This document shows positions 1-55,738 of a stretch of 55,738 nt of DNA, one piece after another. A model generated the notes under the pieces. It saw only the letters and a list, made by a program, of their open reading frames with translations. It did not search any database and had not been told where the DNA came from. This stretch comes from an uncultured Dehalococcoidia bacterium (lineage in GTDB: Bacteria; Chloroflexota; Dehalococcoidia; SZUA-161), in NCBI GenBank assembly GCA_964524995.1, contig CAZGDV010000004.1, positions 1 through 55,738 on the forward strand, read 5' to 3'. Both the position numbers and the translations under genes were made by a program. Position 1 is the first letter of the stretch. Every line of letters begins with the position of its first letter.

Positions 1-1364
1 GGGCTGTGGCCCCTCATCACCACTTCCTTCAGGATCGTGTTTCCCATGTTGGCGCCGACAACCGTCCTGATGTGGGACGCGACCTCCACCGGGTCCAGCC
101 CCAGGGTTCCGGCGATGCTCTCCATGGACTTCAGGGCCTTGTCCCTGGAGAGCTTCATTTTGCCGCCGAGGAAATAGTCGGGGTTGATGTAGCCAAGCAC
201 GACGTCGGCGTCCGTGACCGTCGGCTCGGTCCCTCCGAGGTCGTAGCAGGCTGGCCCAGGATTCGAACCTGCGCTCTTCGGCCCGACCTCCAACTTGTTG
301 CCCATCAACTCGTTGAGCCAGGCGATCGATCCCCCGCCCGCCCCGATGGTGTTGACTTCAACCATCGACGTCTCCGTCGCCCACCGGTCGATGACGGGCC
401 ACTCCTGGTAGGTGCGGCAGGCCCCGTCCACGATGACGCCGTAGTCGAAGCTGGTCCCACCCATGTCAGTTACCAGAACATTCGGGAATCCGTATAGCTT
501 GCTTATCCAGTTGGCACCGAGGAGTCCCGCAATCGGCCCCGCGCCGAACGTGTCAACAGCCCTTGTCCGTGATAGCTTGGCCACGCCTCCAACGTTGTTG
601 ATGATGCTGAGCGGCTTCTTGTAGCCATAGTCGCGGAGCTCTTCACCCAACGCGGAGAGCTGTTCGGTCATCTCGGTATGCAGATAGGCAGACAGGATTG
701 TCACGTTGGTGCGGGGGTATTCGTGCCACTTGGGCTGGACCTCACTGGAGAGCAAGATGGGCATGTTGCCGAGGTAGCGATCCGGGTACTCCTCCTGGAT
801 CACCTCCCGCACAAGCCGCTCGTGCTCCGGGTTCAAAAAGGACCACAACAGGGACACGACGAACCCCCTGGCCCCCCTGTCCACCAGCGTCTGTATCTTC
901 TGGCGGACCTCTTCCCTCTGCAGCGGTATCGCCACATTGCCGAAGCAGTCTATCCTCTCTCGGACGCCGACGGTCATGTCGTGTGTGATAAGGGGTTCCG
1001 GTTTCCTGGCCAGATACATGTAGCGGCGCTCTCTCGGATGCAGTCCGTCGGCCCAGGACCGTGATCTGCCGACGAGCAGCATGTGCTCCTGACCGGCGGT
1101 GGTGATCAGCCCGAGCTTGGGGCCGGTGCGCTGTATCAGGGTGTTCATCGCGAGTGTCGTGGAGTAGCGGATTACGGACGTCTTCTGCAGTATGTCGGGC
1201 AAGGGCATATCGAGCTGCCGGGCCGCATCCTCGACCGCCTTTCGGAATCCGACGCTCAGATTGTAGCCTGTGGTCGGCGACTTGGATCTGGCGATCCTAT
1301 CGCCATACACCACGAGGCAATCGGTGAAGGTCCCGCCTACGTCTATGTCTATGGTCGCTTCCAT
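1..1364 (-). CDS. Hydantoinase A/oxoprolinase-family protein, acetophenone carboxylase ApcC-like subunit (3' end runs off the window)
   Basis: Not in the ORF track; translated by hand from ATG at 1364 after a GAAGGAG RBS: MEATIDIDVGGTFTD...RYSTTLAMNTLIQRTGPKLGLITT...GAGPIAGLLGA...TDMGGTSFDYG. These are hydantoinase A/ASKHA motifs; no stop before position 1. Confidence 0.9.
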   Translation of the reverse strand, partial: MEATIDIDVGGTFTDCLVVYGDRIARSKSPTTGYNLSVGFRKAVEDAARQLDMPLPDILQKTSVIRYSTTLAMNTLIQRTGPKLGLITTAGQEHMLLVGRSRSWADGLHPRERRYMYLARKPEPLITHDMTVGVRERIDCFGNVAIPLQREEVRQKIQTLVDRGARGFVVSLLWSFLNPEHERLVREVIQEEYPDRYLGNMPILLSSEVQPKWHEYPRTNVTILSAYLHTEMTEQLSALGEELRDYGYKKPLSIINNVGGVAKLSRTRAVDTFGAGPIAGLLGANWISKLYGFPNVLVTDMGGTSFDYGVIVDGACRTYQEWPVIDRWATETSMVEVNTIGAGGGSIAWLNELMGNKLEVGPKSAGSNPGPACYDLGGTEPTVTDADVVLGYINPDYFLGGKMKLSRDKALKSMESIAGTLGLDPVEVASHIRTVVGANMGNTILKEVVMRGHS

Positions 1365-1387
1365 GGACTCCTTCGGCCTGCGTGGCT

Positions 1388-1735
1388 CTAGGCACCCGAA
1401 CCATGCCTGGCCTTGAGCGCATCAACGTCGAGTTCGATATCGTGTGTCGGTGGGTGCCCCGGCGGCAGGTACTCGACCTCCATCATGGCAGCGCAGCCCG
1501 GGCAGTAGAACTCCAGAATCCTGCACCACTCGGGGTCAGGGCTGCACGTGTGCCCGAACTGACTGGACTCAGGATCGATATACGGCCTGTGAATCTCGCG
1601 AGGGGCCCGATCATACACCAGGGTGAACTGCTTGTAGCTCTCTCGAGCGGGTCCCAACTCCATGCCACACCTGTTGCAGCACCACAGCTCCTTGTCGAGA
1701 TCGATGTCCAGATACTCCGTTATCCTAACCTTCAC
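1388..1735 (-). CDS. apcB: Acetone/acetophenone carboxylase small Cys-rich subunit (ApcB/AcxC family)
   Basis: 115 aa: RITEYLDIDL..W.CxxC..L..ARESYK ... RILEFYCPGC..E.EYLPPGHP.T.DIE.D.D.LKAR, with two CxxC pairs; lies between two hydantoinase A-like genes. Confidence 0.88.
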   Translation of the reverse strand: MKVRITEYLDIDLDKELWCCNRCGMELGPARESYKQFTLVYDRAPREIHRPYIDPESSQFGHTCSPDPEWCRILEFYCPGCAAMMEVEYLPPGHPPTHDIELDVDALKARHGSGA

Positions 1736-3791
1736 GGCGGTCAGCCTCCAGCAGCCCGTTCAGGTACTTGTCCACAGTGTACGTCCAGCCCTTCGGAATA
1801 AGGTAAGTCGTGTCGGGCGCTTCCACGATCGCGGGGCCCTCTATCCGGTTGCCGCATTGCAGCAGCCCGCGTTCATATATGTCCGTAGGCAGGAAGCCGT
1901 TCCCCCAGAAGACATCCCTCACGCCCTTCTTCGCCTTGCCGGGATCGACGCCCTGAGGGGAATAGGACGGCAACTGATAATGGGGAATAGGGCATTCCGC
2001 CTTGAGAATGAGGCGCTCGATCACCAGCTCTCCGGAGTCAACGCCAGCCTCTGAGGAGTACAGACCAGCCAGCCGGCGTGACTCGTCTTCCTGCTCGAGA
2101 TATACCAACGGGGACTCGATCCAGCAGAAGCCACCCGCGCCATCTACACCCAACTCGATCGTCAACCTGAGCATGTCCAGCGCGAGACCTTCTCCGCGCA
2201 TGTCCCTCTTGGCACCAGCCACCATATCACAGACAACCCTGTTGAACTCCTTCCATTCCCCCGCCAGATGAGCCCCGGAGCCCGATCTCAAAGTTATGCG
2301 CGCGGACCGCTCATACAGATGGAGAATGTCCATAGTGGATGCACCGAAGGCACTCGCAACGGCGTTGTAGCCGAACACTACCACCTTTGAGATGCCGAGC
2401 CGCGATGCGTACCCGCAGCAACGAAGCCCGCCACCACCGCCAAATGCGAAAAGAGTGAGACTCTCGGGCTCCAGCCCTTTCGCCTCCAGATGCTCCCGTA
2501 TCTGACGGGCCACGTCCTCCTCCGTGGTCTGCACAACCGACCAGGCGGCCTCCTCCGCACTCACACCGAGGCTACCGGCAATCATGCTCGATATGGCACC
2601 ATGCGCCTTGTCCCTCATTACCTTCTTCCTGCCCCCTAGGAAGTAGGCCTCGTCGACAAATCCCAACACCAAATCAGCGTCCGTCACAGTCGGCTCAACC
2701 CCCCCCAAGTCGTAGCATACAGGTCCGGGCAGTGCGCCAGCGCTGTCCGGACCCACCTGGACCTTGTTGGACGCGAAGTCCACCCTCGCGATCGACCCGC
2801 CGCCGCCCGCCGCCGTTCCCAGCATCACCATGGGGAGCCCAATGCGTATGCCCTCAACCAGCGGCTCCCTGTCCGCTGTGACCCCACCGCCAATTCCCAC
2901 CCCTATGTCGACGCTCGTGCCCCCCACATCCACGGACACGAAGTCATCAATCCCATAGAGCTCCTTCGCGGTCTTGCAGCAGCCAATGAGCCCCGCTGCC
3001 GGTCCGGAGTTGTACGTATTGAGCGCTGTTGTCTTCGCCACGCGCGCCGCTCCCCCGCTGGAGTGCGCCACCAGCAGAGGCTTCCGGTACCCACGTTGAC
3101 GGAGCATCTCGTCGGCACGGTACAGATAGCGCACCATGTCCCGATGGATATATGCATTAAGGATGGCCGTATTCGCGCGCACATGGTCGTCTCTGTGGGC
3201 TGTGACTGCGCTTGCCGTTAGCACCGGGACCGACCCGAGGTAGTGGCGCGGATACTCGGCGTCGATCAATTGCCTGGCCTCCTCCTCATGGACCGGATTC
3301 GCAGCCGAATTGCGAAGCGCTACCACAATGCTGAGGGCCCCTGAATCAAGCAATTGTTCCACCGCGAGTCGCAGCGCCTCCTTGTCGAGAGCGCGAACAG
3401 GTTTCCCCTCCTCGCTCATTTCCTCGTCGGCCTCCGCTCTCATGCCGGGCAACACAACAGCCGAAAGCGTCTCGGCCGTGTGGGGGTCGTCCGCCGAAGC
3501 ATACAGACTCTCGGCATAACCTCGCGTAGTAATGAGGCCCAGCTTGGGACCGCGGTGTTGCAGAAGGCAGTTCGTGCCTATAGTCGTAGAGTACCTGAGG
3601 ATGGAGGTCTGAGAGAGCAACTCCTCAACAGTCAGGCCCAGTCTCTTGGCAGCTTCCTCTATGCAATCGAGGAAACACACCGTCAGGTCGTGAGGCGTCG
3701 TATCGACTTTGACCAGCTCCACGCGGTCACCGGCAGTCAGAAATCCATCGGTGAAGGAGCCACCGGTATCGATGTCCAGCGTGATGTCCAT
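1725..3791 (-). CDS. Hydantoinase A/oxoprolinase-family protein, acetophenone carboxylase ApcA-like subunit
   Basis: 688 aa; DIDTGGSFTD, KVDTTPHDL, YSTTIGTN, SGPAAG, VDVGGTS and AGGGGS motifs; overlaps the small-subunit gene by 11 nt. Confidence 0.9.
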   Translation of the reverse strand: MDITLDIDTGGSFTDGFLTAGDRVELVKVDTTPHDLTVCFLDCIEEAAKRLGLTVEELLSQTSILRYSTTIGTNCLLQHRGPKLGLITTRGYAESLYASADDPHTAETLSAVVLPGMRAEADEEMSEEGKPVRALDKEALRLAVEQLLDSGALSIVVALRNSAANPVHEEEARQLIDAEYPRHYLGSVPVLTASAVTAHRDDHVRANTAILNAYIHRDMVRYLYRADEMLRQRGYRKPLLVAHSSGGAARVAKTTALNTYNSGPAAGLIGCCKTAKELYGIDDFVSVDVGGTSVDIGVGIGGGVTADREPLVEGIRIGLPMVMLGTAAGGGGSIARVDFASNKVQVGPDSAGALPGPVCYDLGGVEPTVTDADLVLGFVDEAYFLGGRKKVMRDKAHGAISSMIAGSLGVSAEEAAWSVVQTTEEDVARQIREHLEAKGLEPESLTLFAFGGGGGLRCCGYASRLGISKVVVFGYNAVASAFGASTMDILHLYERSARITLRSGSGAHLAGEWKEFNRVVCDMVAGAKRDMRGEGLALDMLRLTIELGVDGAGGFCWIESPLVYLEQEDESRRLAGLYSSEAGVDSGELVIERLILKAECPIPHYQLPSYSPQGVDPGKAKKGVRDVFWGNGFLPTDIYERGLLQCGNRIEGPAIVEAPDTTYLIPKGWTYTVDKYLNGLLEADRREG

Positions 3792-3840
3792 AAGAATCGC
3801 CCCAACTCAAGCCGGCATCATCCAGCTTCGAGTCGCAAGC

Positions 3841-3870
3841 ATTTTATCGCTGCTGCTGAACTATTGTCAA
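3841..3870 (-). promoter_or_regulatory. sigma70-type promoter of the apc-like operon
   Basis: Minus strand TTGACA (3870-3865), 18 nt spacer, TAAAAT (3846-3841); about 50 nt upstream of the ATG at 3791. Confidence 0.7.
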
Positions 3871-3914
3871 CTTACACCAGGGGTATGTCCCATTCAGCGG
3901 AGGGTCGGCCTTCA

Positions 3915-3943
3915 TTGACAGCTTGTACTGTGCTGATTAGAAT
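3915..3943 (+). promoter_or_regulatory. sigma70-type promoter of tRNA-Lys
   Basis: TTGACA (3915-3920), 17 nt spacer, TAGAAT (3938-3943); 11 nt before the tRNA. Confidence 0.85.
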
Positions 3944-3954
3944 CGACTGCGCAC

Positions 3955-4026
3955 GGGCCGTTAGCTCAGTGGTAGAGCACCTGACTTTTAATCAGGGTGT
4001 CCCGGGTTCGAACCCCGGACGGCTCA
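3955..4026 (+). tRNA. trnK: tRNA-Lys (anticodon UUU), CCA not encoded
   Basis: Cloverleaf folded by hand: acceptor GGGCCGT/ACGGCTC, D arm GCTC-AGTGGTA-GAGC, anticodon arm CCTGA-CTTTTAA-TCAGG, T arm CCGGG-TTCGAAC-CCCGG, discriminator A. Confidence 0.97.
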
Positions 4027-4189
4027 GGGAAATCGTGCAACCGCATCTGATATTCCTCCACTGCCTGCCTTCCGACCTGGCATTGCCCAAGGCGGCATGC
4101 GGTTGTTTCGACCCATTCCCCTGACCCCAGTACGATTCTACTAGCCCCAATCACCTTAATCGGTCATTGCTTACCCTGTAAGGTGATGC

Positions 4190-4260
4190 TACTGTGAATC
4201 ATGTGATATGTCATATTCCATAGAATATTCTCTACGATATAAAACGTGACGATACAGTTT
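4190..4260. promoter_or_regulatory. AT-rich upstream region of the pilin gene with palindromes
   Basis: Locally AT-rich; ATATG-T-CATAT (4206-4216), perfect palindrome AGAATATTCT (4222-4231), -10-like TAGAAT (4221) and TATAAA (4238); no clean -35 found. Confidence 0.45.
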
Positions 4261-4425
4261 GCGCCTGTCTTCTGCGCAGGGACATCCAGCCATGAGGGAG
4301 GTGTCAACTGGTATTGAATACGGAGACTCCTGAGAACCCGAGCGAACCCTCTTTTCAGGAGGCTTCGAACTCATTGGCCGGATTACTCACAAAGAAAGAG
4401 AGGAACTCACGACATGGAGAGGAGC

Positions 4426-4821
4426 ATGCGAAGACAACGTGGTTTCACACTCATCGAACTGCTCATAACACTGGGGATCCTCGCGTTACTGGCTGGTATC
4501 GCAGTGCCGGTAGTCACGCATCTCAGGGGAGGCGGTGAAACGGACGCAGCCGCTGCCGAGCTGTCGAATGTTCAGGCGGCAGTCGACGCCTTGATGGCGG
4601 ACCAGGACCTGGCCTCACTCGACAATCCCGTCACGACAGCCACCAACAACATGAGCAAGTTCCCTGACTGGGAGAACGATACCAACGGTGGTTACGTACT
4701 GCGCCCCGCGACAACATATAAGAACTCCGACACCGACAAGTTTATCAGACAGTCGACGACAAAGGGGACTTACACGTGCGCAGCCGACGGAACGGTCACT
4801 CAAGCGACTACCGGGTATTAG
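4426..4821 (+). CDS. Type IV major pilin (class III signal peptide)
   Basis: RRQRG|FTLIELLITLGILALLAGIAVP prepilin cleavage/methylation motif (F+1, E+5); 131 aa; alternative ATG at 4414. Confidence 0.93.
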   Translation: MRRQRGFTLIELLITLGILALLAGIAVPVVTHLRGGGETDAAAAELSNVQAAVDALMADQDLASLDNPVTTATNNMSKFPDWENDTNGGYVLRPATTYKNSDTDKFIRQSTTKGTYTCAADGTVTQATTGY

Positions 4822-4924
4822 CCCGTGCCCATTGGTAACTTGCCTGCTGGCCGAACCTGCGACCGACCCGCCCGGTCGACAACGGGAATGCTGGGCTCCC
4901 GGCAGCAATGGAATGTGCTCATCA

Positions 4925-4994
4925 GCCATCATGGCTCATACTGGGGGCATCGCACACAAGGTCTGCCTGCAGCCGAGTACGAAGCCATGATGGC
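4925..4994. repeat. 12-bp perfect inverted repeat in the pilin-kinase intergenic region
   Basis: GCCATCATGGCT (4925-4936) and AGCCATGATGGC (4983-4994); each arm contains the palindrome GCCATnATGGC. Confidence 0.7.
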
Positions 4995-5050
4995 ATCAAC
5001 CGAGTGTTCCAATCATGCGCACCTTGCAGGCGGTTCTCCAAGGAGGCTCC

Positions 5051-8000
5051 GTGGCCAAGCCAAAAGCAGATCTACTAATCGTTGACGACGAGGAATCAAT
5101 CAGGGAAGTACTCGCGCGCAGGCTGAAGGACGAAGGCTACGCCTGCTGGACAGCATCGGATGGCGCGGAAGCCCTCGCGACTGCGTCGAAGCACGATTTC
5201 GACCTCGTGTTGACGGACATCAAGATGCCCGGCCTGTCGGGTATGGACGTCCTGACGCAGCTTGCCGCCATCAGCCCCGACACCGGGGTAGTCATGGTCT
5301 CCGCCATGGCCGACGCGCAGACTGCCATCGAAGCAATGAAGCTGGGGGCCTACGACTACGTCACCAAGCCATTCGACCTCGATGCTCTAAGAATACGGAT
5401 AGACAACGCACTCGAGAAGCGACGGCTGATTCTGGAGAACCGCGAGTACCGGCTGCGCGAAGCCCAGCAGGCGTTGGAGACCCAGGAGAAGTACTTCAAG
5501 TCCCTCATCGAGAACTCACAGGACGCCATCGTTGTCCTGAACAGCGACGGAAGCGTTCGCTACGAGAGCCCTTATGTAGGGCGAGTGTTGGGCAGAAAGA
5601 CATCGGAACGGGCCGGAGAAAGTGGGTTCAAATACATTCACCCGGACGACTCCCCCGGAGTTGCCGCCGCATTCGAGAGGATCCTGAAGAATCCCAACGA
5701 GACCGCCCGTCTCGAGTTCCGTCTACAAGACAGCAGCGGCTCTTGGCATCACTTCGAAGCGATAGGCCGCAATCTCCTGGAGGACCCTGCTGTTAGAGGT
5801 GTAGTCGCCAACCTCCGCGACACGACCGAGCGCAAGCTCATGGAGACTGCCCTGCGCGAGTCCCAGCAGGAATACGAGGTGCTGCTCAGCAACATCCCCG
5901 ATGCCGTTTTCAGATACATGGACGGCCGGATGACATGGACCAACGAGATGATTGAACAAATCCTCGGATACACACCGGATGAGCTCTCCAGCACCGGCGT
6001 GGGCTTCTTCCTCCCCGAGGATGTTGATCTGCGTGGCATCGAGACAAACGTCAACAAGATCATCAAAAAAGAAGGGCATTTCCACGGCGAGATAAGGGCC
6101 AAGAGAAAAGATGGCAGCGTTGCCGACATAGAGTACTCAGCGTCTCACATCCCTGGGAAGACCCCCATCGAAATAGTCGGTGTGGCCCGCGACATCACTG
6201 AACAGAAGAAGGCGCGCCAGGCATTGCTCGAATCTGAGCGGCGTCTGCAGACCATACTCGATTCCGTACACTCCGGGGTCGTACTGATCGATGCCGAGAC
6301 GCATGTAGTCGTTGACGCGAACCCAACGGCGCTGGAGTTGTTCGAAGCCTCCAGAGATGAGATTGTCGGGCAGAGGTGCTACGAGTCCATTTGTCCAGCC
6401 CAAGAGGGTAAATGTCCTATCACCGATCTTGGCGAGACGATACGCGACTCGGAGCAGGTCCTCGCGAGACGCGATGGAACCACACTCCAGATTCTGAGAA
6501 CAGTGACTACCATTGACCTGAGTGGTCGCCAATACCTCATCCACACCTTCGTCGACATCAGCGAACGCAAGGAGGCTGAAAAGTCTCTGAACCGACAGGA
6601 GCGCTATTTCCGGGCGCTGACCGAGAACTCGTCCGACGTCATTACGGTCATCAATGCCGATGGTACTGTTCGCTATGAGAGCCCATCCTATCAACGTGTG
6701 TTCGGTGTCAAGCCCGAAGAGCGCGTCAATGAGGGCTTGCTCGAACGAATCCATCCAGACGACATGGACGCGATGACGAAGGCCTTCGCCCGTTTCATTC
6801 GAGGCAGGAAGAAGACCCTGCGTGTGGAGACACGAGCGAGGCACGCGGATGGGTCATGGCGTTGGATCGAAGCCGTCGGGACCAACCTTCTCAAAGACCC
6901 GGCGGTCGAAGGCATAGTGGTGAACATGCGTGACATCACCGAGCGAAAGGAAGCCGAAGAGGCGCTCAGGCAAAGTGAGGAGAAGTTGCGCCTGATGTTC
7001 GAAGCCGTCGCTGATGGGATCGCGGTAGTTGACTTGAATGGTGTCATTACCGACTGCAATACAAGGACCGTGGAGCTACACGGCTACGGATCCAAGAATG
7101 ACCTGATAGGCAAGTCGGCCTTCGACCTCATTATCTCCCCTGAACAGCTGGAAGCGATGAGGGACATGGACAGGTTGCTCAACAGGGGGGTCATTGACAG
7201 ACTGGAGCACACCTACACGAGAGTCGACGGCACACAGTTCGAAGCCGAGTCTAGCGCGAGCGTTATGAGAGACGCCAACGGCAATCCAACCGGCTTCATC
7301 GGAGTCACTAGGGACATCAGCGAACGCAAGCGAACCGAACTCGATAAGGAGAGGCTGAACAGGGAACTCACCGAGAAGAACGCCGAACTCGAACAGATCG
7401 TCTACGTCACATCGCATGACCTGCGCTCACCATTGGTGAACATACAGGGCTTCAGCAAGGAGCTGGGCTTCCTTTTTGGCGAGTTGGCGTCCGTCCTGGA
7501 GGATACGGGCATGGACCGTGAGGATCGTGATGATGCTCTTGCGAACCTGAACAGAGAGACATCAGATGCACTCCACTTCATCGAGACAAGTACCTCGAAG
7601 ATGGATACCCTGCTCTCCGGCCTGCTGCGGCTCTCACGGTTGGGCCGCGCCGCACTGAATTTCGAGACTCTGGACATGAACGCAATGCTCTCTGACGTTG
7701 AGAAGTCGCTGCAATACAGAATCAATGAGGCACAGGCGCAAGTTGAGATAGACAGCCTGCCGCCATGCACCGGCGACGCTGTTCAGGTGAATCAGGTTTT
7801 CTCAAACCTCCTCGACAATGCTTTGAAGTACCTCGACCCAGCCAGGAAGGGTGTCATCAAGGTAACAGGGTGGACAGAGGGGGAGCAGTCCGTCTACGCG
7901 GTGGAGGACAACGGCGTTGGCATTGCCGAGGAGCACCAGACCAAGGTATTCGAGGTATTCCAGAGGATAAACCCGGACATGAGCGAGGGAGAAGGCCTCG

Positions 8001-8137
8001 GGCTTGCAGTGGTGAAGAAGATTCTCGGCAGGCACGGCGGCAGCATCCGAGTCGAGTCCAAACCAAGCATTGGAAGCAAGTTCTTCGTATCGCTACCAGC
8101 TTCCCCCTCAGATACAACGGCGAAGGAGAGAGGATGA
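5051..8137 (+). CDS. Hybrid sensor kinase HK1: N-terminal receiver, 5 PAS, HisKA, HATPase
   Basis: GTG 5051 after AGGAGG; REC (LIVDDE..TDIKMPG..TKPF), five PAS/PAC units, H-box SHDLRSPL, NLLDNALKY, DNGVGI, GLGL; no TM helix seen. Confidence 0.93.
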   Translation: MAKPKADLLIVDDEESIREVLARRLKDEGYACWTASDGAEALATASKHDFDLVLTDIKMPGLSGMDVLTQLAAISPDTGVVMVSAMADAQTAIEAMKLGAYDYVTKPFDLDALRIRIDNALEKRRLILENREYRLREAQQALETQEKYFKSLIENSQDAIVVLNSDGSVRYESPYVGRVLGRKTSERAGESGFKYIHPDDSPGVAAAFERILKNPNETARLEFRLQDSSGSWHHFEAIGRNLLEDPAVRGVVANLRDTTERKLMETALRESQQEYEVLLSNIPDAVFRYMDGRMTWTNEMIEQILGYTPDELSSTGVGFFLPEDVDLRGIETNVNKIIKKEGHFHGEIRAKRKDGSVADIEYSASHIPGKTPIEIVGVARDITEQKKARQALLESERRLQTILDSVHSGVVLIDAETHVVVDANPTALELFEASRDEIVGQRCYESICPAQEGKCPITDLGETIRDSEQVLARRDGTTLQILRTVTTIDLSGRQYLIHTFVDISERKEAEKSLNRQERYFRALTENSSDVITVINADGTVRYESPSYQRVFGVKPEERVNEGLLERIHPDDMDAMTKAFARFIRGRKKTLRVETRARHADGSWRWIEAVGTNLLKDPAVEGIVVNMRDITERKEAEEALRQSEEKLRLMFEAVADGIAVVDLNGVITDCNTRTVELHGYGSKNDLIGKSAFDLIISPEQLEAMRDMDRLLNRGVIDRLEHTYTRVDGTQFEAESSASVMRDANGNPTGFIGVTRDISERKRTELDKERLNRELTEKNAELEQIVYVTSHDLRSPLVNIQGFSKELGFLFGELASVLEDTGMDREDRDDALANLNRETSDALHFIETSTSKMDTLLSGLLRLSRLGRAALNFETLDMNAMLSDVEKSLQYRINEAQAQVEIDSLPPCTGDAVQVNQVFSNLLDNALKYLDPARKGVIKVTGWTEGEQSVYAVEDNGVGIAEEHQTKVFEVFQRINPDMSEGEGLGLAVVKKILGRHGGSIRVESKPSIGSKFFVSLPASPSDTTAKERG

Positions 8138-8589
8138 AGAAAGAGATGACCATACTCATAGCAGAGGACGACATCGGCCATGCCTCCCTCATCATGAAGA
8201 ACCTGAGGCGGGCGGGCATAACCAACGAGATATTGCACTTCCAGGATGGCCAACAGATACTCGACTACCTGTTCGGCAAGGGTGGTCAGACGCCCTTCGC
8301 CAATGGTGTGCCGTACCTTCTCCTGCTCGACATACGTATGCCGAAGATGGACGGAGTGGAGGTACTGAGCCAAATCAAGGCCCACCCACAACTCAAGACA
8401 ATGCCGGTGATCATGCTGACCACGACGGATGACCCGAGGGAGGTAGAGCGATGCTACAAGCTGGGATGCAGCAGCTACGTTGCCAAGCCCATCGACTATG
8501 ACAAGTTCACCGAAGCCATTCGGCAGCTCGGTTTGTTCCTAATGGTCGTGGAGGTGCCAACGATCGATGAAAGCTCCAGAGTCAATTGA
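8134..8589 (+). CDS. Single-domain response regulator (Rcp1/CheY-like)
   Basis: ATGA overlap with HK1; [39 protein letters not shown] motifs. Confidence 0.92.
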
Positions 8590-10126
8590 CGAACTCGCAA
8601 CCAACGGTATCGTCCTGGTTGTTGAAGATGACGAAGGCATTCGCAATCTGGTCACCAAGTACCTAGGCAGGGCCGGCTTCACTGTTGAGTCGGTAGGCAC
8701 AGGTGCAGAGGCCATTGAGAGAGCCCTGGAGCTCGACGAAGTGCTGCTGCTCCTGGATTATCAACTGCCTGACATGACAGGGAAGCAGGTTGTGGAGAAG
8801 ATCAGCGCGGAGGACAACAAGCCGTTCGTCATGATGACAGGGCACGGCGACGAGAAGACAGCAGTGGAGATGATGAAGCTCGGTGCACGGGATTACGTCG
8901 TCAAAGATGCCGATTTCATCGCCACACTGCCTCAACTTGTTGGGCGCGTTCTCAGGCAGGTCAGGACAGAACAAAGGCTCACGGAAGCTGAGGAACAGCT
9001 GCACGAATCACAGCGCTCTCTGGCCACACTGATGGGCAACCTTCCCGGCATGGCATACCGCTGCAAGGACGACGAGAACAGAACCATGGTCTTCGTCAGT
9101 GAGGGCTGCCGGCAGCTCACCGGTTGCGAGCCCGCGGAACTGACGGAGGGTGGCAGTGTCAAATACGCTCAACTTATTCATCGGGAAGACAGACAGGCAG
9201 TCTTCGATGCAATTCGATCATCGTTGGCCGAGAGAAAGCCCTTTCAGGTCGTCTATCGCATCTGGTGCGCCGATAGGAGTCTCAAGTGGGTGTGGGAAAA
9301 AGGGACTGGCCTGTACTCCCTTGATGAAGACTTCGTCGCAATCGAGGGCTTCGTCACTGACATCACAGAGCGCAAGCTGGCCGAAGAGGCACTGCAGGAG
9401 GTAGATCGCCTGAAATCGGAATTCGTCGCTAACGTATCTCATGAACTCAAGACACCTCTGCAGGCTATCACCGGGAGCACCCGACTCATTCTGGCCAAGA
9501 AGGTGCCGGATCACGAGACGCAACGCGAGTTCCTGACGATCATCGACAAACAGAGCAAGCGCCTCACTGAGCTGATCAACGACCTATTGGATGCCTCACG
9601 AATGGAATCCGGCCGTTTCAGCATCGATCGCGTGCCGACCGACGTCGGCGAGATTGTACATGCCGCGATAGAGGAAACTGGCAGTATCGCCGGCGAGAAG
9701 GGTATCTCCATACATGCGGATGTCTCACTCTCACCGGCCCGGGCCCTCTCTGACGCGACGCGCATCAAGCAGGTCATAATCAACCTCCTCGGTAATGCAA
9801 TCAAGTTCAGCGATGAAGGCTCCACCATCACCGTGAGGGTGGAGCAGACCAACTCCGAGGTGCTCACCCAGGTATCAGACCACGGCTGCGGCATACCCGA
9901 CGACGCCATACCTAAGCTGTTTGACAGGTTTCACCAAATTGATGGCTCAGCAACACGCAATAGCGGCGGTAGCGGCCTCGGGCTCTACATCTCCAAGCAG
10001 ATCGTGGACGCGCATGGAGGACAGATGTGGGTAGAGAGCAAGTTGGGAGAGGGAAGCACTTTCAGCTTCACCCTGCCAGCAGCTCACCACGGTTCCGAAC
10101 TGACGCCGCAGGGCCAAGAGAGGTGA
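8567..10126 (+). CDS. Hybrid sensor kinase HK2: receiver, PAS, HisKA, HATPase
   Basis: [15 protein letters not shown] receiver, one [32 protein letters not shown]. Confidence 0.92.
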
Positions 10127-10515
10127 AAGCTTTGGCCAGGATATTGCTTATAGAAGATGACCCAGCGGCCCGAAGACTGGTGGGCTACGCTCTCGAACAG
10201 GAGGGACACGAGGTTCTCACAGCTTCCAATGGCATAGAGGGTCTAAAGAAGGCGAAGGAAGAGGCCCCAGAGCTTCTCGTACTTGACGTCATGCTTCCAG
10301 GACTAGATGGGTTCGAAGTATGTCACAGGCTGAGAAAGGAAGAGGCCACAGTAGACTTGCCGATCCTGATGCTCTCGGCCAAGGCCCAGGAGTGCGACAT
10401 CGCGACGGGTAGAAAGATGGGTGCAGACGACTATCTAACCAAGCCCGCCGACCCATTGGAGATCGCGTCTCGTGTTGCAGCACTGCTAGAGAAACCCAAT
10501 GGTAGTAGTGTCTGA
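10123..10515 (+). CDS. Single-domain response regulator
   Basis: GTGA overlap with the HK2 stop; [29 protein letters not shown]; no output domain. Confidence 0.9.
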
Positions 10516-10595
10516 CTGGTTGAGTCTAGAGGGTTGTTTTGCTGCAGACCCATGCCTTCCACGGAGAAGCGGACAAGAATGCAGGAGCGTAACGT

Positions 10596-12314
10596 ATGGA
10601 TGCCAAGGAAGACTCATCCGCCGCATCGGAGTTGAAGACCAGGCTGGGCAGGGTGCTCGTCGACACCGGACGCATCACCCAGGAGCAGCTCGAAGAGGCT
10701 CTCGGGCTGCAAACGATCGAGAACCGTAAGCTGGGCGAGGTTCTCATCGAGCGCGGTCTGGCAACAGCTGAAGACATAGCCACAGCACTAAGCCTCCAAC
10801 TGAACCTGCCCCTGATAGACCTGAAACGCCACGTTGTCCAGCCTAACGCGTTGAAGCTGGTTTCCGAGCGCGTCGCCAGGAAGCATGTGCTCATACCACT
10901 GGACGTCGCAGGTGATGCACTCGTCGTGGTGATGGCAGACCCGACGGACATAGTCGCGATCCAGGACGTATCGGTCCAGGCCGAGATGAGGGTGCAGCCA
11001 GCGGTCGGCATCCCCCAGGACATACAAGAGGCGATAGACCTCAATTACAAGGCAATCAGCGAGATCGAGCAGGAGGTTGGGCAATTCGCCTTCACTACCA
11101 CCACTGCAAACAAACCCACACCAGAGTTGGAAGACGCGATCTCGCACACGCCGGTGGTCCGAACCGTAGACCTGTTGATCGCTCAGGCCTTGAAGGAGCG
11201 CGCCTCGGACATCCACATAGAGCCTCAGGAAGACAGAACCCGAGTCCGCTATAGAGTGGATGGAGTGCTGCATGACGCAATGTCGTTGCCCAAGAGCGCC
11301 CTTGAGTCTCTTATCTCAAGGGTGAAGATTCTAGCCGACATGAATATCGCTGAGCGAAGAAGACCGCAGGATGGGCAGTTCTCCATAAAGGGTGAAGGAT
11401 GGGAAGCCGACATCCGCGCCGCCACGTATGACACAGGATACGGGGAGACAGTGGTAATGCGCCTATTGGACAAGTCGCTGCCGCTATTCGCTCTGAACGA
11501 CCTTGGCATGCGGCCCGAGGTCATGACCAGGTATCTCGACATGCTCAAGTGCCCGTATGGAATGATACTCGTGGCAGGCCCGACCGGATCGGGCAAGACT
11601 ACCACCCTCTACTCTTCGATAAACCAGCTCGACAGGCATCAAAAGAACATTATAACGATTGAGGACCCCATCGAGTATCAGTTCAGCAATCTCAAACAGA
11701 CGCAAGTCAACGTAAGAGCAGACATCACGTTTGCGACAGGCATGAGGGCACTGATGAGGCTGGATCCCGACGTCATACTTGTCGGCGAGATACGCGACGG
11801 CGATACCGCGAAGATGGCCATACAGGCAGCGCTCACCGGCCATTTGGTGCTCTCCTCGATACACGCAAACGACGTTGTCGGGGTGCTGTTCAGGCTCATG
11901 GACCTGGGGGTAGAACCCTATCTGATAGCCTCAGCAGTGATCGGGGTTGTTGCTCAGAGAATGATCCGTCTGATCTGCTCGCACTGCCGCGAACCGTACG
12001 AGCCACCGCCCGGGGAGTTGGACGTCTACAGAGGAATCCTAGGCGAAGGGGCAGAACCGCCTACCTTCTATCACGGGTATGGGTGCAATCTGTGCGCCCA
12101 GACGGGCTACCTGAAGAGGACTGGCGTTTACGAGGTCATGCCCATAAGCGAAGAGTCAAGGCAACTGTTCCTCAAAGGTGCAGCGCCCAGCGCTATCAGA
12201 TCTCAGGGGATCGAAGAAGGCATGGTGCCCTTGAAGGTCGATGGAATGCTCAAGGTCAAGAACGGACTCACGACCACAGAGGAAGTGCTCCGCAACGTTT
12301 TCTCCATTGGCTAG
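10596..12314 (+). CDS. pilB: Type IV pilus assembly ATPase (PilB/GspE family) with N-terminal MshEN motif pair
   Basis: Walker A GPTGSGKTTT, TIEDPIE, Walker B DPDVILVGEIRD, LSSIHAN, Zn motif CSHC...CNLC; RLG/KLG repeats at the N-terminus. Confidence 0.95.
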   Translation: MDAKEDSSAASELKTRLGRVLVDTGRITQEQLEEALGLQTIENRKLGEVLIERGLATAEDIATALSLQLNLPLIDLKRHVVQPNALKLVSERVARKHVLIPLDVAGDALVVVMADPTDIVAIQDVSVQAEMRVQPAVGIPQDIQEAIDLNYKAISEIEQEVGQFAFTTTTANKPTPELEDAISHTPVVRTVDLLIAQALKERASDIHIEPQEDRTRVRYRVDGVLHDAMSLPKSALESLISRVKILADMNIAERRRPQDGQFSIKGEGWEADIRAATYDTGYGETVVMRLLDKSLPLFALNDLGMRPEVMTRYLDMLKCPYGMILVAGPTGSGKTTTLYSSINQLDRHQKNIITIEDPIEYQFSNLKQTQVNVRADITFATGMRALMRLDPDVILVGEIRDGDTAKMAIQAALTGHLVLSSIHANDVVGVLFRLMDLGVEPYLIASAVIGVVAQRMIRLICSHCREPYEPPPGELDVYRGILGEGAEPPTFYHGYGCNLCAQTGYLKRTGVYEVMPISEESRQLFLKGAAPSAIRSQGIEEGMVPLKVDGMLKVKNGLTTTEEVLRNVFSIG

Positions 12315-12351
12315 GTGAGAATGCGACGGAAGTCTTGCGAGGCAAGTGTCT

Positions 12352-13557
12352 ATGGCCTACAAGTACGTAGCTTACAGGGAGGACGGGACTGTAGTGCGGG
12401 GGACTATCGAAGCTGCGTCAGAAGCGCTCGCCAAGGAGACGATTGTACGCTCAGGGCACAATCTGCTCAGCATACAGGCGAGCGGCGCACGGCCTAATCT
12501 CTCCAACCTTCTTCCCAGTCTCTTCGGCATCAAGACCAAACACATGATCGCGTTCACGCGCCGACTCGCCACGCTGGTCGAGAGGGGCATCCCTCTCGTC
12601 AAGTCGCTCCGGCTTCTGGGGGACCAGGCCTACGACCCGAGATTCAAGGAGGTGATCAGCCTGCTTGTGCAGGATGTCCAACAAGGCGTTTCGTTGGCCG
12701 ATGCAGCGGGGAAGCATCCCGAGGCCTTTCCGCCGGTCTACGTGCAGATGCTGATAGTGAGCGAGCGGACCGGCAACCTAGAGGCGGTTCTCAGACAGGC
12801 TGCGGATTATGTCGAGAGAGAGAACCTTCTGCTGAAGAAGGTAGCCAGGGCGATGGCATACCCAGCCTTCATTCTGGTGCTGGCATCTGGCGTAGCCGTT
12901 ATTCTCACTGTCTTCACGCTGCCCCCCCTCCTGGAGATATTCTCTGAGTTTGAAGCTGACCTGCCCCTAGTCACTCGTCTCGTGGTTGGGCTCGTGGATT
13001 TCGTCTCCGACTACAAGCTCATCCTGGCCGCCGCCTTAGCCGCGATTGTGATTGCTGTCATTCTTCTCACACGGGGAGCCGGCGGCCGCAAGCGGCTTGA
13101 CAGGCTGGTGTTGACGGTACCCTTTGTCCGGGAGATCGTAACTATGCGTGAAATGGCCCATTTCACTCGTACCCTCTCCATGCTGCTCCATGCTGGTCTC
13201 CCGATGCACGACGCTATGGAGACAACGGCTGTCACCGCCCGCAACTCGGTAGTGCGCGAGACGCTCTCCAACACAAGGCAAGACATAATGATGGGCGCAA
13301 GCATGTCACACGCCATGAGATCGAGCGGCTTCTACCCCAAGTTCCTCGTCGAAGCGGTACAGGTCGGAGAGCAGGGCGGCACCTTGAGCCAGGACCTCTC
13401 AGCTATGGCCGAATGGTACGAAGACGAGGTTAACGATAAGGTCAACAACCTGACGTCGATGTTGGGCCCGGTTCTGCTGCTGGCTGTCGGCCTTGTCGTC
13501 GGCTTCCTCGCTGTCTCAGTGATTCTGCCTATGTACACGATCATGGGGGCAATCTAG
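12352..13557 (+). CDS. pilC: Type IV pilus platform protein (PilC/GspF family)
   Basis: YKYVAY..G..V.G.IEA.S, two GspF-type domains (E..G.L...L..AA, GE..G.L), AMAYPAFIL, final TM ending ILPMY. Confidence 0.93.
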   Translation: MAYKYVAYREDGTVVRGTIEAASEALAKETIVRSGHNLLSIQASGARPNLSNLLPSLFGIKTKHMIAFTRRLATLVERGIPLVKSLRLLGDQAYDPRFKEVISLLVQDVQQGVSLADAAGKHPEAFPPVYVQMLIVSERTGNLEAVLRQAADYVERENLLLKKVARAMAYPAFILVLASGVAVILTVFTLPPLLEIFSEFEADLPLVTRLVVGLVDFVSDYKLILAAALAAIVIAVILLTRGAGGRKRLDRLVLTVPFVREIVTMREMAHFTRTLSMLLHAGLPMHDAMETTAVTARNSVVRETLSNTRQDIMMGASMSHAMRSSGFYPKFLVEAVQVGEQGGTLSQDLSAMAEWYEDEVNDKVNNLTSMLGPVLLLAVGLVVGFLAVSVILPMYTIMGAI

Positions 13558-13560
13558 TCT

Positions 13561-14025
13561 ATGACACCGCCGCCAGGAGTGAGACGGGGAGATTCAAGGT
13601 CGATGAAACCATTGGACAACAATGGCAGCCGCTGCACAAGCGAAAGGGGTGCCGGACTCGTGGAGGCTCTGATCGCAACCGCCATCGTAGGTGTGGGGCT
13701 CACCGCCCTGCTGGCGGCCCTGGCGACAGGATCGCTCGCCGTGAACAGGTCCGGTGACGGAGTAACCGCCGAGAATCTGGCGCGGTCACAGATGGAGTAC
13801 GCCAAGAGCCAAGTCTACCGACCGGCCCCAGCCGAATACAAACTGATCAGCCCGGTCCCGGACGGCTACGTCATTTCCGCCCTCGCCTCACCGATCTCCG
13901 GGCGCGACCAGGATATACAGCGCATAACTGTCACTGTGACGCGCGATGGGCAGACCGTGGCCGAGATCGAGTCCTTCAAGGCAAACCGATGGAGAGAATC
14001 GCTGGCGGTAACCAGAGAGGAATGA
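13561..14025 (+). CDS. Minor pilin/pseudopilin
   Basis: SERG|AGLVEALIATAIVGVGL class III signal (E+5, A at +1); true start may be ATG 13603. Confidence 0.8.
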   Translation: MTPPPGVRRGDSRSMKPLDNNGSRCTSERGAGLVEALIATAIVGVGLTALLAALATGSLAVNRSGDGVTAENLARSQMEYAKSQVYRPAPAEYKLISPVPDGYVISALASPISGRDQDIQRITVTVTRDGQTVAEIESFKANRWRESLAVTREE

Positions 14026-14504
14026 CTCTTGTCGAGACGCTGCTCGCGGCAGGAATCGGGGCCCTGCTGGTGGGTGTGCTCACGTCTGCTGTCTTCCAGT
14101 TCGTCATCGCTACCGAGCAGGGGAATAGCCGTTTCACAACTCTTCACGATGTTCAAAACGCAGGCTACTGGATCAGTGTGGACGGGCAGGAAGCACAGTC
14201 AGTTGACCTGGTTGAGGGAATGCCCGCTAAGGAGATGACCCTGTCATGGTCCAGCCGGGGTCAAGACCACGAGGTCAGATACTACCTGGTGGGGTCGGAG
14301 CTCAAGCGGGAACACGATGACACCACGACAACCGTGGCCAGACACATCTCCGTCGTCAAGTTCTCGGTATCCGGCAGGGTCATCCAGGCGTCGCTCACAA
14401 GCTCGGCCGGAGACCGCTGGGAGGAGGAGGCTGACACTACCATTAGTGTCCTCATGCGTCCGAGTAGCTCAGATGCCAGAAGTATATGGGGAAGACAAGC
14501 ATGA
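13989..14504 (+). CDS. Minor pilin/pseudopilin (PilW/PulJ-like)
   Basis: NQRG|MTLVETLLAAGIGALL class III signal with E+5. Confidence 0.85.
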   Translation: MERIAGGNQRGMTLVETLLAAGIGALLVGVLTSAVFQFVIATEQGNSRFTTLHDVQNAGYWISVDGQEAQSVDLVEGMPAKEMTLSWSSRGQDHEVRYYLVGSELKREHDDTTTTVARHISVVKFSVSGRVIQASLTSSAGDRWEEEADTTISVLMRPSSSDARSIWGRQA

Positions 14505-15811
14505 AGAGCGAGAAGGGCCAAGTGCTTGCGCTTGCACTCGCTGCGCTTGGCCTAGGCAGCCTTCTCGTAGCACCGTTCCTGCAGGCGGTGAGCGTGAACG
14601 CCATCGCATCCAGGAACTACGACGGCATCGCCAGGGAGCACTACGCAGCCGATGCCGGAGTCGAAGATGGGATATGGAGGTTGACGGAAGGACTGTTGAG
14701 CAAATACCTGAGTGCGCCAGGTGATTCGTACAGCTACTCGATCGCGGAGACGGTGAACGGCCTCTCACCAATGATCACAATCACGAGGGACAAGGTAATC
14801 ATAGCCGAGGATGGCTTCGAGAGCGCCAGCTGGAGCGGCGGCAGTGGCTGGAGCAAAGACTGGTATCACGAAGGCGACGCCAGTATAGTGACCAGCGGAT
14901 CACCGCATGGCGGTTCGCGCCACCTGCAACTGCTGAGGAACACAGGCTACGTAAGGCGGATAACAGGTCTATCCGGGCAGGCTGGGGCGCACCTTCAGTT
15001 TTGGGCCAAGGCCCGATCGTTCGAAGGGGGGGAGGAGGCAAGATGCCTGATCAGTCCCAACGGCAGCGACTGGACAACGGTCAGGACATGGGTAAACGGC
15101 GAAGACGACAACGTCTATCGCTTCAACGACATCGACCTGGCTGCCTACGGTTTGAGCAGTACGCTATGGATTGCCTTCGAGGCTGATATGTCGGGCACGG
15201 GGGACTACCTGTACATCGACGATCTGGCCGTGGTCATAGTGCTGTCAGGTTCAGGATCGGACATGCCGAGCGACGACTTCGAGAGCAGAAGCTGGTCGGG
15301 TGGGTCAGGGTGGCTCGGTAGCTGGACCCATACAGGTGATGCGAGTGTAAGGAAGCAAGGGGGTCCCCACAGCGGAAGCTACCACTTGAGAATGAGAAGG
15401 TCTAACAGCCGGGTTGCGAGAGCCGCAGACCTGTCCGGTCTGTCAGGGCTCCGACTGCAGTTCTGGGCCAAGGTCTACTCCTTCGAGCGCAGTGACTACG
15501 TGCAGTGCAGGGTAAGCCCTGACGGCAGCCATTGGTCAGAGGTCAGGACCTGGACCTCCGCGGACAGTGACAACACCTATCATGCCGTCGACATAGACCT
15601 GTCACCCTACTCCATGTCCAAAGAGTTCTGGATCGAGTTCGTCTCAGGGATGGACCGTTCCAACGATTACTTCTACATAGATGCCATAGCCATTACGGGC
15701 TCCACCGCATACGAGGTCGTTTCCGTGGCCGGACGACAGTGTATCCGGGCCGACATAGCAGTGGCCGGAGATGAGATCACGGTGAACTCGTGGCAGATCG
15801 AAAGGGAGTAA
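14501..15811 (+). CDS. PilX/GspK-like minor pilin carrying two tandem ~145-aa beta-sandwich-like repeats
   Basis: ATGA overlap; SEKG|QVLALAL lacks E+5; YAADAGVEDGIWRL motif; internal repeats DxFES.SWSGGSGW...LQFWAK...SPxGSxW..VRTW...Y...DIDL..Y...YIDxxA. Confidence 0.8.
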   Translation: MKSEKGQVLALALAALGLGSLLVAPFLQAVSVNAIASRNYDGIAREHYAADAGVEDGIWRLTEGLLSKYLSAPGDSYSYSIAETVNGLSPMITITRDKVIIAEDGFESASWSGGSGWSKDWYHEGDASIVTSGSPHGGSRHLQLLRNTGYVRRITGLSGQAGAHLQFWAKARSFEGGEEARCLISPNGSDWTTVRTWVNGEDDNVYRFNDIDLAAYGLSSTLWIAFEADMSGTGDYLYIDDLAVVIVLSGSGSDMPSDDFESRSWSGGSGWLGSWTHTGDASVRKQGGPHSGSYHLRMRRSNSRVARAADLSGLSGLRLQFWAKVYSFERSDYVQCRVSPDGSHWSEVRTWTSADSDNTYHAVDIDLSPYSMSKEFWIEFVSGMDRSNDYFYIDAIAITGSTAYEVVSVAGRQCIRADIAVAGDEITVNSWQIERE

Positions 15812-15866
15812 TAAAGCTGAACGAATCGGTTTGCTGCTCCAAACAGCGAACTCCGGGAAGTGTACG

Positions 15867-16412
15867 TTGGGCACGAAGATCAGCGTAGCCAAGCTGGGCA
15901 TAGCCGTGACTGTCCTGGCCCTTGTGGCCAACGCATACGTCGGTATCGCTTACATGCGGGACACGGGAGAGAGGGACAGACTCGTGGCAAGTATCGCGGA
16001 GCAGGGCGAACTACTGAGTCAGCAGGATGATGCGGCTACCCTGCGCCAGCTCATCGACAACGTAGAGTCGCAGCTGGTGTCGGAGCGAGAGAGCCTTCCC
16101 ACTGAGAACGGCACAAGCGCTCTGCTGCAGAGCCTTCTAGCATTGGGTGATGACGCCGGGGTTCGAGTCAGCCACCTCGTTACGCGACCGAAGCAGGACG
16201 GCAGGTTTGGCAACAGCACCTATACCGTGGTCTCGGTCTCGATTGAGGCCACGGGCAGCATGTCCCAACTGGATGTCTTTCTGGGCAGCCTTCAAGACAA
16301 CCTGCTCACCGGTTCGAACATCGACGAGATAAGCATAACCGGCATTGACTCGTCGCCAAGAGCGGTTGTCGAGCTATCAGTATACTACCTTGCCGAGGAG
16401 AGCCAGGGTTGA
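15867..16412 (+). CDS. pilO: PilO-like alignment subcomplex protein
   Basis: N-terminal TM helix, coiled coil, LP.E...S.LL..L..L....GV.V, and G...QL..FL..L ferredoxin-like pattern; TTG start after GGGAAG (track start 15831). Confidence 0.7.
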   Translation: MGTKISVAKLGIAVTVLALVANAYVGIAYMRDTGERDRLVASIAEQGELLSQQDDAATLRQLIDNVESQLVSERESLPTENGTSALLQSLLALGDDAGVRVSHLVTRPKQDGRFGNSTYTVVSVSIEATGSMSQLDVFLGSLQDNLLTGSNIDEISITGIDSSPRAVVELSVYYLAEESQG

Positions 16413-16419
16413 GGAGACG

Positions 16420-17865
16420 ATGATAACGAGAAGCACCATCGCGCTGAGCATCGAGTCGACCGATGTAAGGCTGCTCGTGGTTTCCGGGGGGGCGATCCGC
16501 TGCTGGGCCAGCGCGCCCCTGCCCGCCGGGGTTGTGAAGAACGGCCTGGTGACCGACGCGGAGCGTTTCGCCTCGGCCGTTCGCAACGCGCTCCAGCAGT
16601 GCAACAATCCGAAGGGGAAGGTAATCATAGGCCTTACGGGAGTGCGTTCCATCTCGCGCATGGTCTCCCTCCCACGGGTCAAGACAGCCATGGAGTCCAA
16701 TGCCATAGAGTACGCGGCGGAACGTGAGATACCAGTACCGCTAGGAGAACTGTACCTCGCATGGGAGCGAATCGGGGGTAGCGGGTCGATGCAGGATTAC
16801 CTCTTGGTCGCAACGCCGCGCGATATCATCGACCCATTGGTACAAGCGCTGGAACTGGCCGGGGTGGTCCCCGACGCGCTCCACCTCAGCCCTCTCGCTG
16901 TGGCCAGGGCCGTCAACGCGCGACACGCCCTGATCATCAACCTCGAGGAGAACGATTTCGACCTGGTGGCTGTGGCGGACGACATTCCCGTCGTCATGCG
17001 GACAGTCATCTCAAGAAGCAACGTCACTGCCGTCGAGGACAGGGGCCAGCAACTGACGGATGAACTGACGCGCACTGTCCAGTTCTACAACACGGGCGCT
17101 CTTGATCATGCCATCGATCCAAACACTCCTGCCTACGTCTGCGGACAATTGGCCAGTGATGAGAGCCTCCTGGGCATGCTGGCAGGGACATTGCAGTATA
17201 CAATCGAACCCTTCGTGACTCAACTGAGGCATCCGCCCGACTTCCCTCTCGCTCAGTACGCCGTCAACGTCGGCCTTGCGACTGCTCCCAGCATCGCCGG
17301 CAGGAACCGAAGTCGAGGCCCCAGGCATGCAGCGATCCCCAATCCCAACCTGCTCCGAGTCCGATCGCTTCAGCGACGCAAACCCATCAACCGGCTGCTG
17401 CCCGCGCTGGCACCTATCCCGCTGCTGGCCCTGTTTGTCTTCTTGCTTCAGTCGGGCCTCGCCGGACAAAACGAGTTAAGCTCCCTGAGGGCTCAAATGA
17501 CCGATCTGGAGCAACAGGTATCCGAGATCGACGAATTGGCTGCGGCGCTGGCCGAGTTTGAAAGCGAAATCACGGAGCTCAGAGCCCAACGCCAGTCCAT
17601 TCTGGGTACCGGCGACAAGCTCGTCCAGGGATTGGTCGCAGTGACCGGGATTGCGCCGCCGGGCATTCAGCTCATCTCAGTGGAGGAGGCTGGCGAGGAG
17701 ATTCGCCTCGAGGGCAAGGGGCAGAATGCATCGAGCTTCGTTGAGTACGTCAGCCAACTCGAGGGGCTCGGCCTGTTCGAGGATGTCTACGTGAACCACT
17801 TTGGCGACGACGGCGATGACAATTCGGTCTACTTCGGGGTCGTCTGTGTCATGGGGAATGGATAG
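16420..17865 (+). CDS. pilM: PilM (actin-like)-PilN fusion protein
   Basis: IALSIESTDVRLL..LP.G.VKNG.V, A..EIP.PL.EL.L.W, EL.RT..FY, then PNLL + TM + coiled coil + PilN-like P.GI.L.SV...GEEI.LEG.....F...L in one frame. Confidence 0.8.
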   Translation: MITRSTIALSIESTDVRLLVVSGGAIRCWASAPLPAGVVKNGLVTDAERFASAVRNALQQCNNPKGKVIIGLTGVRSISRMVSLPRVKTAMESNAIEYAAEREIPVPLGELYLAWERIGGSGSMQDYLLVATPRDIIDPLVQALELAGVVPDALHLSPLAVARAVNARHALIINLEENDFDLVAVADDIPVVMRTVISRSNVTAVEDRGQQLTDELTRTVQFYNTGALDHAIDPNTPAYVCGQLASDESLLGMLAGTLQYTIEPFVTQLRHPPDFPLAQYAVNVGLATAPSIAGRNRSRGPRHAAIPNPNLLRVRSLQRRKPINRLLPALAPIPLLALFVFLLQSGLAGQNELSSLRAQMTDLEQQVSEIDELAAALAEFESEITELRAQRQSILGTGDKLVQGLVAVTGIAPPGIQLISVEEAGEEIRLEGKGQNASSFVEYVSQLEGLGLFEDVYVNHFGDDGDDNSVYFGVVCVMGNG

Positions 17866-17983
17866 CGACCATCCGGACACATCCGCTGAGTAGTCGGCCA
17901 CCTCAAGCTCCTCTGCTGCGCCACTGCGCCTAATCCGGACTGGGTAGCGCATTCAACTGGTTTCCACGTTACCAACGTTCATC

Positions 17984-18010
17984 CTCCATGCATAGCGTAA
18001 TGCTATGGAG
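17984..18010. promoter_or_regulatory. Palindromic operator candidate upstream of the giant kinase
   Basis: CATAGC-GTAAT-GCTATG (17991-18007) flanked by CTCCAT/ATGGAG; about 40 bp upstream of a TTGACA box. Confidence 0.4.
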
Positions 18011-18049
18011 CACGATCGCGCGCGGGATGAATCGTGTCGAGAAATCCCC

Positions 18050-18080
18050 TTGACATGTCGCCGACCCGGTGATATACATT
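18050..18080 (+). promoter_or_regulatory. sigma70-type promoter candidate for the giant kinase
   Basis: TTGACA (18050-18055), then TATACA at 17 nt or TACATT at 19 nt spacing. Confidence 0.55.
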
Positions 18081-18201
18081 GTTCACCCTCCCCGCGATTC
18101 CTTCACATGTGCCACTCTGCGGAACCCCCTCCACTCCGCATTCCCAAGCCCAACCGCTCTATGGGTGCCCCACGCACGCTGCACTATCGAGGAGGCCGAC
18201 G

Positions 18202-21200
18202 ATGGAGCATCAAGGCAGAATACCTGACACGAACGCCGATCCCCCTCCAAACGATGACTTCGGGCATTGGTCCGGGCTGACTAAACAGTTCTTCCTCGCT
18301 TCACCCGACGGCATGATACTCTGCGATAGCGAACTCGCAGTTGTCGCGGCCAACCCGGCCGCGACAAGCCTTCTTGGGCTGCCCGACGATCTGGCGGCCT
18401 CTGCCCGGAAGCCCACCCTCACAGAACTGGTGCCGAGCCTGGGCCGGACACCGCACCGCGAGAGGCTGCGTAGAATCATGGAGACAGGCAAGCCAGCCAA
18501 CTTCCACGTTATGCTCACCACCCCGGACAATGGTCGTGACAGGCATCTGTACATCGTGGGCTTCAAGGTGAACTGCGGCATTGGACTGGTCGTCAGGGAA
18601 CCCTCAAATGTGTTCGCAGGGAGACGCCCTGCCGAAACGGCCGATGACGCGGCGGAATGGTCGGCCCTGCTCGAGAACTCGGCGAGTCCTATGATAGTCA
18701 TCGGCGAGCAGGGAGACCTAGTCGCATGCAACGATGCGATGCTGAGCTTCCTGGAATCCTCACGTAAGGACGTGCTCGGTGCAAACATCCAGCAATTCGC
18801 CACGCCGGACAGCGGCAGGCGCGTGCTTGGTCAACTCACCTCGCTCCTGCACAGTGGCGGCACCCTCGAAATCGAGCTCCAGGTGAACCACAGAACCAAG
18901 ATGCTGGAGCTAACCTTGACGGCTGGCACCTGGCGTGATGAGCCGGTGCTCGTGGGAGCGGGCACGGATGCTACGAACCGCCACCGCGCCGAGGAATCGG
19001 CACGGGCCGCCGAGAGCAGGTACAAGGCCCTCTTCGACAACCCGCTCTTGATGGTCTTCCTCAACGACGAGAACGGCACGATACTGGAAGCGAATCCGGC
19101 CGCTATGGAACGGATGGGCTACACGGAGAGCGATCTCGGGCATGTCAACTTCGTCGACCTGCTGCACCCGGACGACAGGGAGAGGGTATTCGCCAGAATG
19201 GCGAGCATCATCGCTGGCGGTTCAATGGAGTACCGGGTTGAGCTCCGGCTCTTGACCAGGACGGGCGAACTCATGTGGATAGAGATGTACGGGTTCGTCA
19301 TCGAACGCGGCGAGGGCACCTACCTTGGTCTAGGGGTAGCTTCCGAGATAACGGCGCGCAAGCGGGCGGAGGCAGCTCTGGCCGAGAGCGAGGAGCAGTA
19401 CAGGTTGATCAGTGAGACATCCATGGACGGCATATACCAGGTCGACTCATCCGGGCACATGGTGTACTGCAACACAGCTCTCACCGCGATGCTAGACTAC
19501 GAACGCGATGAGATGATCGGCCGCCACTTCTCCATGTTCGTACCCGAGAGCGAAGTCCCCAGGGTGCAAGAGCAGGTCAGTATTGTCCTCCGCGGAGAGA
19601 GTCTCAATGCAGAGGTCACAGTGAGGGACAAACACGGCAACCTCATGCCTGTCTTCTTCAGCGCCGTCCCCAACCGGAGCAACGGCGAGATCACCGGTCT
19701 CACCGGAATACTCAAGGACGTGACCTCGCTGAAGCGGACCGAGGCCGCCCTGGCCGAGAGCGAGCGCCGCTTCAGACTGTTCATGGACCATCTGCCCGGT
19801 GTCGCCTTCATCAACGACGCCAATGGCTTCACCGTCTACGGCAACAGGCGTATCCACGAGGCCTACGGTCTCGAGCCGGGCGAGTACGAAGGACACAGGC
19901 TGGAGGACGTTAACCCGGACTACGCCCACACAATACGACAGCAGGATTCCCGGGTTCTGACCGAGGGAATCACCCTCCAGTTCGAGGAAACTATACCCGA
20001 CCAGTCCGGCCCGCGCGAGTGGCTGACCACCAAGTTCCCCATCCCCAGCGAGGGTGAGGCAAGTCTGGTCGGCGGTGTGGCCATTGACATCACGGACCTG
20101 AGGCGGCTGGAGAAGAAGCTGTTCCGGCAGCAGAGACGCTTCCAATCGCTGATAGAGCACTCGTCAGATGTCGTCTGCCTCGTTGGCGCGAACGGCGAGC
20201 TGCGATACATCAGCCCAGCTGTCGAAGGCGTCTTGGGCTACCGCCTCGACGACCTCGCGGGCAAGCGGCCCCTGGACTTCGTACACCCGGAGGATTCGGC
20301 CCGCGCTGCCGACTCGCTGGCCCTGGTCAGCAATACGCACTCAACAACGCTGCCGGTTGATATCAGGGTTAGGCACGTCGACGGCTCGTGGCGCACCCTG
20401 GAGGTCAGTGGCACCAACCATATAGATGACCCAGCAATCGGAGGCATAGTCGTCAGCTTCCGTGACGTGACCGAGCGAAGGCAGGCTGAGGAGGCCCTGC
20501 GCGAGTCGGAGATCAAGTACGCTACGCTTGTCCAACAAGCCAAGGACGCTGTGATAATCGAGCAGGACGAGTTGCTCGTATTCGTAAGCCAGGGCGCAGA
20601 ATCAATAACAGGCTATGCGGTTAGCGAGATTCAGGGCAAGCATTACCTTGACCTGGTCGTAACCGAGCACGAGGAGATCGGGAAGGCGACGTACCGGTTT
20701 CTGCTCGCGGGCAAGATACCCGCGGCCACCTACCCGTCGCGCATACTGCGCAAGGACGGAACCACCAGGGATATCGAGCTCTCTGTCAGCACGATCGAGT
20801 ACCGGGGAAGGCCGGCGCTCATGGCCGTGGTCAGAGACGTTACAGAACGCAATCGTATGGAGCGATCACTTCGAGGCCTAATGGAGTTCGAGAAGCTGGT
20901 TTCCGAACTCTCGGCCGCTTTCGTCAACGTGCCCAGCGAGGAGGTCGACGCCCATATCGAGGAAGGCCTCCGAAGAATCGTCGAGCACTTGGGACTCGAT
21001 CGAAGCACGCTGCTCGAGTTCTCCGATGATAAGAGCGAGCTCCGTGTCGCATACTCCTACGCCAGGCCAGGGGCCGAACGGTCCCCGGCAGTATCCGTCA
21101 GCAATTACCTCCGCTGGTACACAGACAGGCTCAGGCAGGGCGACGTGGTGCGATGGCACCGCATCGAAGACCTCCCGGAAGAGGCGGAACTGGAGCGACT

Positions 21201-24200
21201 CTACGCCGAGGTCAGCGGCATCAAGTCGAACTTGTCCGTTCGAGTGGACATCGCGGGAGCCCCCTCCTTCGTCATCGCCATGGGCTCGTTCACGACCTCG
21301 CAACCATGGCCCGAGGAGTGGGTGCCACGGCTCAGGATCCTCGGCGAGGTCTTTGCCAACGCCATCATCCGCAGGCGCACCGACGAAGCCCTCCGGCGCA
21401 GCGAGGAGAAGGCCCGAGGCGTCCTGGAGAGCGCGACGGAGATGATATACAGGCTCGATCTCCTCACGGGCAACTATGACTACGTCAGCCCCTCGGTCAG
21501 GTACGTACTGGGGATGGAGCCCGAAGACTACCTAGCAATGACCATCTGGGAAACGCGATTGCTCACCCACCCCGACGACCTTCCGCGCCTGGATGCCAAC
21601 GTCCTCAAGGAGCTTCTGGCCGACCCCAGGCACTCCGAGCTGCCTTCCGATACAGAGTACCGTATACTCAATCGCCAACGAGGTTACAGGTGGGTATGCG
21701 ACAGCAGGCGCATCGTCTGGAGCTCCGACGGCACGAGGCAACTCGCCGTCGTCGGCAGCCTCAGGGACATACACGACCGCAAGGAAGCGGAAGACAGGCT
21801 GAGAAGGAGCGAGGAGCTTTTCAGATCCCTGATCGAGAACGCCACGGACTTCATAGTCATCATTGACGCGGACGGAAAGGTGCGCTACGAGAGCCCCTCG
21901 GTCGCGAGACTGATCGGCTACGAGCCGGACGAGCGCGTCGGCAAGAGTGCCTTCGAGCATGTCCACCCCAACGATGTTCAGCGGGTCATAGACACCTTCG
22001 CGGCCTTGAGAGAGCAGCCAGGCGCGACGATGAGCATGGAGCTGCGCTTCGGGCGCAAGGACGGCTCATTCGCCTACGCCGAGGGGACAGGCCGTAACCT
22101 CATCGATCACCCTGCGGTGGAGGCCATTGTCGTCAACCTCCGCGACATCACCGAGCGCAAGCTGGCAGAGGCTCAACTCAAGCAGAGCGAGGAGAAGTAC
22201 CGCTCCTTCGTGCAGAATTTCGGGGGGGTAGCTTACCGGGGCTACACCGACTGGGGAATCGACTTCTTCCACGGCAAGGTCGAGGAACTGACCGGATACA
22301 CCGAAGACGAGTTCAAGAGTGGTGCCGTCAGATGGGACCAGATCATACATCCTGAGGACCTCCCCCACGTTGCATCTGATGTGTCCCAGACAATCGCGGA
22401 TAAGGAACCGTCTCATGCGAGGGAATACCGCATCATCCGCAAGAACGGTGAGATAGCCTGGGTCAGGGAGATCTTGCACATAATTGTCGACGATTCCGGC
22501 AACGCCAGCGGCGCGCAGGGCGTCCTGCTGGACATCACCGAGCGCAGGCTGGCTGAAGCTCAACTGAGGGAGAGTGAAGAAAAGCTCCGGCTCATTTTCG
22601 AGTCGGTGCACGAAGGCATTGCAGTGACAGACCTCGACGGCGTCGTAACCGAGTGCAACACCAGGATAGCCCAATTCCACGGGTCATCCTCCAAAGATGC
22701 GATACTCGGGCACTCTGCGCTTGAATTGATTGCACCGCGCGACCGTGATCGGGCGAAGGCCAATATGCAATCGAGACTCGCGGGGCACCCCGCTGAGCGA
22801 AACGAGTATGCAGTCCTCAGAGCCGACGGCACTGAATTCGCCTCCGAGCTGATCTCCACCGTCCTCAGGAATGACCTCGGTGATGCCATCGGCCTCCTGG
22901 CCACCATCCGCGACATCAGCGAGCGCAAGAAGGCTGAAGACGCTCTGCGCGCGAACGAAGATAGATATCGCAACCTGTTCAACAATGCACAGGTGGGTTT
23001 GTTCCGCTCCAGGATCAGCGACGGCAAGTTCATCGAGTGCAACGACCTGTTCGCCGAGATGGTGGGGTATCCCAGTCGTGAGGAATGCCTCGCTGACTTC
23101 GTTGCGTCCGAGCACTACGCAGATCCGGCCGTCCGGCAACGGATGCTGGCGGAGATAGCCGATCGTGGTCAAGTCAGGAGTTTCGAGGCCCTAGTAACAC
23201 GCGCCGACGGCTCCCCGTTCTGGGTCAGCTACTCCGCCCACATCTACCCCGAAAAGGGATATATCGAAGGCGCGGGAATCGACATAACCGAACGCAAGCT
23301 CGTGGAGGATGCGCTGCGCCGGAGCGAGCACAAGTACCGCACTCTTGTCGAGAGCATGCATGATGGTCTCTGGGTCATCGACCAGAAAGCCCGGACGACC
23401 TTTGTCAATCCTCGCATGGAAGAGCTTCTCGGCTACGACCCCGGCGAGATGATAGGGAGACACCTGTTCGAGTTCATGGACGAGCATGACAAGGCGATCG
23501 CCAAGATCAACCTCGCGCGCAGGCGGCAGGGGATTGCGGAGCAGCATGACTTCAAGTTCATTCGCAAGGACGGAACAGCAATCTGGGCAACCCTCGCGAC
23601 CAATCCCCTGTTCGACGAAAGCGGAAGCTACATCGGCGCGATGGCCTGCATCGCTGACATCACCGAGCGCAAGCGGGCCGAAGAGGCGATCCGACATAGT
23701 GAGGCGAGATTCAGGGAGCTGGCCGACCTGCTTCCTCAGGCCGTGTTCGAGACGGACAATGAGGGCAATCTGACATTCTTGAACCAGAAGGGCATGGAGC
23801 TATCGGGCTATTCGGTCGAGGATATCGACACGGGCCTGAACTGTCTCCAACTCGTCGTCCCCGAGGAGCGCGAGCTCGCACTGTTGAACCTGCAGCTGAT
23901 GATCCAGGGAGCGGAATCAGTTGGCACCGAGTACACAGCCCTCCGGAAAGACGGCTCGACATTCCCCGTCGTACTCTACTCGAGCACCATCTCGAGGGAA
24001 GGTCAACCCGTAGGGCTCCGGGCCGTTGCGATGGACATCACTGAGCGCAAGATGGCCGAGGAGGCCCTGAGGCGGAGCGAGCAGCGGTTCAAGGCGCTCA
24101 CCGAGAACGCCCTGGATGTGATCGTCGTAGTGGGTGCCGATGGCAAGGTGGCCTACGAGAGCCCTTCAGTGGAGCGAGTGATGGGCTACACGCCGGAGGA

Positions 24201-27200
24201 TGTCGTTGGACGCAAGGGTTTCGAATACCTGCACCCTGAGGACGTGCCCGCTGCCGCCGAGATGTTCGCAGACCTGCTGACGCATCCCGGCGAGACCCTG
24301 ATCACTGAGCTGCGCGTGCATCACAGGGACGGCTCTCTCCGCTTCGTGGAGGCTGTGGCGAGGAACCTCCTCGATGACCCAGCTGTTTCCGGCATCGTTG
24401 TCAACTTCCGCGACATCACCGAGCGCAAGCAGGCGGAGCAGCTCATTCTCTCCAGAATGCAGATGCAGCAGCTCATTGCCGAGACAACATCACACTTCGC
24501 AGGCCCAACATGTGCCGATATCGACCGTACCATAACAGATGCTTTAGGCCGGATTGGCACGTACATCGGAGTCCATCGTATCTATATCAACATCTTCGCG
24601 AAAGACCAAACCTCCATTGCGATTACCCACGAGTGGTGCGACTCCGACATCGAGCTATTTGGATTCCAGGCATTCTCGCTCGCACCATTCCCTTGGGCAT
24701 TGTCCAAGCTGAACAAAGGGGAAAGCATTCGCGCCGATACACTCGATGAACTGCCGCAAGAGGCGTCCAACGAGAGAAGTCTGTGGCAGAGCACCGGCGT
24801 GAAGTCCATAATAGGCATTCCTCTCATCGTGCAGGGTTCCTTGATAGGTTTCATGGGCTGTAGCGACGAGCGAAACGGGCGTACTTGGCAAGATGACGAC
24901 ATGCATATCCTGACAATCATCGGCCAGACAATGGCGAATGCCATCCACCGCATTCAGGCCGAGGAGGCACAGCGAGCGAGCGAGGAAAAGCTGAGATCAT
25001 TCATGGACTCGGCTACCGACAGCTTCTTCCTCTGGGATTCGGAGTTCAACATGATGGACATCAATGAGAGCGCGGCACAGCGGTGGGGCGTGCCCAGGGA
25101 AGAGTTGATCGGGAAGAACATGCTGGAGTTCTCGCCCGAACTGAAGTCCACGGACAGATACAAGAAGTATCTTGAGGTTCTCTCAACCGGGAGCAGCTTT
25201 GAGTCCGAGTTGCTCATCAATCATCCCCGATTGGGGTCCAGATGGCACTCTTTTAGAGCTTTCCGGGTGGGCACTGGTCTGGGCATTATCTCGACCGACG
25301 TCACCCGCCGCAAGGAGAATGAGGAGGAGTTGGACCGCTACCGACAGCACCTCGAGGAGCTGGTCCAGGAGAGGACAATCGATCTGCAGGAGTCCAACGA
25401 AGAGCTACTCGAACAGGCCTCAGAGCGCATCAAGGCCCAGAAAGAGGTGCAGCGCGAGAAAGACAAGGCACAGAAGTACCTCGACATCGCCGCCGTCGTG
25501 CTCCTGGTGATAGACACAGACGGCACCGTGAGCCTGATCAACAGGCGCGGTTGTGCCATCCTCGGATACAACCAGGATGAGATTCTGGGCAGGAACTGGT
25601 TCGACAGCTTCGTCCCACCGTCCGTGGCAGGTGACTCCAGGGCGATGGTCAAGAGGTTCCTCGAAGGCGAGGGGGCCTACGGCAGATACGAAGGCTGGGT
25701 GCAGACTCGAAGCGGCGAGCGGAGGAACATCCTCTGGCATGGCGTCGTGCTGCGCGATGACGATGGCACGGCGCTGGGCGTCCTGGCATCCGGTGAGGAC
25801 GTCACAGAGCATCGGAGGGCTGAGAGCCTGAACACGGCCCAACGCGATCTGGCTGTGAAACTCAGCGCAACCGACAGACTCGATGAGGGTCTCCACCTCT
25901 GCCTGGAAACAGCACTGGAGGTATCCGAGATGGACTCGGGCGGCATCTACCTCTTGAACACCGCCGATGGTTCGCTCGACCTGGCTGTACACACGGGTCT
26001 GTCTCCAGCCTTCGTAGACGCCGTCCGCCACTACTCGCCCGACTCTCCAAGTGCTCGGCTAGTCGCCTCTGGGAAGCCCGCCTACACAAGCTATCCTGAA
26101 GTCGGGGGAATCGTAGACGATGTCAGGCGAGAAGAGGGGCTGCATGCTATAGGCATAATCCCTGTGACCCACCTCGGCCAGGTCATTGGTTGCCTGAACA
26201 TCGCTTCGCACCAGCTTGAAGACGTGCCTGACCACGCCCGCGTCGCGATCGAGACCGTAGCCGCCCAGATTGGCAGCGCCGTGACCCGCCTGCAGGCCGA
26301 GGAGGCGCTCAGGGACAGCGAGCAGGCGTTCCATGCCATCACAGAAGCGATTCCAGTACCCGTGGGCATATCGGCCAGGCCCGGCGGTACCATACTCTGG
26401 GAGAACACCCACCTCAGCCCCCTGTTCGGCCTGCCGCCAGGCAGCATGGCTGGCCGCACGACGACTGATTTCTTCACCAGCTTGTCTGATAGGGAGTTCG
26501 TACGCACGGCGCTGGACCGCTGCGGAAGGCTAGACATGTACGAGTTCGAAGCAAGGAGGGCAGACGGCACTCCGGTATGGGTAATGGCCTCGGTACAACC
26601 CATGGTGTTCCAGGGAGAAGAGGCGAGCATCACGGGGTTCTACGACATAACGAAGCGGAAACATCTGGAGGACGAACTCCGAGACCTCTACGATCAAGAG
26701 CGGGAGCTGAGTCAACGGCTGGAGGAGGAAATCAACAGACGCATAGAGTTTACCAGGGTACTGGCACACGAGCTCAAGACGCCTCTCACACCAGTGATGA
26801 GTTCGAGTCAGCTCCTCGAAGCCATGCTCGAAGACGAAGCTGCATCGAAGTTGGCCCAGAACATAAGCCGTGGCGCTAGCAATCTCAACAGAAGGATCGA
26901 CGAGTTGCTCGATCTTGCACGAGGAGAGATCGGCACTCTGCGGCTCAAAGAGGAGATCATCGACCTGCGGCAGCTCATCAGGGAAGTGATACATGATATG
27001 ATTCCTCTTGCCGCCGAACGTGACCAGACGCTGACCACGCGAATATCGAGAAAGCTGCCGATCGTAAGGGGGGACTCGGACAGGATACGGCAGATTCTGT
27101 TGAACCTGCTCAACAACTCCATCAAGTTCAACCAGCCGGGGGGTCAGATCTCTATACTCGCCTCATCCGACGATTCAGGCGTCACAATAGAGGTAAGGGA

Positions 27201-27477
27201 CACTGGAACCGGCATCCCGAAAGAGGACCTGCCAAGGCTGTTCGAGCCGTATTCGCGCCTGGAAGGCGACAGAGAGCACCTCAGCGGTCTGGGCCTCGGT
27301 CTGGCGCTGTGCAAGACCCTAGTTGAGCTTCACGGCGGCGAGGTATGGGCGAGAAGCCGTCCCGGCAGGGGCACCACGATCGGCTTCTCACTACCCGTCG
27401 GCACGCGTGAGGGTGTGGAGAGGAAGAAACGAAGCAAGTCAGGAGGTAGTCGTGAGGGCTCTAATAGTCGAGGATGA
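18202..27477 (+). CDS. Giant cytoplasmic sensor histidine kinase HK3 (~3090 aa; 18 PAS, 3 GAF, HisKA, HATPase)
   Basis: ATG 18202 after GAGGAGG; repeated PAS/PAC units ending D(I/V)TERK; three GAF-like segments; AHELKTPL, NLLNNSIKF, DTGTGI, GLGLGL; no TM helix seen. Confidence 0.93.
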   Translation: MEHQGRIPDTNADPPPNDDFGHWSGLTKQFFLASPDGMILCDSELAVVAANPAATSLLGLPDDLAASARKPTLTELVPSLGRTPHRERLRRIMETGKPANFHVMLTTPDNGRDRHLYIVGFKVNCGIGLVVREPSNVFAGRRPAETADDAAEWSALLENSASPMIVIGEQGDLVACNDAMLSFLESSRKDVLGANIQQFATPDSGRRVLGQLTSLLHSGGTLEIELQVNHRTKMLELTLTAGTWRDEPVLVGAGTDATNRHRAEESARAAESRYKALFDNPLLMVFLNDENGTILEANPAAMERMGYTESDLGHVNFVDLLHPDDRERVFARMASIIAGGSMEYRVELRLLTRTGELMWIEMYGFVIERGEGTYLGLGVASEITARKRAEAALAESEEQYRLISETSMDGIYQVDSSGHMVYCNTALTAMLDYERDEMIGRHFSMFVPESEVPRVQEQVSIVLRGESLNAEVTVRDKHGNLMPVFFSAVPNRSNGEITGLTGILKDVTSLKRTEAALAESERRFRLFMDHLPGVAFINDANGFTVYGNRRIHEAYGLEPGEYEGHRLEDVNPDYAHTIRQQDSRVLTEGITLQFEETIPDQSGPREWLTTKFPIPSEGEASLVGGVAIDITDLRRLEKKLFRQQRRFQSLIEHSSDVVCLVGANGELRYISPAVEGVLGYRLDDLAGKRPLDFVHPEDSARAADSLALVSNTHSTTLPVDIRVRHVDGSWRTLEVSGTNHIDDPAIGGIVVSFRDVTERRQAEEALRESEIKYATLVQQAKDAVIIEQDELLVFVSQGAESITGYAVSEIQGKHYLDLVVTEHEEIGKATYRFLLAGKIPAATYPSRILRKDGTTRDIELSVSTIEYRGRPALMAVVRDVTERNRMERSLRGLMEFEKLVSELSAAFVNVPSEEVDAHIEEGLRRIVEHLGLDRSTLLEFSDDKSELRVAYSYARPGAERSPAVSVSNYLRWYTDRLRQGDVVRWHRIEDLPEEAELERLYAEVSGIKSNLSVRVDIAGAPSFVIAMGSFTTSQPWPEEWVPRLRILGEVFANAIIRRRTDEALRRSEEKARGVLESATEMIYRLDLLTGNYDYVSPSVRYVLGMEPEDYLAMTIWETRLLTHPDDLPRLDANVLKELLADPRHSELPSDTEYRILNRQRGYRWVCDSRRIVWSSDGTRQLAVVGSLRDIHDRKEAEDRLRRSEELFRSLIENATDFIVIIDADGKVRYESPSVARLIGYEPDERVGKSAFEHVHPNDVQRVIDTFAALREQPGATMSMELRFGRKDGSFAYAEGTGRNLIDHPAVEAIVVNLRDITERKLAEAQLKQSEEKYRSFVQNFGGVAYRGYTDWGIDFFHGKVEELTGYTEDEFKSGAVRWDQIIHPEDLPHVASDVSQTIADKEPSHAREYRIIRKNGEIAWVREILHIIVDDSGNASGAQGVLLDITERRLAEAQLRESEEKLRLIFESVHEGIAVTDLDGVVTECNTRIAQFHGSSSKDAILGHSALELIAPRDRDRAKANMQSRLAGHPAERNEYAVLRADGTEFASELISTVLRNDLGDAIGLLATIRDISERKKAEDALRANEDRYRNLFNNAQVGLFRSRISDGKFIECNDLFAEMVGYPSREECLADFVASEHYADPAVRQRMLAEIADRGQVRSFEALVTRADGSPFWVSYSAHIYPEKGYIEGAGIDITERKLVEDALRRSEHKYRTLVESMHDGLWVIDQKARTTFVNPRMEELLGYDPGEMIGRHLFEFMDEHDKAIAKINLARRRQGIAEQHDFKFIRKDGTAIWATLATNPLFDESGSYIGAMACIADITERKRAEEAIRHSEARFRELADLLPQAVFETDNEGNLTFLNQKGMELSGYSVEDIDTGLNCLQLVVPEERELALLNLQLMIQGAESVGTEYTALRKDGSTFPVVLYSSTISREGQPVGLRAVAMDITERKMAEEALRRSEQRFKALTENALDVIVVVGADGKVAYESPSVERVMGYTPEDVVGRKGFEYLHPEDVPAAAEMFADLLTHPGETLITELRVHHRDGSLRFVEAVARNLLDDPAVSGIVVNFRDITERKQAEQLILSRMQMQQLIAETTSHFAGPTCADIDRTITDALGRIGTYIGVHRIYINIFAKDQTSIAITHEWCDSDIELFGFQAFSLAPFPWALSKLNKGESIRADTLDELPQEASNERSLWQSTGVKSIIGIPLIVQGSLIGFMGCSDERNGRTWQDDDMHILTIIGQTMANAIHRIQAEEAQRASEEKLRSFMDSATDSFFLWDSEFNMMDINESAAQRWGVPREELIGKNMLEFSPELKSTDRYKKYLEVLSTGSSFESELLINHPRLGSRWHSFRAFRVGTGLGIISTDVTRRKENEEELDRYRQHLEELVQERTIDLQESNEELLEQASERIKAQKEVQREKDKAQKYLDIAAVVLLVIDTDGTVSLINRRGCAILGYNQDEILGRNWFDSFVPPSVAGDSRAMVKRFLEGEGAYGRYEGWVQTRSGERRNILWHGVVLRDDDGTALGVLASGEDVTEHRRAESLNTAQRDLAVKLSATDRLDEGLHLCLETALEVSEMDSGGIYLLNTADGSLDLAVHTGLSPAFVDAVRHYSPDSPSARLVASGKPAYTSYPEVGGIVDDVRREEGLHAIGIIPVTHLGQVIGCLNIASHQLEDVPDHARVAIETVAAQIGSAVTRLQAEEALRDSEQAFHAITEAIPVPVGISARPGGTILWENTHLSPLFGLPPGSMAGRTTTDFFTSLSDREFVRTALDRCGRLDMYEFEARRADGTPVWVMASVQPMVFQGEEASITGFYDITKRKHLEDELRDLYDQERELSQRLEEEINRRIEFTRVLAHELKTPLTPVMSSSQLLEAMLEDEAASKLAQNISRGASNLNRRIDELLDLARGEIGTLRLKEEIIDLRQLIREVIHDMIPLAAERDQTLTTRISRKLPIVRGDSDRIRQILLNLLNNSIKFNQPGGQISILASSDDSGVTIEVRDTGTGIPKEDLPRLFEPYSRLEGDREHLSGLGLGLALCKTLVELHGGEVWARSRPGRGTTIGFSLPVGTREGVERKKRSKSGGSREGSNSRG

Positions 27478-28147
27478 CAAAGAGGTTGCCGACGGCATCT
27501 CGCTTCTGCTGCATTTCTACTGGCCCGAGGCTGAGCTCATGGTTACATCTCTGGGTAGGGAGGGAATCGAACTCACCAGAAGCGCGTATCCCGATATCAT
27601 CGTGCTGGACCTGGGCTTGCCTGACATAAGCGGCTTCGAAGCCCTGCGGGAGATACGACAGTTCTCCTCGGTTCCGATTATCATTCTCACCGTGAAGTCA
27701 GAGGAGTCCGACATTGTGAAAGGGCTCGAGTGGGGCGCGGACGACTACATCGTGAAGCCATACGGACAACTCGAGTTGCTCGCCCGGTTGAGAGCCAGGC
27801 TGCGCGACAAGAACCACCCGGCAGAGGCCAGCACACTTACTTTCGGCCCTTTGCGTCTCAACGCCGGGCATCGTGAGCTCCACTGTGGACAGAAAGAGGT
27901 CGATCTGACAGCCATCGAAGCTCACATCATGCATCATCTCATCAGAAGTGGGGGGCATGTGGCAACATACTCCAGCCTTGCCGAGGAAGTGTGGGGTGAA
28001 GACTACCCGGGTTCCCTCGACAGTCTGAGGGTCTACATTCGGCGTTTGCGGGAGAAAATCGAGGATGATCCCAGCCACCCCCAGATGATCCTGAACAAGC
28101 CAGGTGTCGGCTATTACCTATCACGGCACGCCAAGGCGCAACCGTGA
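27452..28147 (+). CDS. OmpR/PhoB-family response regulator RR1
   Basis: GTG after AGGAGG, overlapping the HK3 end by 26 nt; LIVEDD, LDLGLPD, DYIVKP; winged helix SLRVYIRRLREKIEDDP...GVGY. Confidence 0.95.
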   Translation: MRALIVEDDKEVADGISLLLHFYWPEAELMVTSLGREGIELTRSAYPDIIVLDLGLPDISGFEALREIRQFSSVPIIILTVKSEESDIVKGLEWGADDYIVKPYGQLELLARLRARLRDKNHPAEASTLTFGPLRLNAGHRELHCGQKEVDLTAIEAHIMHHLIRSGGHVATYSSLAEEVWGEDYPGSLDSLRVYIRRLREKIEDDPSHPQMILNKPGVGYYLSRHAKAQP

Positions 28148-28219
28148 CAGAGAGATCTATCACCCCGTTAACTCGCAGAGCAGCAGAGCATCGGAAGCTC
28201 GTGTACCCTCGCCTGCGTC

Positions 28220-28303
28220 TTAACGGCTTGTAAGCCCTTTCTTAGCCCTTTCTTATTCTCAGCAACCTCGCTTAATGCCTGTTTAACCGCCTGGGCTTAA
28301 ACT
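28220..28303 (+). promoter_or_regulatory. 4+2 array of 11-bp direct repeats plus -10 box (copy 1)
   Basis: ttaacggcttg/taagccctttc/ttagccctttc/ttattctcagc, 8-nt gap, ttaatgcctgt/ttaaccgcctg, TAAACT at 28298 (offset 78). Confidence 0.8.
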
Positions 28304-28314
28304 TCCTACCTGGG

Positions 28315-28587
28315 ATGCTCGACACGATCCTGCAACCCGTGGAAGCGCAGCAGCAAACATGCTGGTTGTCCCCTCTGACAAGGAGTCCCCTCTCAGTTCA
28401 AATAGGCAAGTACCCATGGGTATCACCGGATCAGCTTCGCAGCGAGTCACCAACAGCGAGCCGATCGGTCGCCCAGAGTCCCAGAACCGGTCCGGCAGTG
28501 TCGAAGGGTATCGATAGGTATCAGACAACACGGATGATCAGGAAGCTCAGGGGCACTCCACCGACGACTTGCCCCGGATTGGCGTGA
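28315..28587 (+). CDS. Possible 90-aa low-complexity ORF or leader, coupled to MarR
   Basis: Starts just after the predicted TSS of copy 1 with no SD; its TGA overlaps an in-frame GTG of the MarR gene (GTGA, 28584-28587); no family recognised. Confidence 0.3.
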   Translation: MLDTILQPVEAQQQTCWLSPLTRSPLSVQIGKYPWVSPDQLRSESPTASRSVAQSPRTGPAVSKGIDRYQTTRMIRKLRGTPPTTCPGLA

Positions 28588-29171
28588 CGATGACCGCAAA
28601 AGGCATGAGCGAGAGCGACCGCGGTGTCCTCTCACGGCTGGTGCAGGCCGGAGACGTCGCGTACAGACTCAAGAGGAACACGCTGGCGCAGGTAGGTATT
28701 TCCGCCCTGGAGAGCGAGGTGCTGCTCATGCTCAATGGCGCGGAAGGCCCCATCGACACTCCCAGTCTGTCGCGAAGGATGCTTCTGGAGCCAAGGGCAC
28801 TTCGCAGCCTGCTGCGTCGCATGGAGAGCAAGGGGCTTGTATCGCTATGCAAGTCCGGACCCGAGAAGAACGCAACCCAGGCCGTCGAGGCGACAGAGGA
28901 AGGCCATCTGGCCTATTCGAAGTCTTTGGAACTCAACAACATGTACGGCGTACTGTCATGCCTGTCCTCAGAAGAGAAGGAACAGCTTGAGGTGCTCCTG
29001 AGAAAACTCCTTCGAACTTCGCTATCCACTCTCGGGATCGGCAGGCTGTTTCATCATGCCGAACTGGTTGGGGAAGTCCCGCCCCCCACAAGGCGGCGCG
29101 AGTCCCGAGCCCGTGCAGCCAGATCCGGCAGAGGCCAGTCGCCAGAGAGCACTTTGTGCAGACAGCAATAG
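28584..29171 (+). CDS. MarR-family transcriptional regulator (Dehalococcoidia-like subtype)
   Basis: GIS..E..VL..L....GP.....LSR.MLLEP.....LLRRME.KGLV...ATEEG..AY...LSCLS.EEKEQL; start uncertain (28569, 28584 or 28590). Confidence 0.85.
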   Translation: MTMTAKGMSESDRGVLSRLVQAGDVAYRLKRNTLAQVGISALESEVLLMLNGAEGPIDTPSLSRRMLLEPRALRSLLRRMESKGLVSLCKSGPEKNATQAVEATEEGHLAYSKSLELNNMYGVLSCLSSEEKEQLEVLLRKLLRTSLSTLGIGRLFHHAELVGEVPPPTRRRESRARAARSGRGQSPESTLCRQQ

Positions 29172-29224
29172 ACCGTTTCCCAGTCAACCACCGTCCGTAT
29201 GAGTCATCGCCGCAAGGCAAGAGA

Positions 29225-29992
29225 ATGGCCAAGGAAGCGTTGGACATACTGATCATCGAGAACGATCCAGATGTCGTAGAGGCAGTGGCCCTGGTGCTCC
29301 ACATGCGTTGGCCCGACGCGAGGATTGCGGCCACCGATTCCGGTGCAGCTGGCATCGAACTGGCGGGAAGCGATGAAGTGGATGTGATCATACTCGATCT
29401 GGGTCTTCCCGATATTGATGGCTTCGACGTAATCAGGGAGATCAGGGCGTTCTCGGCCACCCCCATAATAGTACTCAGCGTGAGGTCCGGAGAGTCGGAC
29501 ATCGCGCGGGCTCTCGACGAGGGAGCGGATGACTATATAGCGAAGCCCTACTCCCCGCTTGAGCTGATAGCGCGGCTTAGAGCACGGGTCAGCGATAGGG
29601 ACGAGCACGCTGCTTGGGGGCCGCTCTCCTACGGCCAACTCACACTTGATCCCCTCAAGCGTGAGTTGGCCGTAGGAGACAAGTCGGTGAACCTCACAGT
29701 TGTCGAACTGCAGATCATGCGCCAGCTCATCAGAAGGGCTGGTGGCATTGTTCCCTTCCTTGCACTCGCCGAGAGCGTTTGGGGTGAAGAGCACCCTGGG
29801 GCGCTCGACAGTCTCAGAGTATATATCCGGCGCCTGCGGAAGAAAGTCGAGGACGACCCCAGCTACCCCAAGCTCCTGCTTACGAAGACGGGCGTGGGCT
29901 ACTACCTGGCCAAGCCAGCCCTGAACCACGTCAAGTGCAGCGCCGACGCGCTGCACGTAGTGCTCAGGAAATCACACACCGTTACCCCGTGA
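29225..29992 (+). CDS. OmpR/PhoB-family response regulator RR2 (orphan)
   Basis: ILIIEND, LDLGLPD, DYIAKP; winged helix SLRVYIRRLRKKVEDDP...GVGY; no adjacent kinase. Confidence 0.94.
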   Translation: MAKEALDILIIENDPDVVEAVALVLHMRWPDARIAATDSGAAGIELAGSDEVDVIILDLGLPDIDGFDVIREIRAFSATPIIVLSVRSGESDIARALDEGADDYIAKPYSPLELIARLRARVSDRDEHAAWGPLSYGQLTLDPLKRELAVGDKSVNLTVVELQIMRQLIRRAGGIVPFLALAESVWGEEHPGALDSLRVYIRRLRKKVEDDPSYPKLLLTKTGVGYYLAKPALNHVKCSADALHVVLRKSHTVTP

Positions 29993-30036
29993 ACGTACTC
30001 CAAAGGCACCGCTCCAGACTGTCCCAGCGCTCGTGG

Positions 30037-30120
30037 TTACCGAGTTCTCACCGGTTTCTTAGTATCGTTTAATGCCGAACCGCGTCTGTTAATCGGCCTC
30101 TTATCGGCCCACTCTAGACT
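30037..30120 (+). promoter_or_regulatory. 4+2 array of 11-bp direct repeats plus -10 box (copy 2)
   Basis: ttaccgagttc/tcaccggtttc/ttagtatcgtt/taatgccgaac, 8-nt gap, ttaatcggcct/cttatcggccc, TAGACT at 30115 (offset 78). Confidence 0.8.
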
Positions 30121-30240
30121 TGGGACAGGTCTGCATACGAGTGATGGATGGAGCCACTCGGGACTTCGGTACAGCCGTTCACTTCGTGTGCGAAGCGCAA
30201 ATACTACAGAGGCAACTTTCTGAGAGAATGAGGGTGTGAA

Positions 30241-31200
30241 ATGACTAGACGGGGGCTCAAGCTGACGAGGCGACTCATACTGAGTGTAGCCGCACTTGTG
30301 CTGGTTATAGTTCTTCTCACGTTGAATATCCGTGTGGCACCGGTTTCCGTCGAGCCTCTGGTGGCATTGGGCTATGGCTATGGGGGAGGCATCGTCATCG
30401 TTCCCCCGACTCCTACAGCGACTCCCTTGCCCACCGCGACACCGGCGGCTACCAGTTCCCCCACACCCACAGCGACGCCGGCGGAATCGCCCGGCCCCAG
30501 CCCCACTGTAACCCCGGCCCCTACGCCTACTCCTACCGGCGTCACACCTTCGCCAACGCCAGCGGAACGGCCTCTCGTGACCGAAGACCTCGTGGGCAGG
30601 GTCAGTGACCTCGGCTTCGCGCTGGAAGACATCGAGGTCAGGACTGACGACGGTCAGCTGGTCCTGCGGATAGCCGAGTTCACTCATATGGAAACCCAGG
30701 ACGGTGTGCCGCCCAGCTACCTCGATGTCTCGGAGGTCATCGATGCACCAGCGATGCCACCCAATCTGGTGCTGATCGGCAATGCCTACAACTTGCATGG
30801 TGACCAGGCAGAATTCGATCCGCCGATCGAGCTGTCGCTGACATATGACCCTGCAGAACTCCCAGACGGCGTCGACGAAGCCGATCTGGCCATTGCATAC
30901 TACGACAGCGAGGCTCAGGCCTGGGTCTTTCTGGAATCCGTAGTCGATACCACGTTGCATACAGTCACTTGTAAGGTGAGGCATCTTACGGTGTTCGCAA
31001 TACTGGGAACGAAAGCGCAAGTGCCCACGCCTACTTCGCCGGTGCCCACGCCAACAGCAACGCCTGCGCCACCATTCAACGTGTGGATCGTCATCGGCCC
31101 CATACTGGCCCTCCTCGCGCTCGCAGGAGTAGCCTACTACTTCCTTGTCGATGAGTACACCAGGAGGAAGTGGATGAAGCGTCTGCTGAGGCGAGCGTAG
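30241..31200 (+). CDS. Membrane-anchored surface protein: N-terminal signal/TM, Pro/Thr-rich linker, ZU5/GPS-like beta domain, second PT linker, C-terminal TM and basic tail
   Basis: TRRLIL then a hydrophobic stretch; (PTPT)n linkers; FDPPIELSLTYDP..LP.GVDE.DL.IAYYD...W..LESVVD...TV...V.HLTVFAIL; TM followed by RRKWMKRLLRRA. Confidence 0.85.
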   Translation: MTRRGLKLTRRLILSVAALVLVIVLLTLNIRVAPVSVEPLVALGYGYGGGIVIVPPTPTATPLPTATPAATSSPTPTATPAESPGPSPTVTPAPTPTPTGVTPSPTPAERPLVTEDLVGRVSDLGFALEDIEVRTDDGQLVLRIAEFTHMETQDGVPPSYLDVSEVIDAPAMPPNLVLIGNAYNLHGDQAEFDPPIELSLTYDPAELPDGVDEADLAIAYYDSEAQAWVFLESVVDTTLHTVTCKVRHLTVFAILGTKAQVPTPTSPVPTPTATPAPPFNVWIVIGPILALLALAGVAYYFLVDEYTRRKWMKRLLRRA

Positions 31201-31331
31201 CGGAGGCCGAGGAGCGGGGCGGCTCACTTCGAGAAAGCAGGAGCGGCGGAGTGAGACTCAAACGGCACGGAGAGGGATCGAAGCCTTAGGCATGGCTCCA
31301 GGCGCCCGCCGGTCAATAGTCCTAGGCATGA

Positions 31332-31469
31332 GACATTCTCGGAGCGCTTCCGCCGAATGTCCTCTCCTTTCCCACCAATGGCTTGTCCTCCGAGTCCGAA
31401 GGGATCGGCTCGGGGGACAAGCCCCTAGGCCACCCGACGACCTGGGCCCTTTCCCGAGGCAGAGTCGTC
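31332..31469 (+). other. Cluster of three GC-rich stem-loops between the surface-protein and GT-C genes
   Basis: GACATTC..CGGA-GCGCT-TCCG..GAATGTC (31332-31361); ~19-bp stem 31380-31423; GACGAC/GTCGTC stem 31436-31469; no U-tract. Confidence 0.6.
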
Positions 31470-31499
31470 CCTTGGGCTTCAAGGTCTGGTCCATGTGAG

Positions 31500-32969
31500 A
31501 TGGCGACGTTAGCTCCATCCGGCAGCTTGCCCAGTCGGCTCCCCAAGCTCGTCATTGTTGCCATACTGATACTGGCCGTTTTCATGGCCAGTATCCCGCA
31601 CTGGAACTACAGCTACCCACTCCACATAGACGAGTGGTGGCACCTCGGTGACTCGGTGAGTCTTGCAGAGACAGGGCATGTTCCGTTCCCCAACTTCTTC
31701 GAAGCCGGTACACACGTGTGGCCTGACCGAGAGTTGGGCTTTCACCTCCTCCTCTCGCAAATCAAGATATCAACCGGCGCCTCTTGGCTGGTCTTGCCCC
31801 TCATCCTGCCCTCCCTGATCCTGGCAATCCTGGTCGTGCAGTTATATGCCCTGGGCAGACGCGAGGGTTGGGGCCTCTGGGCAGCCTTCATAGTCGCCCT
31901 TATCCCCACAACCACCAGGTTTTTGGGGCCGGCTTTCCTGGTTCCCGTAGCGGTCGGACTAGTCTTCATTCCCGCGACCATGTTCGTCCTGCGGAATCTC
32001 ATGAATGACTGGAAGGGTCTGGTCATTCTGTTGGTGATGTTCACCTCACTCATGCTGATCCACCCACCCAGTCTTGTGGCCCTGAGCGCCATAGTCGCAG
32101 TCCACTCGTTGGTACGCGCGATACCCGTAGGAGGGAGGCAAGATTCGAGGGCGCGCCGAACAGCGTTGGCGATGGCACTACTGGGTTCGACCTACATCAT
32201 CATGTGGGTCTGGGCACCAGATCTTGTCAGGCTCATCGTGGAGGAGGGGCTCGACCCCAACGCACACATATCGCTCCCTCCCATCAGCAACGCCCTATCC
32301 CAATTCGGATACATCCCGTTTGCCCTGGCCGCCCTCGGCACGGCAGTGATTGCCTATCGTGGAAACAGGGACGACTGGGCGCTTGTACTCTCCGTGATGC
32401 TGCTGCTGGGTTTTCAGACCATTTACCCGATCCTATACCTGGGCCCCGACATCGTATATGAGAGGGGTTGGCTCTACATATATGTGCTGACCGCGATGCT
32501 CGCGGGCATCTCTATGAGACACGTCTGGCAGTGGACGAGTACCGCTTTCAGCGGCAGGATGTGGGCACTGGGGGCATCCAGGGCATTGGCCATACTAGTG
32601 CTGATCGGCATGGTGTCCCAGAGCATTTACTCGCATCTGCGCGAACCCTACTATCAGGTCATCGACGACAGCACATACGAGGAGTTCCTGTGGATCAGGG
32701 ACAATGTGCCCAGCGAATACGACGTAGCCCTCGTGGACACCGGACTGGCCTGGGCGTTCGCCACCGTGACTGAGAAGGCAGTGTATGCTGCGGAAGTGGC
32801 TCCAAACTTCCATGAGAAGGGCCGTGCCGCCATGGAATTCCTGGCTGAGGGAGCCGAAGACACAGAATGGTTGAGGGAAAACGGGATAAGAATCGTGTAC
32901 ACGTCGGAAGATGTGAACAACGAGGACCTCTCCAGAATACGGAACAACACGTATCTTCTCCTAGACTGA
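31500..32969 (+). CDS. Polytopic membrane protein, GT-C-fold glycosyltransferase-like
   Basis: First external loop YPLHIDEWWH carries the acidic DE pair typical of GT-C enzymes; about 11-12 TM helices and a C-terminal soluble domain; track start 31383. Confidence 0.7.
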   Translation: MATLAPSGSLPSRLPKLVIVAILILAVFMASIPHWNYSYPLHIDEWWHLGDSVSLAETGHVPFPNFFEAGTHVWPDRELGFHLLLSQIKISTGASWLVLPLILPSLILAILVVQLYALGRREGWGLWAAFIVALIPTTTRFLGPAFLVPVAVGLVFIPATMFVLRNLMNDWKGLVILLVMFTSLMLIHPPSLVALSAIVAVHSLVRAIPVGGRQDSRARRTALAMALLGSTYIIMWVWAPDLVRLIVEEGLDPNAHISLPPISNALSQFGYIPFALAALGTAVIAYRGNRDDWALVLSVMLLLGFQTIYPILYLGPDIVYERGWLYIYVLTAMLAGISMRHVWQWTSTAFSGRMWALGASRALAILVLIGMVSQSIYSHLREPYYQVIDDSTYEEFLWIRDNVPSEYDVALVDTGLAWAFATVTEKAVYAAEVAPNFHEKGRAAMEFLAEGAEDTEWLRENGIRIVYTSEDVNNEDLSRIRNNTYLLLD

Positions 32970-34300
32970 AGGAAAGTGCGATTACGCCTATCAAATTTCG
33001 GACAAGTTCACCCGCTGCGCGGCTGATATCTCAGGAACGGTTCCTTCTTGTAGCTGCAGCTGTCGGCTATGCATTCGGCTACCTGTACCTCGTCTATATC
33101 GGCCGTGAGCTGGGCCCTCAGGACTTCGGCACATTCGGCTCTCTGTTCGCTGTCTTCTACATCGCTTGTCATATGGGACAGGCTGTCAGACAGGCCATCG
33201 CCCGGAGAGTATCCGAAGTCAATGCTAGGGTGGGACGCGAAGCGGCCCTGTCGACATACTCCCGGCTGGCATTCAAGCTAGGTCTTCTGTGCACAATCCC
33301 CACCGCGGCGGCAATAGCCGGATCCCACCATATCGGATCGTTCTTCCATGTCAGTCACACCGGCCCAGTGATCCTCTTGGGACTGTCCATTTCTATAGCC
33401 TTGATCCTTGACGTGCTGCTGGGATTGCTGCAGGGAATGCAGAGGTTCATGGCACTTGGGGTCAGCGGGTTTCTAGTCGGCCAGGGGTCCAAACTGGTGA
33501 TTGCGGCCCTCTTTCTCTGGGCCGGCTGGGGCCTGTCTGGGGCTGTCGGTGTTCTCCTGGCGTCGACGGCACTGGCTGCAGTCGTCGGACTGGCACTTGT
33601 TCGAAAAGACCTGCGAGGAGCACTTCGAACGCCCTCTTATAGCGATTCCGGTGTAACCGCAGTCCTGCTCCCCTCCACGTTCCTGGTCCTTTTCCTGGCC
33701 ATCCCGACCAGCGCCGACGTCATGCTCGTCTCGCACTTCTTCGACAGCAATGACGCCGGGGTCTACAATGCTGCCGCCACTCTCGGGAAGGTGGTTATCT
33801 TTCTGCCGATGGCCGTCTCGTTCGTCCTGCTGCCGAAAGCAGCGGAGAGCCATGCGCTGGGATTGAGTTCGAGGAAACAGCTGGCAAGGAGTCTAGTGCT
33901 GGCGGGTGCGCTGTCGGGTGGGGCCGCACTGATATGCTGGGCACTGCCCGATATGGTTGTGGGCATGTTCTTCGGTCAGGCCTACGTTGGGGCACAACAG
34001 ATCTGCGGCCTGTATGCGGCCGCCATGCTGCTCGTTTCGCTGAACTGCGTTCTGATGCACTATGGCCTGGCGACTCACAACCTTGCCTTGATGCTCTGGG
34101 CAGACACGATCAGCATCGCACAGGTCGTGGCGATTGCCATGCACCATGACTCACTGCTTCAGACCGTCATGGTGCTCCTTATCGGCAATGCCGTTCTGTT
34201 CGGGTCCAGCTTGCCATTAGCGCTCGTGCTCGAAGGGAAAGGAGTTGGTAAACCCCGTGAGGCAGAACCCAGTCCCGCCGAAGCTACTGTTGCACGCTGA
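32867..34300 (+). CDS. Oligosaccharide/polysaccharide flippase (Wzx/MOP-like)
   Basis: GR.LGP..FG.F..L motif, about 12 TM helices, D..LV.HFF....AG.Y.AA..LGK...F.P; start codon unresolved. Confidence 0.85.
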   Translation: MVEGKRDKNRVHVGRCEQRGPLQNTEQHVSSPRLKESAITPIKFRTSSPAARLISQERFLLVAAAVGYAFGYLYLVYIGRELGPQDFGTFGSLFAVFYIACHMGQAVRQAIARRVSEVNARVGREAALSTYSRLAFKLGLLCTIPTAAAIAGSHHIGSFFHVSHTGPVILLGLSISIALILDVLLGLLQGMQRFMALGVSGFLVGQGSKLVIAALFLWAGWGLSGAVGVLLASTALAAVVGLALVRKDLRGALRTPSYSDSGVTAVLLPSTFLVLFLAIPTSADVMLVSHFFDSNDAGVYNAAATLGKVVIFLPMAVSFVLLPKAAESHALGLSSRKQLARSLVLAGALSGGAALICWALPDMVVGMFFGQAYVGAQQICGLYAAAMLLVSLNCVLMHYGLATHNLALMLWADTISIAQVVAIAMHHDSLLQTVMVLLIGNAVLFGSSLPLALVLEGKGVGKPREAEPSPAEATVAR

Positions 34301-34316
34301 AACGGAGGTGCCACAG

Positions 34317-34904
34317 GTGGGGCCCCTTGGCAGCGATACCATGCCACCGAGGAGGCAACCGGCGAGCGCTGTATTCCTGGACAGAGACGGCACGATAATG
34401 CGGGACGTGCACTACTGCCGCGATGTGAGGAATGTCGAGATACTGCCTGGTGTCGCACAGGGAATCAAGTTGCTCAACGACAGCGGGTTCAGGGTGGTTG
34501 TGGCAACGAACCAGTCCGGCATCGGCCGTGGTCTTCTCGATGAAGAGGTACTGAGGAGAATACACCAGCGCATGCTGCTGCGGCTGCTCTGGGAGGGTGC
34601 CATAGTCGATGCGATCTACCACTGCCCTCATGGTCCAGACGATAGCTGCGAATGCAGGAAGCCGAGGGCAGGGCTCCTCCGGCGGGCGGCGCAGGACCTA
34701 GACCTGGATCTCGAGAGGTCGTTCATGGTCGGCGACAGCCTGAGGGACATCGAGGCCGGGCGGGAGGCCGGTTGCCGAACGGCGATCGTGTGTTCCGACC
34801 CATACGCCTGGGAGGACCAGGGGGCGAGACCCGACTTTATCGGACACAGTCTCCTCGATGTGGCCGTGTGGATCATAGGGGCCAGGGTAGCGGGCTCAGC
34901 CTGA
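34317..34904 (+). CDS. gmhB: D,D-heptose 1,7-bisphosphate phosphatase (HAD IIIA)
   Basis: AVFLDRDGTI, VATNQSGIGRG, YHCPH....C.CRKP, SFMVGD...DIEAG..AG; GTG 34317 after GGAGG. Confidence 0.92.
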   Translation: MGPLGSDTMPPRRQPASAVFLDRDGTIMRDVHYCRDVRNVEILPGVAQGIKLLNDSGFRVVVATNQSGIGRGLLDEEVLRRIHQRMLLRLLWEGAIVDAIYHCPHGPDDSCECRKPRAGLLRRAAQDLDLDLERSFMVGDSLRDIEAGREAGCRTAIVCSDPYAWEDQGARPDFIGHSLLDVAVWIIGARVAGSA

Positions 34905-35510
34905 GGCTACGACAAGCTGGTTCAGGCCGAGCTCGAAGGTCTTGTAGCACTCGATTCTGAAGTGGCCATCCCCGGCAACTATTTCTTGCAGCGTCCGCTC
35001 ATTGTAGTTCGCCTGGTGTGGGCTGTACATCTCCAGTTCCTCGTGCTTGACCCCGAGCAATCGCTTGAATGCCCTAACGAGCCTGTCCCCAGCTGCAGAA
35101 GGTGTCGTGATGACCAGGTGGCCACCGGGTTTCAGCAATGATCGGCATTGCTTGAGCACCACGGTAGGATCGTGGAGATGCTCTATGACGGCGAGCAGCA
35201 CGATGGTGTCGAACTCCGATCGCACCACATCGAGGAGATTGCCATCCTGCTCGATATCGATACAATGAAATTCCCATTCCGGCTTCTGCTCACGCAACTC
35301 CCGTATCACGGCCTCCTGGATGTCTATCCCCACATATCTCTGGCCTCCGGCCAAGTAGTCTGCGAGCGAAGACTCACCGCCACACCCGATATCGAGCACA
35401 TCACCCTTGAGCCATGGTCTGACTTGAGCGCATCGCTTTCGGCTCAGGTACCGGGCGATAGTCCTCGCGTAGAGACCGGTCGCCAACCTGGTGTATCTGC
35501 CGTATGACAC
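34896..35510 (-). CDS. Class I SAM-dependent methyltransferase
   Basis: VLDIGCGG, YVGIDI, FDTIVLLAVIEHL, LKPGG.L.ITTP; probable GTG start at 35510 directly after the upstream stop (the track extension to 35762 overlaps another gene). Confidence 0.88.
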   Translation of the reverse strand: MSYGRYTRLATGLYARTIARYLSRKRCAQVRPWLKGDVLDIGCGGESSLADYLAGGQRYVGIDIQEAVIRELREQKPEWEFHCIDIEQDGNLLDVVRSEFDTIVLLAVIEHLHDPTVVLKQCRSLLKPGGHLVITTPSAAGDRLVRAFKRLLGVKHEELEMYSPHQANYNERTLQEIVAGDGHFRIECYKTFELGLNQLVVASG

Positions 35511-35511
35511 T

Positions 35512-38500
35512 TCACCACCCCAGCGAAACGTGATAGGGCATGAACCCATAAACGTTGAACGATATCTCCCCGAAGACATGTCCCAACGGCTTGTCAGCGA
35601 CCGACATCTCGCTCTCGCCGACCTGCACGTGTGTATAAGCGAAGTACGGTACAGGGTGCTGATAGTACGGATACACGTAGGAGTACACCTCACCCAGCTC
35701 CAGTTCCATATCGCGGAACGCCTCTCCGGTATTGTCGGCGCGTTTCTCGACAAGCTCTCCATTGAGGATCACATAGAAGACACCATGATCCCTGCCTACG
35801 ACGTAATGATTCATCCGCGTCTCCGTGGGCAGCGGCCGGCTGCAGAACACGACTTGCTCGCTTGTCCCCTCTCGGTGTCCCAGTTCGAGGCGAGGATATC
35901 CGGCTTGAGGAGAGTCCGCCCCCACTCCATAGAGTAATCGCAGGAACCATCCCTCCGGGTTCTCGCGTGTCGCCGAAGTGAAGCCGAACATCTCCAGCGG
36001 CTCGCCAGGCCAACCAGTCGGCATGAGCCCGAAGCGCACACTGAAGTCATCGGGATTAGCTGTAGCAGCTGGCGGCGCTACTTCGACAACCCAGGAGCTG
36101 AGAGCACTCTCGCCCTCGACGCTCTGCCACCAGCCGTCGGCCACCTCCATCGCCACGGGACCGGCAGAAACCGGCAGTGAGTCCTCATCCCAGCCCTGAA
36201 ACGTTGGGTTCTCCAACAGATTGCCCGGTCGCGACAACGTCGTCATGAGAGTCGGGCTCTTGATCTGCACTGAGCAATCACGATCCAGCACCACGCTCAA
36301 AGTCAGGAAGTCGACGCCATCCTCGGGCACCGTAGCGGCAAGGCTCATGAGGTGCCAGTTGCCATCGCCAGGATGGAAATCGGACCAGGCCCCACCTTCG
36401 CGATCCCATTCCATGCTCAGACGTACCGCCTTACCTGCATCGGCCCTCAGCATAGCCGAGAGCGTCGCCGTGTGTCCTATCAACGAGTCCGGATTCGGCA
36501 CGTTACAGACCAAGTAGCTCTCGTCGTCGTGTGAGTACTCCGCCAATGCAATCGTCTCGCCGGACTGCTCGACTACCCGGCTCACCGCCATCTCAGATTC
36601 GCCACGCAGGTCGATGAGCCAGCCGTCAGCCCACATATCGCCAGCATCTGTGAAAGGGCCTCCCCCAGCCGACCAGCGTTTCAAATCGCTGTTGGGTAAC
36701 AGGTTCCCCGTGTTCGATGTGACCTCACGGAAGTCCAGCTCGGACACCCACGCCAGAGTGGTCCTGGTGAACGCCAGCCCAACTCGTACAGCCTTTGCAT
36801 CCTGGGGTATGGCGATGGTGACCTCCCGACACTCGAGTTCCTCGGCAGCTGTGAAGAAGTCTCCCATCACGTACCCGCCTACATCGCTCCATATGAACGG
36901 CGCAACCGCTTCACAAAGCGCGGCCCTGGCCGTGACATTCAGAGTCACCAAGCGTCCCGCCAGCTCGCTCGCCTGGTCGGAGAGGTCCTGATAGAACTCC
37001 CCATTGCCTCCCCTGCCAGCGAACTCGATACGGGGCATGCTCCTCATGGGGGCCTGCTCTATTATCGGACCCTCGCGGAGGACATGAGTCGCCTCAGAGA
37101 GGTTTTTCGTCACGGCCTGGCTGCTGAGGAAGAGGTCGGGAATAATATCCGCGCCCCACGCCAGCTTCTCGTGCGAGGGATACGTGGAAGCCGAAACGAA
37201 CAACCGTGCGCCCGCGTTCTCGGGCTCGGCTACGAACTCCCTGGCGGCGTAGTAGACGCCATTGGTGTCCGCGCGGGCGCTCGCGACCTCCTGAGCTCCG
37301 GTCATCGTCCGGCCCATACTGAGCACCACCAGACAGCCGATCGCCAGTACTATTGCCACCTTGCGGAAGCGGCCCAAGCCCGGGTCGTTCTTGCCCGCCA
37401 AGCCTGCGAGGTCGGGGCGAAAACGTTGGGCAAGCAGTATGGCGAGCAGAGACACCACCGTCAGCGTAGGAATATAGGCATACCTTGACTGCGAGATCGC
37501 GTACGAAGTCGGTCTTACCAGAAGGAGCAGGAAGCTAAACGCCAGGCCCCCGAGCGCAACCAGCAATACCAGTGACCTTCTGCCACTGGGCGGTACGCGG
37601 AGCTGGAGAAGAAGCGTGACGACAGCGATCACCGCCACCGTGTTCCCTATCACGAGCCCGATTGCGGTCCCCGATGTCGGCGACAGCGAAGGCCATGTGA
37701 TCGGCACGAAGTAGACCATGTCATCGACAACGATTTCCGACGAGTAGACGGTGTTGTGTAGCAAGGCAGAGGAACCGAAATGAATGATGGTGCCCCAGAT
37801 AGCGCGCAGTATGTTCCCCGAGCTAAGGAGCTCGCCGGGCATCGACCTGGGGTCGAGGATCGCGAAAACGCCGAACGCAAGGAGGAAAACAGCGTAGACG
37901 CCGATTGTCAGGATGGCTGACCTCCGGACTGCATCGCCCATGGTAGCCCGATTGTGCCGCCATAGGACAAGGGTACCGGCGAACAGAAGCAGCGGGAATA
38001 CGACCCCAGCTTCGGTGAAGAACATCTGTATGAAGATGAAGAGGTAGGACAGATACAGCAAGGCCGGTCTCGAACTGCGCTGCCATTCCAGCAGGAACAA
38101 GACGGCCAGCAGTATGCAGGAGACCTGCAGAAGCACGTAAGTATGCACTGTCCATGCTATCGCGTCCAGATGCGTCGCGGCCGTGAGGAAGAGGGCAGCG
38201 ATGAACAACGAGAACAGAGCGCTTGGCGCCAGGCGTCGCACGAGCAGGAAGAGCAAGGTGGCATTGAGCGCATGCACTCCGATTGTGGTCAGGTGGTACA
38301 TGAGGAAGTTCGTGCCGAAGACCTTCCACTGCAGATAGACAACCGGGAAGGCGAGCGGCTGAAACCGCTTGTCGGACCCGAAGAACTCGAAGAAGAGGGA
38401 TCTCTTCAGATCTGCCATGCTCATGCCACCCTCACGGAAATTCGACATGAACATTAGATGGTCAGCACGAGGCAGATCGCTGAGCAAGGCAGCGTACAGT

Positions 38501-38658
38501 ACGGCGGTGAGCCCAAAGAACCCCAGGTAGACCCACAAAGGTGGCCAACCTACAAGAGGCCTGGCCCGGAGCCACACAAGTGCTGAGCTGCATGCCGTGC
38601 GTGCAGCCGCGAGACGGTGCGGGCTTCTTCGCTTCTTCCTTGATTTCTTGCGGCTCAC
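35512..38658 (-). CDS. GT-C (TMTC/PMT-like) membrane glycosyltransferase fused to CBM4/9-like and ConA-like extracellular modules (1048 aa)
   Basis: RFQPL....Y..YH......H..N..LLF.L...LF.......AIAW, E.....P TMTC-like pattern over about 11 TM helices; C-terminal NLL.N..F motifs and a Y..LNGEL beta-rich segment. Confidence 0.72.
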   Translation of the reverse strand: MSRKKSRKKRRSPHRLAAARTACSSALVWLRARPLVGWPPLWVYLGFFGLTAVLYAALLSDLPRADHLMFMSNFREGGMSMADLKRSLFFEFFGSDKRFQPLAFPVVYLQWKVFGTNFLMYHLTTIGVHALNATLLFLLVRRLAPSALFSLFIAALFLTAATHLDAIAWTVHTYVLLQVSCILLAVLFLLEWQRSSRPALLYLSYLFIFIQMFFTEAGVVFPLLLFAGTLVLWRHNRATMGDAVRRSAILTIGVYAVFLLAFGVFAILDPRSMPGELLSSGNILRAIWGTIIHFGSSALLHNTVYSSEIVVDDMVYFVPITWPSLSPTSGTAIGLVIGNTVAVIAVVTLLLQLRVPPSGRRSLVLLVALGGLAFSFLLLLVRPTSYAISQSRYAYIPTLTVVSLLAILLAQRFRPDLAGLAGKNDPGLGRFRKVAIVLAIGCLVVLSMGRTMTGAQEVASARADTNGVYYAAREFVAEPENAGARLFVSASTYPSHEKLAWGADIIPDLFLSSQAVTKNLSEATHVLREGPIIEQAPMRSMPRIEFAGRGGNGEFYQDLSDQASELAGRLVTLNVTARAALCEAVAPFIWSDVGGYVMGDFFTAAEELECREVTIAIPQDAKAVRVGLAFTRTTLAWVSELDFREVTSNTGNLLPNSDLKRWSAGGGPFTDAGDMWADGWLIDLRGESEMAVSRVVEQSGETIALAEYSHDDESYLVCNVPNPDSLIGHTATLSAMLRADAGKAVRLSMEWDREGGAWSDFHPGDGNWHLMSLAATVPEDGVDFLTLSVVLDRDCSVQIKSPTLMTTLSRPGNLLENPTFQGWDEDSLPVSAGPVAMEVADGWWQSVEGESALSSWVVEVAPPAATANPDDFSVRFGLMPTGWPGEPLEMFGFTSATRENPEGWFLRLLYGVGADSPQAGYPRLELGHREGTSEQVVFCSRPLPTETRMNHYVVGRDHGVFYVILNGELVEKRADNTGEAFRDMELELGEVYSYVYPYYQHPVPYFAYTHVQVGESEMSVADKPLGHVFGEISFNVYGFMPYHVSLGW

Positions 38659-38664
38659 TGCAGA

Positions 38665-41600
38665 TCACCAACCATCTGGACTCGGCAAGTCGCTGGGCGG
38701 ATAGGTATTCTCCACGCTATAGAGCAAGTAGTCGACTTCGGCATGCATGTTCTCACCCTCGACGGCACTGAGGTCACCAAGGTAGATGCCCTTGGTCGAA
38801 ACCCCGTTCAGCAGGCCTATCGCCCTGGGGAAGCCATCAATGTATACGTGGAGAATATCGTCTCTCATTGTGAGACGATAGGTGTGGAACGCATCCGTCG
38901 TATCCATTCGATGGATGGACTTCTCCTGATTCTGGTCACGTATCGAGACTCGGTCCGGGTAGAACGTCAGTTTGGCCTCGCGCTCCCCATCCTGTACGGA
39001 GAGGCAGGAGCCCTGATGGCCGTGCGAAGCGGCCTGGACTACCTTGAGCCTGACCTCAACGGTCACCCCCCGAAGGTTGTCGAGGTCATCTTCCTGGCAC
39101 TCGAGCCATGCTGTGTCACTCCAGCTGCTCTTGAGAGTCAAGACGCCGCCGGACGTACGCCTGATGTCGAAGTTGCCGCGCACGATCCACCTATCGTCTT
39201 GCTGCCAGGGCGGTACGCTCATATCTGCGTATCCGGTCCACCCCGAAGGCAGTACTGAGTCAGCACCCGATTCCACGATTTCCGGACCCAGCAGCGAGCC
39301 ATCAGGGGCGTATGCACCGGTCGATGAGTAAGCCAGGTAATCAACCAAGGCATGGATGTTCTCACCCGCTTCCTGGCTCAGGTCACCCAGCAGCAAGCTT
39401 CTGCCGGCGATCCGGTTTCCCAACGTAGCTTTGGCAGCCAGTTCGGAATCCACGTATACACGCAGTACGTCCTCGATGACGGCCAGACGGTAGACGTGGA
39501 ACGCATCAGTGGTGTCCATATGGAACGTCGCCCTCTCGTCATTCTGGTCGCGGATCGAGATACGGTCGGGATAGAAGGTGATCTTGGCCTCATGTGTACC
39601 GTCCTGCACGTAGAAGCAAGCGCCCTGATAGCCATCGTACGATGCATCAACGATCCTGAGCGTCAGTTCCACGGTGGTGCCCACGGAGTTGTCCAACCGG
39701 TCGTCCCTGCACTCGATGTAGCCAATATCGCTGGCCGACGTCCTGACGACCAGCACCCCATCGGAAGCTTGATTCACTTCGAAGCTGCCGCCGGCAGACC
39801 AATGTTCGTCTACAGTCTCAGGGGAAACGTCCATCTCCATGACACAGTTCCACTCCGACGGTGGCTCCGTCCCAGCGTCGGATGGCTCAACCGCTCCTAC
39901 ACCATCTGGCTCCTGCACGGACGGCGAGGTTGATATACCCGGCACCGGCGTCCCATCGGGCGACAGCGCCCCGTCTACGGTGTAAGCTACATAGTCGACC
40001 GTCACGCGCATGTTCTCCCCATCAACCGGGCTGAGGTCTCCGAACACGATCCCCTTTGCGTCCGATCTATTGCTGAGCACAGCGCTTACAGCCAGCTCCC
40101 CATCCACGTACAGATGAGCGGTGTCCCCTCTGACGGCCATGCGATACAGATGGAAACCGCCGGTCGTGTCCATGGCGTACGTCTCTCTCAAGTCATCACC
40201 GTCGCTGATCGATACTCCGTCGGGATAGAGGACCATCTTCGCCTCGCGCAGACCGTCCCGGACGGCGACACAAGCTCGCTGACAGCTCTGGCCCAAGGTC
40301 TCCACTCTGATCCTCGCCTCGACTGTGGCTCCAATCGAGTTGTCGAAACGATCATCGGTGTGGCTGTAGTACGCAGTGTTGGCCCCGGAGGTCGCGATCG
40401 TCAGCATGCCCTCGGCGACACCGGCCTCACCAAGAATGCCCTCGGCCTGCCAAGGAGACACCTGCTCCGTATTCGGTAGAGCACGCATGTCGCTGATCTT
40501 GGTTACATGCGGCATCCCGTCAACTGCCCCAACCGCCCCAGTCGGAGGCTCCAAAGGAACCAGGTCGCTCGTGGGACTATCTGTGACAGACGCAGTGTAC
40601 GCCACACGTTTGACTTGGGCACAGACATTGACCTTGTCGTCGGGGCAAACATCACCCCACACGATTGCCCTGACGGAAGAGTAGTCCTTGAGAACGACAT
40701 CCGCTACGAGTTCATCATCAACGAAAGCCTTGAGCGCATTCCTGATCAGAGCGAGTCTGTAGGTGTGGAAGCCGCCGGTTGTGTCCATCTCATGGATGGT
40801 ACTGTCCTCAGTACCGTCCCGGATCACGATTCGGTCAGGCTCGACGATCAGGTTCCCGTCTCGGGTGCCATCCTGGATGGAGAACAGGAAGCTGCTCCGC
40901 TCCACATTCGGCCCGTCCAGCATCCTCAGCGTGATCTCCGCTGACGAGCCTATGCTGTTGTCCAGCCCGCCATCAAAGTGAACGAAGTAGCCCACGTTGT
41001 TGCCATTGGTCTGCAGTGTCACCACATCATCCGCACAATCCAGTACGTTGAACTCACCACCGAGCGTCCAGATGCCATTCGGGTCGGCGCGGCCCAGTAT
41101 GGCCGGGGCGCTTGAGCTGTGCCATTTCGACTCCGTCGACGCGCTGGCGGCCAGTGTGGCCGGTCGAGGAGCGGGTGGCTCAGCCGCGTCGGTGCTATAG
41201 ATTATGTAGTCGATTTCCGCATGTATGTTCTCACCGGGCTCCCTGCTCAAGTCTCCGAAGGCAATGTCCTTCAACGTTACTACCTTCTTCAATTGGACTG
41301 TCTCCAGCAGACTCCCGTCGACGTAGAGTGCGAGTTGCCCATTGACGATGCACAGGCGGTAGGTATGGAAGCCGTCGCCGGTAGACATCGAGTGTGTATA
41401 TACCTCGTCATTCTGGTCCCGTAGCGTGATACGATCGGGGTAGAACGTGAGTTTGCCCTCCCTGCTACCATCCTGCAGTGTGAAACAAGCACCCTGGTAG
41501 CCCGTCGTCGCAGCGCCGACAAGCTTCATCCTCACCTCTGCAGTCACGCCTCTGCGGTCATCGAACCTCGGCTCGGAAACCTTGTAGTGGCCTGGGTTGA

Positions 41601-44598
41601 GCCCGCTCGTCTTGATAGTGAGTGTGCCGCCATGTGCCTCCGAGAATTCGAAGGAGCCGACAGACTGCCAAGGCATGTTCGCCTCTTGATCCGGGGCAAC
41701 AGTCATGTCGCTGAAGACGACCCAGTCCGGTATGAGTGGACGTTGGCTGGCGGCGACTATCTGTTCAAGGCCCAGCGTTGCGAGTTCACTGTGGTCCAGC
41801 CCATCCTCGTAGACCGAAAACACCTCAGCGGCGGATAATGCTTGGTTGAACACGGCGAGACTGTCCACGCTCCCCAGGAATTGATCGTCCTCCCCCCAGA
41901 AGGATCTCCCAACCTGCGCAAAGTCGATGAATTGCCCGGAAAACTGCATCGTGTCGACCTGATATGACACATCGAGCACCCCATTAAGGTAGGCCGACAT
42001 GGTACCCGCTGCCTCGTCAAAGACGACCGTTACGTGTGTCCAGTCATCGGCCGGCACCTCACCGAGCGAAGAGCGGCGATTCTCTCCAGCCTGGACCATC
42101 AGCCTGCCGCAGCCACCGTCCTCGAACCCGATGGCGAACATATCACCCTCGCCCCCCGGAGATACAAACGGGCTGAGCTGCCCCTCATCGTCGATTATGA
42201 GTTTCCCTGCATGACCGTCGTCGTCAAGCGCGAGGATGGTGGCGTCCCGATCAGTCTCTTGTGGCCGCACCCAGAAGCTAACCGTGAGTTCGTCGCTGAG
42301 GTAGAGGCCAAAGACGTTATTTCGTCCCCTGGCAGTCGCTTGGCCTTCGCCGCCCTCGAACGCCACTGCGGAGTCTGTGCTTCCCTCAGACCTGAGAGAG
42401 TCGTCCAACTGGAGTGAGAGATGGCGGTTCCATCCGGACAGGTCCCTCGTCAGTGAGCCGGAGTCATCGCCCATCGTGTAGTAGGCCTCGAGCGAGGCCA
42501 TGAAGGAGGTAGGCTCGTCCAGGTGAACGAGAAGGTAGTCCGAGTTGATGTCTTCGGTGACGAAGTAGGTCGTCAGATGGTGCTGTAGCGGTCGTGCTTT
42601 ACGGCTCTTGTCGACCAGGGCGTAGTAGTGTATCTGGTCGGCTGACACCACCCCCTCAGCAATCAGCCCCTCCCGCAGTTCCCTCAGCCTCGCGAGCCGG
42701 TAGTTGAAGTTCTTGATCCCCACTGCGTACTCGATTTTCTCTCCGTCTCTCACATCCTCATAGTGGTACTCATGAAGGAAAGCGTCGTCAGGCAACCCGT
42801 CGACGATCAACTCCCAGTCTGACACAAAGAGAGCATACTGCGGCCTGATTAGAGAATGGGCAGTCTGCCAGTCTCCGTTCTCTATCGGGACCACTTTCGT
42901 TTCCTGCAGATACGAACCGAGCACGAATCCCCGCCGCCCCATGTACTCATCGTGCATAGGGAATGTCTCAGCCCCGTTCTGCCACTCATTATTCAGGTTG
43001 TAGAACACGATGTCGCCATAAGAAGTCATCTCCCCGACCTCGCTGGCGACTGCGAACCCCTCGGCAAGGGCATCTCGCGAGACGTGAACACCCCACGTCC
43101 TCTCGGGACTGATCTCATTGGGGTACTCGCCGAGATAGGAGGTTGTGTTAGCCAGGAAGGCGACTACAGGAATGATGACTATCAGACCCGTCACGCCGAA
43201 CTTGAACATGCTCTTCTCGAAGATACCGGCGCCAGTGGCGTCGTGCCGAGACTGCCCCGCAAGATGACGCCGGAAGGAACCGAAGGCGTTTGTCCAGAAG
43301 AGGGCAATTGCGAGGCCAAGAGCGAGCCCCACGAACGTAAGGGCATGCAGCGGATGGTATACCTCCAGAGCTTTGGGCATGACGAGGCGCCAGATGAGAA
43401 AGCTTGCCGCGAGCCACAAGAGCACATTGCTCGGGCTGAAGCCACGTTCGAACCTCAGCATGCCCCTGGGATTGTCGTAGTTCTCCAGGAACTTGACCAG
43501 TACCACCATTGCCAACAGTGCCCAGATGCCCAGTCCGAATGCCTCGGAGTAGTAGCGGTTCACGGTGCCGAATATCTCCGTGGGAAAGAATCCTGGTCTC
43601 ATGGCGGCGCCAGTCCCTAGCGTCCTGTTCCAGACTACGCTCCAGGTGTCGTGCCAGGCAGCGGAGAAGCCTCCCACCGACCACATCAACTGCAGGAAAT
43701 GGAGCCCGAAGGCGGACACGGGCGCGGCGATGAACAGCAGGATCCTCTTTAATGGAAATGGTTTCGCACGACTGAGCACGTAGTACCCGACGATGAATAC
43801 CTGCAGGAAGAGGCTGTACTCGAAGGAGTTGCACGCCTGTAGGAAGACGAGAAGCCATACCCCTGCCAAGGCCAGGCGTCTGAGACGTGGCCTCCGGAGC
43901 ACCCTCTCGTCACGATGCGCGGCGGCGAAGAGGGCCATCGCGGCTGATACGAGGAATATGTCATATGTCTGCGGGGACAGGCCGTCCATGTGCTCCATGA
44001 AGACCACGGACAAGCCTGCGACTGCCGCTCCAATAAGTGCGGCCGGCCTGCTGAAGAAGTAGCTGAAGAACCTGTAGAACAGAAGCAGTGCGCAAGCGCT
44101 CAGGAACACCGAGAAGGCTTCGCACGTATAGCGGCCCCCACCCAGCGCCAGTATGACCCCATTGACCATTCCATACAGTGGAGGCGAATGTGTGTAATAC
44201 TCATCGAGGAAGTAGGCAGAGCCAACCACCCCGGGGTGATAGTAGGTGAGGAACCCATGCTCTATGAAGCCCTCGTCAGCGAAATGGCGGGCCGCCGACA
44301 TGGTCTGGGCATCGCCCGGTGCCCAGCCACTCCATCTCAGCTCATACCCTGCCCGCACCAGGCCGAAGACCAGGATGAAAAGCGCGAAGCTCACCACCAG
44401 CACGTTGCAGACGCGCTTGCTGTTCGCTGCCACCAACGTAAGCCCTTTGAGTCCCACGTCTCCCCGCCATGGAACAGGCCACCCTCTGGCGACGGTTCGC
44501 TCAAAGAAGGATGCGGTGAGGCTGGCAAACACCACCGAAGGTAGTATCAGCCTCCGTACAAGACCCCTGCGAAGCTCTATGGGCATGGGTGAGAGCAT
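38665..44598 (-). CDS. Giant GT-C (ArnT/PMT-like) membrane protein fused to a LamG domain and five tandem ConA/lectin-like repeats (1977 aa)
   Basis: N-terminal GDAQT..AARHF...YYTHSPPL loop plus many TM helices; LamG pattern LTVSFWVRP...WTHVTVVFD...YLNG..F.GS.D...VFN.ALS..EV; five ~190-aa repeats. Confidence 0.78.
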   Translation of the reverse strand: MLSPMPIELRRGLVRRLILPSVVFASLTASFFERTVARGWPVPWRGDVGLKGLTLVAANSKRVCNVLVVSFALFILVFGLVRAGYELRWSGWAPGDAQTMSAARHFADEGFIEHGFLTYYHPGVVGSAYFLDEYYTHSPPLYGMVNGVILALGGGRYTCEAFSVFLSACALLLFYRFFSYFFSRPAALIGAAVAGLSVVFMEHMDGLSPQTYDIFLVSAAMALFAAAHRDERVLRRPRLRRLALAGVWLLVFLQACNSFEYSLFLQVFIVGYYVLSRAKPFPLKRILLFIAAPVSAFGLHFLQLMWSVGGFSAAWHDTWSVVWNRTLGTGAAMRPGFFPTEIFGTVNRYYSEAFGLGIWALLAMVVLVKFLENYDNPRGMLRFERGFSPSNVLLWLAASFLIWRLVMPKALEVYHPLHALTFVGLALGLAIALFWTNAFGSFRRHLAGQSRHDATGAGIFEKSMFKFGVTGLIVIIPVVAFLANTTSYLGEYPNEISPERTWGVHVSRDALAEGFAVASEVGEMTSYGDIVFYNLNNEWQNGAETFPMHDEYMGRRGFVLGSYLQETKVVPIENGDWQTAHSLIRPQYALFVSDWELIVDGLPDDAFLHEYHYEDVRDGEKIEYAVGIKNFNYRLARLRELREGLIAEGVVSADQIHYYALVDKSRKARPLQHHLTTYFVTEDINSDYLLVHLDEPTSFMASLEAYYTMGDDSGSLTRDLSGWNRHLSLQLDDSLRSEGSTDSAVAFEGGEGQATARGRNNVFGLYLSDELTVSFWVRPQETDRDATILALDDDGHAGKLIIDDEGQLSPFVSPGGEGDMFAIGFEDGGCGRLMVQAGENRRSSLGEVPADDWTHVTVVFDEAAGTMSAYLNGVLDVSYQVDTMQFSGQFIDFAQVGRSFWGEDDQFLGSVDSLAVFNQALSAAEVFSVYEDGLDHSELATLGLEQIVAASQRPLIPDWVVFSDMTVAPDQEANMPWQSVGSFEFSEAHGGTLTIKTSGLNPGHYKVSEPRFDDRRGVTAEVRMKLVGAATTGYQGACFTLQDGSREGKLTFYPDRITLRDQNDEVYTHSMSTGDGFHTYRLCIVNGQLALYVDGSLLETVQLKKVVTLKDIAFGDLSREPGENIHAEIDYIIYSTDAAEPPAPRPATLAASASTESKWHSSSAPAILGRADPNGIWTLGGEFNVLDCADDVVTLQTNGNNVGYFVHFDGGLDNSIGSSAEITLRMLDGPNVERSSFLFSIQDGTRDGNLIVEPDRIVIRDGTEDSTIHEMDTTGGFHTYRLALIRNALKAFVDDELVADVVLKDYSSVRAIVWGDVCPDDKVNVCAQVKRVAYTASVTDSPTSDLVPLEPPTGAVGAVDGMPHVTKISDMRALPNTEQVSPWQAEGILGEAGVAEGMLTIATSGANTAYYSHTDDRFDNSIGATVEARIRVETLGQSCQRACVAVRDGLREAKMVLYPDGVSISDGDDLRETYAMDTTGGFHLYRMAVRGDTAHLYVDGELAVSAVLSNRSDAKGIVFGDLSPVDGENMRVTVDYVAYTVDGALSPDGTPVPGISTSPSVQEPDGVGAVEPSDAGTEPPSEWNCVMEMDVSPETVDEHWSAGGSFEVNQASDGVLVVRTSASDIGYIECRDDRLDNSVGTTVELTLRIVDASYDGYQGACFYVQDGTHEAKITFYPDRISIRDQNDERATFHMDTTDAFHVYRLAVIEDVLRVYVDSELAAKATLGNRIAGRSLLLGDLSQEAGENIHALVDYLAYSSTGAYAPDGSLLGPEIVESGADSVLPSGWTGYADMSVPPWQQDDRWIVRGNFDIRRTSGGVLTLKSSWSDTAWLECQEDDLDNLRGVTVEVRLKVVQAASHGHQGSCLSVQDGEREAKLTFYPDRVSIRDQNQEKSIHRMDTTDAFHTYRLTMRDDILHVYIDGFPRAIGLLNGVSTKGIYLGDLSAVEGENMHAEVDYLLYSVENTYPPSDLPSPDGW
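38690..41727 (-). repeat. Five tandem ~190-aa repeats (approximate bounds)
   Basis: Shared consensus DM...P...W...G....T...G.T.E.R......QG.C..VQDG.RE.K..FYPDR..IRD....MDT...FH.YRL......YVD......GDLS...GEN....DY..YS; DNA similarity visible, e.g. 38926-38980 vs 39540-39591 vs 41409-41460. Confidence 0.9.
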
Positions 44599-44671
44599 AG
44601 TTACAGAAAGACCATTGAGCTCGGTTGAAGCCGAGTTCGTTTGACTGGATAGTGAGAGCCGCTTTGACTGC

Positions 44672-45283
44672 TCAAATACGTGCTGCCAGGAACTCGTCTA
44701 GTTCTGCGCTGACAACGACATCATACAGACGAAAGAAGTCGTCCATGGCATTCCGAAGCTCTGCCGCTATAACTCGTCCCGTCTCCGTATAGAATCTGTC
44801 GTAGAAGAAGCCGATGTAGTTTCTTGCTTTCCTCATCGCTCCTTGGACTTGCTTGCCGTCGTACACCATGCGATAGCCGAACACCCGGGCGAAGCCGAGC
44901 GGCCCGACCGACTGGAGCTTGTCGGCGTCCCAGAGTACCTCGGCCTCCCTGGTGAGCTTGGGCAAATCGTTGGCATGCTGAGATATCGCGTAGCAGACCT
45001 GCTCGATGAAGGCCTCAGGCGCCCGTATGCTCTCCAGGAAGGCTCCGGCCTCCCGAGCCCCGATCGCGGCATGCTCTGCGCCCACGCCTTTGGCTATGTC
45101 ATGGAGATACGCCGAGATGACGCTTATCTCTTCATCAGCACCTTCCCTTCTCGCCAGCCACCTCGATATCTCCACCGTCAGCTCTACGTGCTCCATAGTG
45201 TGATCGAAATCCTGGTCTTTGTGCCGCTCGCGAGCGTACTCGCGGATTCTCTGGACTTGCTCCAGGCTAAGAACGAACGGCAT
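44672..45283 (-). CDS. HD-domain phosphohydrolase
   Basis: H..EHV...AYLHDIAK...H...GA...DADKL motifs; ATG 45283 after GGAGG (the track extension to 45454 overlaps the upstream gene). Confidence 0.88.
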   Translation of the reverse strand: MPFVLSLEQVQRIREYARERHKDQDFDHTMEHVELTVEISRWLARREGADEEISVISAYLHDIAKGVGAEHAAIGAREAGAFLESIRAPEAFIEQVCYAISQHANDLPKLTREAEVLWDADKLQSVGPLGFARVFGYRMVYDGKQVQGAMRKARNYIGFFYDRFYTETGRVIAAELRNAMDDFFRLYDVVVSAELDEFLAARI

Positions 45284-46757
45284 CGGCCTCCCTCTGTGCG
45301 AATTCTCGGCCCTTTTCGGGCGAATGCCTGAACACATCCTGGCGCAGACTCCGCGCGTATATCTTGAGGGACTCAGAAAACGTCGTCTTCGTGACATAGA
45401 TCTTGCGCCGGAAGGCATACATCTTCGCAACGTGATACGAGAGCGTGAAGCCAATGTTCATGGGAAGGCGTAGAAGGAGCCTGGTGATCAGATGGCGGGT
45501 CCACGGGAATACCACTGCCACCGGCCCGAGCACCGCGAGATTGCGCTGCAGGTTCCTCTCTTTAGCGGTGAAACACGTCAAAGGTGTCTCGAACTGATAT
45601 GACGTGTGCATCCTCTCATACTCAGGAGAGTACGCGCCCATGGCGATGGTCTTGTCGCCCAGTTCAGTTCCGGGATAGGGATGGAACTGCAGGAACTCGG
45701 CCCAGTCCACGCGACATTGCAGAGACAGGTTCAAGGACTCCAGGTCATTGGCAAACGTTGTGCCCGGCAGCCCGATGATGCAGTTGGTGAACGTGTAGAT
45801 GCCGTACTTCTCGCAGAGCCGGTGCGAGTCGACAATCTGCTCGTTAGTCATCCTCCTGTTGAGCAGACTCTCCCGGATTTGCTGATTGCCGGCCTCGATG
45901 GACATGCTGATGGTCCGGCAACCGGCCTCCTTCATCAGCTTGACTATGTCCTCCGTCAGAAGATCACAGCGTGTCAGGGCGAAGAACGGCAGACCAATCC
46001 TCCTCCTGTACTTCCTGGAGAATTCCTCTAGCCACTCGTCAGCCCGGAAGGCGAAGACATCATCGTAGAACTTCACTGTGGACAGGGGCCACTTCGCCAT
46101 GACCCTCTGTATGTCCTCGACCACATGATCGACGGAGTGCCGTCGAACGACCTTGCCCTTGCCCTTGTAGATCTCGCGCCATCTTGTATTGAAGCAGTAT
46201 GAACACCGATAAGGGCAGCCCCGGGACGTTATGAACGACTTCAAGAGCGATTGGCCCATCATTGGCGTAGCACTGTACAGCAGATCGTAGTCCGGGAACG
46301 GCAGGCTGTCGAGGTCCTCAACCAGATTGCGTACAGTCGAAGAGTCGTGGTTGCGAGTGACGATGTTGGGGATCCCATCGACCTCGCGACCGGAGTCCAG
46401 GGCGCGGAGAACATCCACGATAGCGCCTTCGCCCTCACCCATGCAGATCGCATCCAGAGTCGTGTGGATCAGATCCCCGGGGTAGAAGGTGGGATGCGGC
46501 CCACCCATGATTGTGAAGACGTCCGGGAACTCCTGCTTGATCCGGTTGTTGGCCCTCAAGTAATGCTTCGCTTCCCCGGTGGACGAACTGTACGCTACGA
46601 CGTCCGGCCTGACCTCGGCGACACTGTCAACAGGATCGCTCCGGTTCAACTCACACAGAAACGTCTCGTGCCCTTCTTTCCTGGCCATGGCCGAGATGAC
46701 GGCTGGACCCAGGGGAGCTATGAAGTTCTCGCTCTTGAAGACGAAGAGCACCCTCAT
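45267..46757 (-). CDS. Cobalamin-binding radical SAM enzyme (class B type)
   Basis: N-terminal B12-binding fold (PDVVAYS, IMGGPHPT), TSRGCPYRCSYC CxxxCxxC motif, FYDD.F, SIEAG, FHPYPGT. Confidence 0.92.
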   Translation of the reverse strand: MRVLFVFKSENFIAPLGPAVISAMARKEGHETFLCELNRSDPVDSVAEVRPDVVAYSSSTGEAKHYLRANNRIKQEFPDVFTIMGGPHPTFYPGDLIHTTLDAICMGEGEGAIVDVLRALDSGREVDGIPNIVTRNHDSSTVRNLVEDLDSLPFPDYDLLYSATPMMGQSLLKSFITSRGCPYRCSYCFNTRWREIYKGKGKVVRRHSVDHVVEDIQRVMAKWPLSTVKFYDDVFAFRADEWLEEFSRKYRRRIGLPFFALTRCDLLTEDIVKLMKEAGCRTISMSIEAGNQQIRESLLNRRMTNEQIVDSHRLCEKYGIYTFTNCIIGLPGTTFANDLESLNLSLQCRVDWAEFLQFHPYPGTELGDKTIAMGAYSPEYERMHTSYQFETPLTCFTAKERNLQRNLAVLGPVAVVFPWTRHLITRLLLRLPMNIGFTLSYHVAKMYAFRRKIYVTKTTFSESLKIYARSLRQDVFRHSPEKGREFAQREADAVRS

Positions 46758-47695
46758 CTGGACACCTGCTCCGCAAGAGCGCCGACCCAGGAAGCAAGCC
46801 GGTTGGTGATATTGTCGACGCTCAGTCCGATAGTTGCTCGCAGGTACTCCCGGCTTCCATACTCACGAACGAACTGATCCGGCATGCCAACCCGCTTGAA
46901 CCGGCAATTCAGGCCCCTCTCGGCAATTAGCTCCGCTATCGCACTGCCTATTCCCCCCGTGATGAAGTGCTCCTCGAGCGTTATGACGTTTTTCGACCCG
47001 TTGATAACGTCCGAGAGCAGTTCGGCGTTGAGAGGCTTGATCCTGTAGAGATCGACGACGCCCACACTGATGGACTGTTCAGACAGGAGCTTGGCTGCAT
47101 CGAGAGCCGTCGCCACCATACGGCCGGTGGCAATGATGCAGAGGTCGGTGCCCGTACTCAGTACGCTCGCGCCGGCAGACAAGTCTTCGACGGTGTTTGT
47201 GTGGATGAGCGGCTCGCCGGTCCGATCGAGTCTTACGTAGACGGGGCCGGGCGTCTCGTAGGCCATGAATGCGAATGTGGCAGCCGTTCTATTGTCCGAA
47301 GGGCTCAGGACGGTCATTCCAGGGAGCTGCCGCATCATGGCGATGTCCTCGGTTCCATGATGGGTAGGCCCGAGGATAGAGTAGTCCATTCCCGCGCCGA
47401 CGCCTATCATCTTGACGGGCAAGTTCTGACAACACACGTCCACCCTGACCTGCTCATAGCAGCGCATCGTGACAAATGGCACTATCGCGTAGGTATAGAC
47501 TATCTTGCCACTCATCGCTAGGCCCGCCGCGACTCCTATCATGTTCTCCTCGGCGATACCGACGTTTATGCAGCGCTGTGGAAGGTCCCTCCTCAGGGCA
47601 TCGAGCACCAGAGCCCCCGTATCAGAGGTCAGCACGACGACCCGCTCGTCTCGCGCCACGGTCTCGTATAGTGAAACAAAGAAAGCATCTCTCAT
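46754..47695 (-). CDS. Transketolase-like protein, C-terminal (Pyr + C) subunit
   Basis: NVGIAEENM.G.AAGLA..G, R.YEQVR.D, GPTHH..ED, GP.YVRL, LEEH...GG.GS; ATGA overlaps on both sides. Confidence 0.93.
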   Translation of the reverse strand: MRDAFFVSLYETVARDERVVVLTSDTGALVLDALRRDLPQRCINVGIAEENMIGVAAGLAMSGKIVYTYAIVPFVTMRCYEQVRVDVCCQNLPVKMIGVGAGMDYSILGPTHHGTEDIAMMRQLPGMTVLSPSDNRTAATFAFMAYETPGPVYVRLDRTGEPLIHTNTVEDLSAGASVLSTGTDLCIIATGRMVATALDAAKLLSEQSISVGVVDLYRIKPLNAELLSDVINGSKNVITLEEHFITGGIGSAIAELIAERGLNCRFKRVGMPDQFVREYGSREYLRATIGLSVDNITNRLASWVGALAEQVSR

Positions 47696-48513
47696 CTCGC
47701 CAACTCCTTTCTAGCCTGCTCCAACTCCTCCCTGTTCGGCGTCCTGTAATGCCAGATCGGCTTGCTCTCCATGAAGGAAACGCCCTTCCCCTTCGTGGTT
47801 CGGGCAAGCACGGCAAGCGGCTTTCCGGAACTGCGGTCCCGGATGTCGGCAAGCGCCGCCTGAATGCTATCGAATGAATGTCCATCTGCGGTCCGCACTT
47901 CCCACCCGAAGGCCTCGAACTTCGCCTCGAGGGGCTCCAAAGCCAGTGCCTCCTCTGTGAAGTCTATGGCCTGGAGAGTGTTGCGGTCGATGATGGCCAC
48001 GAGATTATCAAGACGTTGGTGAGCAGCAAACATCACGGCCTCCCAAACGGAGCCTTCCTGGCACTCACCATCGCCAAGAAGGGCAACAGTTATGTAGTCG
48101 TCGCCATCCATCTTGGCGCACAGGGCCATTCCTGCCGCTATCGAGAGACCGTGTCCCAGCGAGCCGGTGAATGCTTCCACACCCGGCACGTTCGACTCGG
48201 CGTGAGCGCCTAACCGGCTTCCCAGCTTACAGAACGACCGCAGTTCGCCCACCGGGAAGAAGCCGAGGTCCGCCAGTGCCGGGTAAAGGGCCAGACAGGC
48301 TTGACCCTTGCTGAGCACGAACCTGTCACGACCCTTCCATTGCTCATCCTCGGGATTGAACCGCAGGACTCCACCATGGTATAGGGCAACGAGCAATTCA
48401 GTGCACGAGAACGATGGAGCCAGATGCGCACCGGCAAGCCCCACAGTCATCTCCACGATCTCATTGCGTATCCAGTTTGCCTTCCTCTCCAATTCTGCCG
48501 CTTCTAACATCAC
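47692..48513 (-). CDS. Transketolase-like protein, N-terminal (PP) subunit
   Basis: RDRFVLSKG, TGSLGHGL, ThDP motif GDGE.QEGS.WEA...IDRN, T.KGKGVSFME...WHY. Confidence 0.93.
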   Translation of the reverse strand: MMLEAAELERKANWIRNEIVEMTVGLAGAHLAPSFSCTELLVALYHGGVLRFNPEDEQWKGRDRFVLSKGQACLALYPALADLGFFPVGELRSFCKLGSRLGAHAESNVPGVEAFTGSLGHGLSIAAGMALCAKMDGDDYITVALLGDGECQEGSVWEAVMFAAHQRLDNLVAIIDRNTLQAIDFTEEALALEPLEAKFEAFGWEVRTADGHSFDSIQAALADIRDRSSGKPLAVLARTTKGKGVSFMESKPIWHYRTPNREELEQARKELAR

Positions 48514-48538
48514 GACTATCCCCTTTCATTCAAAATGG

Positions 48539-49336
48539 CTATGCGCTCATGGCGACTATCTTGTCAGCTCGGAGTACACGGACCCGAACGAATAAGCGAC
48601 CAAGATCATATGCCGCGGACAGCACTGACCCCAGGGTCAGTATCTTGGACCGGCCGTGCATCCTCTTGCCAAGCCGCACCGGCACCTCGGCGAATGTGAA
48701 ACCTGCACGTGCCCCCCTTACCAGGCATTCCGTCTGATACGTGAAACCTGTGGCCACGGGCCTGACCGCGTCGAGAACCTGGCGTCTATAGATGACATTC
48801 CCCGTTGTATAGCTGAACGTCGTGCCGAACAGCAGGTTCACTACATGCAGATAGAGCTTCGAGACGAAGCGCCGCTGTCGGCTGCGCACCTCTCTATTCG
48901 TCACGTACGGCACTATTATGTCAACTTGATCGAGAAGCGGCAGGTACCTCAGCAACTCCTCCGGCTCGTTCTCGGCATCCCCGGGGAACCAGGTAATTGC
49001 CGCCTTCGAGGAAGCTCGAATGCCGTCCAAGAAGCAGGTACCTATGCCCGCCGGTTTGCTGTGCTCCAGCACGTGAATCCGGGGCTCGCTCTTGGCAAAG
49101 GTGTTTGCGATGGCACCGGTCTTGTCGGTGCTACCATCATTCACCACGATGATCTCCCAATCCACTCCGTCCCGGCCAAGGACGCCGATCAGCCCGTCCA
49201 GTGCCAGGGGCAGGTTGCTTTCTTCGTTGAGCGCCGGTACTATCACGGTCAACGACTTCGAAGGTGGCGGGACCGGATTCGTGTCCTCACCTGTGGTGAA
49301 GAGCAGAACTGCTGTGCTATCGGCCTGGCTCTGCAT
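48539..49336 (-). CDS. GT2 glycosyltransferase, polyprenol-phosphate glycosyltransferase (DPM1/Ppm1-like)
   Basis: VIVPALNEE.NL, EIIVVNDGSTD.T, FPGDA (DXD variant), GF.YQTE.L.R, F.EVPV...R..G.SK. Confidence 0.87.
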   Translation of the reverse strand: MQSQADSTAVLLFTTGEDTNPVPPPSKSLTVIVPALNEESNLPLALDGLIGVLGRDGVDWEIIVVNDGSTDKTGAIANTFAKSEPRIHVLEHSKPAGIGTCFLDGIRASSKAAITWFPGDAENEPEELLRYLPLLDQVDIIVPYVTNREVRSRQRRFVSKLYLHVVNLLFGTTFSYTTGNVIYRRQVLDAVRPVATGFTYQTECLVRGARAGFTFAEVPVRLGKRMHGRSKILTLGSVLSAAYDLGRLFVRVRVLRADKIVAMSA

Positions 49337-49355
49337 GGTCGGTGTTCATTCTCCT

Positions 49356-50486
49356 TCAGTTTCTTAGTGCGCGGGTCACGATAGCTCCAACAAATGAGGC
49401 AATCGCCGGTGCTGCGGTCAATCCAGGGGATTCGATGCCAATGAGATTGACGAAACTGGGTAGTCCTCTTTCCACTTCGTCTCTGATAACGAAGTCTCTG
49501 AAGACATCATCGGGACCCTGCAACGTGGGACGTATGCCGGCCATCTCAGGCTCAAGGTCTTCAGCCTCCACAAACGGTAGAAACTCCACCACCGACTGGT
49601 AAAACAGCTCCCCCAGCCCGCAGTCGACGGAGTAGTCCTCGTCGTGAACATAGCGACTGCTTGGCCCGAGAAGGACTCTGCCGTCCAGCGTAGGCGTCGC
49701 GTGTATGCCTAGACCAGCGCCCGACGACCCCGGCAGCGGGTAGACGGGTCTCCCGATCAATCTGCCCTTCTGTGAACTGAGCCTGAAGTACTCGCCCTTA
49801 CACATGTGGATTCTGTATCCACAGTCATCTATGTCCAGACCCGCCGCCTCAGCCAGCTCGTGGCTCGCCAACCCCGCACAGTTCACCAGCACTTTCGTGT
49901 CGAAGGAGAAGCTGTCCCGGTCGTCCAAATGCACAGTGAAGCCGCCATTTCTGCGCTCAACGGCTTGAACCTTCGACCGATACACAACCTTCCCGCCCCT
50001 GCACCTCACTTTGGCCACGAAATGCCTCATCAGCGCGAAGACGTCGACTACGCCTGTTGACGGTGAAAAGAGGCCAGCCAAGGCAGTCACGTTTGGCTCC
50101 AGCCTCTTCACTTCCTGTCTCGACAGCAGCTCAAGGTCATCTACACCATTGCTCCTGCCCCTGTCGTGCAGTTCCTCCAGTTCAGCTACACGCTGCTGAT
50201 CAGTAACCACTATGATCTTGCCGGTCCTCTTGTGCGGGAGGTCATGCTTGCTGCACAGCCTGTACAGCATCTCTCTCCCTTCCACACAGGTCCTGCCCTT
50301 CAAGGAATCGGCCGGGTAGTATATCCCGGCATGGATAACCTGGCTGTTCCTGCTGCTGGTGCCAAGGCCATAGCCATCGTTCTTCTCCAGCACTACCACG
50401 ATTCTGTCATCCCTCGCCACCTCGGCTGCCACGGCGAGCCCAATGACGCCAGCCCCTACAACCGCTACATCAACGTGGGTAGTCAT
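49356..50486 (-). CDS. FAD-dependent oxidoreductase, L-2-hydroxyglutarate oxidase (LhgO) family
   Basis: DVAVVGAGVIG, EK..G.G.GTSSRNS.VIHAGIYY, KGEY, LG.H.T, GIRP, GIESPGLT; ATG 50486 (track 50516). Confidence 0.9.
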   Translation of the reverse strand: MTTHVDVAVVGAGVIGLAVAAEVARDDRIVVVLEKNDGYGLGTSSRNSQVIHAGIYYPADSLKGRTCVEGREMLYRLCSKHDLPHKRTGKIIVVTDQQRVAELEELHDRGRSNGVDDLELLSRQEVKRLEPNVTALAGLFSPSTGVVDVFALMRHFVAKVRCRGGKVVYRSKVQAVERRNGGFTVHLDDRDSFSFDTKVLVNCAGLASHELAEAAGLDIDDCGYRIHMCKGEYFRLSSQKGRLIGRPVYPLPGSSGAGLGIHATPTLDGRVLLGPSSRYVHDEDYSVDCGLGELFYQSVVEFLPFVEAEDLEPEMAGIRPTLQGPDDVFRDFVIRDEVERGLPSFVNLIGIESPGLTAAPAIASFVGAIVTRALRN

Positions 50487-50527
50487 ACTGTCGTTCGCCT
50501 CACGCACATGCGGCACGCTCCGAGCGC

Positions 50528-51538
50528 CTAGGCGATTCGCTCAAGCTGCAGCATCTTCACGTTGTAGTACCGTGGATCGTCCATCGGATCGGGTACCTTG
50601 CCTCCCTCGAACGCCTCGCAGAGCGACCGGATCGCGTCCTCTATCGTGTGCCTGGGCCGCCACCCAAGCTCTCTGAGTATCTTCTCGGAGGAGATGTGGT
50701 ACGATCGGGGATCGTCTGTCGCTTCCTGAACGACATCGATTTCGGCACGGCCCACTATTTCTCTGACCATCTTGGCGAGTTGGCTCACCGTGTGGTTCTC
50801 ACAGCCAGCGTTGAAGACCTTGCCGGCAACCAGTTCATCGGGCAGTTCGACAAGCTGGGCATACAGATCAGTTATGTCCTGGATGTTTATGTTCGGGCGC
50901 TTCTGTGTCCCTCCGATTACTTTGATGCGTCCGTTATTCACCGCGTGGTTGGTCAGGATATTGACGATGAGGTCCAATCGGAGACGAGGAGAATACCCAC
51001 AGACGGTAGCGGAGCGAATCACGACCGGCACGAAATCAGGCGATTGTCGGCTGAACAGCACCTCTTCGCAGAGGGCCTTGTATTTCGAGTAGTCTGTAAG
51101 GGGCTCCAGTGTCATGTCTTCGGTGACGTTCTCGACTTCCTTGATGCCGTACACGCTCGAGGTCGAGGCGTAGATGAAGCGCTTCACGCCGCTGTTCCTG
51201 CACACATCGACGAGGCCGAAGAAGGCATCATAGTTGATGGACTTGCCGAGGGCAGGATCGAGCTCAAAGCTGGGGTCGTTGGATATGCAAGCGAGATGGA
51301 GCACGCAGTCGCTCCCGGGAATTGCCTTCTCCAGCAAACCTATGTCCCTTATGTCTCCCTTTATCTGCACAAGTCTTGGATGATTCCGGACCTCGGCAAG
51401 CGCCTCTTCCCCGTACAGGTACAGGTCCAGCACTCTGACCTGATGTCCCCTTGCCAGGAGCTTCGGTACGAGGACACTGCCGACGTATCCCGCCCCCCCG
51501 GTCACCAATACATTCTGTGTTGCCGAAGTCATGGTCAT
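50528..51538 (-). CDS. NAD-dependent nucleotide-sugar epimerase/dehydratase (extended SDR)
   Basis: VLVTGGAGYVGS, HLA.ISND, YASTSSVYG, catalytic YSKYK; start 51538 or 51532. Confidence 0.92.
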   Translation of the reverse strand: MTMTSATQNVLVTGGAGYVGSVLVPKLLARGHQVRVLDLYLYGEEALAEVRNHPRLVQIKGDIRDIGLLEKAIPGSDCVLHLACISNDPSFELDPALGKSINYDAFFGLVDVCRNSGVKRFIYASTSSVYGIKEVENVTEDMTLEPLTDYSKYKALCEEVLFSRQSPDFVPVVIRSATVCGYSPRLRLDLIVNILTNHAVNNGRIKVIGGTQKRPNINIQDITDLYAQLVELPDELVAGKVFNAGCENHTVSQLAKMVREIVGRAEIDVVQEATDDPRSYHISSEKILRELGWRPRHTIEDAIRSLCEAFEGGKVPDPMDDPRYYNVKMLQLERIA

Positions 51539-51621
51539 CCGCCTTCCTCTCGTTCTCACTCGTTGCTTCATTAACTGTTGACCGTATGCGCAAGCCGTAA
51601 GTCTCAACCGCGCTTGTGCGC

Positions 51622-53157
51622 CTATTTCAGTAGCGTCGTTACGTACCTGGACAGCTGAACAGGGTCAACAACCGTTCTATTGCCGACAATGCGTATCGCG
51701 AGGGCGCCAACTGCGTTCCCAATGAAGCCAACTAGCTCGGGCGGAAAGCCAGCAGCCACACAAGGCGCTGTCACGGCGAAGTAGGCATCGCCAGCGCCTA
51801 TCCTGTCCACTGCCTCACGTGAGAACACCGGTACTTCCAGGAATCCACCGCTGTTGGCGTAGACCAGGGAACCACGATGCCCCCTGGTGACAACCGCCCG
51901 GTGGCAGCGCAATTCGCTAGCTATCCCGCACACGAGATCCTCCAGCGGGCTGCAATTGTCGTGAGTCGCGAGCCTAGCCTCCGTCTCATCTATGCACACG
52001 TAGTCCGCGCGATCATACCTGGTCACCAGATTGAAGCCCAAGTTTGCCGAATTGGTCTGAACATTGATGGCCAGGAACCTCGATTCATCGCAGAGTGCTG
52101 CGATTATCCGATCGTCTATGAATCCGTGGCCGTAGTCCGCGACAACGACCAAGTCATAGTCGGGGAGGCGCGACCGTAGATAGCAGGCCGCCTCGTGACT
52201 CACGATGTCCGGCAGCAGGTCAGTGCCAATGAACGAGACCTCGAACATCTTCCGTAACAGGTCGACTTCGACGAAGCGTCGTTTGACAGGCGTACAGGTG
52301 TCCGGGCGGCAAAACAACGTGGGCACAACGTTCGGTCTGAGGTGCCCACGTACGAAGCCTTCACGGGAGTCCTCACCACCCAGCACGGTGACCAGTTCCA
52401 CATCATCGCAGAACCCAGCAACGCAATTGGCTATGGCAAGGATGCCTCCCGCGAAGACCTCTTCATATAGGTACCTGGCCGGGATTAGTATCTCCTTGGG
52501 GGATTTCCCCATTGGGCTGCAGTAGTGGTACTCATCTATGATCGTGTCACCTATTACCAGTACCTTGAGCCCTTTGAGAGATTGAAGAAGATCGATGATT
52601 CCCTGTGGAGTGAATGAGCTGCGAAACTCGGTCAGGAAACCCCTCGCTTCCTCCGAGAAGACGTCGAAATGGTTATTCAGCAAACTTGTTGAACTGAAGG
52701 TTATGTCATCTGTGAAGTGAATGCGACCGCCAACGGACTCAACGGCTTGCTCCTCATCTACTATCTTGCCGGTGAGATCATTCTTGGCGTCCGCATACTC
52801 ATTGCCCTTCGCGTACACATCCGGCCTGAGCTTCAGTATTGTGTCAACCGCTATGGGCCCCTCGTTCAACGCCACATAGTCGACACACTCCAGTGCGGCG
52901 AGGGACTCGACTCTGAGTTGCTGGCCGAAGACCGGCCTGCCGGGGCCCTTGCCCACGTGTTCGTCCCTGGTAACCGTGACAACCAAGACATCCCCCTGTC
53001 GCTTGGCTGATTCGAGATGTCTTATGTGCCCCGGATGAAGCAAATCGAAGACTCCGTGACACTGCACCACGGCCTTACCTTGCTTCCTCAGGTCTTCGGC
53101 AATGGCACAGACCTCATCCAGCGACTTGAACTTCGAACCGTTGATGCCCTGCGTCAA
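51622..53157 (-). CDS. Bifunctional nucleotidyltransferase/PfkB kinase (HldE/RfaE-like, reversed domain order)
   Basis: N-terminal GVFDLLHPGH..KGPGRP, C-terminal VIGD.IID.Y...DYGHG...DRIGAGDAYFA. Confidence 0.9.
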   Translation of the reverse strand: MTQGINGSKFKSLDEVCAIAEDLRKQGKAVVQCHGVFDLLHPGHIRHLESAKRQGDVLVVTVTRDEHVGKGPGRPVFGQQLRVESLAALECVDYVALNEGPIAVDTILKLRPDVYAKGNEYADAKNDLTGKIVDEEQAVESVGGRIHFTDDITFSSTSLLNNHFDVFSEEARGFLTEFRSSFTPQGIIDLLQSLKGLKVLVIGDTIIDEYHYCSPMGKSPKEILIPARYLYEEVFAGGILAIANCVAGFCDDVELVTVLGGEDSREGFVRGHLRPNVVPTLFCRPDTCTPVKRRFVEVDLLRKMFEVSFIGTDLLPDIVSHEAACYLRSRLPDYDLVVVADYGHGFIDDRIIAALCDESRFLAINVQTNSANLGFNLVTRYDRADYVCIDETEARLATHDNCSPLEDLVCGIASELRCHRAVVTRGHRGSLVYANSGGFLEVPVFSREAVDRIGAGDAYFAVTAPCVAAGFPPELVGFIGNAVGALAIRIVGNRTVVDPVQLSRYVTTLLK

Positions 53158-54173
53158 TTCGTCACCTCACCCAGGGCAAGAACCTTGTTCCTGCCAAGGT
53201 ATGTGAACCATTCCTTCGTTGCCTCTTCGATTCTGTCGGGTGTCCAGACCGGCGCGTCTCTCCAGTATTCGATGTTGCGCAGCATCTCCCTGACGCCGTC
53301 GTCAAAGCTGACCTCGGGTTCCCAGCCTACCAGCCTACGTATCTTGGATATGTCCACGTGAGTACAGTCTGGCTCTCCCGGCCTCTTGGGAACGTAGACC
53401 ACATCTCCACCCAACAACTCGACCAAGCGATTAATGCTGTATGTGCCCCCACTGCCCACGTTGAATACCTCGTTCTGAAGGCCCGACTCCGCCGCCATCA
53501 CAAGCGCCCGAATGGCATCGGTGACATACACGAAATCGCGAGTCTGCGTGCCATCTCCCACGACGCTAAAGGGCTGATTGTGCAGCTTCTGTGCCAGAAA
53601 CACGCCGAACACAGCACCATAGGTGCCGGAAGTCCGCGAACGGGGCCCATAGACGTTCGCGAGGCGTAGCGAGACAACTGGAAGACCGTAGACCTTGCCC
53701 CAATGCATGACGCATTCCTCGCCGACGTACTTGGTCAGCGCATACGGGTACTCCGGCCGAATCGGTGCGGTCTCGGGTGTCGGGAACACATCGGGCACCC
53801 CGTAGCACGACCCCGACGCACTGTAGACGAACCGGGCCACTTCAGCGCGACGTGATGCCTCAAGCACGTTGACTGTGCCAGTCACGTTAGAGCGGTAGTA
53901 CTCCAGCGGCTGCTTGATCGAGGGGACGATGTCGGCCAGCGCCGCCACGTGGAAGACCCAGTCAACCCCCTCGAACAGGGGTTCTATGGTCTCGTACTCT
54001 GCGATCTCCACATTGCAGAAGTTGATCTGAGCGGTACGGGCCAGGTGAGATAGGTTGTCGAGGCGACCGGTTGAGAGGTTGTCCAGAATGACGACGTCAT
54101 GGCCACTGTTCGCCAATTGCTCAACCAAGTGGCTACCGATGAATCCAGCCCCTCCGGTTACTAGTGTCCTCAT
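53154..54173 (-). CDS. NAD-dependent nucleotide-sugar epimerase/dehydratase (extended SDR)
   Basis: LVTGGAGFIGSHL, DNLSTG, H.AALADIVPS, catalytic YALTK, NVYGPR, GDGTQTRDFVYV.D, RPGEP. Confidence 0.94.
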   Translation of the reverse strand: MRTLVTGGAGFIGSHLVEQLANSGHDVVILDNLSTGRLDNLSHLARTAQINFCNVEIAEYETIEPLFEGVDWVFHVAALADIVPSIKQPLEYYRSNVTGTVNVLEASRRAEVARFVYSASGSCYGVPDVFPTPETAPIRPEYPYALTKYVGEECVMHWGKVYGLPVVSLRLANVYGPRSRTSGTYGAVFGVFLAQKLHNQPFSVVGDGTQTRDFVYVTDAIRALVMAAESGLQNEVFNVGSGGTYSINRLVELLGGDVVYVPKRPGEPDCTHVDISKIRRLVGWEPEVSFDDGVREMLRNIEYWRDAPVWTPDRIEEATKEWFTYLGRNKVLALGEVTN

Positions 54174-54808
54174 TCCGAACAGATGCGTTCAAGAGTGGTT
54201 GTTCTCAAACACTTGGTGATAAGGTGACATAGCAGGAGGTGAACATCCTCGACCTGTTCCATACAGTGGCACGGTACGGTAATGCATATGTCGGCCATAT
54301 CCTTCAGCTCTCCACCATCGAATCCGGTGAAGCCAATCGTCGTTGCTCCGCTTGCCGCCGCTGCGTCCACCGCCAGCAGTACATTCCTGGAGTTGCCACT
54401 TCCGCTTATCGCAACCAGCACGTCGCCTGGTGAGATCCAGGCAACCATAGACTGGACGAATATCTGATCGTAGGACTCGTCATTGCTCCAGGCCGTAACA
54501 AGCGCGATGTTCTCACACAGGGACCTGGACTTGAACGGGGGCTTGCTTGGTACCATTGCACCCTTGCAGAGGTCCGAGGCAAAGTGGATGGAGGTAGCCG
54601 CCGATCCTCCGTTGCCGCAGGTGAATACCGTTTGCTGCTTCCAGCGCGCTTCCTCCAGGCGGTGGATCACCTGGCCGACCCTATCTATTGGCAACCGCCG
54701 TATCACGTCAACGACGTCGGCCAGATATGAACACACCCCCTCGGCAACACACGAACTGCTTGTGACGTATGTGGAGATGCTCTCCACAATAGAGCTTTCA
54801 GTGGTCAC
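54170..54808 (-). CDS. gmhA: SIS-domain phosphosugar isomerase (GmhA-like)
   Basis: CGNGGSAA..HF..D, TA.SND..Y...F, GDVL.AISGSGNS.NV..A, G..GG.L; GTG 54808 after AAGGA (track start 54883). Confidence 0.88.
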   Translation of the reverse strand: MTTESSIVESISTYVTSSSCVAEGVCSYLADVVDVIRRLPIDRVGQVIHRLEEARWKQQTVFTCGNGGSAATSIHFASDLCKGAMVPSKPPFKSRSLCENIALVTAWSNDESYDQIFVQSMVAWISPGDVLVAISGSGNSRNVLLAVDAAAASGATTIGFTGFDGGELKDMADICITVPCHCMEQVEDVHLLLCHLITKCLRTTTLERICSE

Positions 54809-54915
54809 GTGACAGTTCCTTCCCCGTGAGGCCACCCTGCGCCGAGTGTAGTGCGCAGGTGTCCAACCCAAGTCGAAGTCCAAGCATTCGCGAGTCCATC
54901 ACACATTCAGACAGA

Positions 54916-54999
54916 AGTCTAGACTCGTACGCTGAAAAGCGGGTTAACACACTGCATACGGAATAAGATGACCATGAAAAACGGATTAGAATGAGTTAA
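54916..54999 (-). promoter_or_regulatory. 4+2 array of 11-bp direct repeats plus -10 box (copy 3)
   Basis: Minus strand from 54999: ttaactcattc/taatccgtttt/tcatggtcatc/ttattccgtat, 8-nt gap, ttaacccgctt/ttcagcgtacg, TAGACT at 54921-54916 (offset 78). Confidence 0.8.
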
Positions 55000-55140
55000 T
55001 CCGCTACGTTGGCGTGAGATTGCCGATCCAATGTCCGCACATCCCACACAGTTGGCGGACGCGACTCCATCGCCGGTTGGGACCTTTGCTCTCAGTAGCG
55101 GTCAGTCGAAGAACAGACAACTGGAGTCGCCCCACGGATA

Positions 55141-55169
55141 TTGAAAACAGCGTTGGCGTGTATCATAAT
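55141..55169 (+). promoter_or_regulatory. sigma70-type promoter of the terminal MarR gene
   Basis: TTGAAA (55141-55146), 17 nt spacer, CATAAT (55164-55169). Confidence 0.65.
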
Positions 55170-55270
55170 GTGGGCGGTTGATATCAGGCTGTCTCCCAGG
55201 GTTGGAGGCAAGGCAGACAGAGAATACCCACCATACTGGCTGATAAGTGATAAGTCGGAGGACCATGGCG

Positions 55271-55738
55271 ATGGCTAAAGCCAGCGAGAGAGGGGCCAAG
55301 AGACAACTACAGCGCTCGAAGAAGCCCAACGCCAAACCAGCCAAGATTCACCCGAAGGACGCCCCGGCCGACGCCGACCGCAGACTTTCCACTCTGCTCG
55401 ATCGGGCTAGAGGAGCTGTCGTCAGAGTGAAGGAGAGGGAGTTAGCGCCGGCTGGGATATCCACTGCCGAAGCAGCAGTCCTCTTCGCAATCGACAGTGT
55501 CGGCAACCCTGCCACTCCCTCGACTATCGCGCACTGGATACAGCGTGAACCTCATTCCACATCGAAGCTTCTGCAGCGAATGGAAAGAAAGGGGCTCGTT
55601 ACCAAGACCAAAGACCTGGCTCGCGGGAACTACGTAAGGGTCGAGATGACTGACAAGGGACACGCTGCATACGAGTACTCTCTCGCGGAGCAGAGTTCCG
55701 CCCGTCTCCTGGCATGTCTATCCGATGAGGAGAAGGCG
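55271..55738 (+). CDS. MarR-family transcriptional regulator (3' end runs off the window)
   Basis: Not in the track; translated by hand after GGAGGA: ...RELAPAGISTAEAAVLFAI...PATPSTIAHWIQREPHSTSKLLQRMERKGLVTKTKDLARGNYVRVEMTDKG..AY...LACLSDEEK; alternative ATG 55265. Confidence 0.92.
   Translation, partial: MAKASERGAKRQLQRSKKPNAKPAKIHPKDAPADADRRLSTLLDRARGAVVRVKERELAPAGISTAEAAVLFAIDSVGNPATPSTIAHWIQREPHSTSKLLQRMERKGLVTKTKDLARGNYVRVEMTDKGHAAYEYSLAEQSSARLLACLSDEEKA

Follow-up and report, generated by a model that had tools for sequence, protein, structure and literature searches.

The window, a stretch of 55,738 nucleotides from an uncultured Chloroflexota (Dehalococcoidia) bacterium, carries eight co-directional minus-strand genes at 46754–54808, which the first-pass annotation had read as one operon coupled in large part by 4-nt overlaps. 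All eight genes are present, and four such junctions were found (SIS isomerase/SDR-1, SDR-1/HldE-like gene, TKN/TKC and TKC/next gene). The operon end placed at 46754 proved too short, as the genes run on to 35512 with a B12-binding radical SAM gene, an HD phosphohydrolase gene and the genes of two large polytopic membrane proteins (44598–35512). Terminator-like sites in the scanned region showed no excess over shuffled sequence. The features considered here are:

54170–54808, minus strand: GmhA-like SIS isomerase, variant subfamily (Pfam SIS_2, NCBIfam gmhA)
53154–54173, minus strand: SDR-1, GalE-like extended SDR (Pfam Epimerase)
51622–53157, minus strand: reversed HldE-like fusion, cytidylyltransferase-like plus PfkB (CTP_transf_like and PfkB)
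about 50528–51538, minus strand: SDR-2, extended SDR, Cj1427-like putative NDP-heptose C4-dehydrogenase (PDB sequence match and AlphaFold fold match)
49356–50516, minus strand: LhgO/L2HGDH-family FAD oxidoreductase of the DAO family (Pfam DAO, NCBIfam LhgO)
48539–49336, minus strand: GT2, probable polyprenyl-phosphate sugar synthase (Pfam Glycos_transf_2)
47692–48513, minus strand: transketolase (TK)-like ThDP enzyme, N-terminal subunit, TKN (Transketolase_N)
46754–47695, minus strand: transketolase-like ThDP enzyme, C-terminal subunit, TKC (Transket_pyr and Transketolase_C)
45267–46757, minus strand: B12-binding radical SAM enzyme, class B (B12-binding and Radical_SAM)
44672–45283, minus strand: HD-domain phosphohydrolase (Pfam HD)
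38665–44598, minus strand: 1977-aa membrane protein with LamG and lectin-like tail, candidate GT-C (Laminin_G_3)
35512–38658, minus strand: 1048-aa polytopic membrane protein, candidate second GT-C (topology)
34245–34904, plus strand: GmhB-type heptose 1,7-bisphosphate 7-phosphatase (NCBIfam NF006506); the real start is probably downstream of 34245
32867–34300, plus strand: Polysacc_synt-family flippase (Pfam PF01943)

The GmhB-type HAD phosphatase, which was missing from the earlier gene list, is encoded 12 kb from the operon. The operon is real, and its whole gene order is repeated in a metagenomic contig (L125) whose proteins are 50–72% identical. Nor is the gene set a chance juxtaposition; the same families occur in the same order around HldE-like homologues in dozens of genomes.

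Heptose enzymes are the top curated-family and structure matches of the isomerase and of the kinase and transferase domains, and every heptose-type protein here scores under its curated cut-off. The SIS isomerase reaches 112 bits against NCBIfam gmhA (cut-off 209), and its top solved structures are phosphoheptose isomerases. Its metal/catalytic set reads His, Asp, Glu, His versus His61, Glu65, Gln172, His180 in GmhA, a signature common to about 50 cassette-linked SIS proteins. The HldE-like fusion has its domain order reversed, with the nucleotidyltransferase N-terminal and the PfkB kinase C-terminal; in NCBIfam it is matched best by rfaE domain II (104 bits) and domain I (92 bits), both under cut-off, and among solved structures by HldC-type transferases and the heptose-7-phosphate kinase HldA; >7900 homologues with 50–70% identity are spread over many phyla. 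GmhB scores 173.9 bits against NF006506 (cut-off 178), and its match to the histidinol-phosphatase-type HAD-IIIA domain exceeds the cut-off for that domain. These similarities indicate that the operon most likely activates a seven-carbon sugar. That this sugar is a heptose is something we infer, because the GmhA-like and HldE-like proteins form a separate lineage under every curated family cut-off. Given the Asp and Glu at the positions of GmhA Glu65 and Gln172 and the sub-cut-off scores, it may not be D-glycero-D-manno-heptose.

Across 82 loci, SDR-1 accompanies the HldE-like gene most constantly, being found in 71 of them (median 61% identity), usually just upstream. SDR-1 matches Pfam Epimerase with 210 bits, stays under the galE and heptose_epim cut-offs, and has UDP-hexose 4-epimerases and UXS as top structures; reading of the sequence revealed the motif SASGSCYG and no TDE dehydratase motif. 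SDR-2 is present in 32 of the 82 loci (about 61% identity), and we report here that by sequence and predicted fold it is closest to Cj1427. Its top PDB sequence match is 6VO6/6VO8 (149 bits; runner-up 105), and its AlphaFold model (pLDDT 89.6) has Cj1427 as top fold match (E 7e-28, TM 0.84/0.90), with only about 32% identity in the structural alignment. Cj1427, from Campylobacter, dehydrogenates GDP-heptose at C4 and reduces alpha-ketoglutarate to L-2-hydroxyglutarate (PMC10680097). This relationship lends support to the earlier suggestion that an SDR forms a 4-keto NDP-heptose which the transketolase then branches.

The flavoprotein gene starts 11 nt after SDR-2. Its product matches Pfam DAO (219 bits) and, as best curated match, NCBIfam LhgO (245 bits, under the 299 cut-off); the PDB matches are 3DME (280 bits) and Drosophila L2HGDH (166 bits), and it belongs to a subfamily of roughly 380 aa whose nearest structure, 3DME, is uncharacterised. 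The SDR-2 and flavoprotein genes directly adjoin here and in loci L006, L122, L123 and L125; in L126 the flavoprotein gene lies within the cassette, in L124 it is divergent and beside it, and in L123 and L126 it is immediately upstream of the E1 alpha gene. Among the nearest homologues from a search of 5.8 billion proteins, five of six newly inspected contexts were in or beside the cassette, as is likewise the case in L006, which had been found via the HldE-like scan. Because it directly follows the Cj1427-like SDR-2, both here and in four related loci, the LhgO-like flavoprotein probably regenerates alpha-ketoglutarate by recycling L-2-hydroxyglutarate. We know of no sequence marker for the alpha-ketoglutarate ping-pong mechanism.

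TKN is the weakest of three Transketolase_N matches in the genome (136 bits), and its top structure is the split transketolase 6YAK (210 bits). A separate full-length transketolase is encoded elsewhere in the genome (489 bits versus 135 for the operon copy). TKN keeps the equivalents of His26, His100 and His261 as well as Asp155/Asn185, and has Gln for His66 (SKGQA), as does its L125 orthologue; TKC keeps those of Glu411, His473, Arg358 and Arg520. The canonical acceptor-site residues His461, Asp469 and Ser385 are lost in TKC and in all cassette transketolases, which retain His26, His100, His261, Glu411, His473, Asp155, Asn185 and Arg358 and have a common GSLGHG signature. Judged by these residues, with cofactor and catalytic positions kept and acceptor positions lost, and by the separate full-length enzyme, the operon transketolase is not the housekeeping one.

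Conservation analysis showed that the reversed HldE-like gene marks a cassette in >15 phyla. A two-subunit ThDP enzyme is encoded in 29 of 37 well-flanked loci and none in the other 8/37; TK-type enzymes occur in 14 and E1-type enzymes in 16, with both in one locus (Fisher p = 6e-4 over the 37 loci, related genomes being treated as independent in all locus statistics). Enzymes of the TK type and of the pyruvate-dehydrogenase-E1 type thus swap behind the same, 50–70% identical activation enzyme. On the HldE-like tree the ThDP type changes at least 6–9 times, and the window (TK) and L006 (E1) are paired as sisters at 100% support. This repeated switching argues for a role in tailoring, not in precursor supply. 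Two further findings suggest a keto intermediate: 16/37 loci have DegT aminotransferases, and the presence of SDR-2 is anticorrelated with that of a SPASM radical SAM gene (p = 0.007), as would fit two interchangeable routes to the carbonyl. In agreement with the first-pass statement that no characterised product is known for the gene combination, our literature search found no paper on this cassette. Versions of this uncharacterised gene set occur in many phyla, and the window holds the Chloroflexota version.

The remaining genes point towards a lipid-linked sugar. GT2 has DPMS, ArnC and GtrB as top structures and PgfS, ArnC and AglJ as top NCBIfam matches, and a hydrophobic-segment scan found no TM segment in it; it occurs in 31/82 loci, associated with the ThDP enzyme, and is a probable polyprenyl-phosphate sugar synthase. 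The flippase has about 13 hydrophobic segments, and homologues with 52–56% identity head the cassette in L006, L123 and L125. The 1977-aa protein, with at least 7 hydrophobic segments in its first 480 residues, is a candidate GT-C using the lipid-linked sugar; the 1048-aa protein, with about 10 such segments in its first 450 residues and no match in Pfam or in a PDB sequence search, is from its topology a putative second one. No GT9 heptosyltransferase was found in the genome. We propose a lipid carrier on three grounds: the closeness of GT2 to DPMS/ArnC/GtrB, the accompanying flippase and polytopic membrane proteins, and the negative GT9 search. The B12-radical SAM gene overlaps TKC by 4 nt and has orthologues (63–67% identical) at the same position in L125 and L126; the top structure of its product is AprD4 (75 bits), followed by TokK, and the structure search gave no OxsB match. 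The HD phosphohydrolase has uncharacterised YedJ-like hydrolases as its top structures. None of the other 82 loci encodes it; behind the radical SAM gene of L125 lie two HD genes.

From these data we infer, with slightly better than even confidence, a pathway in which a heptose is activated, oxidised at C4, branched with a C2 unit by the ThDP enzyme, linked to a lipid and passed to surface enzymes. The variant GmhA-like isomerase would convert sedoheptulose 7-phosphate to heptose 7-phosphate, the PfkB domain of the reversed fusion would phosphorylate C1, the distantly encoded GmhB would remove the 7-phosphate, and the N-terminal nucleotidyltransferase domain would yield NDP-heptose. SDR-2 would then oxidise C4 to give NDP-4-keto-heptose, its tightly bound NADH being re-oxidised by alpha-ketoglutarate with release of L-2-hydroxyglutarate, which the flavoprotein would convert back to alpha-ketoglutarate, pulling the sugar oxidation forward. 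The split TK-like enzyme, with its ThDP chemistry kept and its sugar-phosphate acceptor site lost, would transfer a two-carbon ketol unit to the carbonyl of the sugar; the nine-carbon product would carry a C2 branch or, with lower probability, an extended chain. SDR-1 and the B12-radical SAM enzyme could complete the sugar, the former as an epimerase or reductase and the latter by methylating or rearranging it. GT2 would load it onto polyprenyl phosphate, the Polysacc_synt protein would flip it, and the two large membrane proteins might couple it to a polymer or protein of the envelope. The general idea of the first-pass annotation, a heptose module with a dedicated ThDP enzyme that leads to a branched or longer sugar, is upheld at the level of comparative genomics and active-site residues; it had left the role of LhgO open and drawn the boundaries short.

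A different order of events, in which the TK-like enzyme acts first and supplies an unusual C7/C8 ketose phosphate (e.g., octulose 8-phosphate from hexose 6-phosphate) for activation as in the lincosamide octose route, has in that route an isomerase/kinase/phosphatase/nucleotidyltransferase precedent. The separate lineage of isomerase and fusion and their altered active-site residues could reflect a non-standard ketose phosphate, and the TK-like enzyme has retained the equivalents of Arg358 and Arg/Lys520, by which TK and DXS bind the phosphate of the substrate. However, isomerases and fusions of 50–70% identity occur with TK-type, E1-type or no ThDP enzyme, and the type switches on the tree; from a 2-oxo acid, an E1-type enzyme would produce a 1-deoxy-ketose, unusable by an aldose-ketose isomerase; GmhB is nearly canonical; and the acceptor site is lost. 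This option of the first-pass annotation, disfavoured also by the separate transketolase, now appears quite improbable. Least credible of all, and in our view very improbable, is an ordinary pathway to a plain, possibly epimerised NDP-heptose, with the transketolase as a spare pentose-phosphate enzyme raising sedoheptulose 7-phosphate and the flavoprotein and radical SAM enzyme as passengers. It would fit the TK cofactor and catalytic residues, all present except for His66 to Gln, and a nearest solved structure that is an active split transketolase. Against it stand the housekeeping transketolase elsewhere, the lost acceptor residues, the translational coupling of the TK genes to the radical SAM gene, the recurrence of the linkage across phyla with E1-type enzymes able to replace TK, and the whole order conserved in L125.

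The same tailoring could also proceed with other redox roles, which we consider unlikely, though less so than either of these two. The flavoprotein would then make the 2-oxo-acid donor of the ThDP enzyme, turning glycerate into hydroxypyruvate, the classic irreversible transketolase donor, or another 2-hydroxy acid into a donor for E1 types; or it would oxidise the sugar side chain directly, which might place the C2 unit at the end of the chain instead of at C4. The gene order in L123 and L126, immediately before E1 alpha, would suit donor supply, the family includes type-2 glycerol-3-phosphate oxidases (178 bits), and the score is under the LhgO cut-off. Yet the most constant neighbour of the flavoprotein is SDR-2, directly adjoining in five loci, and L122 has this pair with no ThDP gene in the 13 kb covered; LhgO is still its best curated match, and the Cj1427 precedent offers a direct source of L-2-hydroxyglutarate. 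We favour alpha-ketoglutarate recycling in support of C4 oxidation.

The C. jejuni capsule GDP-heptose pathways use GmhA, HddA, GmhB and HddC, followed by the C4-dehydrogenase Cj1427, epimerases and C4-reductases (PMC10680097). The operon resembles them in its isomerase/kinase/phosphatase/nucleotidyltransferase module and in SDR-type tailoring via a predicted 4-keto intermediate. In contrast, its kinase and transferase form a fusion protein of a separate lineage, the isomerase metal site is changed, cupin epimerases are lacking, and the sugar is proposed to go to a polyprenyl-phosphate GT2 instead of directly to capsule transferases; the ThDP enzyme, B12-radical SAM enzyme and LhgO-like flavoprotein have no counterpart in that heptose pathway (PMC10680097). 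The ADP-L-glycero-beta-D-manno-heptose pathway (GmhA, HldE or HldA plus HldC, GmhB, HldD) provides the nearest families and structures for isomerase, kinase, transferase and phosphatase. It differs in domain order, in the Glu65 and Gln172 of GmhA that are Asp and Glu here, and in its HldD, of which the genome has no equivalog, as it has no GT9 heptosyltransferase; all scores except that of GmhB are far under the cut-offs.

ThDP-dependent two-carbon branching of 4-keto nucleotide sugars is carried out by YerE (yersiniose), of the acetolactate-synthase-type family, and by PDH-E1-like pairs such as AviB1/AviB2. The proposed addition of a ThDP-bound C2 carbanion to the C4 carbonyl of an NDP-sugar would be of this kind, and sister cassettes have an E1 alpha/beta pair; the split transketolase would, however, carry a dihydroxyethyl rather than a hydroxyethyl group, and its substrate would be a heptose in place of a deoxyhexose. 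Ordinary transketolases use ketones poorly as acceptors, and our literature search found no TK-type sugar-branching enzyme. For the redox pair, a parallel is SerA with D2HGDH in Pseudomonas, where an alpha-ketoglutarate-reducing dehydrogenase is coupled to a 2-hydroxyglutarate dehydrogenase. SDR-2 and the flavoprotein are similarly proposed to pay for an uphill alcohol oxidation by alpha-ketoglutarate reduction, with alpha-ketoglutarate regenerated by the flavoprotein, but with the L-enantiomer, in a nucleotide-sugar pathway and from two translationally adjacent genes. Lastly, the grouping of genes for an ArnC/GtrB/DPMS-related GT2, for a flippase and for large polytopic membrane proteins parallels the ArnC/ArnEF/ArnT, GtrB/GtrA/Gtr and CsbB/GtcA/YfhO systems. 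Unlike in these three-component envelope glycosylation systems, the GT2 is without transmembrane helices, the flippase is of the Polysacc_synt type and long lectin-like tails are borne by the candidate GT-C proteins.

The eight minus-strand genes that the first-pass annotation had placed in one operon (46754-54808) were all recovered as ORFs with Pfam and NCBIfam matches, at the coordinates it had given. The run does not stop at 46754 as proposed there, and continues into genes for a B12-binding radical SAM enzyme, an HD hydrolase and two large membrane proteins. The phosphatase absent from the earlier gene list is also encoded in the window, as a plus-strand HAD protein with a near-cut-off GmhB score. 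The source genome (3.0 Mb, 88% complete), of which the window forms contig C4, has its relatives among the Dehalococcoidia/Chloroflexota.

Genes of the operon and its neighbourhood; the first eight were assigned by Pfam and NCBIfam matches.
54808-54170, minus strand, GmhA-like isomerase (SIS)
54173-53154, minus strand, extended SDR (SDR-1)
53157-51622, minus strand, 511-aa fusion of a cytidylyltransferase-like domain and a PfkB kinase
about 51538-50528, minus strand, extended SDR (SDR-2)
50516-49356, minus strand, DAO/LhgO-family flavoprotein
49336-48539, minus strand, GT2 of 265 aa
48513-47692, minus strand, Transketolase_N subunit (TKN)
47695-46754, minus strand, Transket_pyr/Transketolase_C subunit (TKC)
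46757-45267, minus strand, B12-binding radical SAM enzyme, 4-nt overlap with TKC
45283-44672, minus strand, HD hydrolase, 17-nt overlap with the radical SAM gene
44598-38665, minus strand, large membrane protein of 1977 aa, from hydrophobic segments
38658-35512, minus strand, large membrane protein of 1048 aa, from hydrophobic segments
32867-34300, plus strand, Polysacc_synt flippase (family match)
34245-34904, plus strand, GmhB-like HAD phosphatase (near-cut-off score on the GmhB equivalog model), with the true start probably downstream of 34245

Neighbouring genes overlap by 4 nt at four operon junctions, and terminator and promoter scans within the operon gave nothing above the level of shuffled sequence. 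A MarR-type regulator gene is divergent from the operon. TTAAC-type repeats with ~11-bp spacing lie before the operon (54916-54999) and at a second site (28220-28303), and a 3132-aa ORF (18079-27477, plus strand) is located upstream in the same window.

For the isomerase, kinase and transferase domains, the best curated families and solved structures are heptose enzymes (gmhA, rfaE domains I/II, HldA and HldC-type), and the scores of SIS and the fusion protein are all far under the curated cut-offs. SIS reaches 112 bits on the GmhA equivalog TIGR00441 (cut-off 209), which places it outside that family. Of the GmhA active-site and metal residues (His61, Glu65, Gln172 and His180 in E. coli numbering), it keeps both histidines and carries Asp in place of Glu65 and Glu in place of Gln172. 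Essentially all of the ~50 SIS proteins adjoining the fusion gene share this His/Asp/Glu/His signature, indicating that the variant active site is a family trait; one canonical-type SIS control at locus L069 retains Glu and Gln. The fusion protein falls outside HldE, with 141 bits versus an equivalog cut-off of 521 and the opposite domain order (HldE has an N-terminal kinase and a C-terminal transferase), and its domains score 104 bits (cut-off 181.5) and 92 bits (cut-off 345) on the NCBIfam rfaE domain models. Neither SDR belongs to HldD (TIGR02197, cut-off 274.6; SDR-1 116.6 bits, SDR-2 65 bits), and both score better on GalE and RmlB models, likewise below cut-off. The phosphatase comes closest to its heptose counterpart, with 173.9 bits on the GmhB model NF006506, just short of the cut-off of 178, and with HAD-IIIA histidinol-phosphatase-type domain models well above theirs.

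The nearest relatives of these enzymes, together with the near-canonical GmhB, thus point to a heptose-like activated sugar. Judged by sequence, the activation module is a separate and very widespread lineage. More than 7900 fusion homologues (50-70% identical) are found in many bacterial phyla, including Chloroflexota, Methylomirabilota, Nitrospirota, Omnitrophota, Elusimicrobiota, Planctomycetota, Bdellovibrionota and Peregrinibacteria. Archaeal fusion proteins from Nitrosotalea (L010) and Nanoarchaeota (L067) share 51-62% identity with bacterial ones, which implies a probable horizontal spread of the cassette between bacteria and archaea. A genome-wide search for a GT9 heptosyltransferase found none. 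Contig C51 of the genome (locus L128, 4474-14031) carries another GmhA-like gene, which is more canonical at 193 bits on TIGR00441 and lies in an unrelated NeuB-type glycan cluster with NeuB, a CTP_transf_3 cytidylyltransferase, two GFO/IDH/MocA oxidoreductases, a xylose-isomerase-like TIM barrel, a TylF methyltransferase, a sulfotransferase and a GT2.

Synteny was analyzed at 82 loci around fusion-gene homologues, whose ORFs were compared with the window proteins and clustered. The most constant partner of the fusion is SDR-1, a GalE-like protein without the dehydratase motif. SDR-1 could act on the NDP-heptose as an epimerase or on the branch carbonyl as a reductase.

Occurrence of cassette genes at the 82 fusion-gene loci.
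SDR-1, 71/82, median identity 61%
SIS, 50/82 by ORF clustering, 49 by best match to the window SIS
SPASM radical SAM enzyme, 38/82, absent from the window
TKC/E1-beta type, 35/82
SDR-2, 32/82, about 61% identity
GT2, 31/82
DegT aminotransferase, 30/82, absent from the window
E1-alpha, 26/82
TKN, 23/82
B12-radical SAM enzyme, 20/82

Co-occurrence was evaluated in the 37 loci that have 7 kb or more of sequence on each side; as the statistics count related genomes as independent, their p-values are indicative only. A two-subunit ThDP enzyme is encoded in 29 of these 37 loci. It is of the transketolase (TK) type in 14 and of the pyruvate-dehydrogenase-E1 type (E1) in 16, with both in a single locus (Fisher p = 6e-4, related genomes counted as independent), and it co-occurs with GT2 (p = 0.04 over the 37 loci, on the same counting of related genomes as independent). 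A quick maximum-likelihood tree calculated for the fusion protein has TK and E1 loci intermingled: to account for its well-supported branches, the TK label must change at least nine times and the E1 label at least six times, and the window (TK) and L006 (E1) are sisters at 100% support. This interspersion and the presence of a ThDP enzyme in 29 of 37 loci indicate that the same conserved activation enzyme works with TK, E1 or neither.

These patterns bear on what the ThDP enzyme does. The first-pass annotation had left two roles for the TK, supply of a C7/C8 ketose phosphate or branching of the 4-keto NDP-heptose made by an SDR. Supply of a ketose phosphate to the isomerase is hard to reconcile with the interchange of TK, E1 and neither behind the same activation enzyme; an E1 would yield a 1-deoxy-ketose, and such a sugar is not isomerisable to an aldose. 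A downstream, exchangeable C2 transfer fits the observed distribution and would be the role of the ThDP step. A housekeeping function was rejected, since the genome encodes two other TKs elsewhere, one full-length and one split: among its three Transketolase_N matches the full-length TK scores 489 bits and the operon copy is the weakest at 135. The second split TK (204 bits; contig C24, locus L002) contains one in-frame TAG in its reading, which may reflect a pseudogene, a frameshift or an assembly error.

The genome's own full-length TK served as the reference for an alignment of 16 cassette TKs, namely the operon TK and 15 further cassette-linked pairs. The cassette TKs, the operon copy included, have the ThDP/metal-binding and catalytic set (equivalents of His26, His100, His261, Glu411, His473, Asp155 and Asn185) and also retain the GDG...N metal motif and Arg358. 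Canonical TKs hold the sugar-phosphate acceptor through His461, Asp469 and Ser385; equivalents of all three are missing in all 16 cassette TKs aligned. With subunit scores of 256 and 178 bits versus the transketolase equivalog cut-off of 488, the operon enzyme lies outside that family by donor/acceptor residues as well as by score. At the His66 position, both the window TK and its closest orthologue, at locus L125, have Gln; as other cassette TKs retain His, this exchange is not a family trait. GSLGHG, which occurs in all cassette-linked TK N-subunits, may be a signature of the cassette TK subfamily; the corresponding motif is GPLGQG in the genome's full-length TK and GSLGQG in 6YAK, the one solved split TK. 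Taken with the other TKs of the genome, the residues and scores argue for an operon TK that serves the pathway rather than acting as an ordinary transketolase.

A C2 transfer of this kind needs a carbonyl, and SDR-2 is the candidate for providing it. Its best solved relative is 6VO6/6VO8 (149 bits, E 1.6e-42, full length; next match 105 bits), which the fold-search description ties to Cj1427 of Campylobacter jejuni. With an AlphaFold model computed from 27 cassette orthologues (pLDDT 89.6), Foldseek again ranked these entries first (E 7e-28, TM 0.84/0.90; next match 9e-24), so that by sequence and fold the closest solved relative is a Cj1427-type NDP-heptose C4-dehydrogenase. Cj1427 contains tightly bound NADH that is re-oxidised by alpha-ketoglutarate, yielding L-2-hydroxyglutarate (PMC10680097). 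The conserved adjacency of SDR-2 to an LhgO-family gene, which starts 11 nt downstream of it in the window, indirectly suggests an alpha-ketoglutarate-dependent mechanism for SDR-2 as well. SDR-2 would oxidise the NDP-heptose to its 4-keto form while alpha-ketoglutarate is reduced to L-2-hydroxyglutarate, from which the dedicated LhgO-type flavoprotein would regenerate alpha-ketoglutarate. Among the 37 loci with long flanks, the SPASM gene occurs in 16 of the 19 that lack SDR-2 versus 7 of the 18 that have SDR-2 (p = 0.007, related genomes counted as independent). This anticorrelation suggests that SDR-2 and the SPASM enzyme are alternative routes to the carbonyl needed by the ThDP enzyme, and elsewhere by the DegT aminotransferase.

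The flavoprotein itself falls short of LhgO (NF008726; 245 bits, cut-off 299), with only residues 16-287 matched, and type-2 glycerol-3-phosphate oxidase is its second-best NCBIfam family. It belongs to a subfamily of ~380 aa, whose PDB neighbours are the uncharacterised 3DME (nearest) and Drosophila L2HGDH (166 bits). From a search of 5.8 billion proteins, six of the closest homologues (57-58% identical) were inspected, along with L006 from the scan for the HldE-like fusion; a metagenome scan with the flavoprotein returned two loci only and was uninformative.

Genomic contexts of the flavoprotein homologues inspected.
L006: SDR-2, flavoprotein; 10 nt between the called ORFs
L122: SDR, flavoprotein; 1-nt gap
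L123: flippase, SDR-1, fusion, SDR-2, flavoprotein, E1-alpha, E1-beta, GT2
L124: flavoprotein divergent, adjoining SIS, GmhB, fusion, SDR, E1
L125: flippase, SDR-1, fusion, SDR-2, flavoprotein, DegT, GT2, TKN, TKC, B12-radical SAM, HD, HD
L126: SIS, GmhB, fusion, SDR-2, methyltransferase, DegT, flavoprotein, E1, B12-radical SAM, SDR-1
L127: flavoprotein homologue in an unrelated context

L125 has the gene order of the window, with 50-72% protein identity. The subfamily is not always sugar-linked: homologues in L127 and in four further Dehalococcoidia contexts, one of them that of a paralogue in this genome, have no sugar genes nearby, and the link is limited to the operon-type copies. The paralogue (54% identical; contig C110, locus L117, 3814-4953) is located between two NrpR-type regulators and HisF-like and glutamate-synthase-like genes, a 2-oxoglutarate-related neighbourhood. 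On the simplest reading of these sequences and contexts, a housekeeping 2-hydroxy-acid flavoprotein would have been recruited to re-oxidise the L-2-hydroxyglutarate formed by SDR-2.

The remaining genes concern later modification and delivery. The B12-radical SAM enzyme is nearest to AprD4 and TokK, and both methylation and rearrangement are possible roles. An analogy of the radical SAM/HD pair to OxsB/OxsA was rejected, as no OxsB match was found at E <= 0.01; among the loci compared, the HD hydrolase is conserved only in L125. The best structures for GT2 are DPMS (dolichyl-phosphate mannose synthase), ArnC and GtrB, at only 38-43 bits, its best models are PgfS, ArnC and AglJ, and no TM helices were found in it. 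Both large downstream proteins have 7-10 hydrophobic segments in their first 450-480 residues, an assignment of topology only, and a sequence search with the 1048-aa protein revealed no PDB relative. In three-component systems, a cytoplasmic GT2 charges polyprenyl phosphate with the sugar, which an outward-facing GT-C then uses; GT2, the flippase and the two polytopic proteins, as candidate GT-Cs, would match this layout.

By the families' own criteria, the operon proteins fall outside the GmhA, HldE, HldD, transketolase and LhgO equivalogs. Tentatively, and with considerable doubt, we propose that the cassette encodes a route, spread very widely across phyla, to nine-carbon sugars derived from heptose and carrying a C2 branch: a TK that has lost the sugar-phosphate acceptor site would attach a ketol unit to an NDP-4-keto-heptose. 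The carbonyl would in Chloroflexota come from a Cj1427-type dehydrogenase with an alpha-ketoglutarate/L-2-hydroxyglutarate shuttle and an LhgO-type flavoprotein, replacing the SPASM radical SAM enzyme of most other versions. Here we infer the product and all chemical steps of the pathway. Our literature searches found no published description of the cassette, and on a TK-plus-heptose pathway, TK-type sugar branching or a link between heptose and 2-hydroxyglutarate they returned nothing relevant beyond the Campylobacter work.

If the proposal holds, a large share of uncultured bacteria, among them Chloroflexota, Omnitrophota, Elusimicrobiota, Planctomycetota, Nitrospirota and Methylomirabilota, and some archaea would carry on their envelopes a class of sugar not yet isolated. 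The transketolase family would gain a new reaction type, ketol transfer to the carbonyl of a nucleotide sugar, the flavoprotein would provide the unusual alpha-ketoglutarate-dependent mechanism of Cj1427-type dehydrogenases with its first physiological partner, and the presence of an 'L-2-hydroxyglutarate oxidase' within a sugar operon would be explained. The window is a good entry point for biochemistry: because NAD- and FAD-dependent enzymes take the place of an extra SPASM radical SAM enzyme, the proposed oxidation step should be reconstitutable in air, unlike the later B12-radical SAM step. The cassette resembles a combination of three known systems, namely the heptose-tailoring pathways of Campylobacter, the ThDP-dependent C2-branching of 4-keto nucleotide sugars by YerE and E1-type pairs, and, for the hand-over of the sugar, ArnC/ArnT-type delivery.

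Follow-up and report, generated by a model that had tools for sequence, protein, structure and literature searches.

What drives transcription of the long glycan operon headed by a gmhA-like gene near the right-hand end of the window (the whole 55,738-nucleotide stretch of an uncultured Dehalococcoidia bacterium analysed here)? Upstream of this gene, on the minus strand, lies an array of short direct repeats that ends in a -10 box, termed c3, and two further arrays of the same design, termed c1 and c2, lie on the plus strand beside the genes of two response regulators, RR1 and RR2. We propose that c3 is an activator-dependent promoter with an upstream operator for an OmpR-family regulator, namely RR1, RR2 or both, and we put the probability of this reading at about 75%. 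The repeats of c3 are very likely the docking site for a response regulator encoded 25 kb away.

Array anatomy and copies within the window

The c3 array spans positions 54916-55001 on the minus strand and comprises six T-(C/G/T)-T-(A/T)-A hexamers phased at 11 bp: four in succession, then a skipped slot, then the last two. Read from position 54999, the minus strand runs TTAACTCATTC TAATCCGTTTT TCATGGTCATC TTATTCCGTAT gcagtgtg TTAACCCGCTT TTCAGCGTACG agtc TAGACT. The repeat offsets given in an earlier note on this DNA (0/11/22/33/52/63, with the -10 box at 78) match this sequence exactly; the core hexamer T-(C/G/T)-T-(A/T)-A-N begins 2 nt ahead of each of these offsets, which shifts the end of c3 to 55001. 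The most distal hexamer, U4 (GATTAA, 54996-55001), is in 11-bp phase with U3 (TCTAAT, 54985-54990), U2 (TTTCAT, 54974-54979) and U1 (TCTTAT, 54963-54968). U1 begins 47 bp 5' of the start of the -10 box, a slot that is common to c1, c2 and two arrays from related loci (L003 and L004). The step from U1 to the next hexamer is 19 bp, compared to 11 bp elsewhere in the array. The proximal pair is composed of P2 (TGTTAA, 54944-54949) and P1 (TTTTCA, 54933-54938), which start 28 and 17 bp, respectively, 5' of the -10 box TAGACT (54916-54921); the identical TAGACT is found in c2 and in one array of the related locus L091 (L091d). U2 and P1 are weak hexamers, and the degenerate P1 sits at pho-box spacing from the -10 box (PMC1906773). 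From the position of the -10 box, transcription is predicted to start near 54909.

The other two copies are c1 (28218-28303, plus strand; 84-mer match at 28220-28303), which sits between RR1 and the MarR1-RR2 gene pair with its -10 box TAAACT at 28298-28303, and c2 (30035-30120, plus strand; 84-mer match at 30037-30120), which lies directly 3' of the RR2 stop codon. In an ungapped scan of both strands of the whole window, the three arrays are mutual best matches, with 44-52 identities over 84 positions against a background maximum of 39. Each has six direct-repeat units at 11-bp spacing, and all of them are intergenic and oriented toward downstream genes. The window contains exactly these three copies of the design, and zero arrays were found in the further 10 kb past its right-hand end (L005). 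For c3 itself, no natural variants were obtained from the contigs of four metagenome runs over 54600-55400, in which the one diverged strain (X8) does not span the array. A search of RNA runs returned none that contains this region.

Copies of this kind could in principle be remnants of a dispersed repeat, or T/A-rich sequence phased by chance, with no regulatory role, and the low information of a single hexamer (~6.7 bits per 11-bp unit) leaves some room for this explanation. Leave-one-out scans and shuffles oppose it. A matrix of the 11-bp unit was built from two copies and the third was scored at the six offsets, with ~111 kb scanned; in all three scans the left-out copy was the top non-training match. 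The scores were 33.7 bits for c3 (next best non-training match 5.2) and 39.4 bits for c1 (7.6), whereas c2, at 12.2 bits against 3.2, stood out by a modest margin. The c3 score corresponds to a z of 6.5 against all window positions, and was reached by 0 of 3000 shuffles of its own intergenic region (best shuffle 29.4). Furthermore, identity among the window copies amounts to 63-70% in the hexamer cores and 83-100% in the -10 box, compared to 36-52% elsewhere, which is the pattern expected of functional constraint, and the design is kept in other genomes despite unrelated spacers. The earlier note had argued from the distant, inverted position of c3 against a local duplication; a recent duplication is indeed unlikely and was rejected, given that the identity does not extend beyond the cores and the -10 box. 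Altogether, chance phasing or a dispersed repeat is already largely refuted, and we give it next to no weight.

Regulator genes and arrays in related Chloroflexota

The regulator locus of the window begins with the gene of a giant PAS/GAF histidine kinase of 3132 aa (18079-27477, plus strand; assigned with Pfam). The 3' end of this gene overlaps the start of RR1 (27452-28147, plus strand), for which reason the giant protein is presumably the cognate kinase of RR1. RR1 and RR2 (29225-29992, plus strand) are both OmpR-family regulators with 55% identity to each other. RR1 is the closer relative of the array-associated regulator clade (60-66% identity), whereas RR2 is a divergent paralogue whose nearest relatives outside the window are Chloroflexota proteins of only ~55% identity, which leaves orthology between genomes loose. 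All members of the clade have the recognition helix DSLRV[YH]IRRLR; as RR1 and RR2 share the same form, DSLRVYIRRLR, sequence alone does not assign the binder of the arrays. Against NCBIfam, neither protein reached an equivalog cut-off: RR1 scored 181 bits for MtrA (cut-off 300), 170 for YycF (340), 153 for KdpE (325) and 143 for PhoB (296), and RR2 scored 129 for YycF (340) and 120 for PhoB (296). Within the RR2 coding region, in the linker between the receiver and DNA-binding domains (29625-29679, plus strand), we observed a near-perfect 25-nt inverted repeat with a 5-nt loop; as RNA it folds with -49.1 kcal/mol (z = -8.0 against shuffles), and we found no explanation for it.

Elsewhere in the window, a type IV pilus cluster (4414-17865, plus strand) encodes pilin-like, PilB, PilC, PilO and PilM/N proteins and lies downstream of two hybrid receiver-PAS histidine kinases (5015-8137 and 8567-10126); a scan of the window with the array matrix found no array upstream of this cluster.

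To follow the design into other genomes, a matrix trained on the window copies only was run over 1.56 Mb from 91 loci. All matches of at least 20 bits fell in loci of the RR1/RR2 regulator clade. One of them (21.7 bits, position 7736 on the minus strand of L011) falls within coding sequence and is probably spurious, so the matrix evidently yields false positives occasionally. Among 80 OmpR-family loci from a metagenome scan, only six belong to the clade (43-49% identity), and the best matrix score among the rest was 16.3 bits. Homologous regulators directly adjoin arrays in at least six loci (L003, L004, L009, L010, L012 and L091), of which those of L009 and L091 were found by the window-trained matrix and the other four by eye. 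In L003, an array of TGTAAT, TGTAAG and TGTAAC repeats lies between two regulator genes. In L004 and L010, the array comes after a kinase-regulator pair and before a small gene, and in L012 a regulator is followed by the array and an HTH_17 gene. The order in L009 is array, RR-A, array, MarR, RR-B, with the two arrays placed around a regulator-MarR-regulator module. Also in L009, a second TGTAAT-type array stands in inverted orientation between MarR and RR-B (~7352-7420), reading TATTAC three times at 11-bp spacing on the plus strand. Alignment of the L003, L009 and L004 arrays revealed invariant hexamers within completely diverged flanks. The placement beside regulator genes, which suits autoregulation, is thus the same for c1 and c2, which flank RR1/RR2 in the window, and for the arrays beside homologues in six loci.

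Arrays also recur in front of gmhA. Locus L091, reached through a GmhA homologue of 65% identity, has four matrix matches, at 34.4, 20.6, 16.1 and 10.6 bits, whereas the next best position scores 0.3. One precedes the regulator gene, one lies between the regulator and a MarR gene, one stands directly before gmhA-gmhB, and the divergent one, with TAGACT as its -10 box, precedes the gene of a GY-repeat/dockerin-like secreted protein. Locus L092 presents a kinase-regulator pair followed by four TCTAA repeats at 11-bp spacing with TAGACT, a NusG-like ORF, gmhA and gmhB; its regulator differs in the recognition helix, and its array is simpler, with no skipped slot. The NusG/RfaH-like ORF (9291-9806, plus strand), which has NGN and KOW motifs, is unannotated, the source annotation having an ORF on the opposite strand instead. 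In five further loci with gmhA homologues (L007, L008, L089, L090 and L093), gmhA lies inside other glycan operons with no regulator module or array, and four of them (L007, L089, L090 and L093) served as negative controls. Taken together, the arrays beside regulators in L091, L009 and L092, which in L091 and L092 also stand before gmhA, lend support to the tie that the earlier note had drawn between the c3 operon and the kinase/OmpR module.

MarR-family proteins are also encoded close to the arrays. The MarR1-like gene (28569-29171, plus strand), a weak match to Pfam MarR_2, lies between c1 and RR2, and the same regulator-MarR order is present in L009 and L091. Its start codon is uncertain, and the leader between the -10 box of c1 and the ORF is unusually long, at ~260 nt (28304-28568, plus strand). 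The MarR2 gene (assigned with Pfam) runs on the plus strand from 55265 to the window end at 55738, divergent from c3, and a generic sigma-70 scan assigned to it a sigma-70-like promoter, TTGAAA-17-CATAAT (55141-55169, plus strand). Past the window (L005, 1-9613), the next genes after MarR2 are an HTH_17 gene and those of a 1212-aa PAS kinase, a receiver-HD (HD_5) protein and a 449-aa sigma-70-family protein. The paralogues that adjoin c1 and face c3, together with the MarR genes in the L009 and L091 modules, might suggest that MarR-family proteins recognise the arrays. However, the repeats are direct, phased at 11 bp and present in four to six copies, and none of the three array regions of the window contains a palindrome of the MarR-operator type (an inverted repeat of ~16-20 bp), on which ground the idea of a MarR operator was rejected. 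Moreover, the arrays track the regulator and not MarR, for L003, L004, L010 and L012 have arrays with no MarR gene nearby. Recognition by MarR proteins is accordingly judged very improbable, and an OmpR-family regulator stays the preferred binder.

Promoter geometry and regulatory precedents

Eleven arrays from five genomes were aligned on the -10 box. Their hexamers occupy common slots that begin 16/17, 27/28, (37), 47/48, 58/59, 69/70 and 80/81 bp 5' of this box. In all 11 arrays the box has the form TAnnnT and keeps a fixed distance of 16-17 bp to the beginning of the last hexamer, P1, and P2 starts 27-28 bp before it, a slot that is filled in 10 of the 11, the exception being L091c. Because the 11 promoters use common slots and some related ones fill the position that is skipped in c3, the 19-bp step of c3 can be read as an unfilled slot in a series phased at ~10.5-11 bp. 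To our knowledge, promoter rules have not been established experimentally in Chloroflexota. At 17 bp 5' of the -10 box the three window copies have ATGCCT, ATCGGC and ACCCGC (the last in c3), and since these positions hold no TTGACA-like hexamer, the window copies have no -35 box. A proximal pair at a fixed distance from the -10 box, combined with the missing -35 box, is the geometry of a class II activator promoter. A generic sigma-70 scan found no other sigma-70 promoter on the minus strand upstream of gmhA.

The same layout could in principle serve repression, with regulator oligomers coating -90 to -20 and silencing an otherwise constitutive promoter. The hexamers come within 11 bp of the -10 box, where a bound protein could occlude polymerase, and OmpR-family regulators do repress some targets, including those Streptomyces PhoP operators that are listed as repression (PMC2275107). 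This explanation sits poorly with the lack of a -35 box in every window copy. In addition, nearly all aligned promoters have a proximal pair with pho-box spacing, a typical trait of activator-dependent promoters. We regard a roadblock as unlikely, and activation remains our preferred reading of c3.

OmpR/PhoB-family regulators bind direct repeats ~11 bp apart in head-to-tail arrangement, and the closest precedent for the arrays is found in the PHO boxes of PhoB (E. coli), SphR (Synechocystis) and PhoP (Streptomyces coelicolor), which are likewise built of tandem 11-bp direct-repeat units. The E. coli pho box consists of two 8-bp repeats with a 3-bp linker, located 10 bp upstream of a TAN3T -10 box (PMC1906773); in the arrays, too, the proximal pair stops ~10 bp short of such a box and stands in for the -35 box. 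Complex operators can reach six units in both cases: in Streptomyces PhoP operators, which have up to six 11-nt units, strong core units nucleate cooperative binding to weaker, degenerate extension units (PMC2275107). The arrays differ from the PHO boxes in the fixed skipped slot, which divides them into four and two units. The likeness does not extend to the rest of the Pho system: the PhoB (TIGR02154) scores given above place RR1 and RR2 outside the PhoB orthologues, the partner kinase is a soluble-looking 3132-aa PAS/GAF protein unlike PhoR, and the presumed targets, instead of serving phosphate uptake, are heptose, glycan and surface-protein genes.

The arrays might still be bound by an OmpR-family regulator other than RR1 and RR2 that is encoded at another place in the genome, such as a PhoB/SphR-type regulator of phosphate starvation, and the sugar operon would then be part of its regulon rather than of the giant-kinase module. 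Envelope remodelling under phosphate limitation occurs in other phyla, which counts for such a regulator, and the IRRLR part of the recognition helix is common to many OmpR-family proteins. The 8-bp units also resemble the SphR-type Pho box unit CTTAACCT, reading GTTAACCC in c3, TTTAACCG in c1 and CTTAACCG in L091, a similarity that is partial only (PMC1906773). Nevertheless, the arrays directly adjoin genes of this very regulator clade in the six or more loci described above, no pst or pho genes were found in the window or its 10-kb extension, and both regulators of the window stay far below the PhoB cut-off. A regulator encoded elsewhere is thus an improbable binder, and RR1, RR2 or both are preferred.

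The second precedent is the WalR/YycF/VicR group of Firmicutes, which provides the closest solved structures to the DNA-binding domain of RR1 (IRRLREKIEDDPSHP identical). The site consensus of WalR is TGTWAH-N5-TGTWAH (PMC4168254). The arrays resemble it in their T-(G/C/T)-T-W-A hexamers at 11-bp spacing, with exact TGTAAT/TGTAAG repeats in related loci, and the cell-envelope theme of the regulon is similar too. Among single hexamers, TGTTAA in c2 and c3 fits the half-site TGTWAH, and no adjacent hexamer pair in c1-c3 matches the full consensus without mismatch. The WalR likeness is restricted to the DNA-binding domain, as the full-length YycF scores of RR1 and RR2 are well under the cut-off, and even there the first half of the recognition helix differs (DSLRVY here, RTVDVT in WalR). 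Unlike the WalRK system, moreover, there is no WalK-type kinase, and the arrays have four to six units instead of two.

In Bacillus subtilis, the PhoP core binding region (e.g. that of tuaA) has four hexamer repeats with 11-bp periodicity at an activator-dependent promoter for cell-wall polymer synthesis. The arrays share with it the four hexamers of 11-bp period upstream of a promoter for envelope polymer genes, whereas the PhoP hexamer, TT(A/T/C)ACA, is unlike theirs, and the likeness is one of design. Overall, c3 appears to operate like a pho-box or WalR-type operator, yet by its sequence relationships it belongs to neither the Pho nor the WalRK system.

Because this design matches the precedents of OmpR/PhoB-family activators, we propose that regulator dimers on c3 recruit the polymerase. 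A phosphorylated regulator would bind the T-(C/G/T)-T-(A/T)-A hexamers, 11 bp apart, as head-to-tail dimers, and phosphorylated RR1 and/or RR2 would fill three dimer sites on c3. The proximal pair P2/P1, 28 and 17 bp before the -10 box, would take the position of the -35 box and recruit RNA polymerase in the manner of a pho box, and the four distal hexamers may contribute cooperative occupancy. Transcription would then begin near 54909 and proceed through gmhA into the ~20-kb glycan operon. With the same design, c1 would bring MarR1-RR2, and c2 the convergent operon for a surface protein, a flippase and GmhB, under the same control.

Predicted target operons and regulon

The first gene after c3 encodes a gmhA-like sedoheptulose-7-phosphate isomerase (54170-54808, minus strand; Pfam SIS_2). 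The earlier note had placed the array ~110 nt upstream of gmhA. This distance holds for the GTG start at 54808, which has a GGAAGGA Shine-Dalgarno sequence and gives a product of 212 aa, in agreement with homologues of typically 201-216 aa; the TTG start of the source annotation (54883, 237 aa) would leave a leader of only ~26 nt. A search of a genome collection with GmhA returned only two archaeal homologues of 36-46% identity and no close relative.

Twelve further genes on the same strand (34896-54173, minus strand), assigned with Pfam and NCBIfam, make up the rest of the presumed c3 operon. They encode an epimerase, an HldE-like nucleotidyltransferase/kinase, a second epimerase, an FAD oxidoreductase and a GT2 glycosyltransferase, followed in content by a split transketolase, a B12 radical-SAM protein and an HD protein, and by a 1977-aa LamG protein, a 1048-aa protein with no family match and a methyltransferase. 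The earlier note described c3 as heading a ~20-kb operon, and the gene arrangement agrees with this: all genes from 54808 to 34896 run on one strand, the gaps between them are -4 to +25 nt apart from one of 73 nt, and terminator-like sites across the operon show no excess over shuffles. Within the gene of the 1977-aa LamG / GH16-like protein (38665-44598, minus strand) there are four DNA repeats (families D6 and D9), each ~57-99 nt long and spaced 610-1215 nt apart, which are probably repeated domains.

Several features of the leaders were considered separately. An explanation by a riboswitch or leader RNA was dropped: the Rfam scan of the window gave one match only, a tRNA at 3955-4026 (plus strand), and the c3 leader RNA folds no better than shuffles (z = 0.35). 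The c3 leader also contains a 33-codon uORF (54798-54899, minus strand; ATG at 54899) whose stop overlaps the GTG of gmhA at 54808; it has no obvious Shine-Dalgarno sequence and may well be due to chance. An 8-nt match between the c2 and c3 leaders, GTGATGGA, was judged compatible with chance.

The operon headed by c2 (30241-34904, plus strand) converges on that of c3 and encodes a 319-aa Pro/Thr-rich membrane-anchored surface protein, a 528-aa multi-pass membrane protein, a flippase and a GmhB-like phosphatase. All four enzyme families of the nucleotide-heptose pathway (GmhA, kinase, GmhB and nucleotidyltransferase) are encoded in the two operons, with scores below or near the NCBIfam equivalog cut-offs: 112 bits for gmhA (cut-off 209), 104 for rfaE domain II (181), 92 for rfaE domain I (345) and 173.9 for GmhB (178). 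The HldE-like protein has a reversed domain order, with the nucleotidyltransferase first. As the GmhB-like gene (34245-34904, plus strand) is the last of the c2 operon and the GmhA-like and HldE-like genes (51622-54808, minus strand) belong to the convergent c3 operon, the putative nucleotide-heptose pathway is split between two array-headed operons. The shared design of c1, c2 and c3 leads us to propose that this pathway and the presumed surface targets are switched together.

We know of almost no experimental work on transcription control in uncultured marine-sediment Chloroflexota. The evidence supports a solid and conventional prediction: c3 would be part of an uncharacterised regulon that is governed by a clade of Chloroflexota regulators and has gmhA as a conserved target. 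A broader picture, which we offer tentatively and consider possible but somewhat doubtful, is that of a lineage-specific envelope regulon in the Chloroflexota, where a very large cytoplasmic multi-PAS/GAF kinase would signal to a WalR-like OmpR-family regulator, possibly in a cascade from RR1 via c1 to MarR1 and RR2. This regulator would read a promoter grammar of about seven slots and jointly induce heptose-glycan synthesis, a flippase with large unannotated, maybe GT-C-like, membrane proteins, and Pro/Thr-rich or GY-repeat surface proteins. Such a system would amount to a WalR-type surface circuit that arose outside Firmicutes and kept gmhA as a conserved target.

The binding of OmpR-family dimers to phased direct repeats is a textbook mechanism, so what the locus offers is annotation and a clean test system, not a new principle. 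Three promoters of strict common design in one genome, carried into related genomes, make up a testable regulon, and with the matrix and the slot positions, metagenome-assembled genomes can be searched for the complete regulon. For the organism itself, the prediction would link a giant multi-sensor kinase to the synthesis of cell-surface glycan, with a putative nucleotide-heptose pathway divided over two convergent operons that are predicted to be co-regulated.
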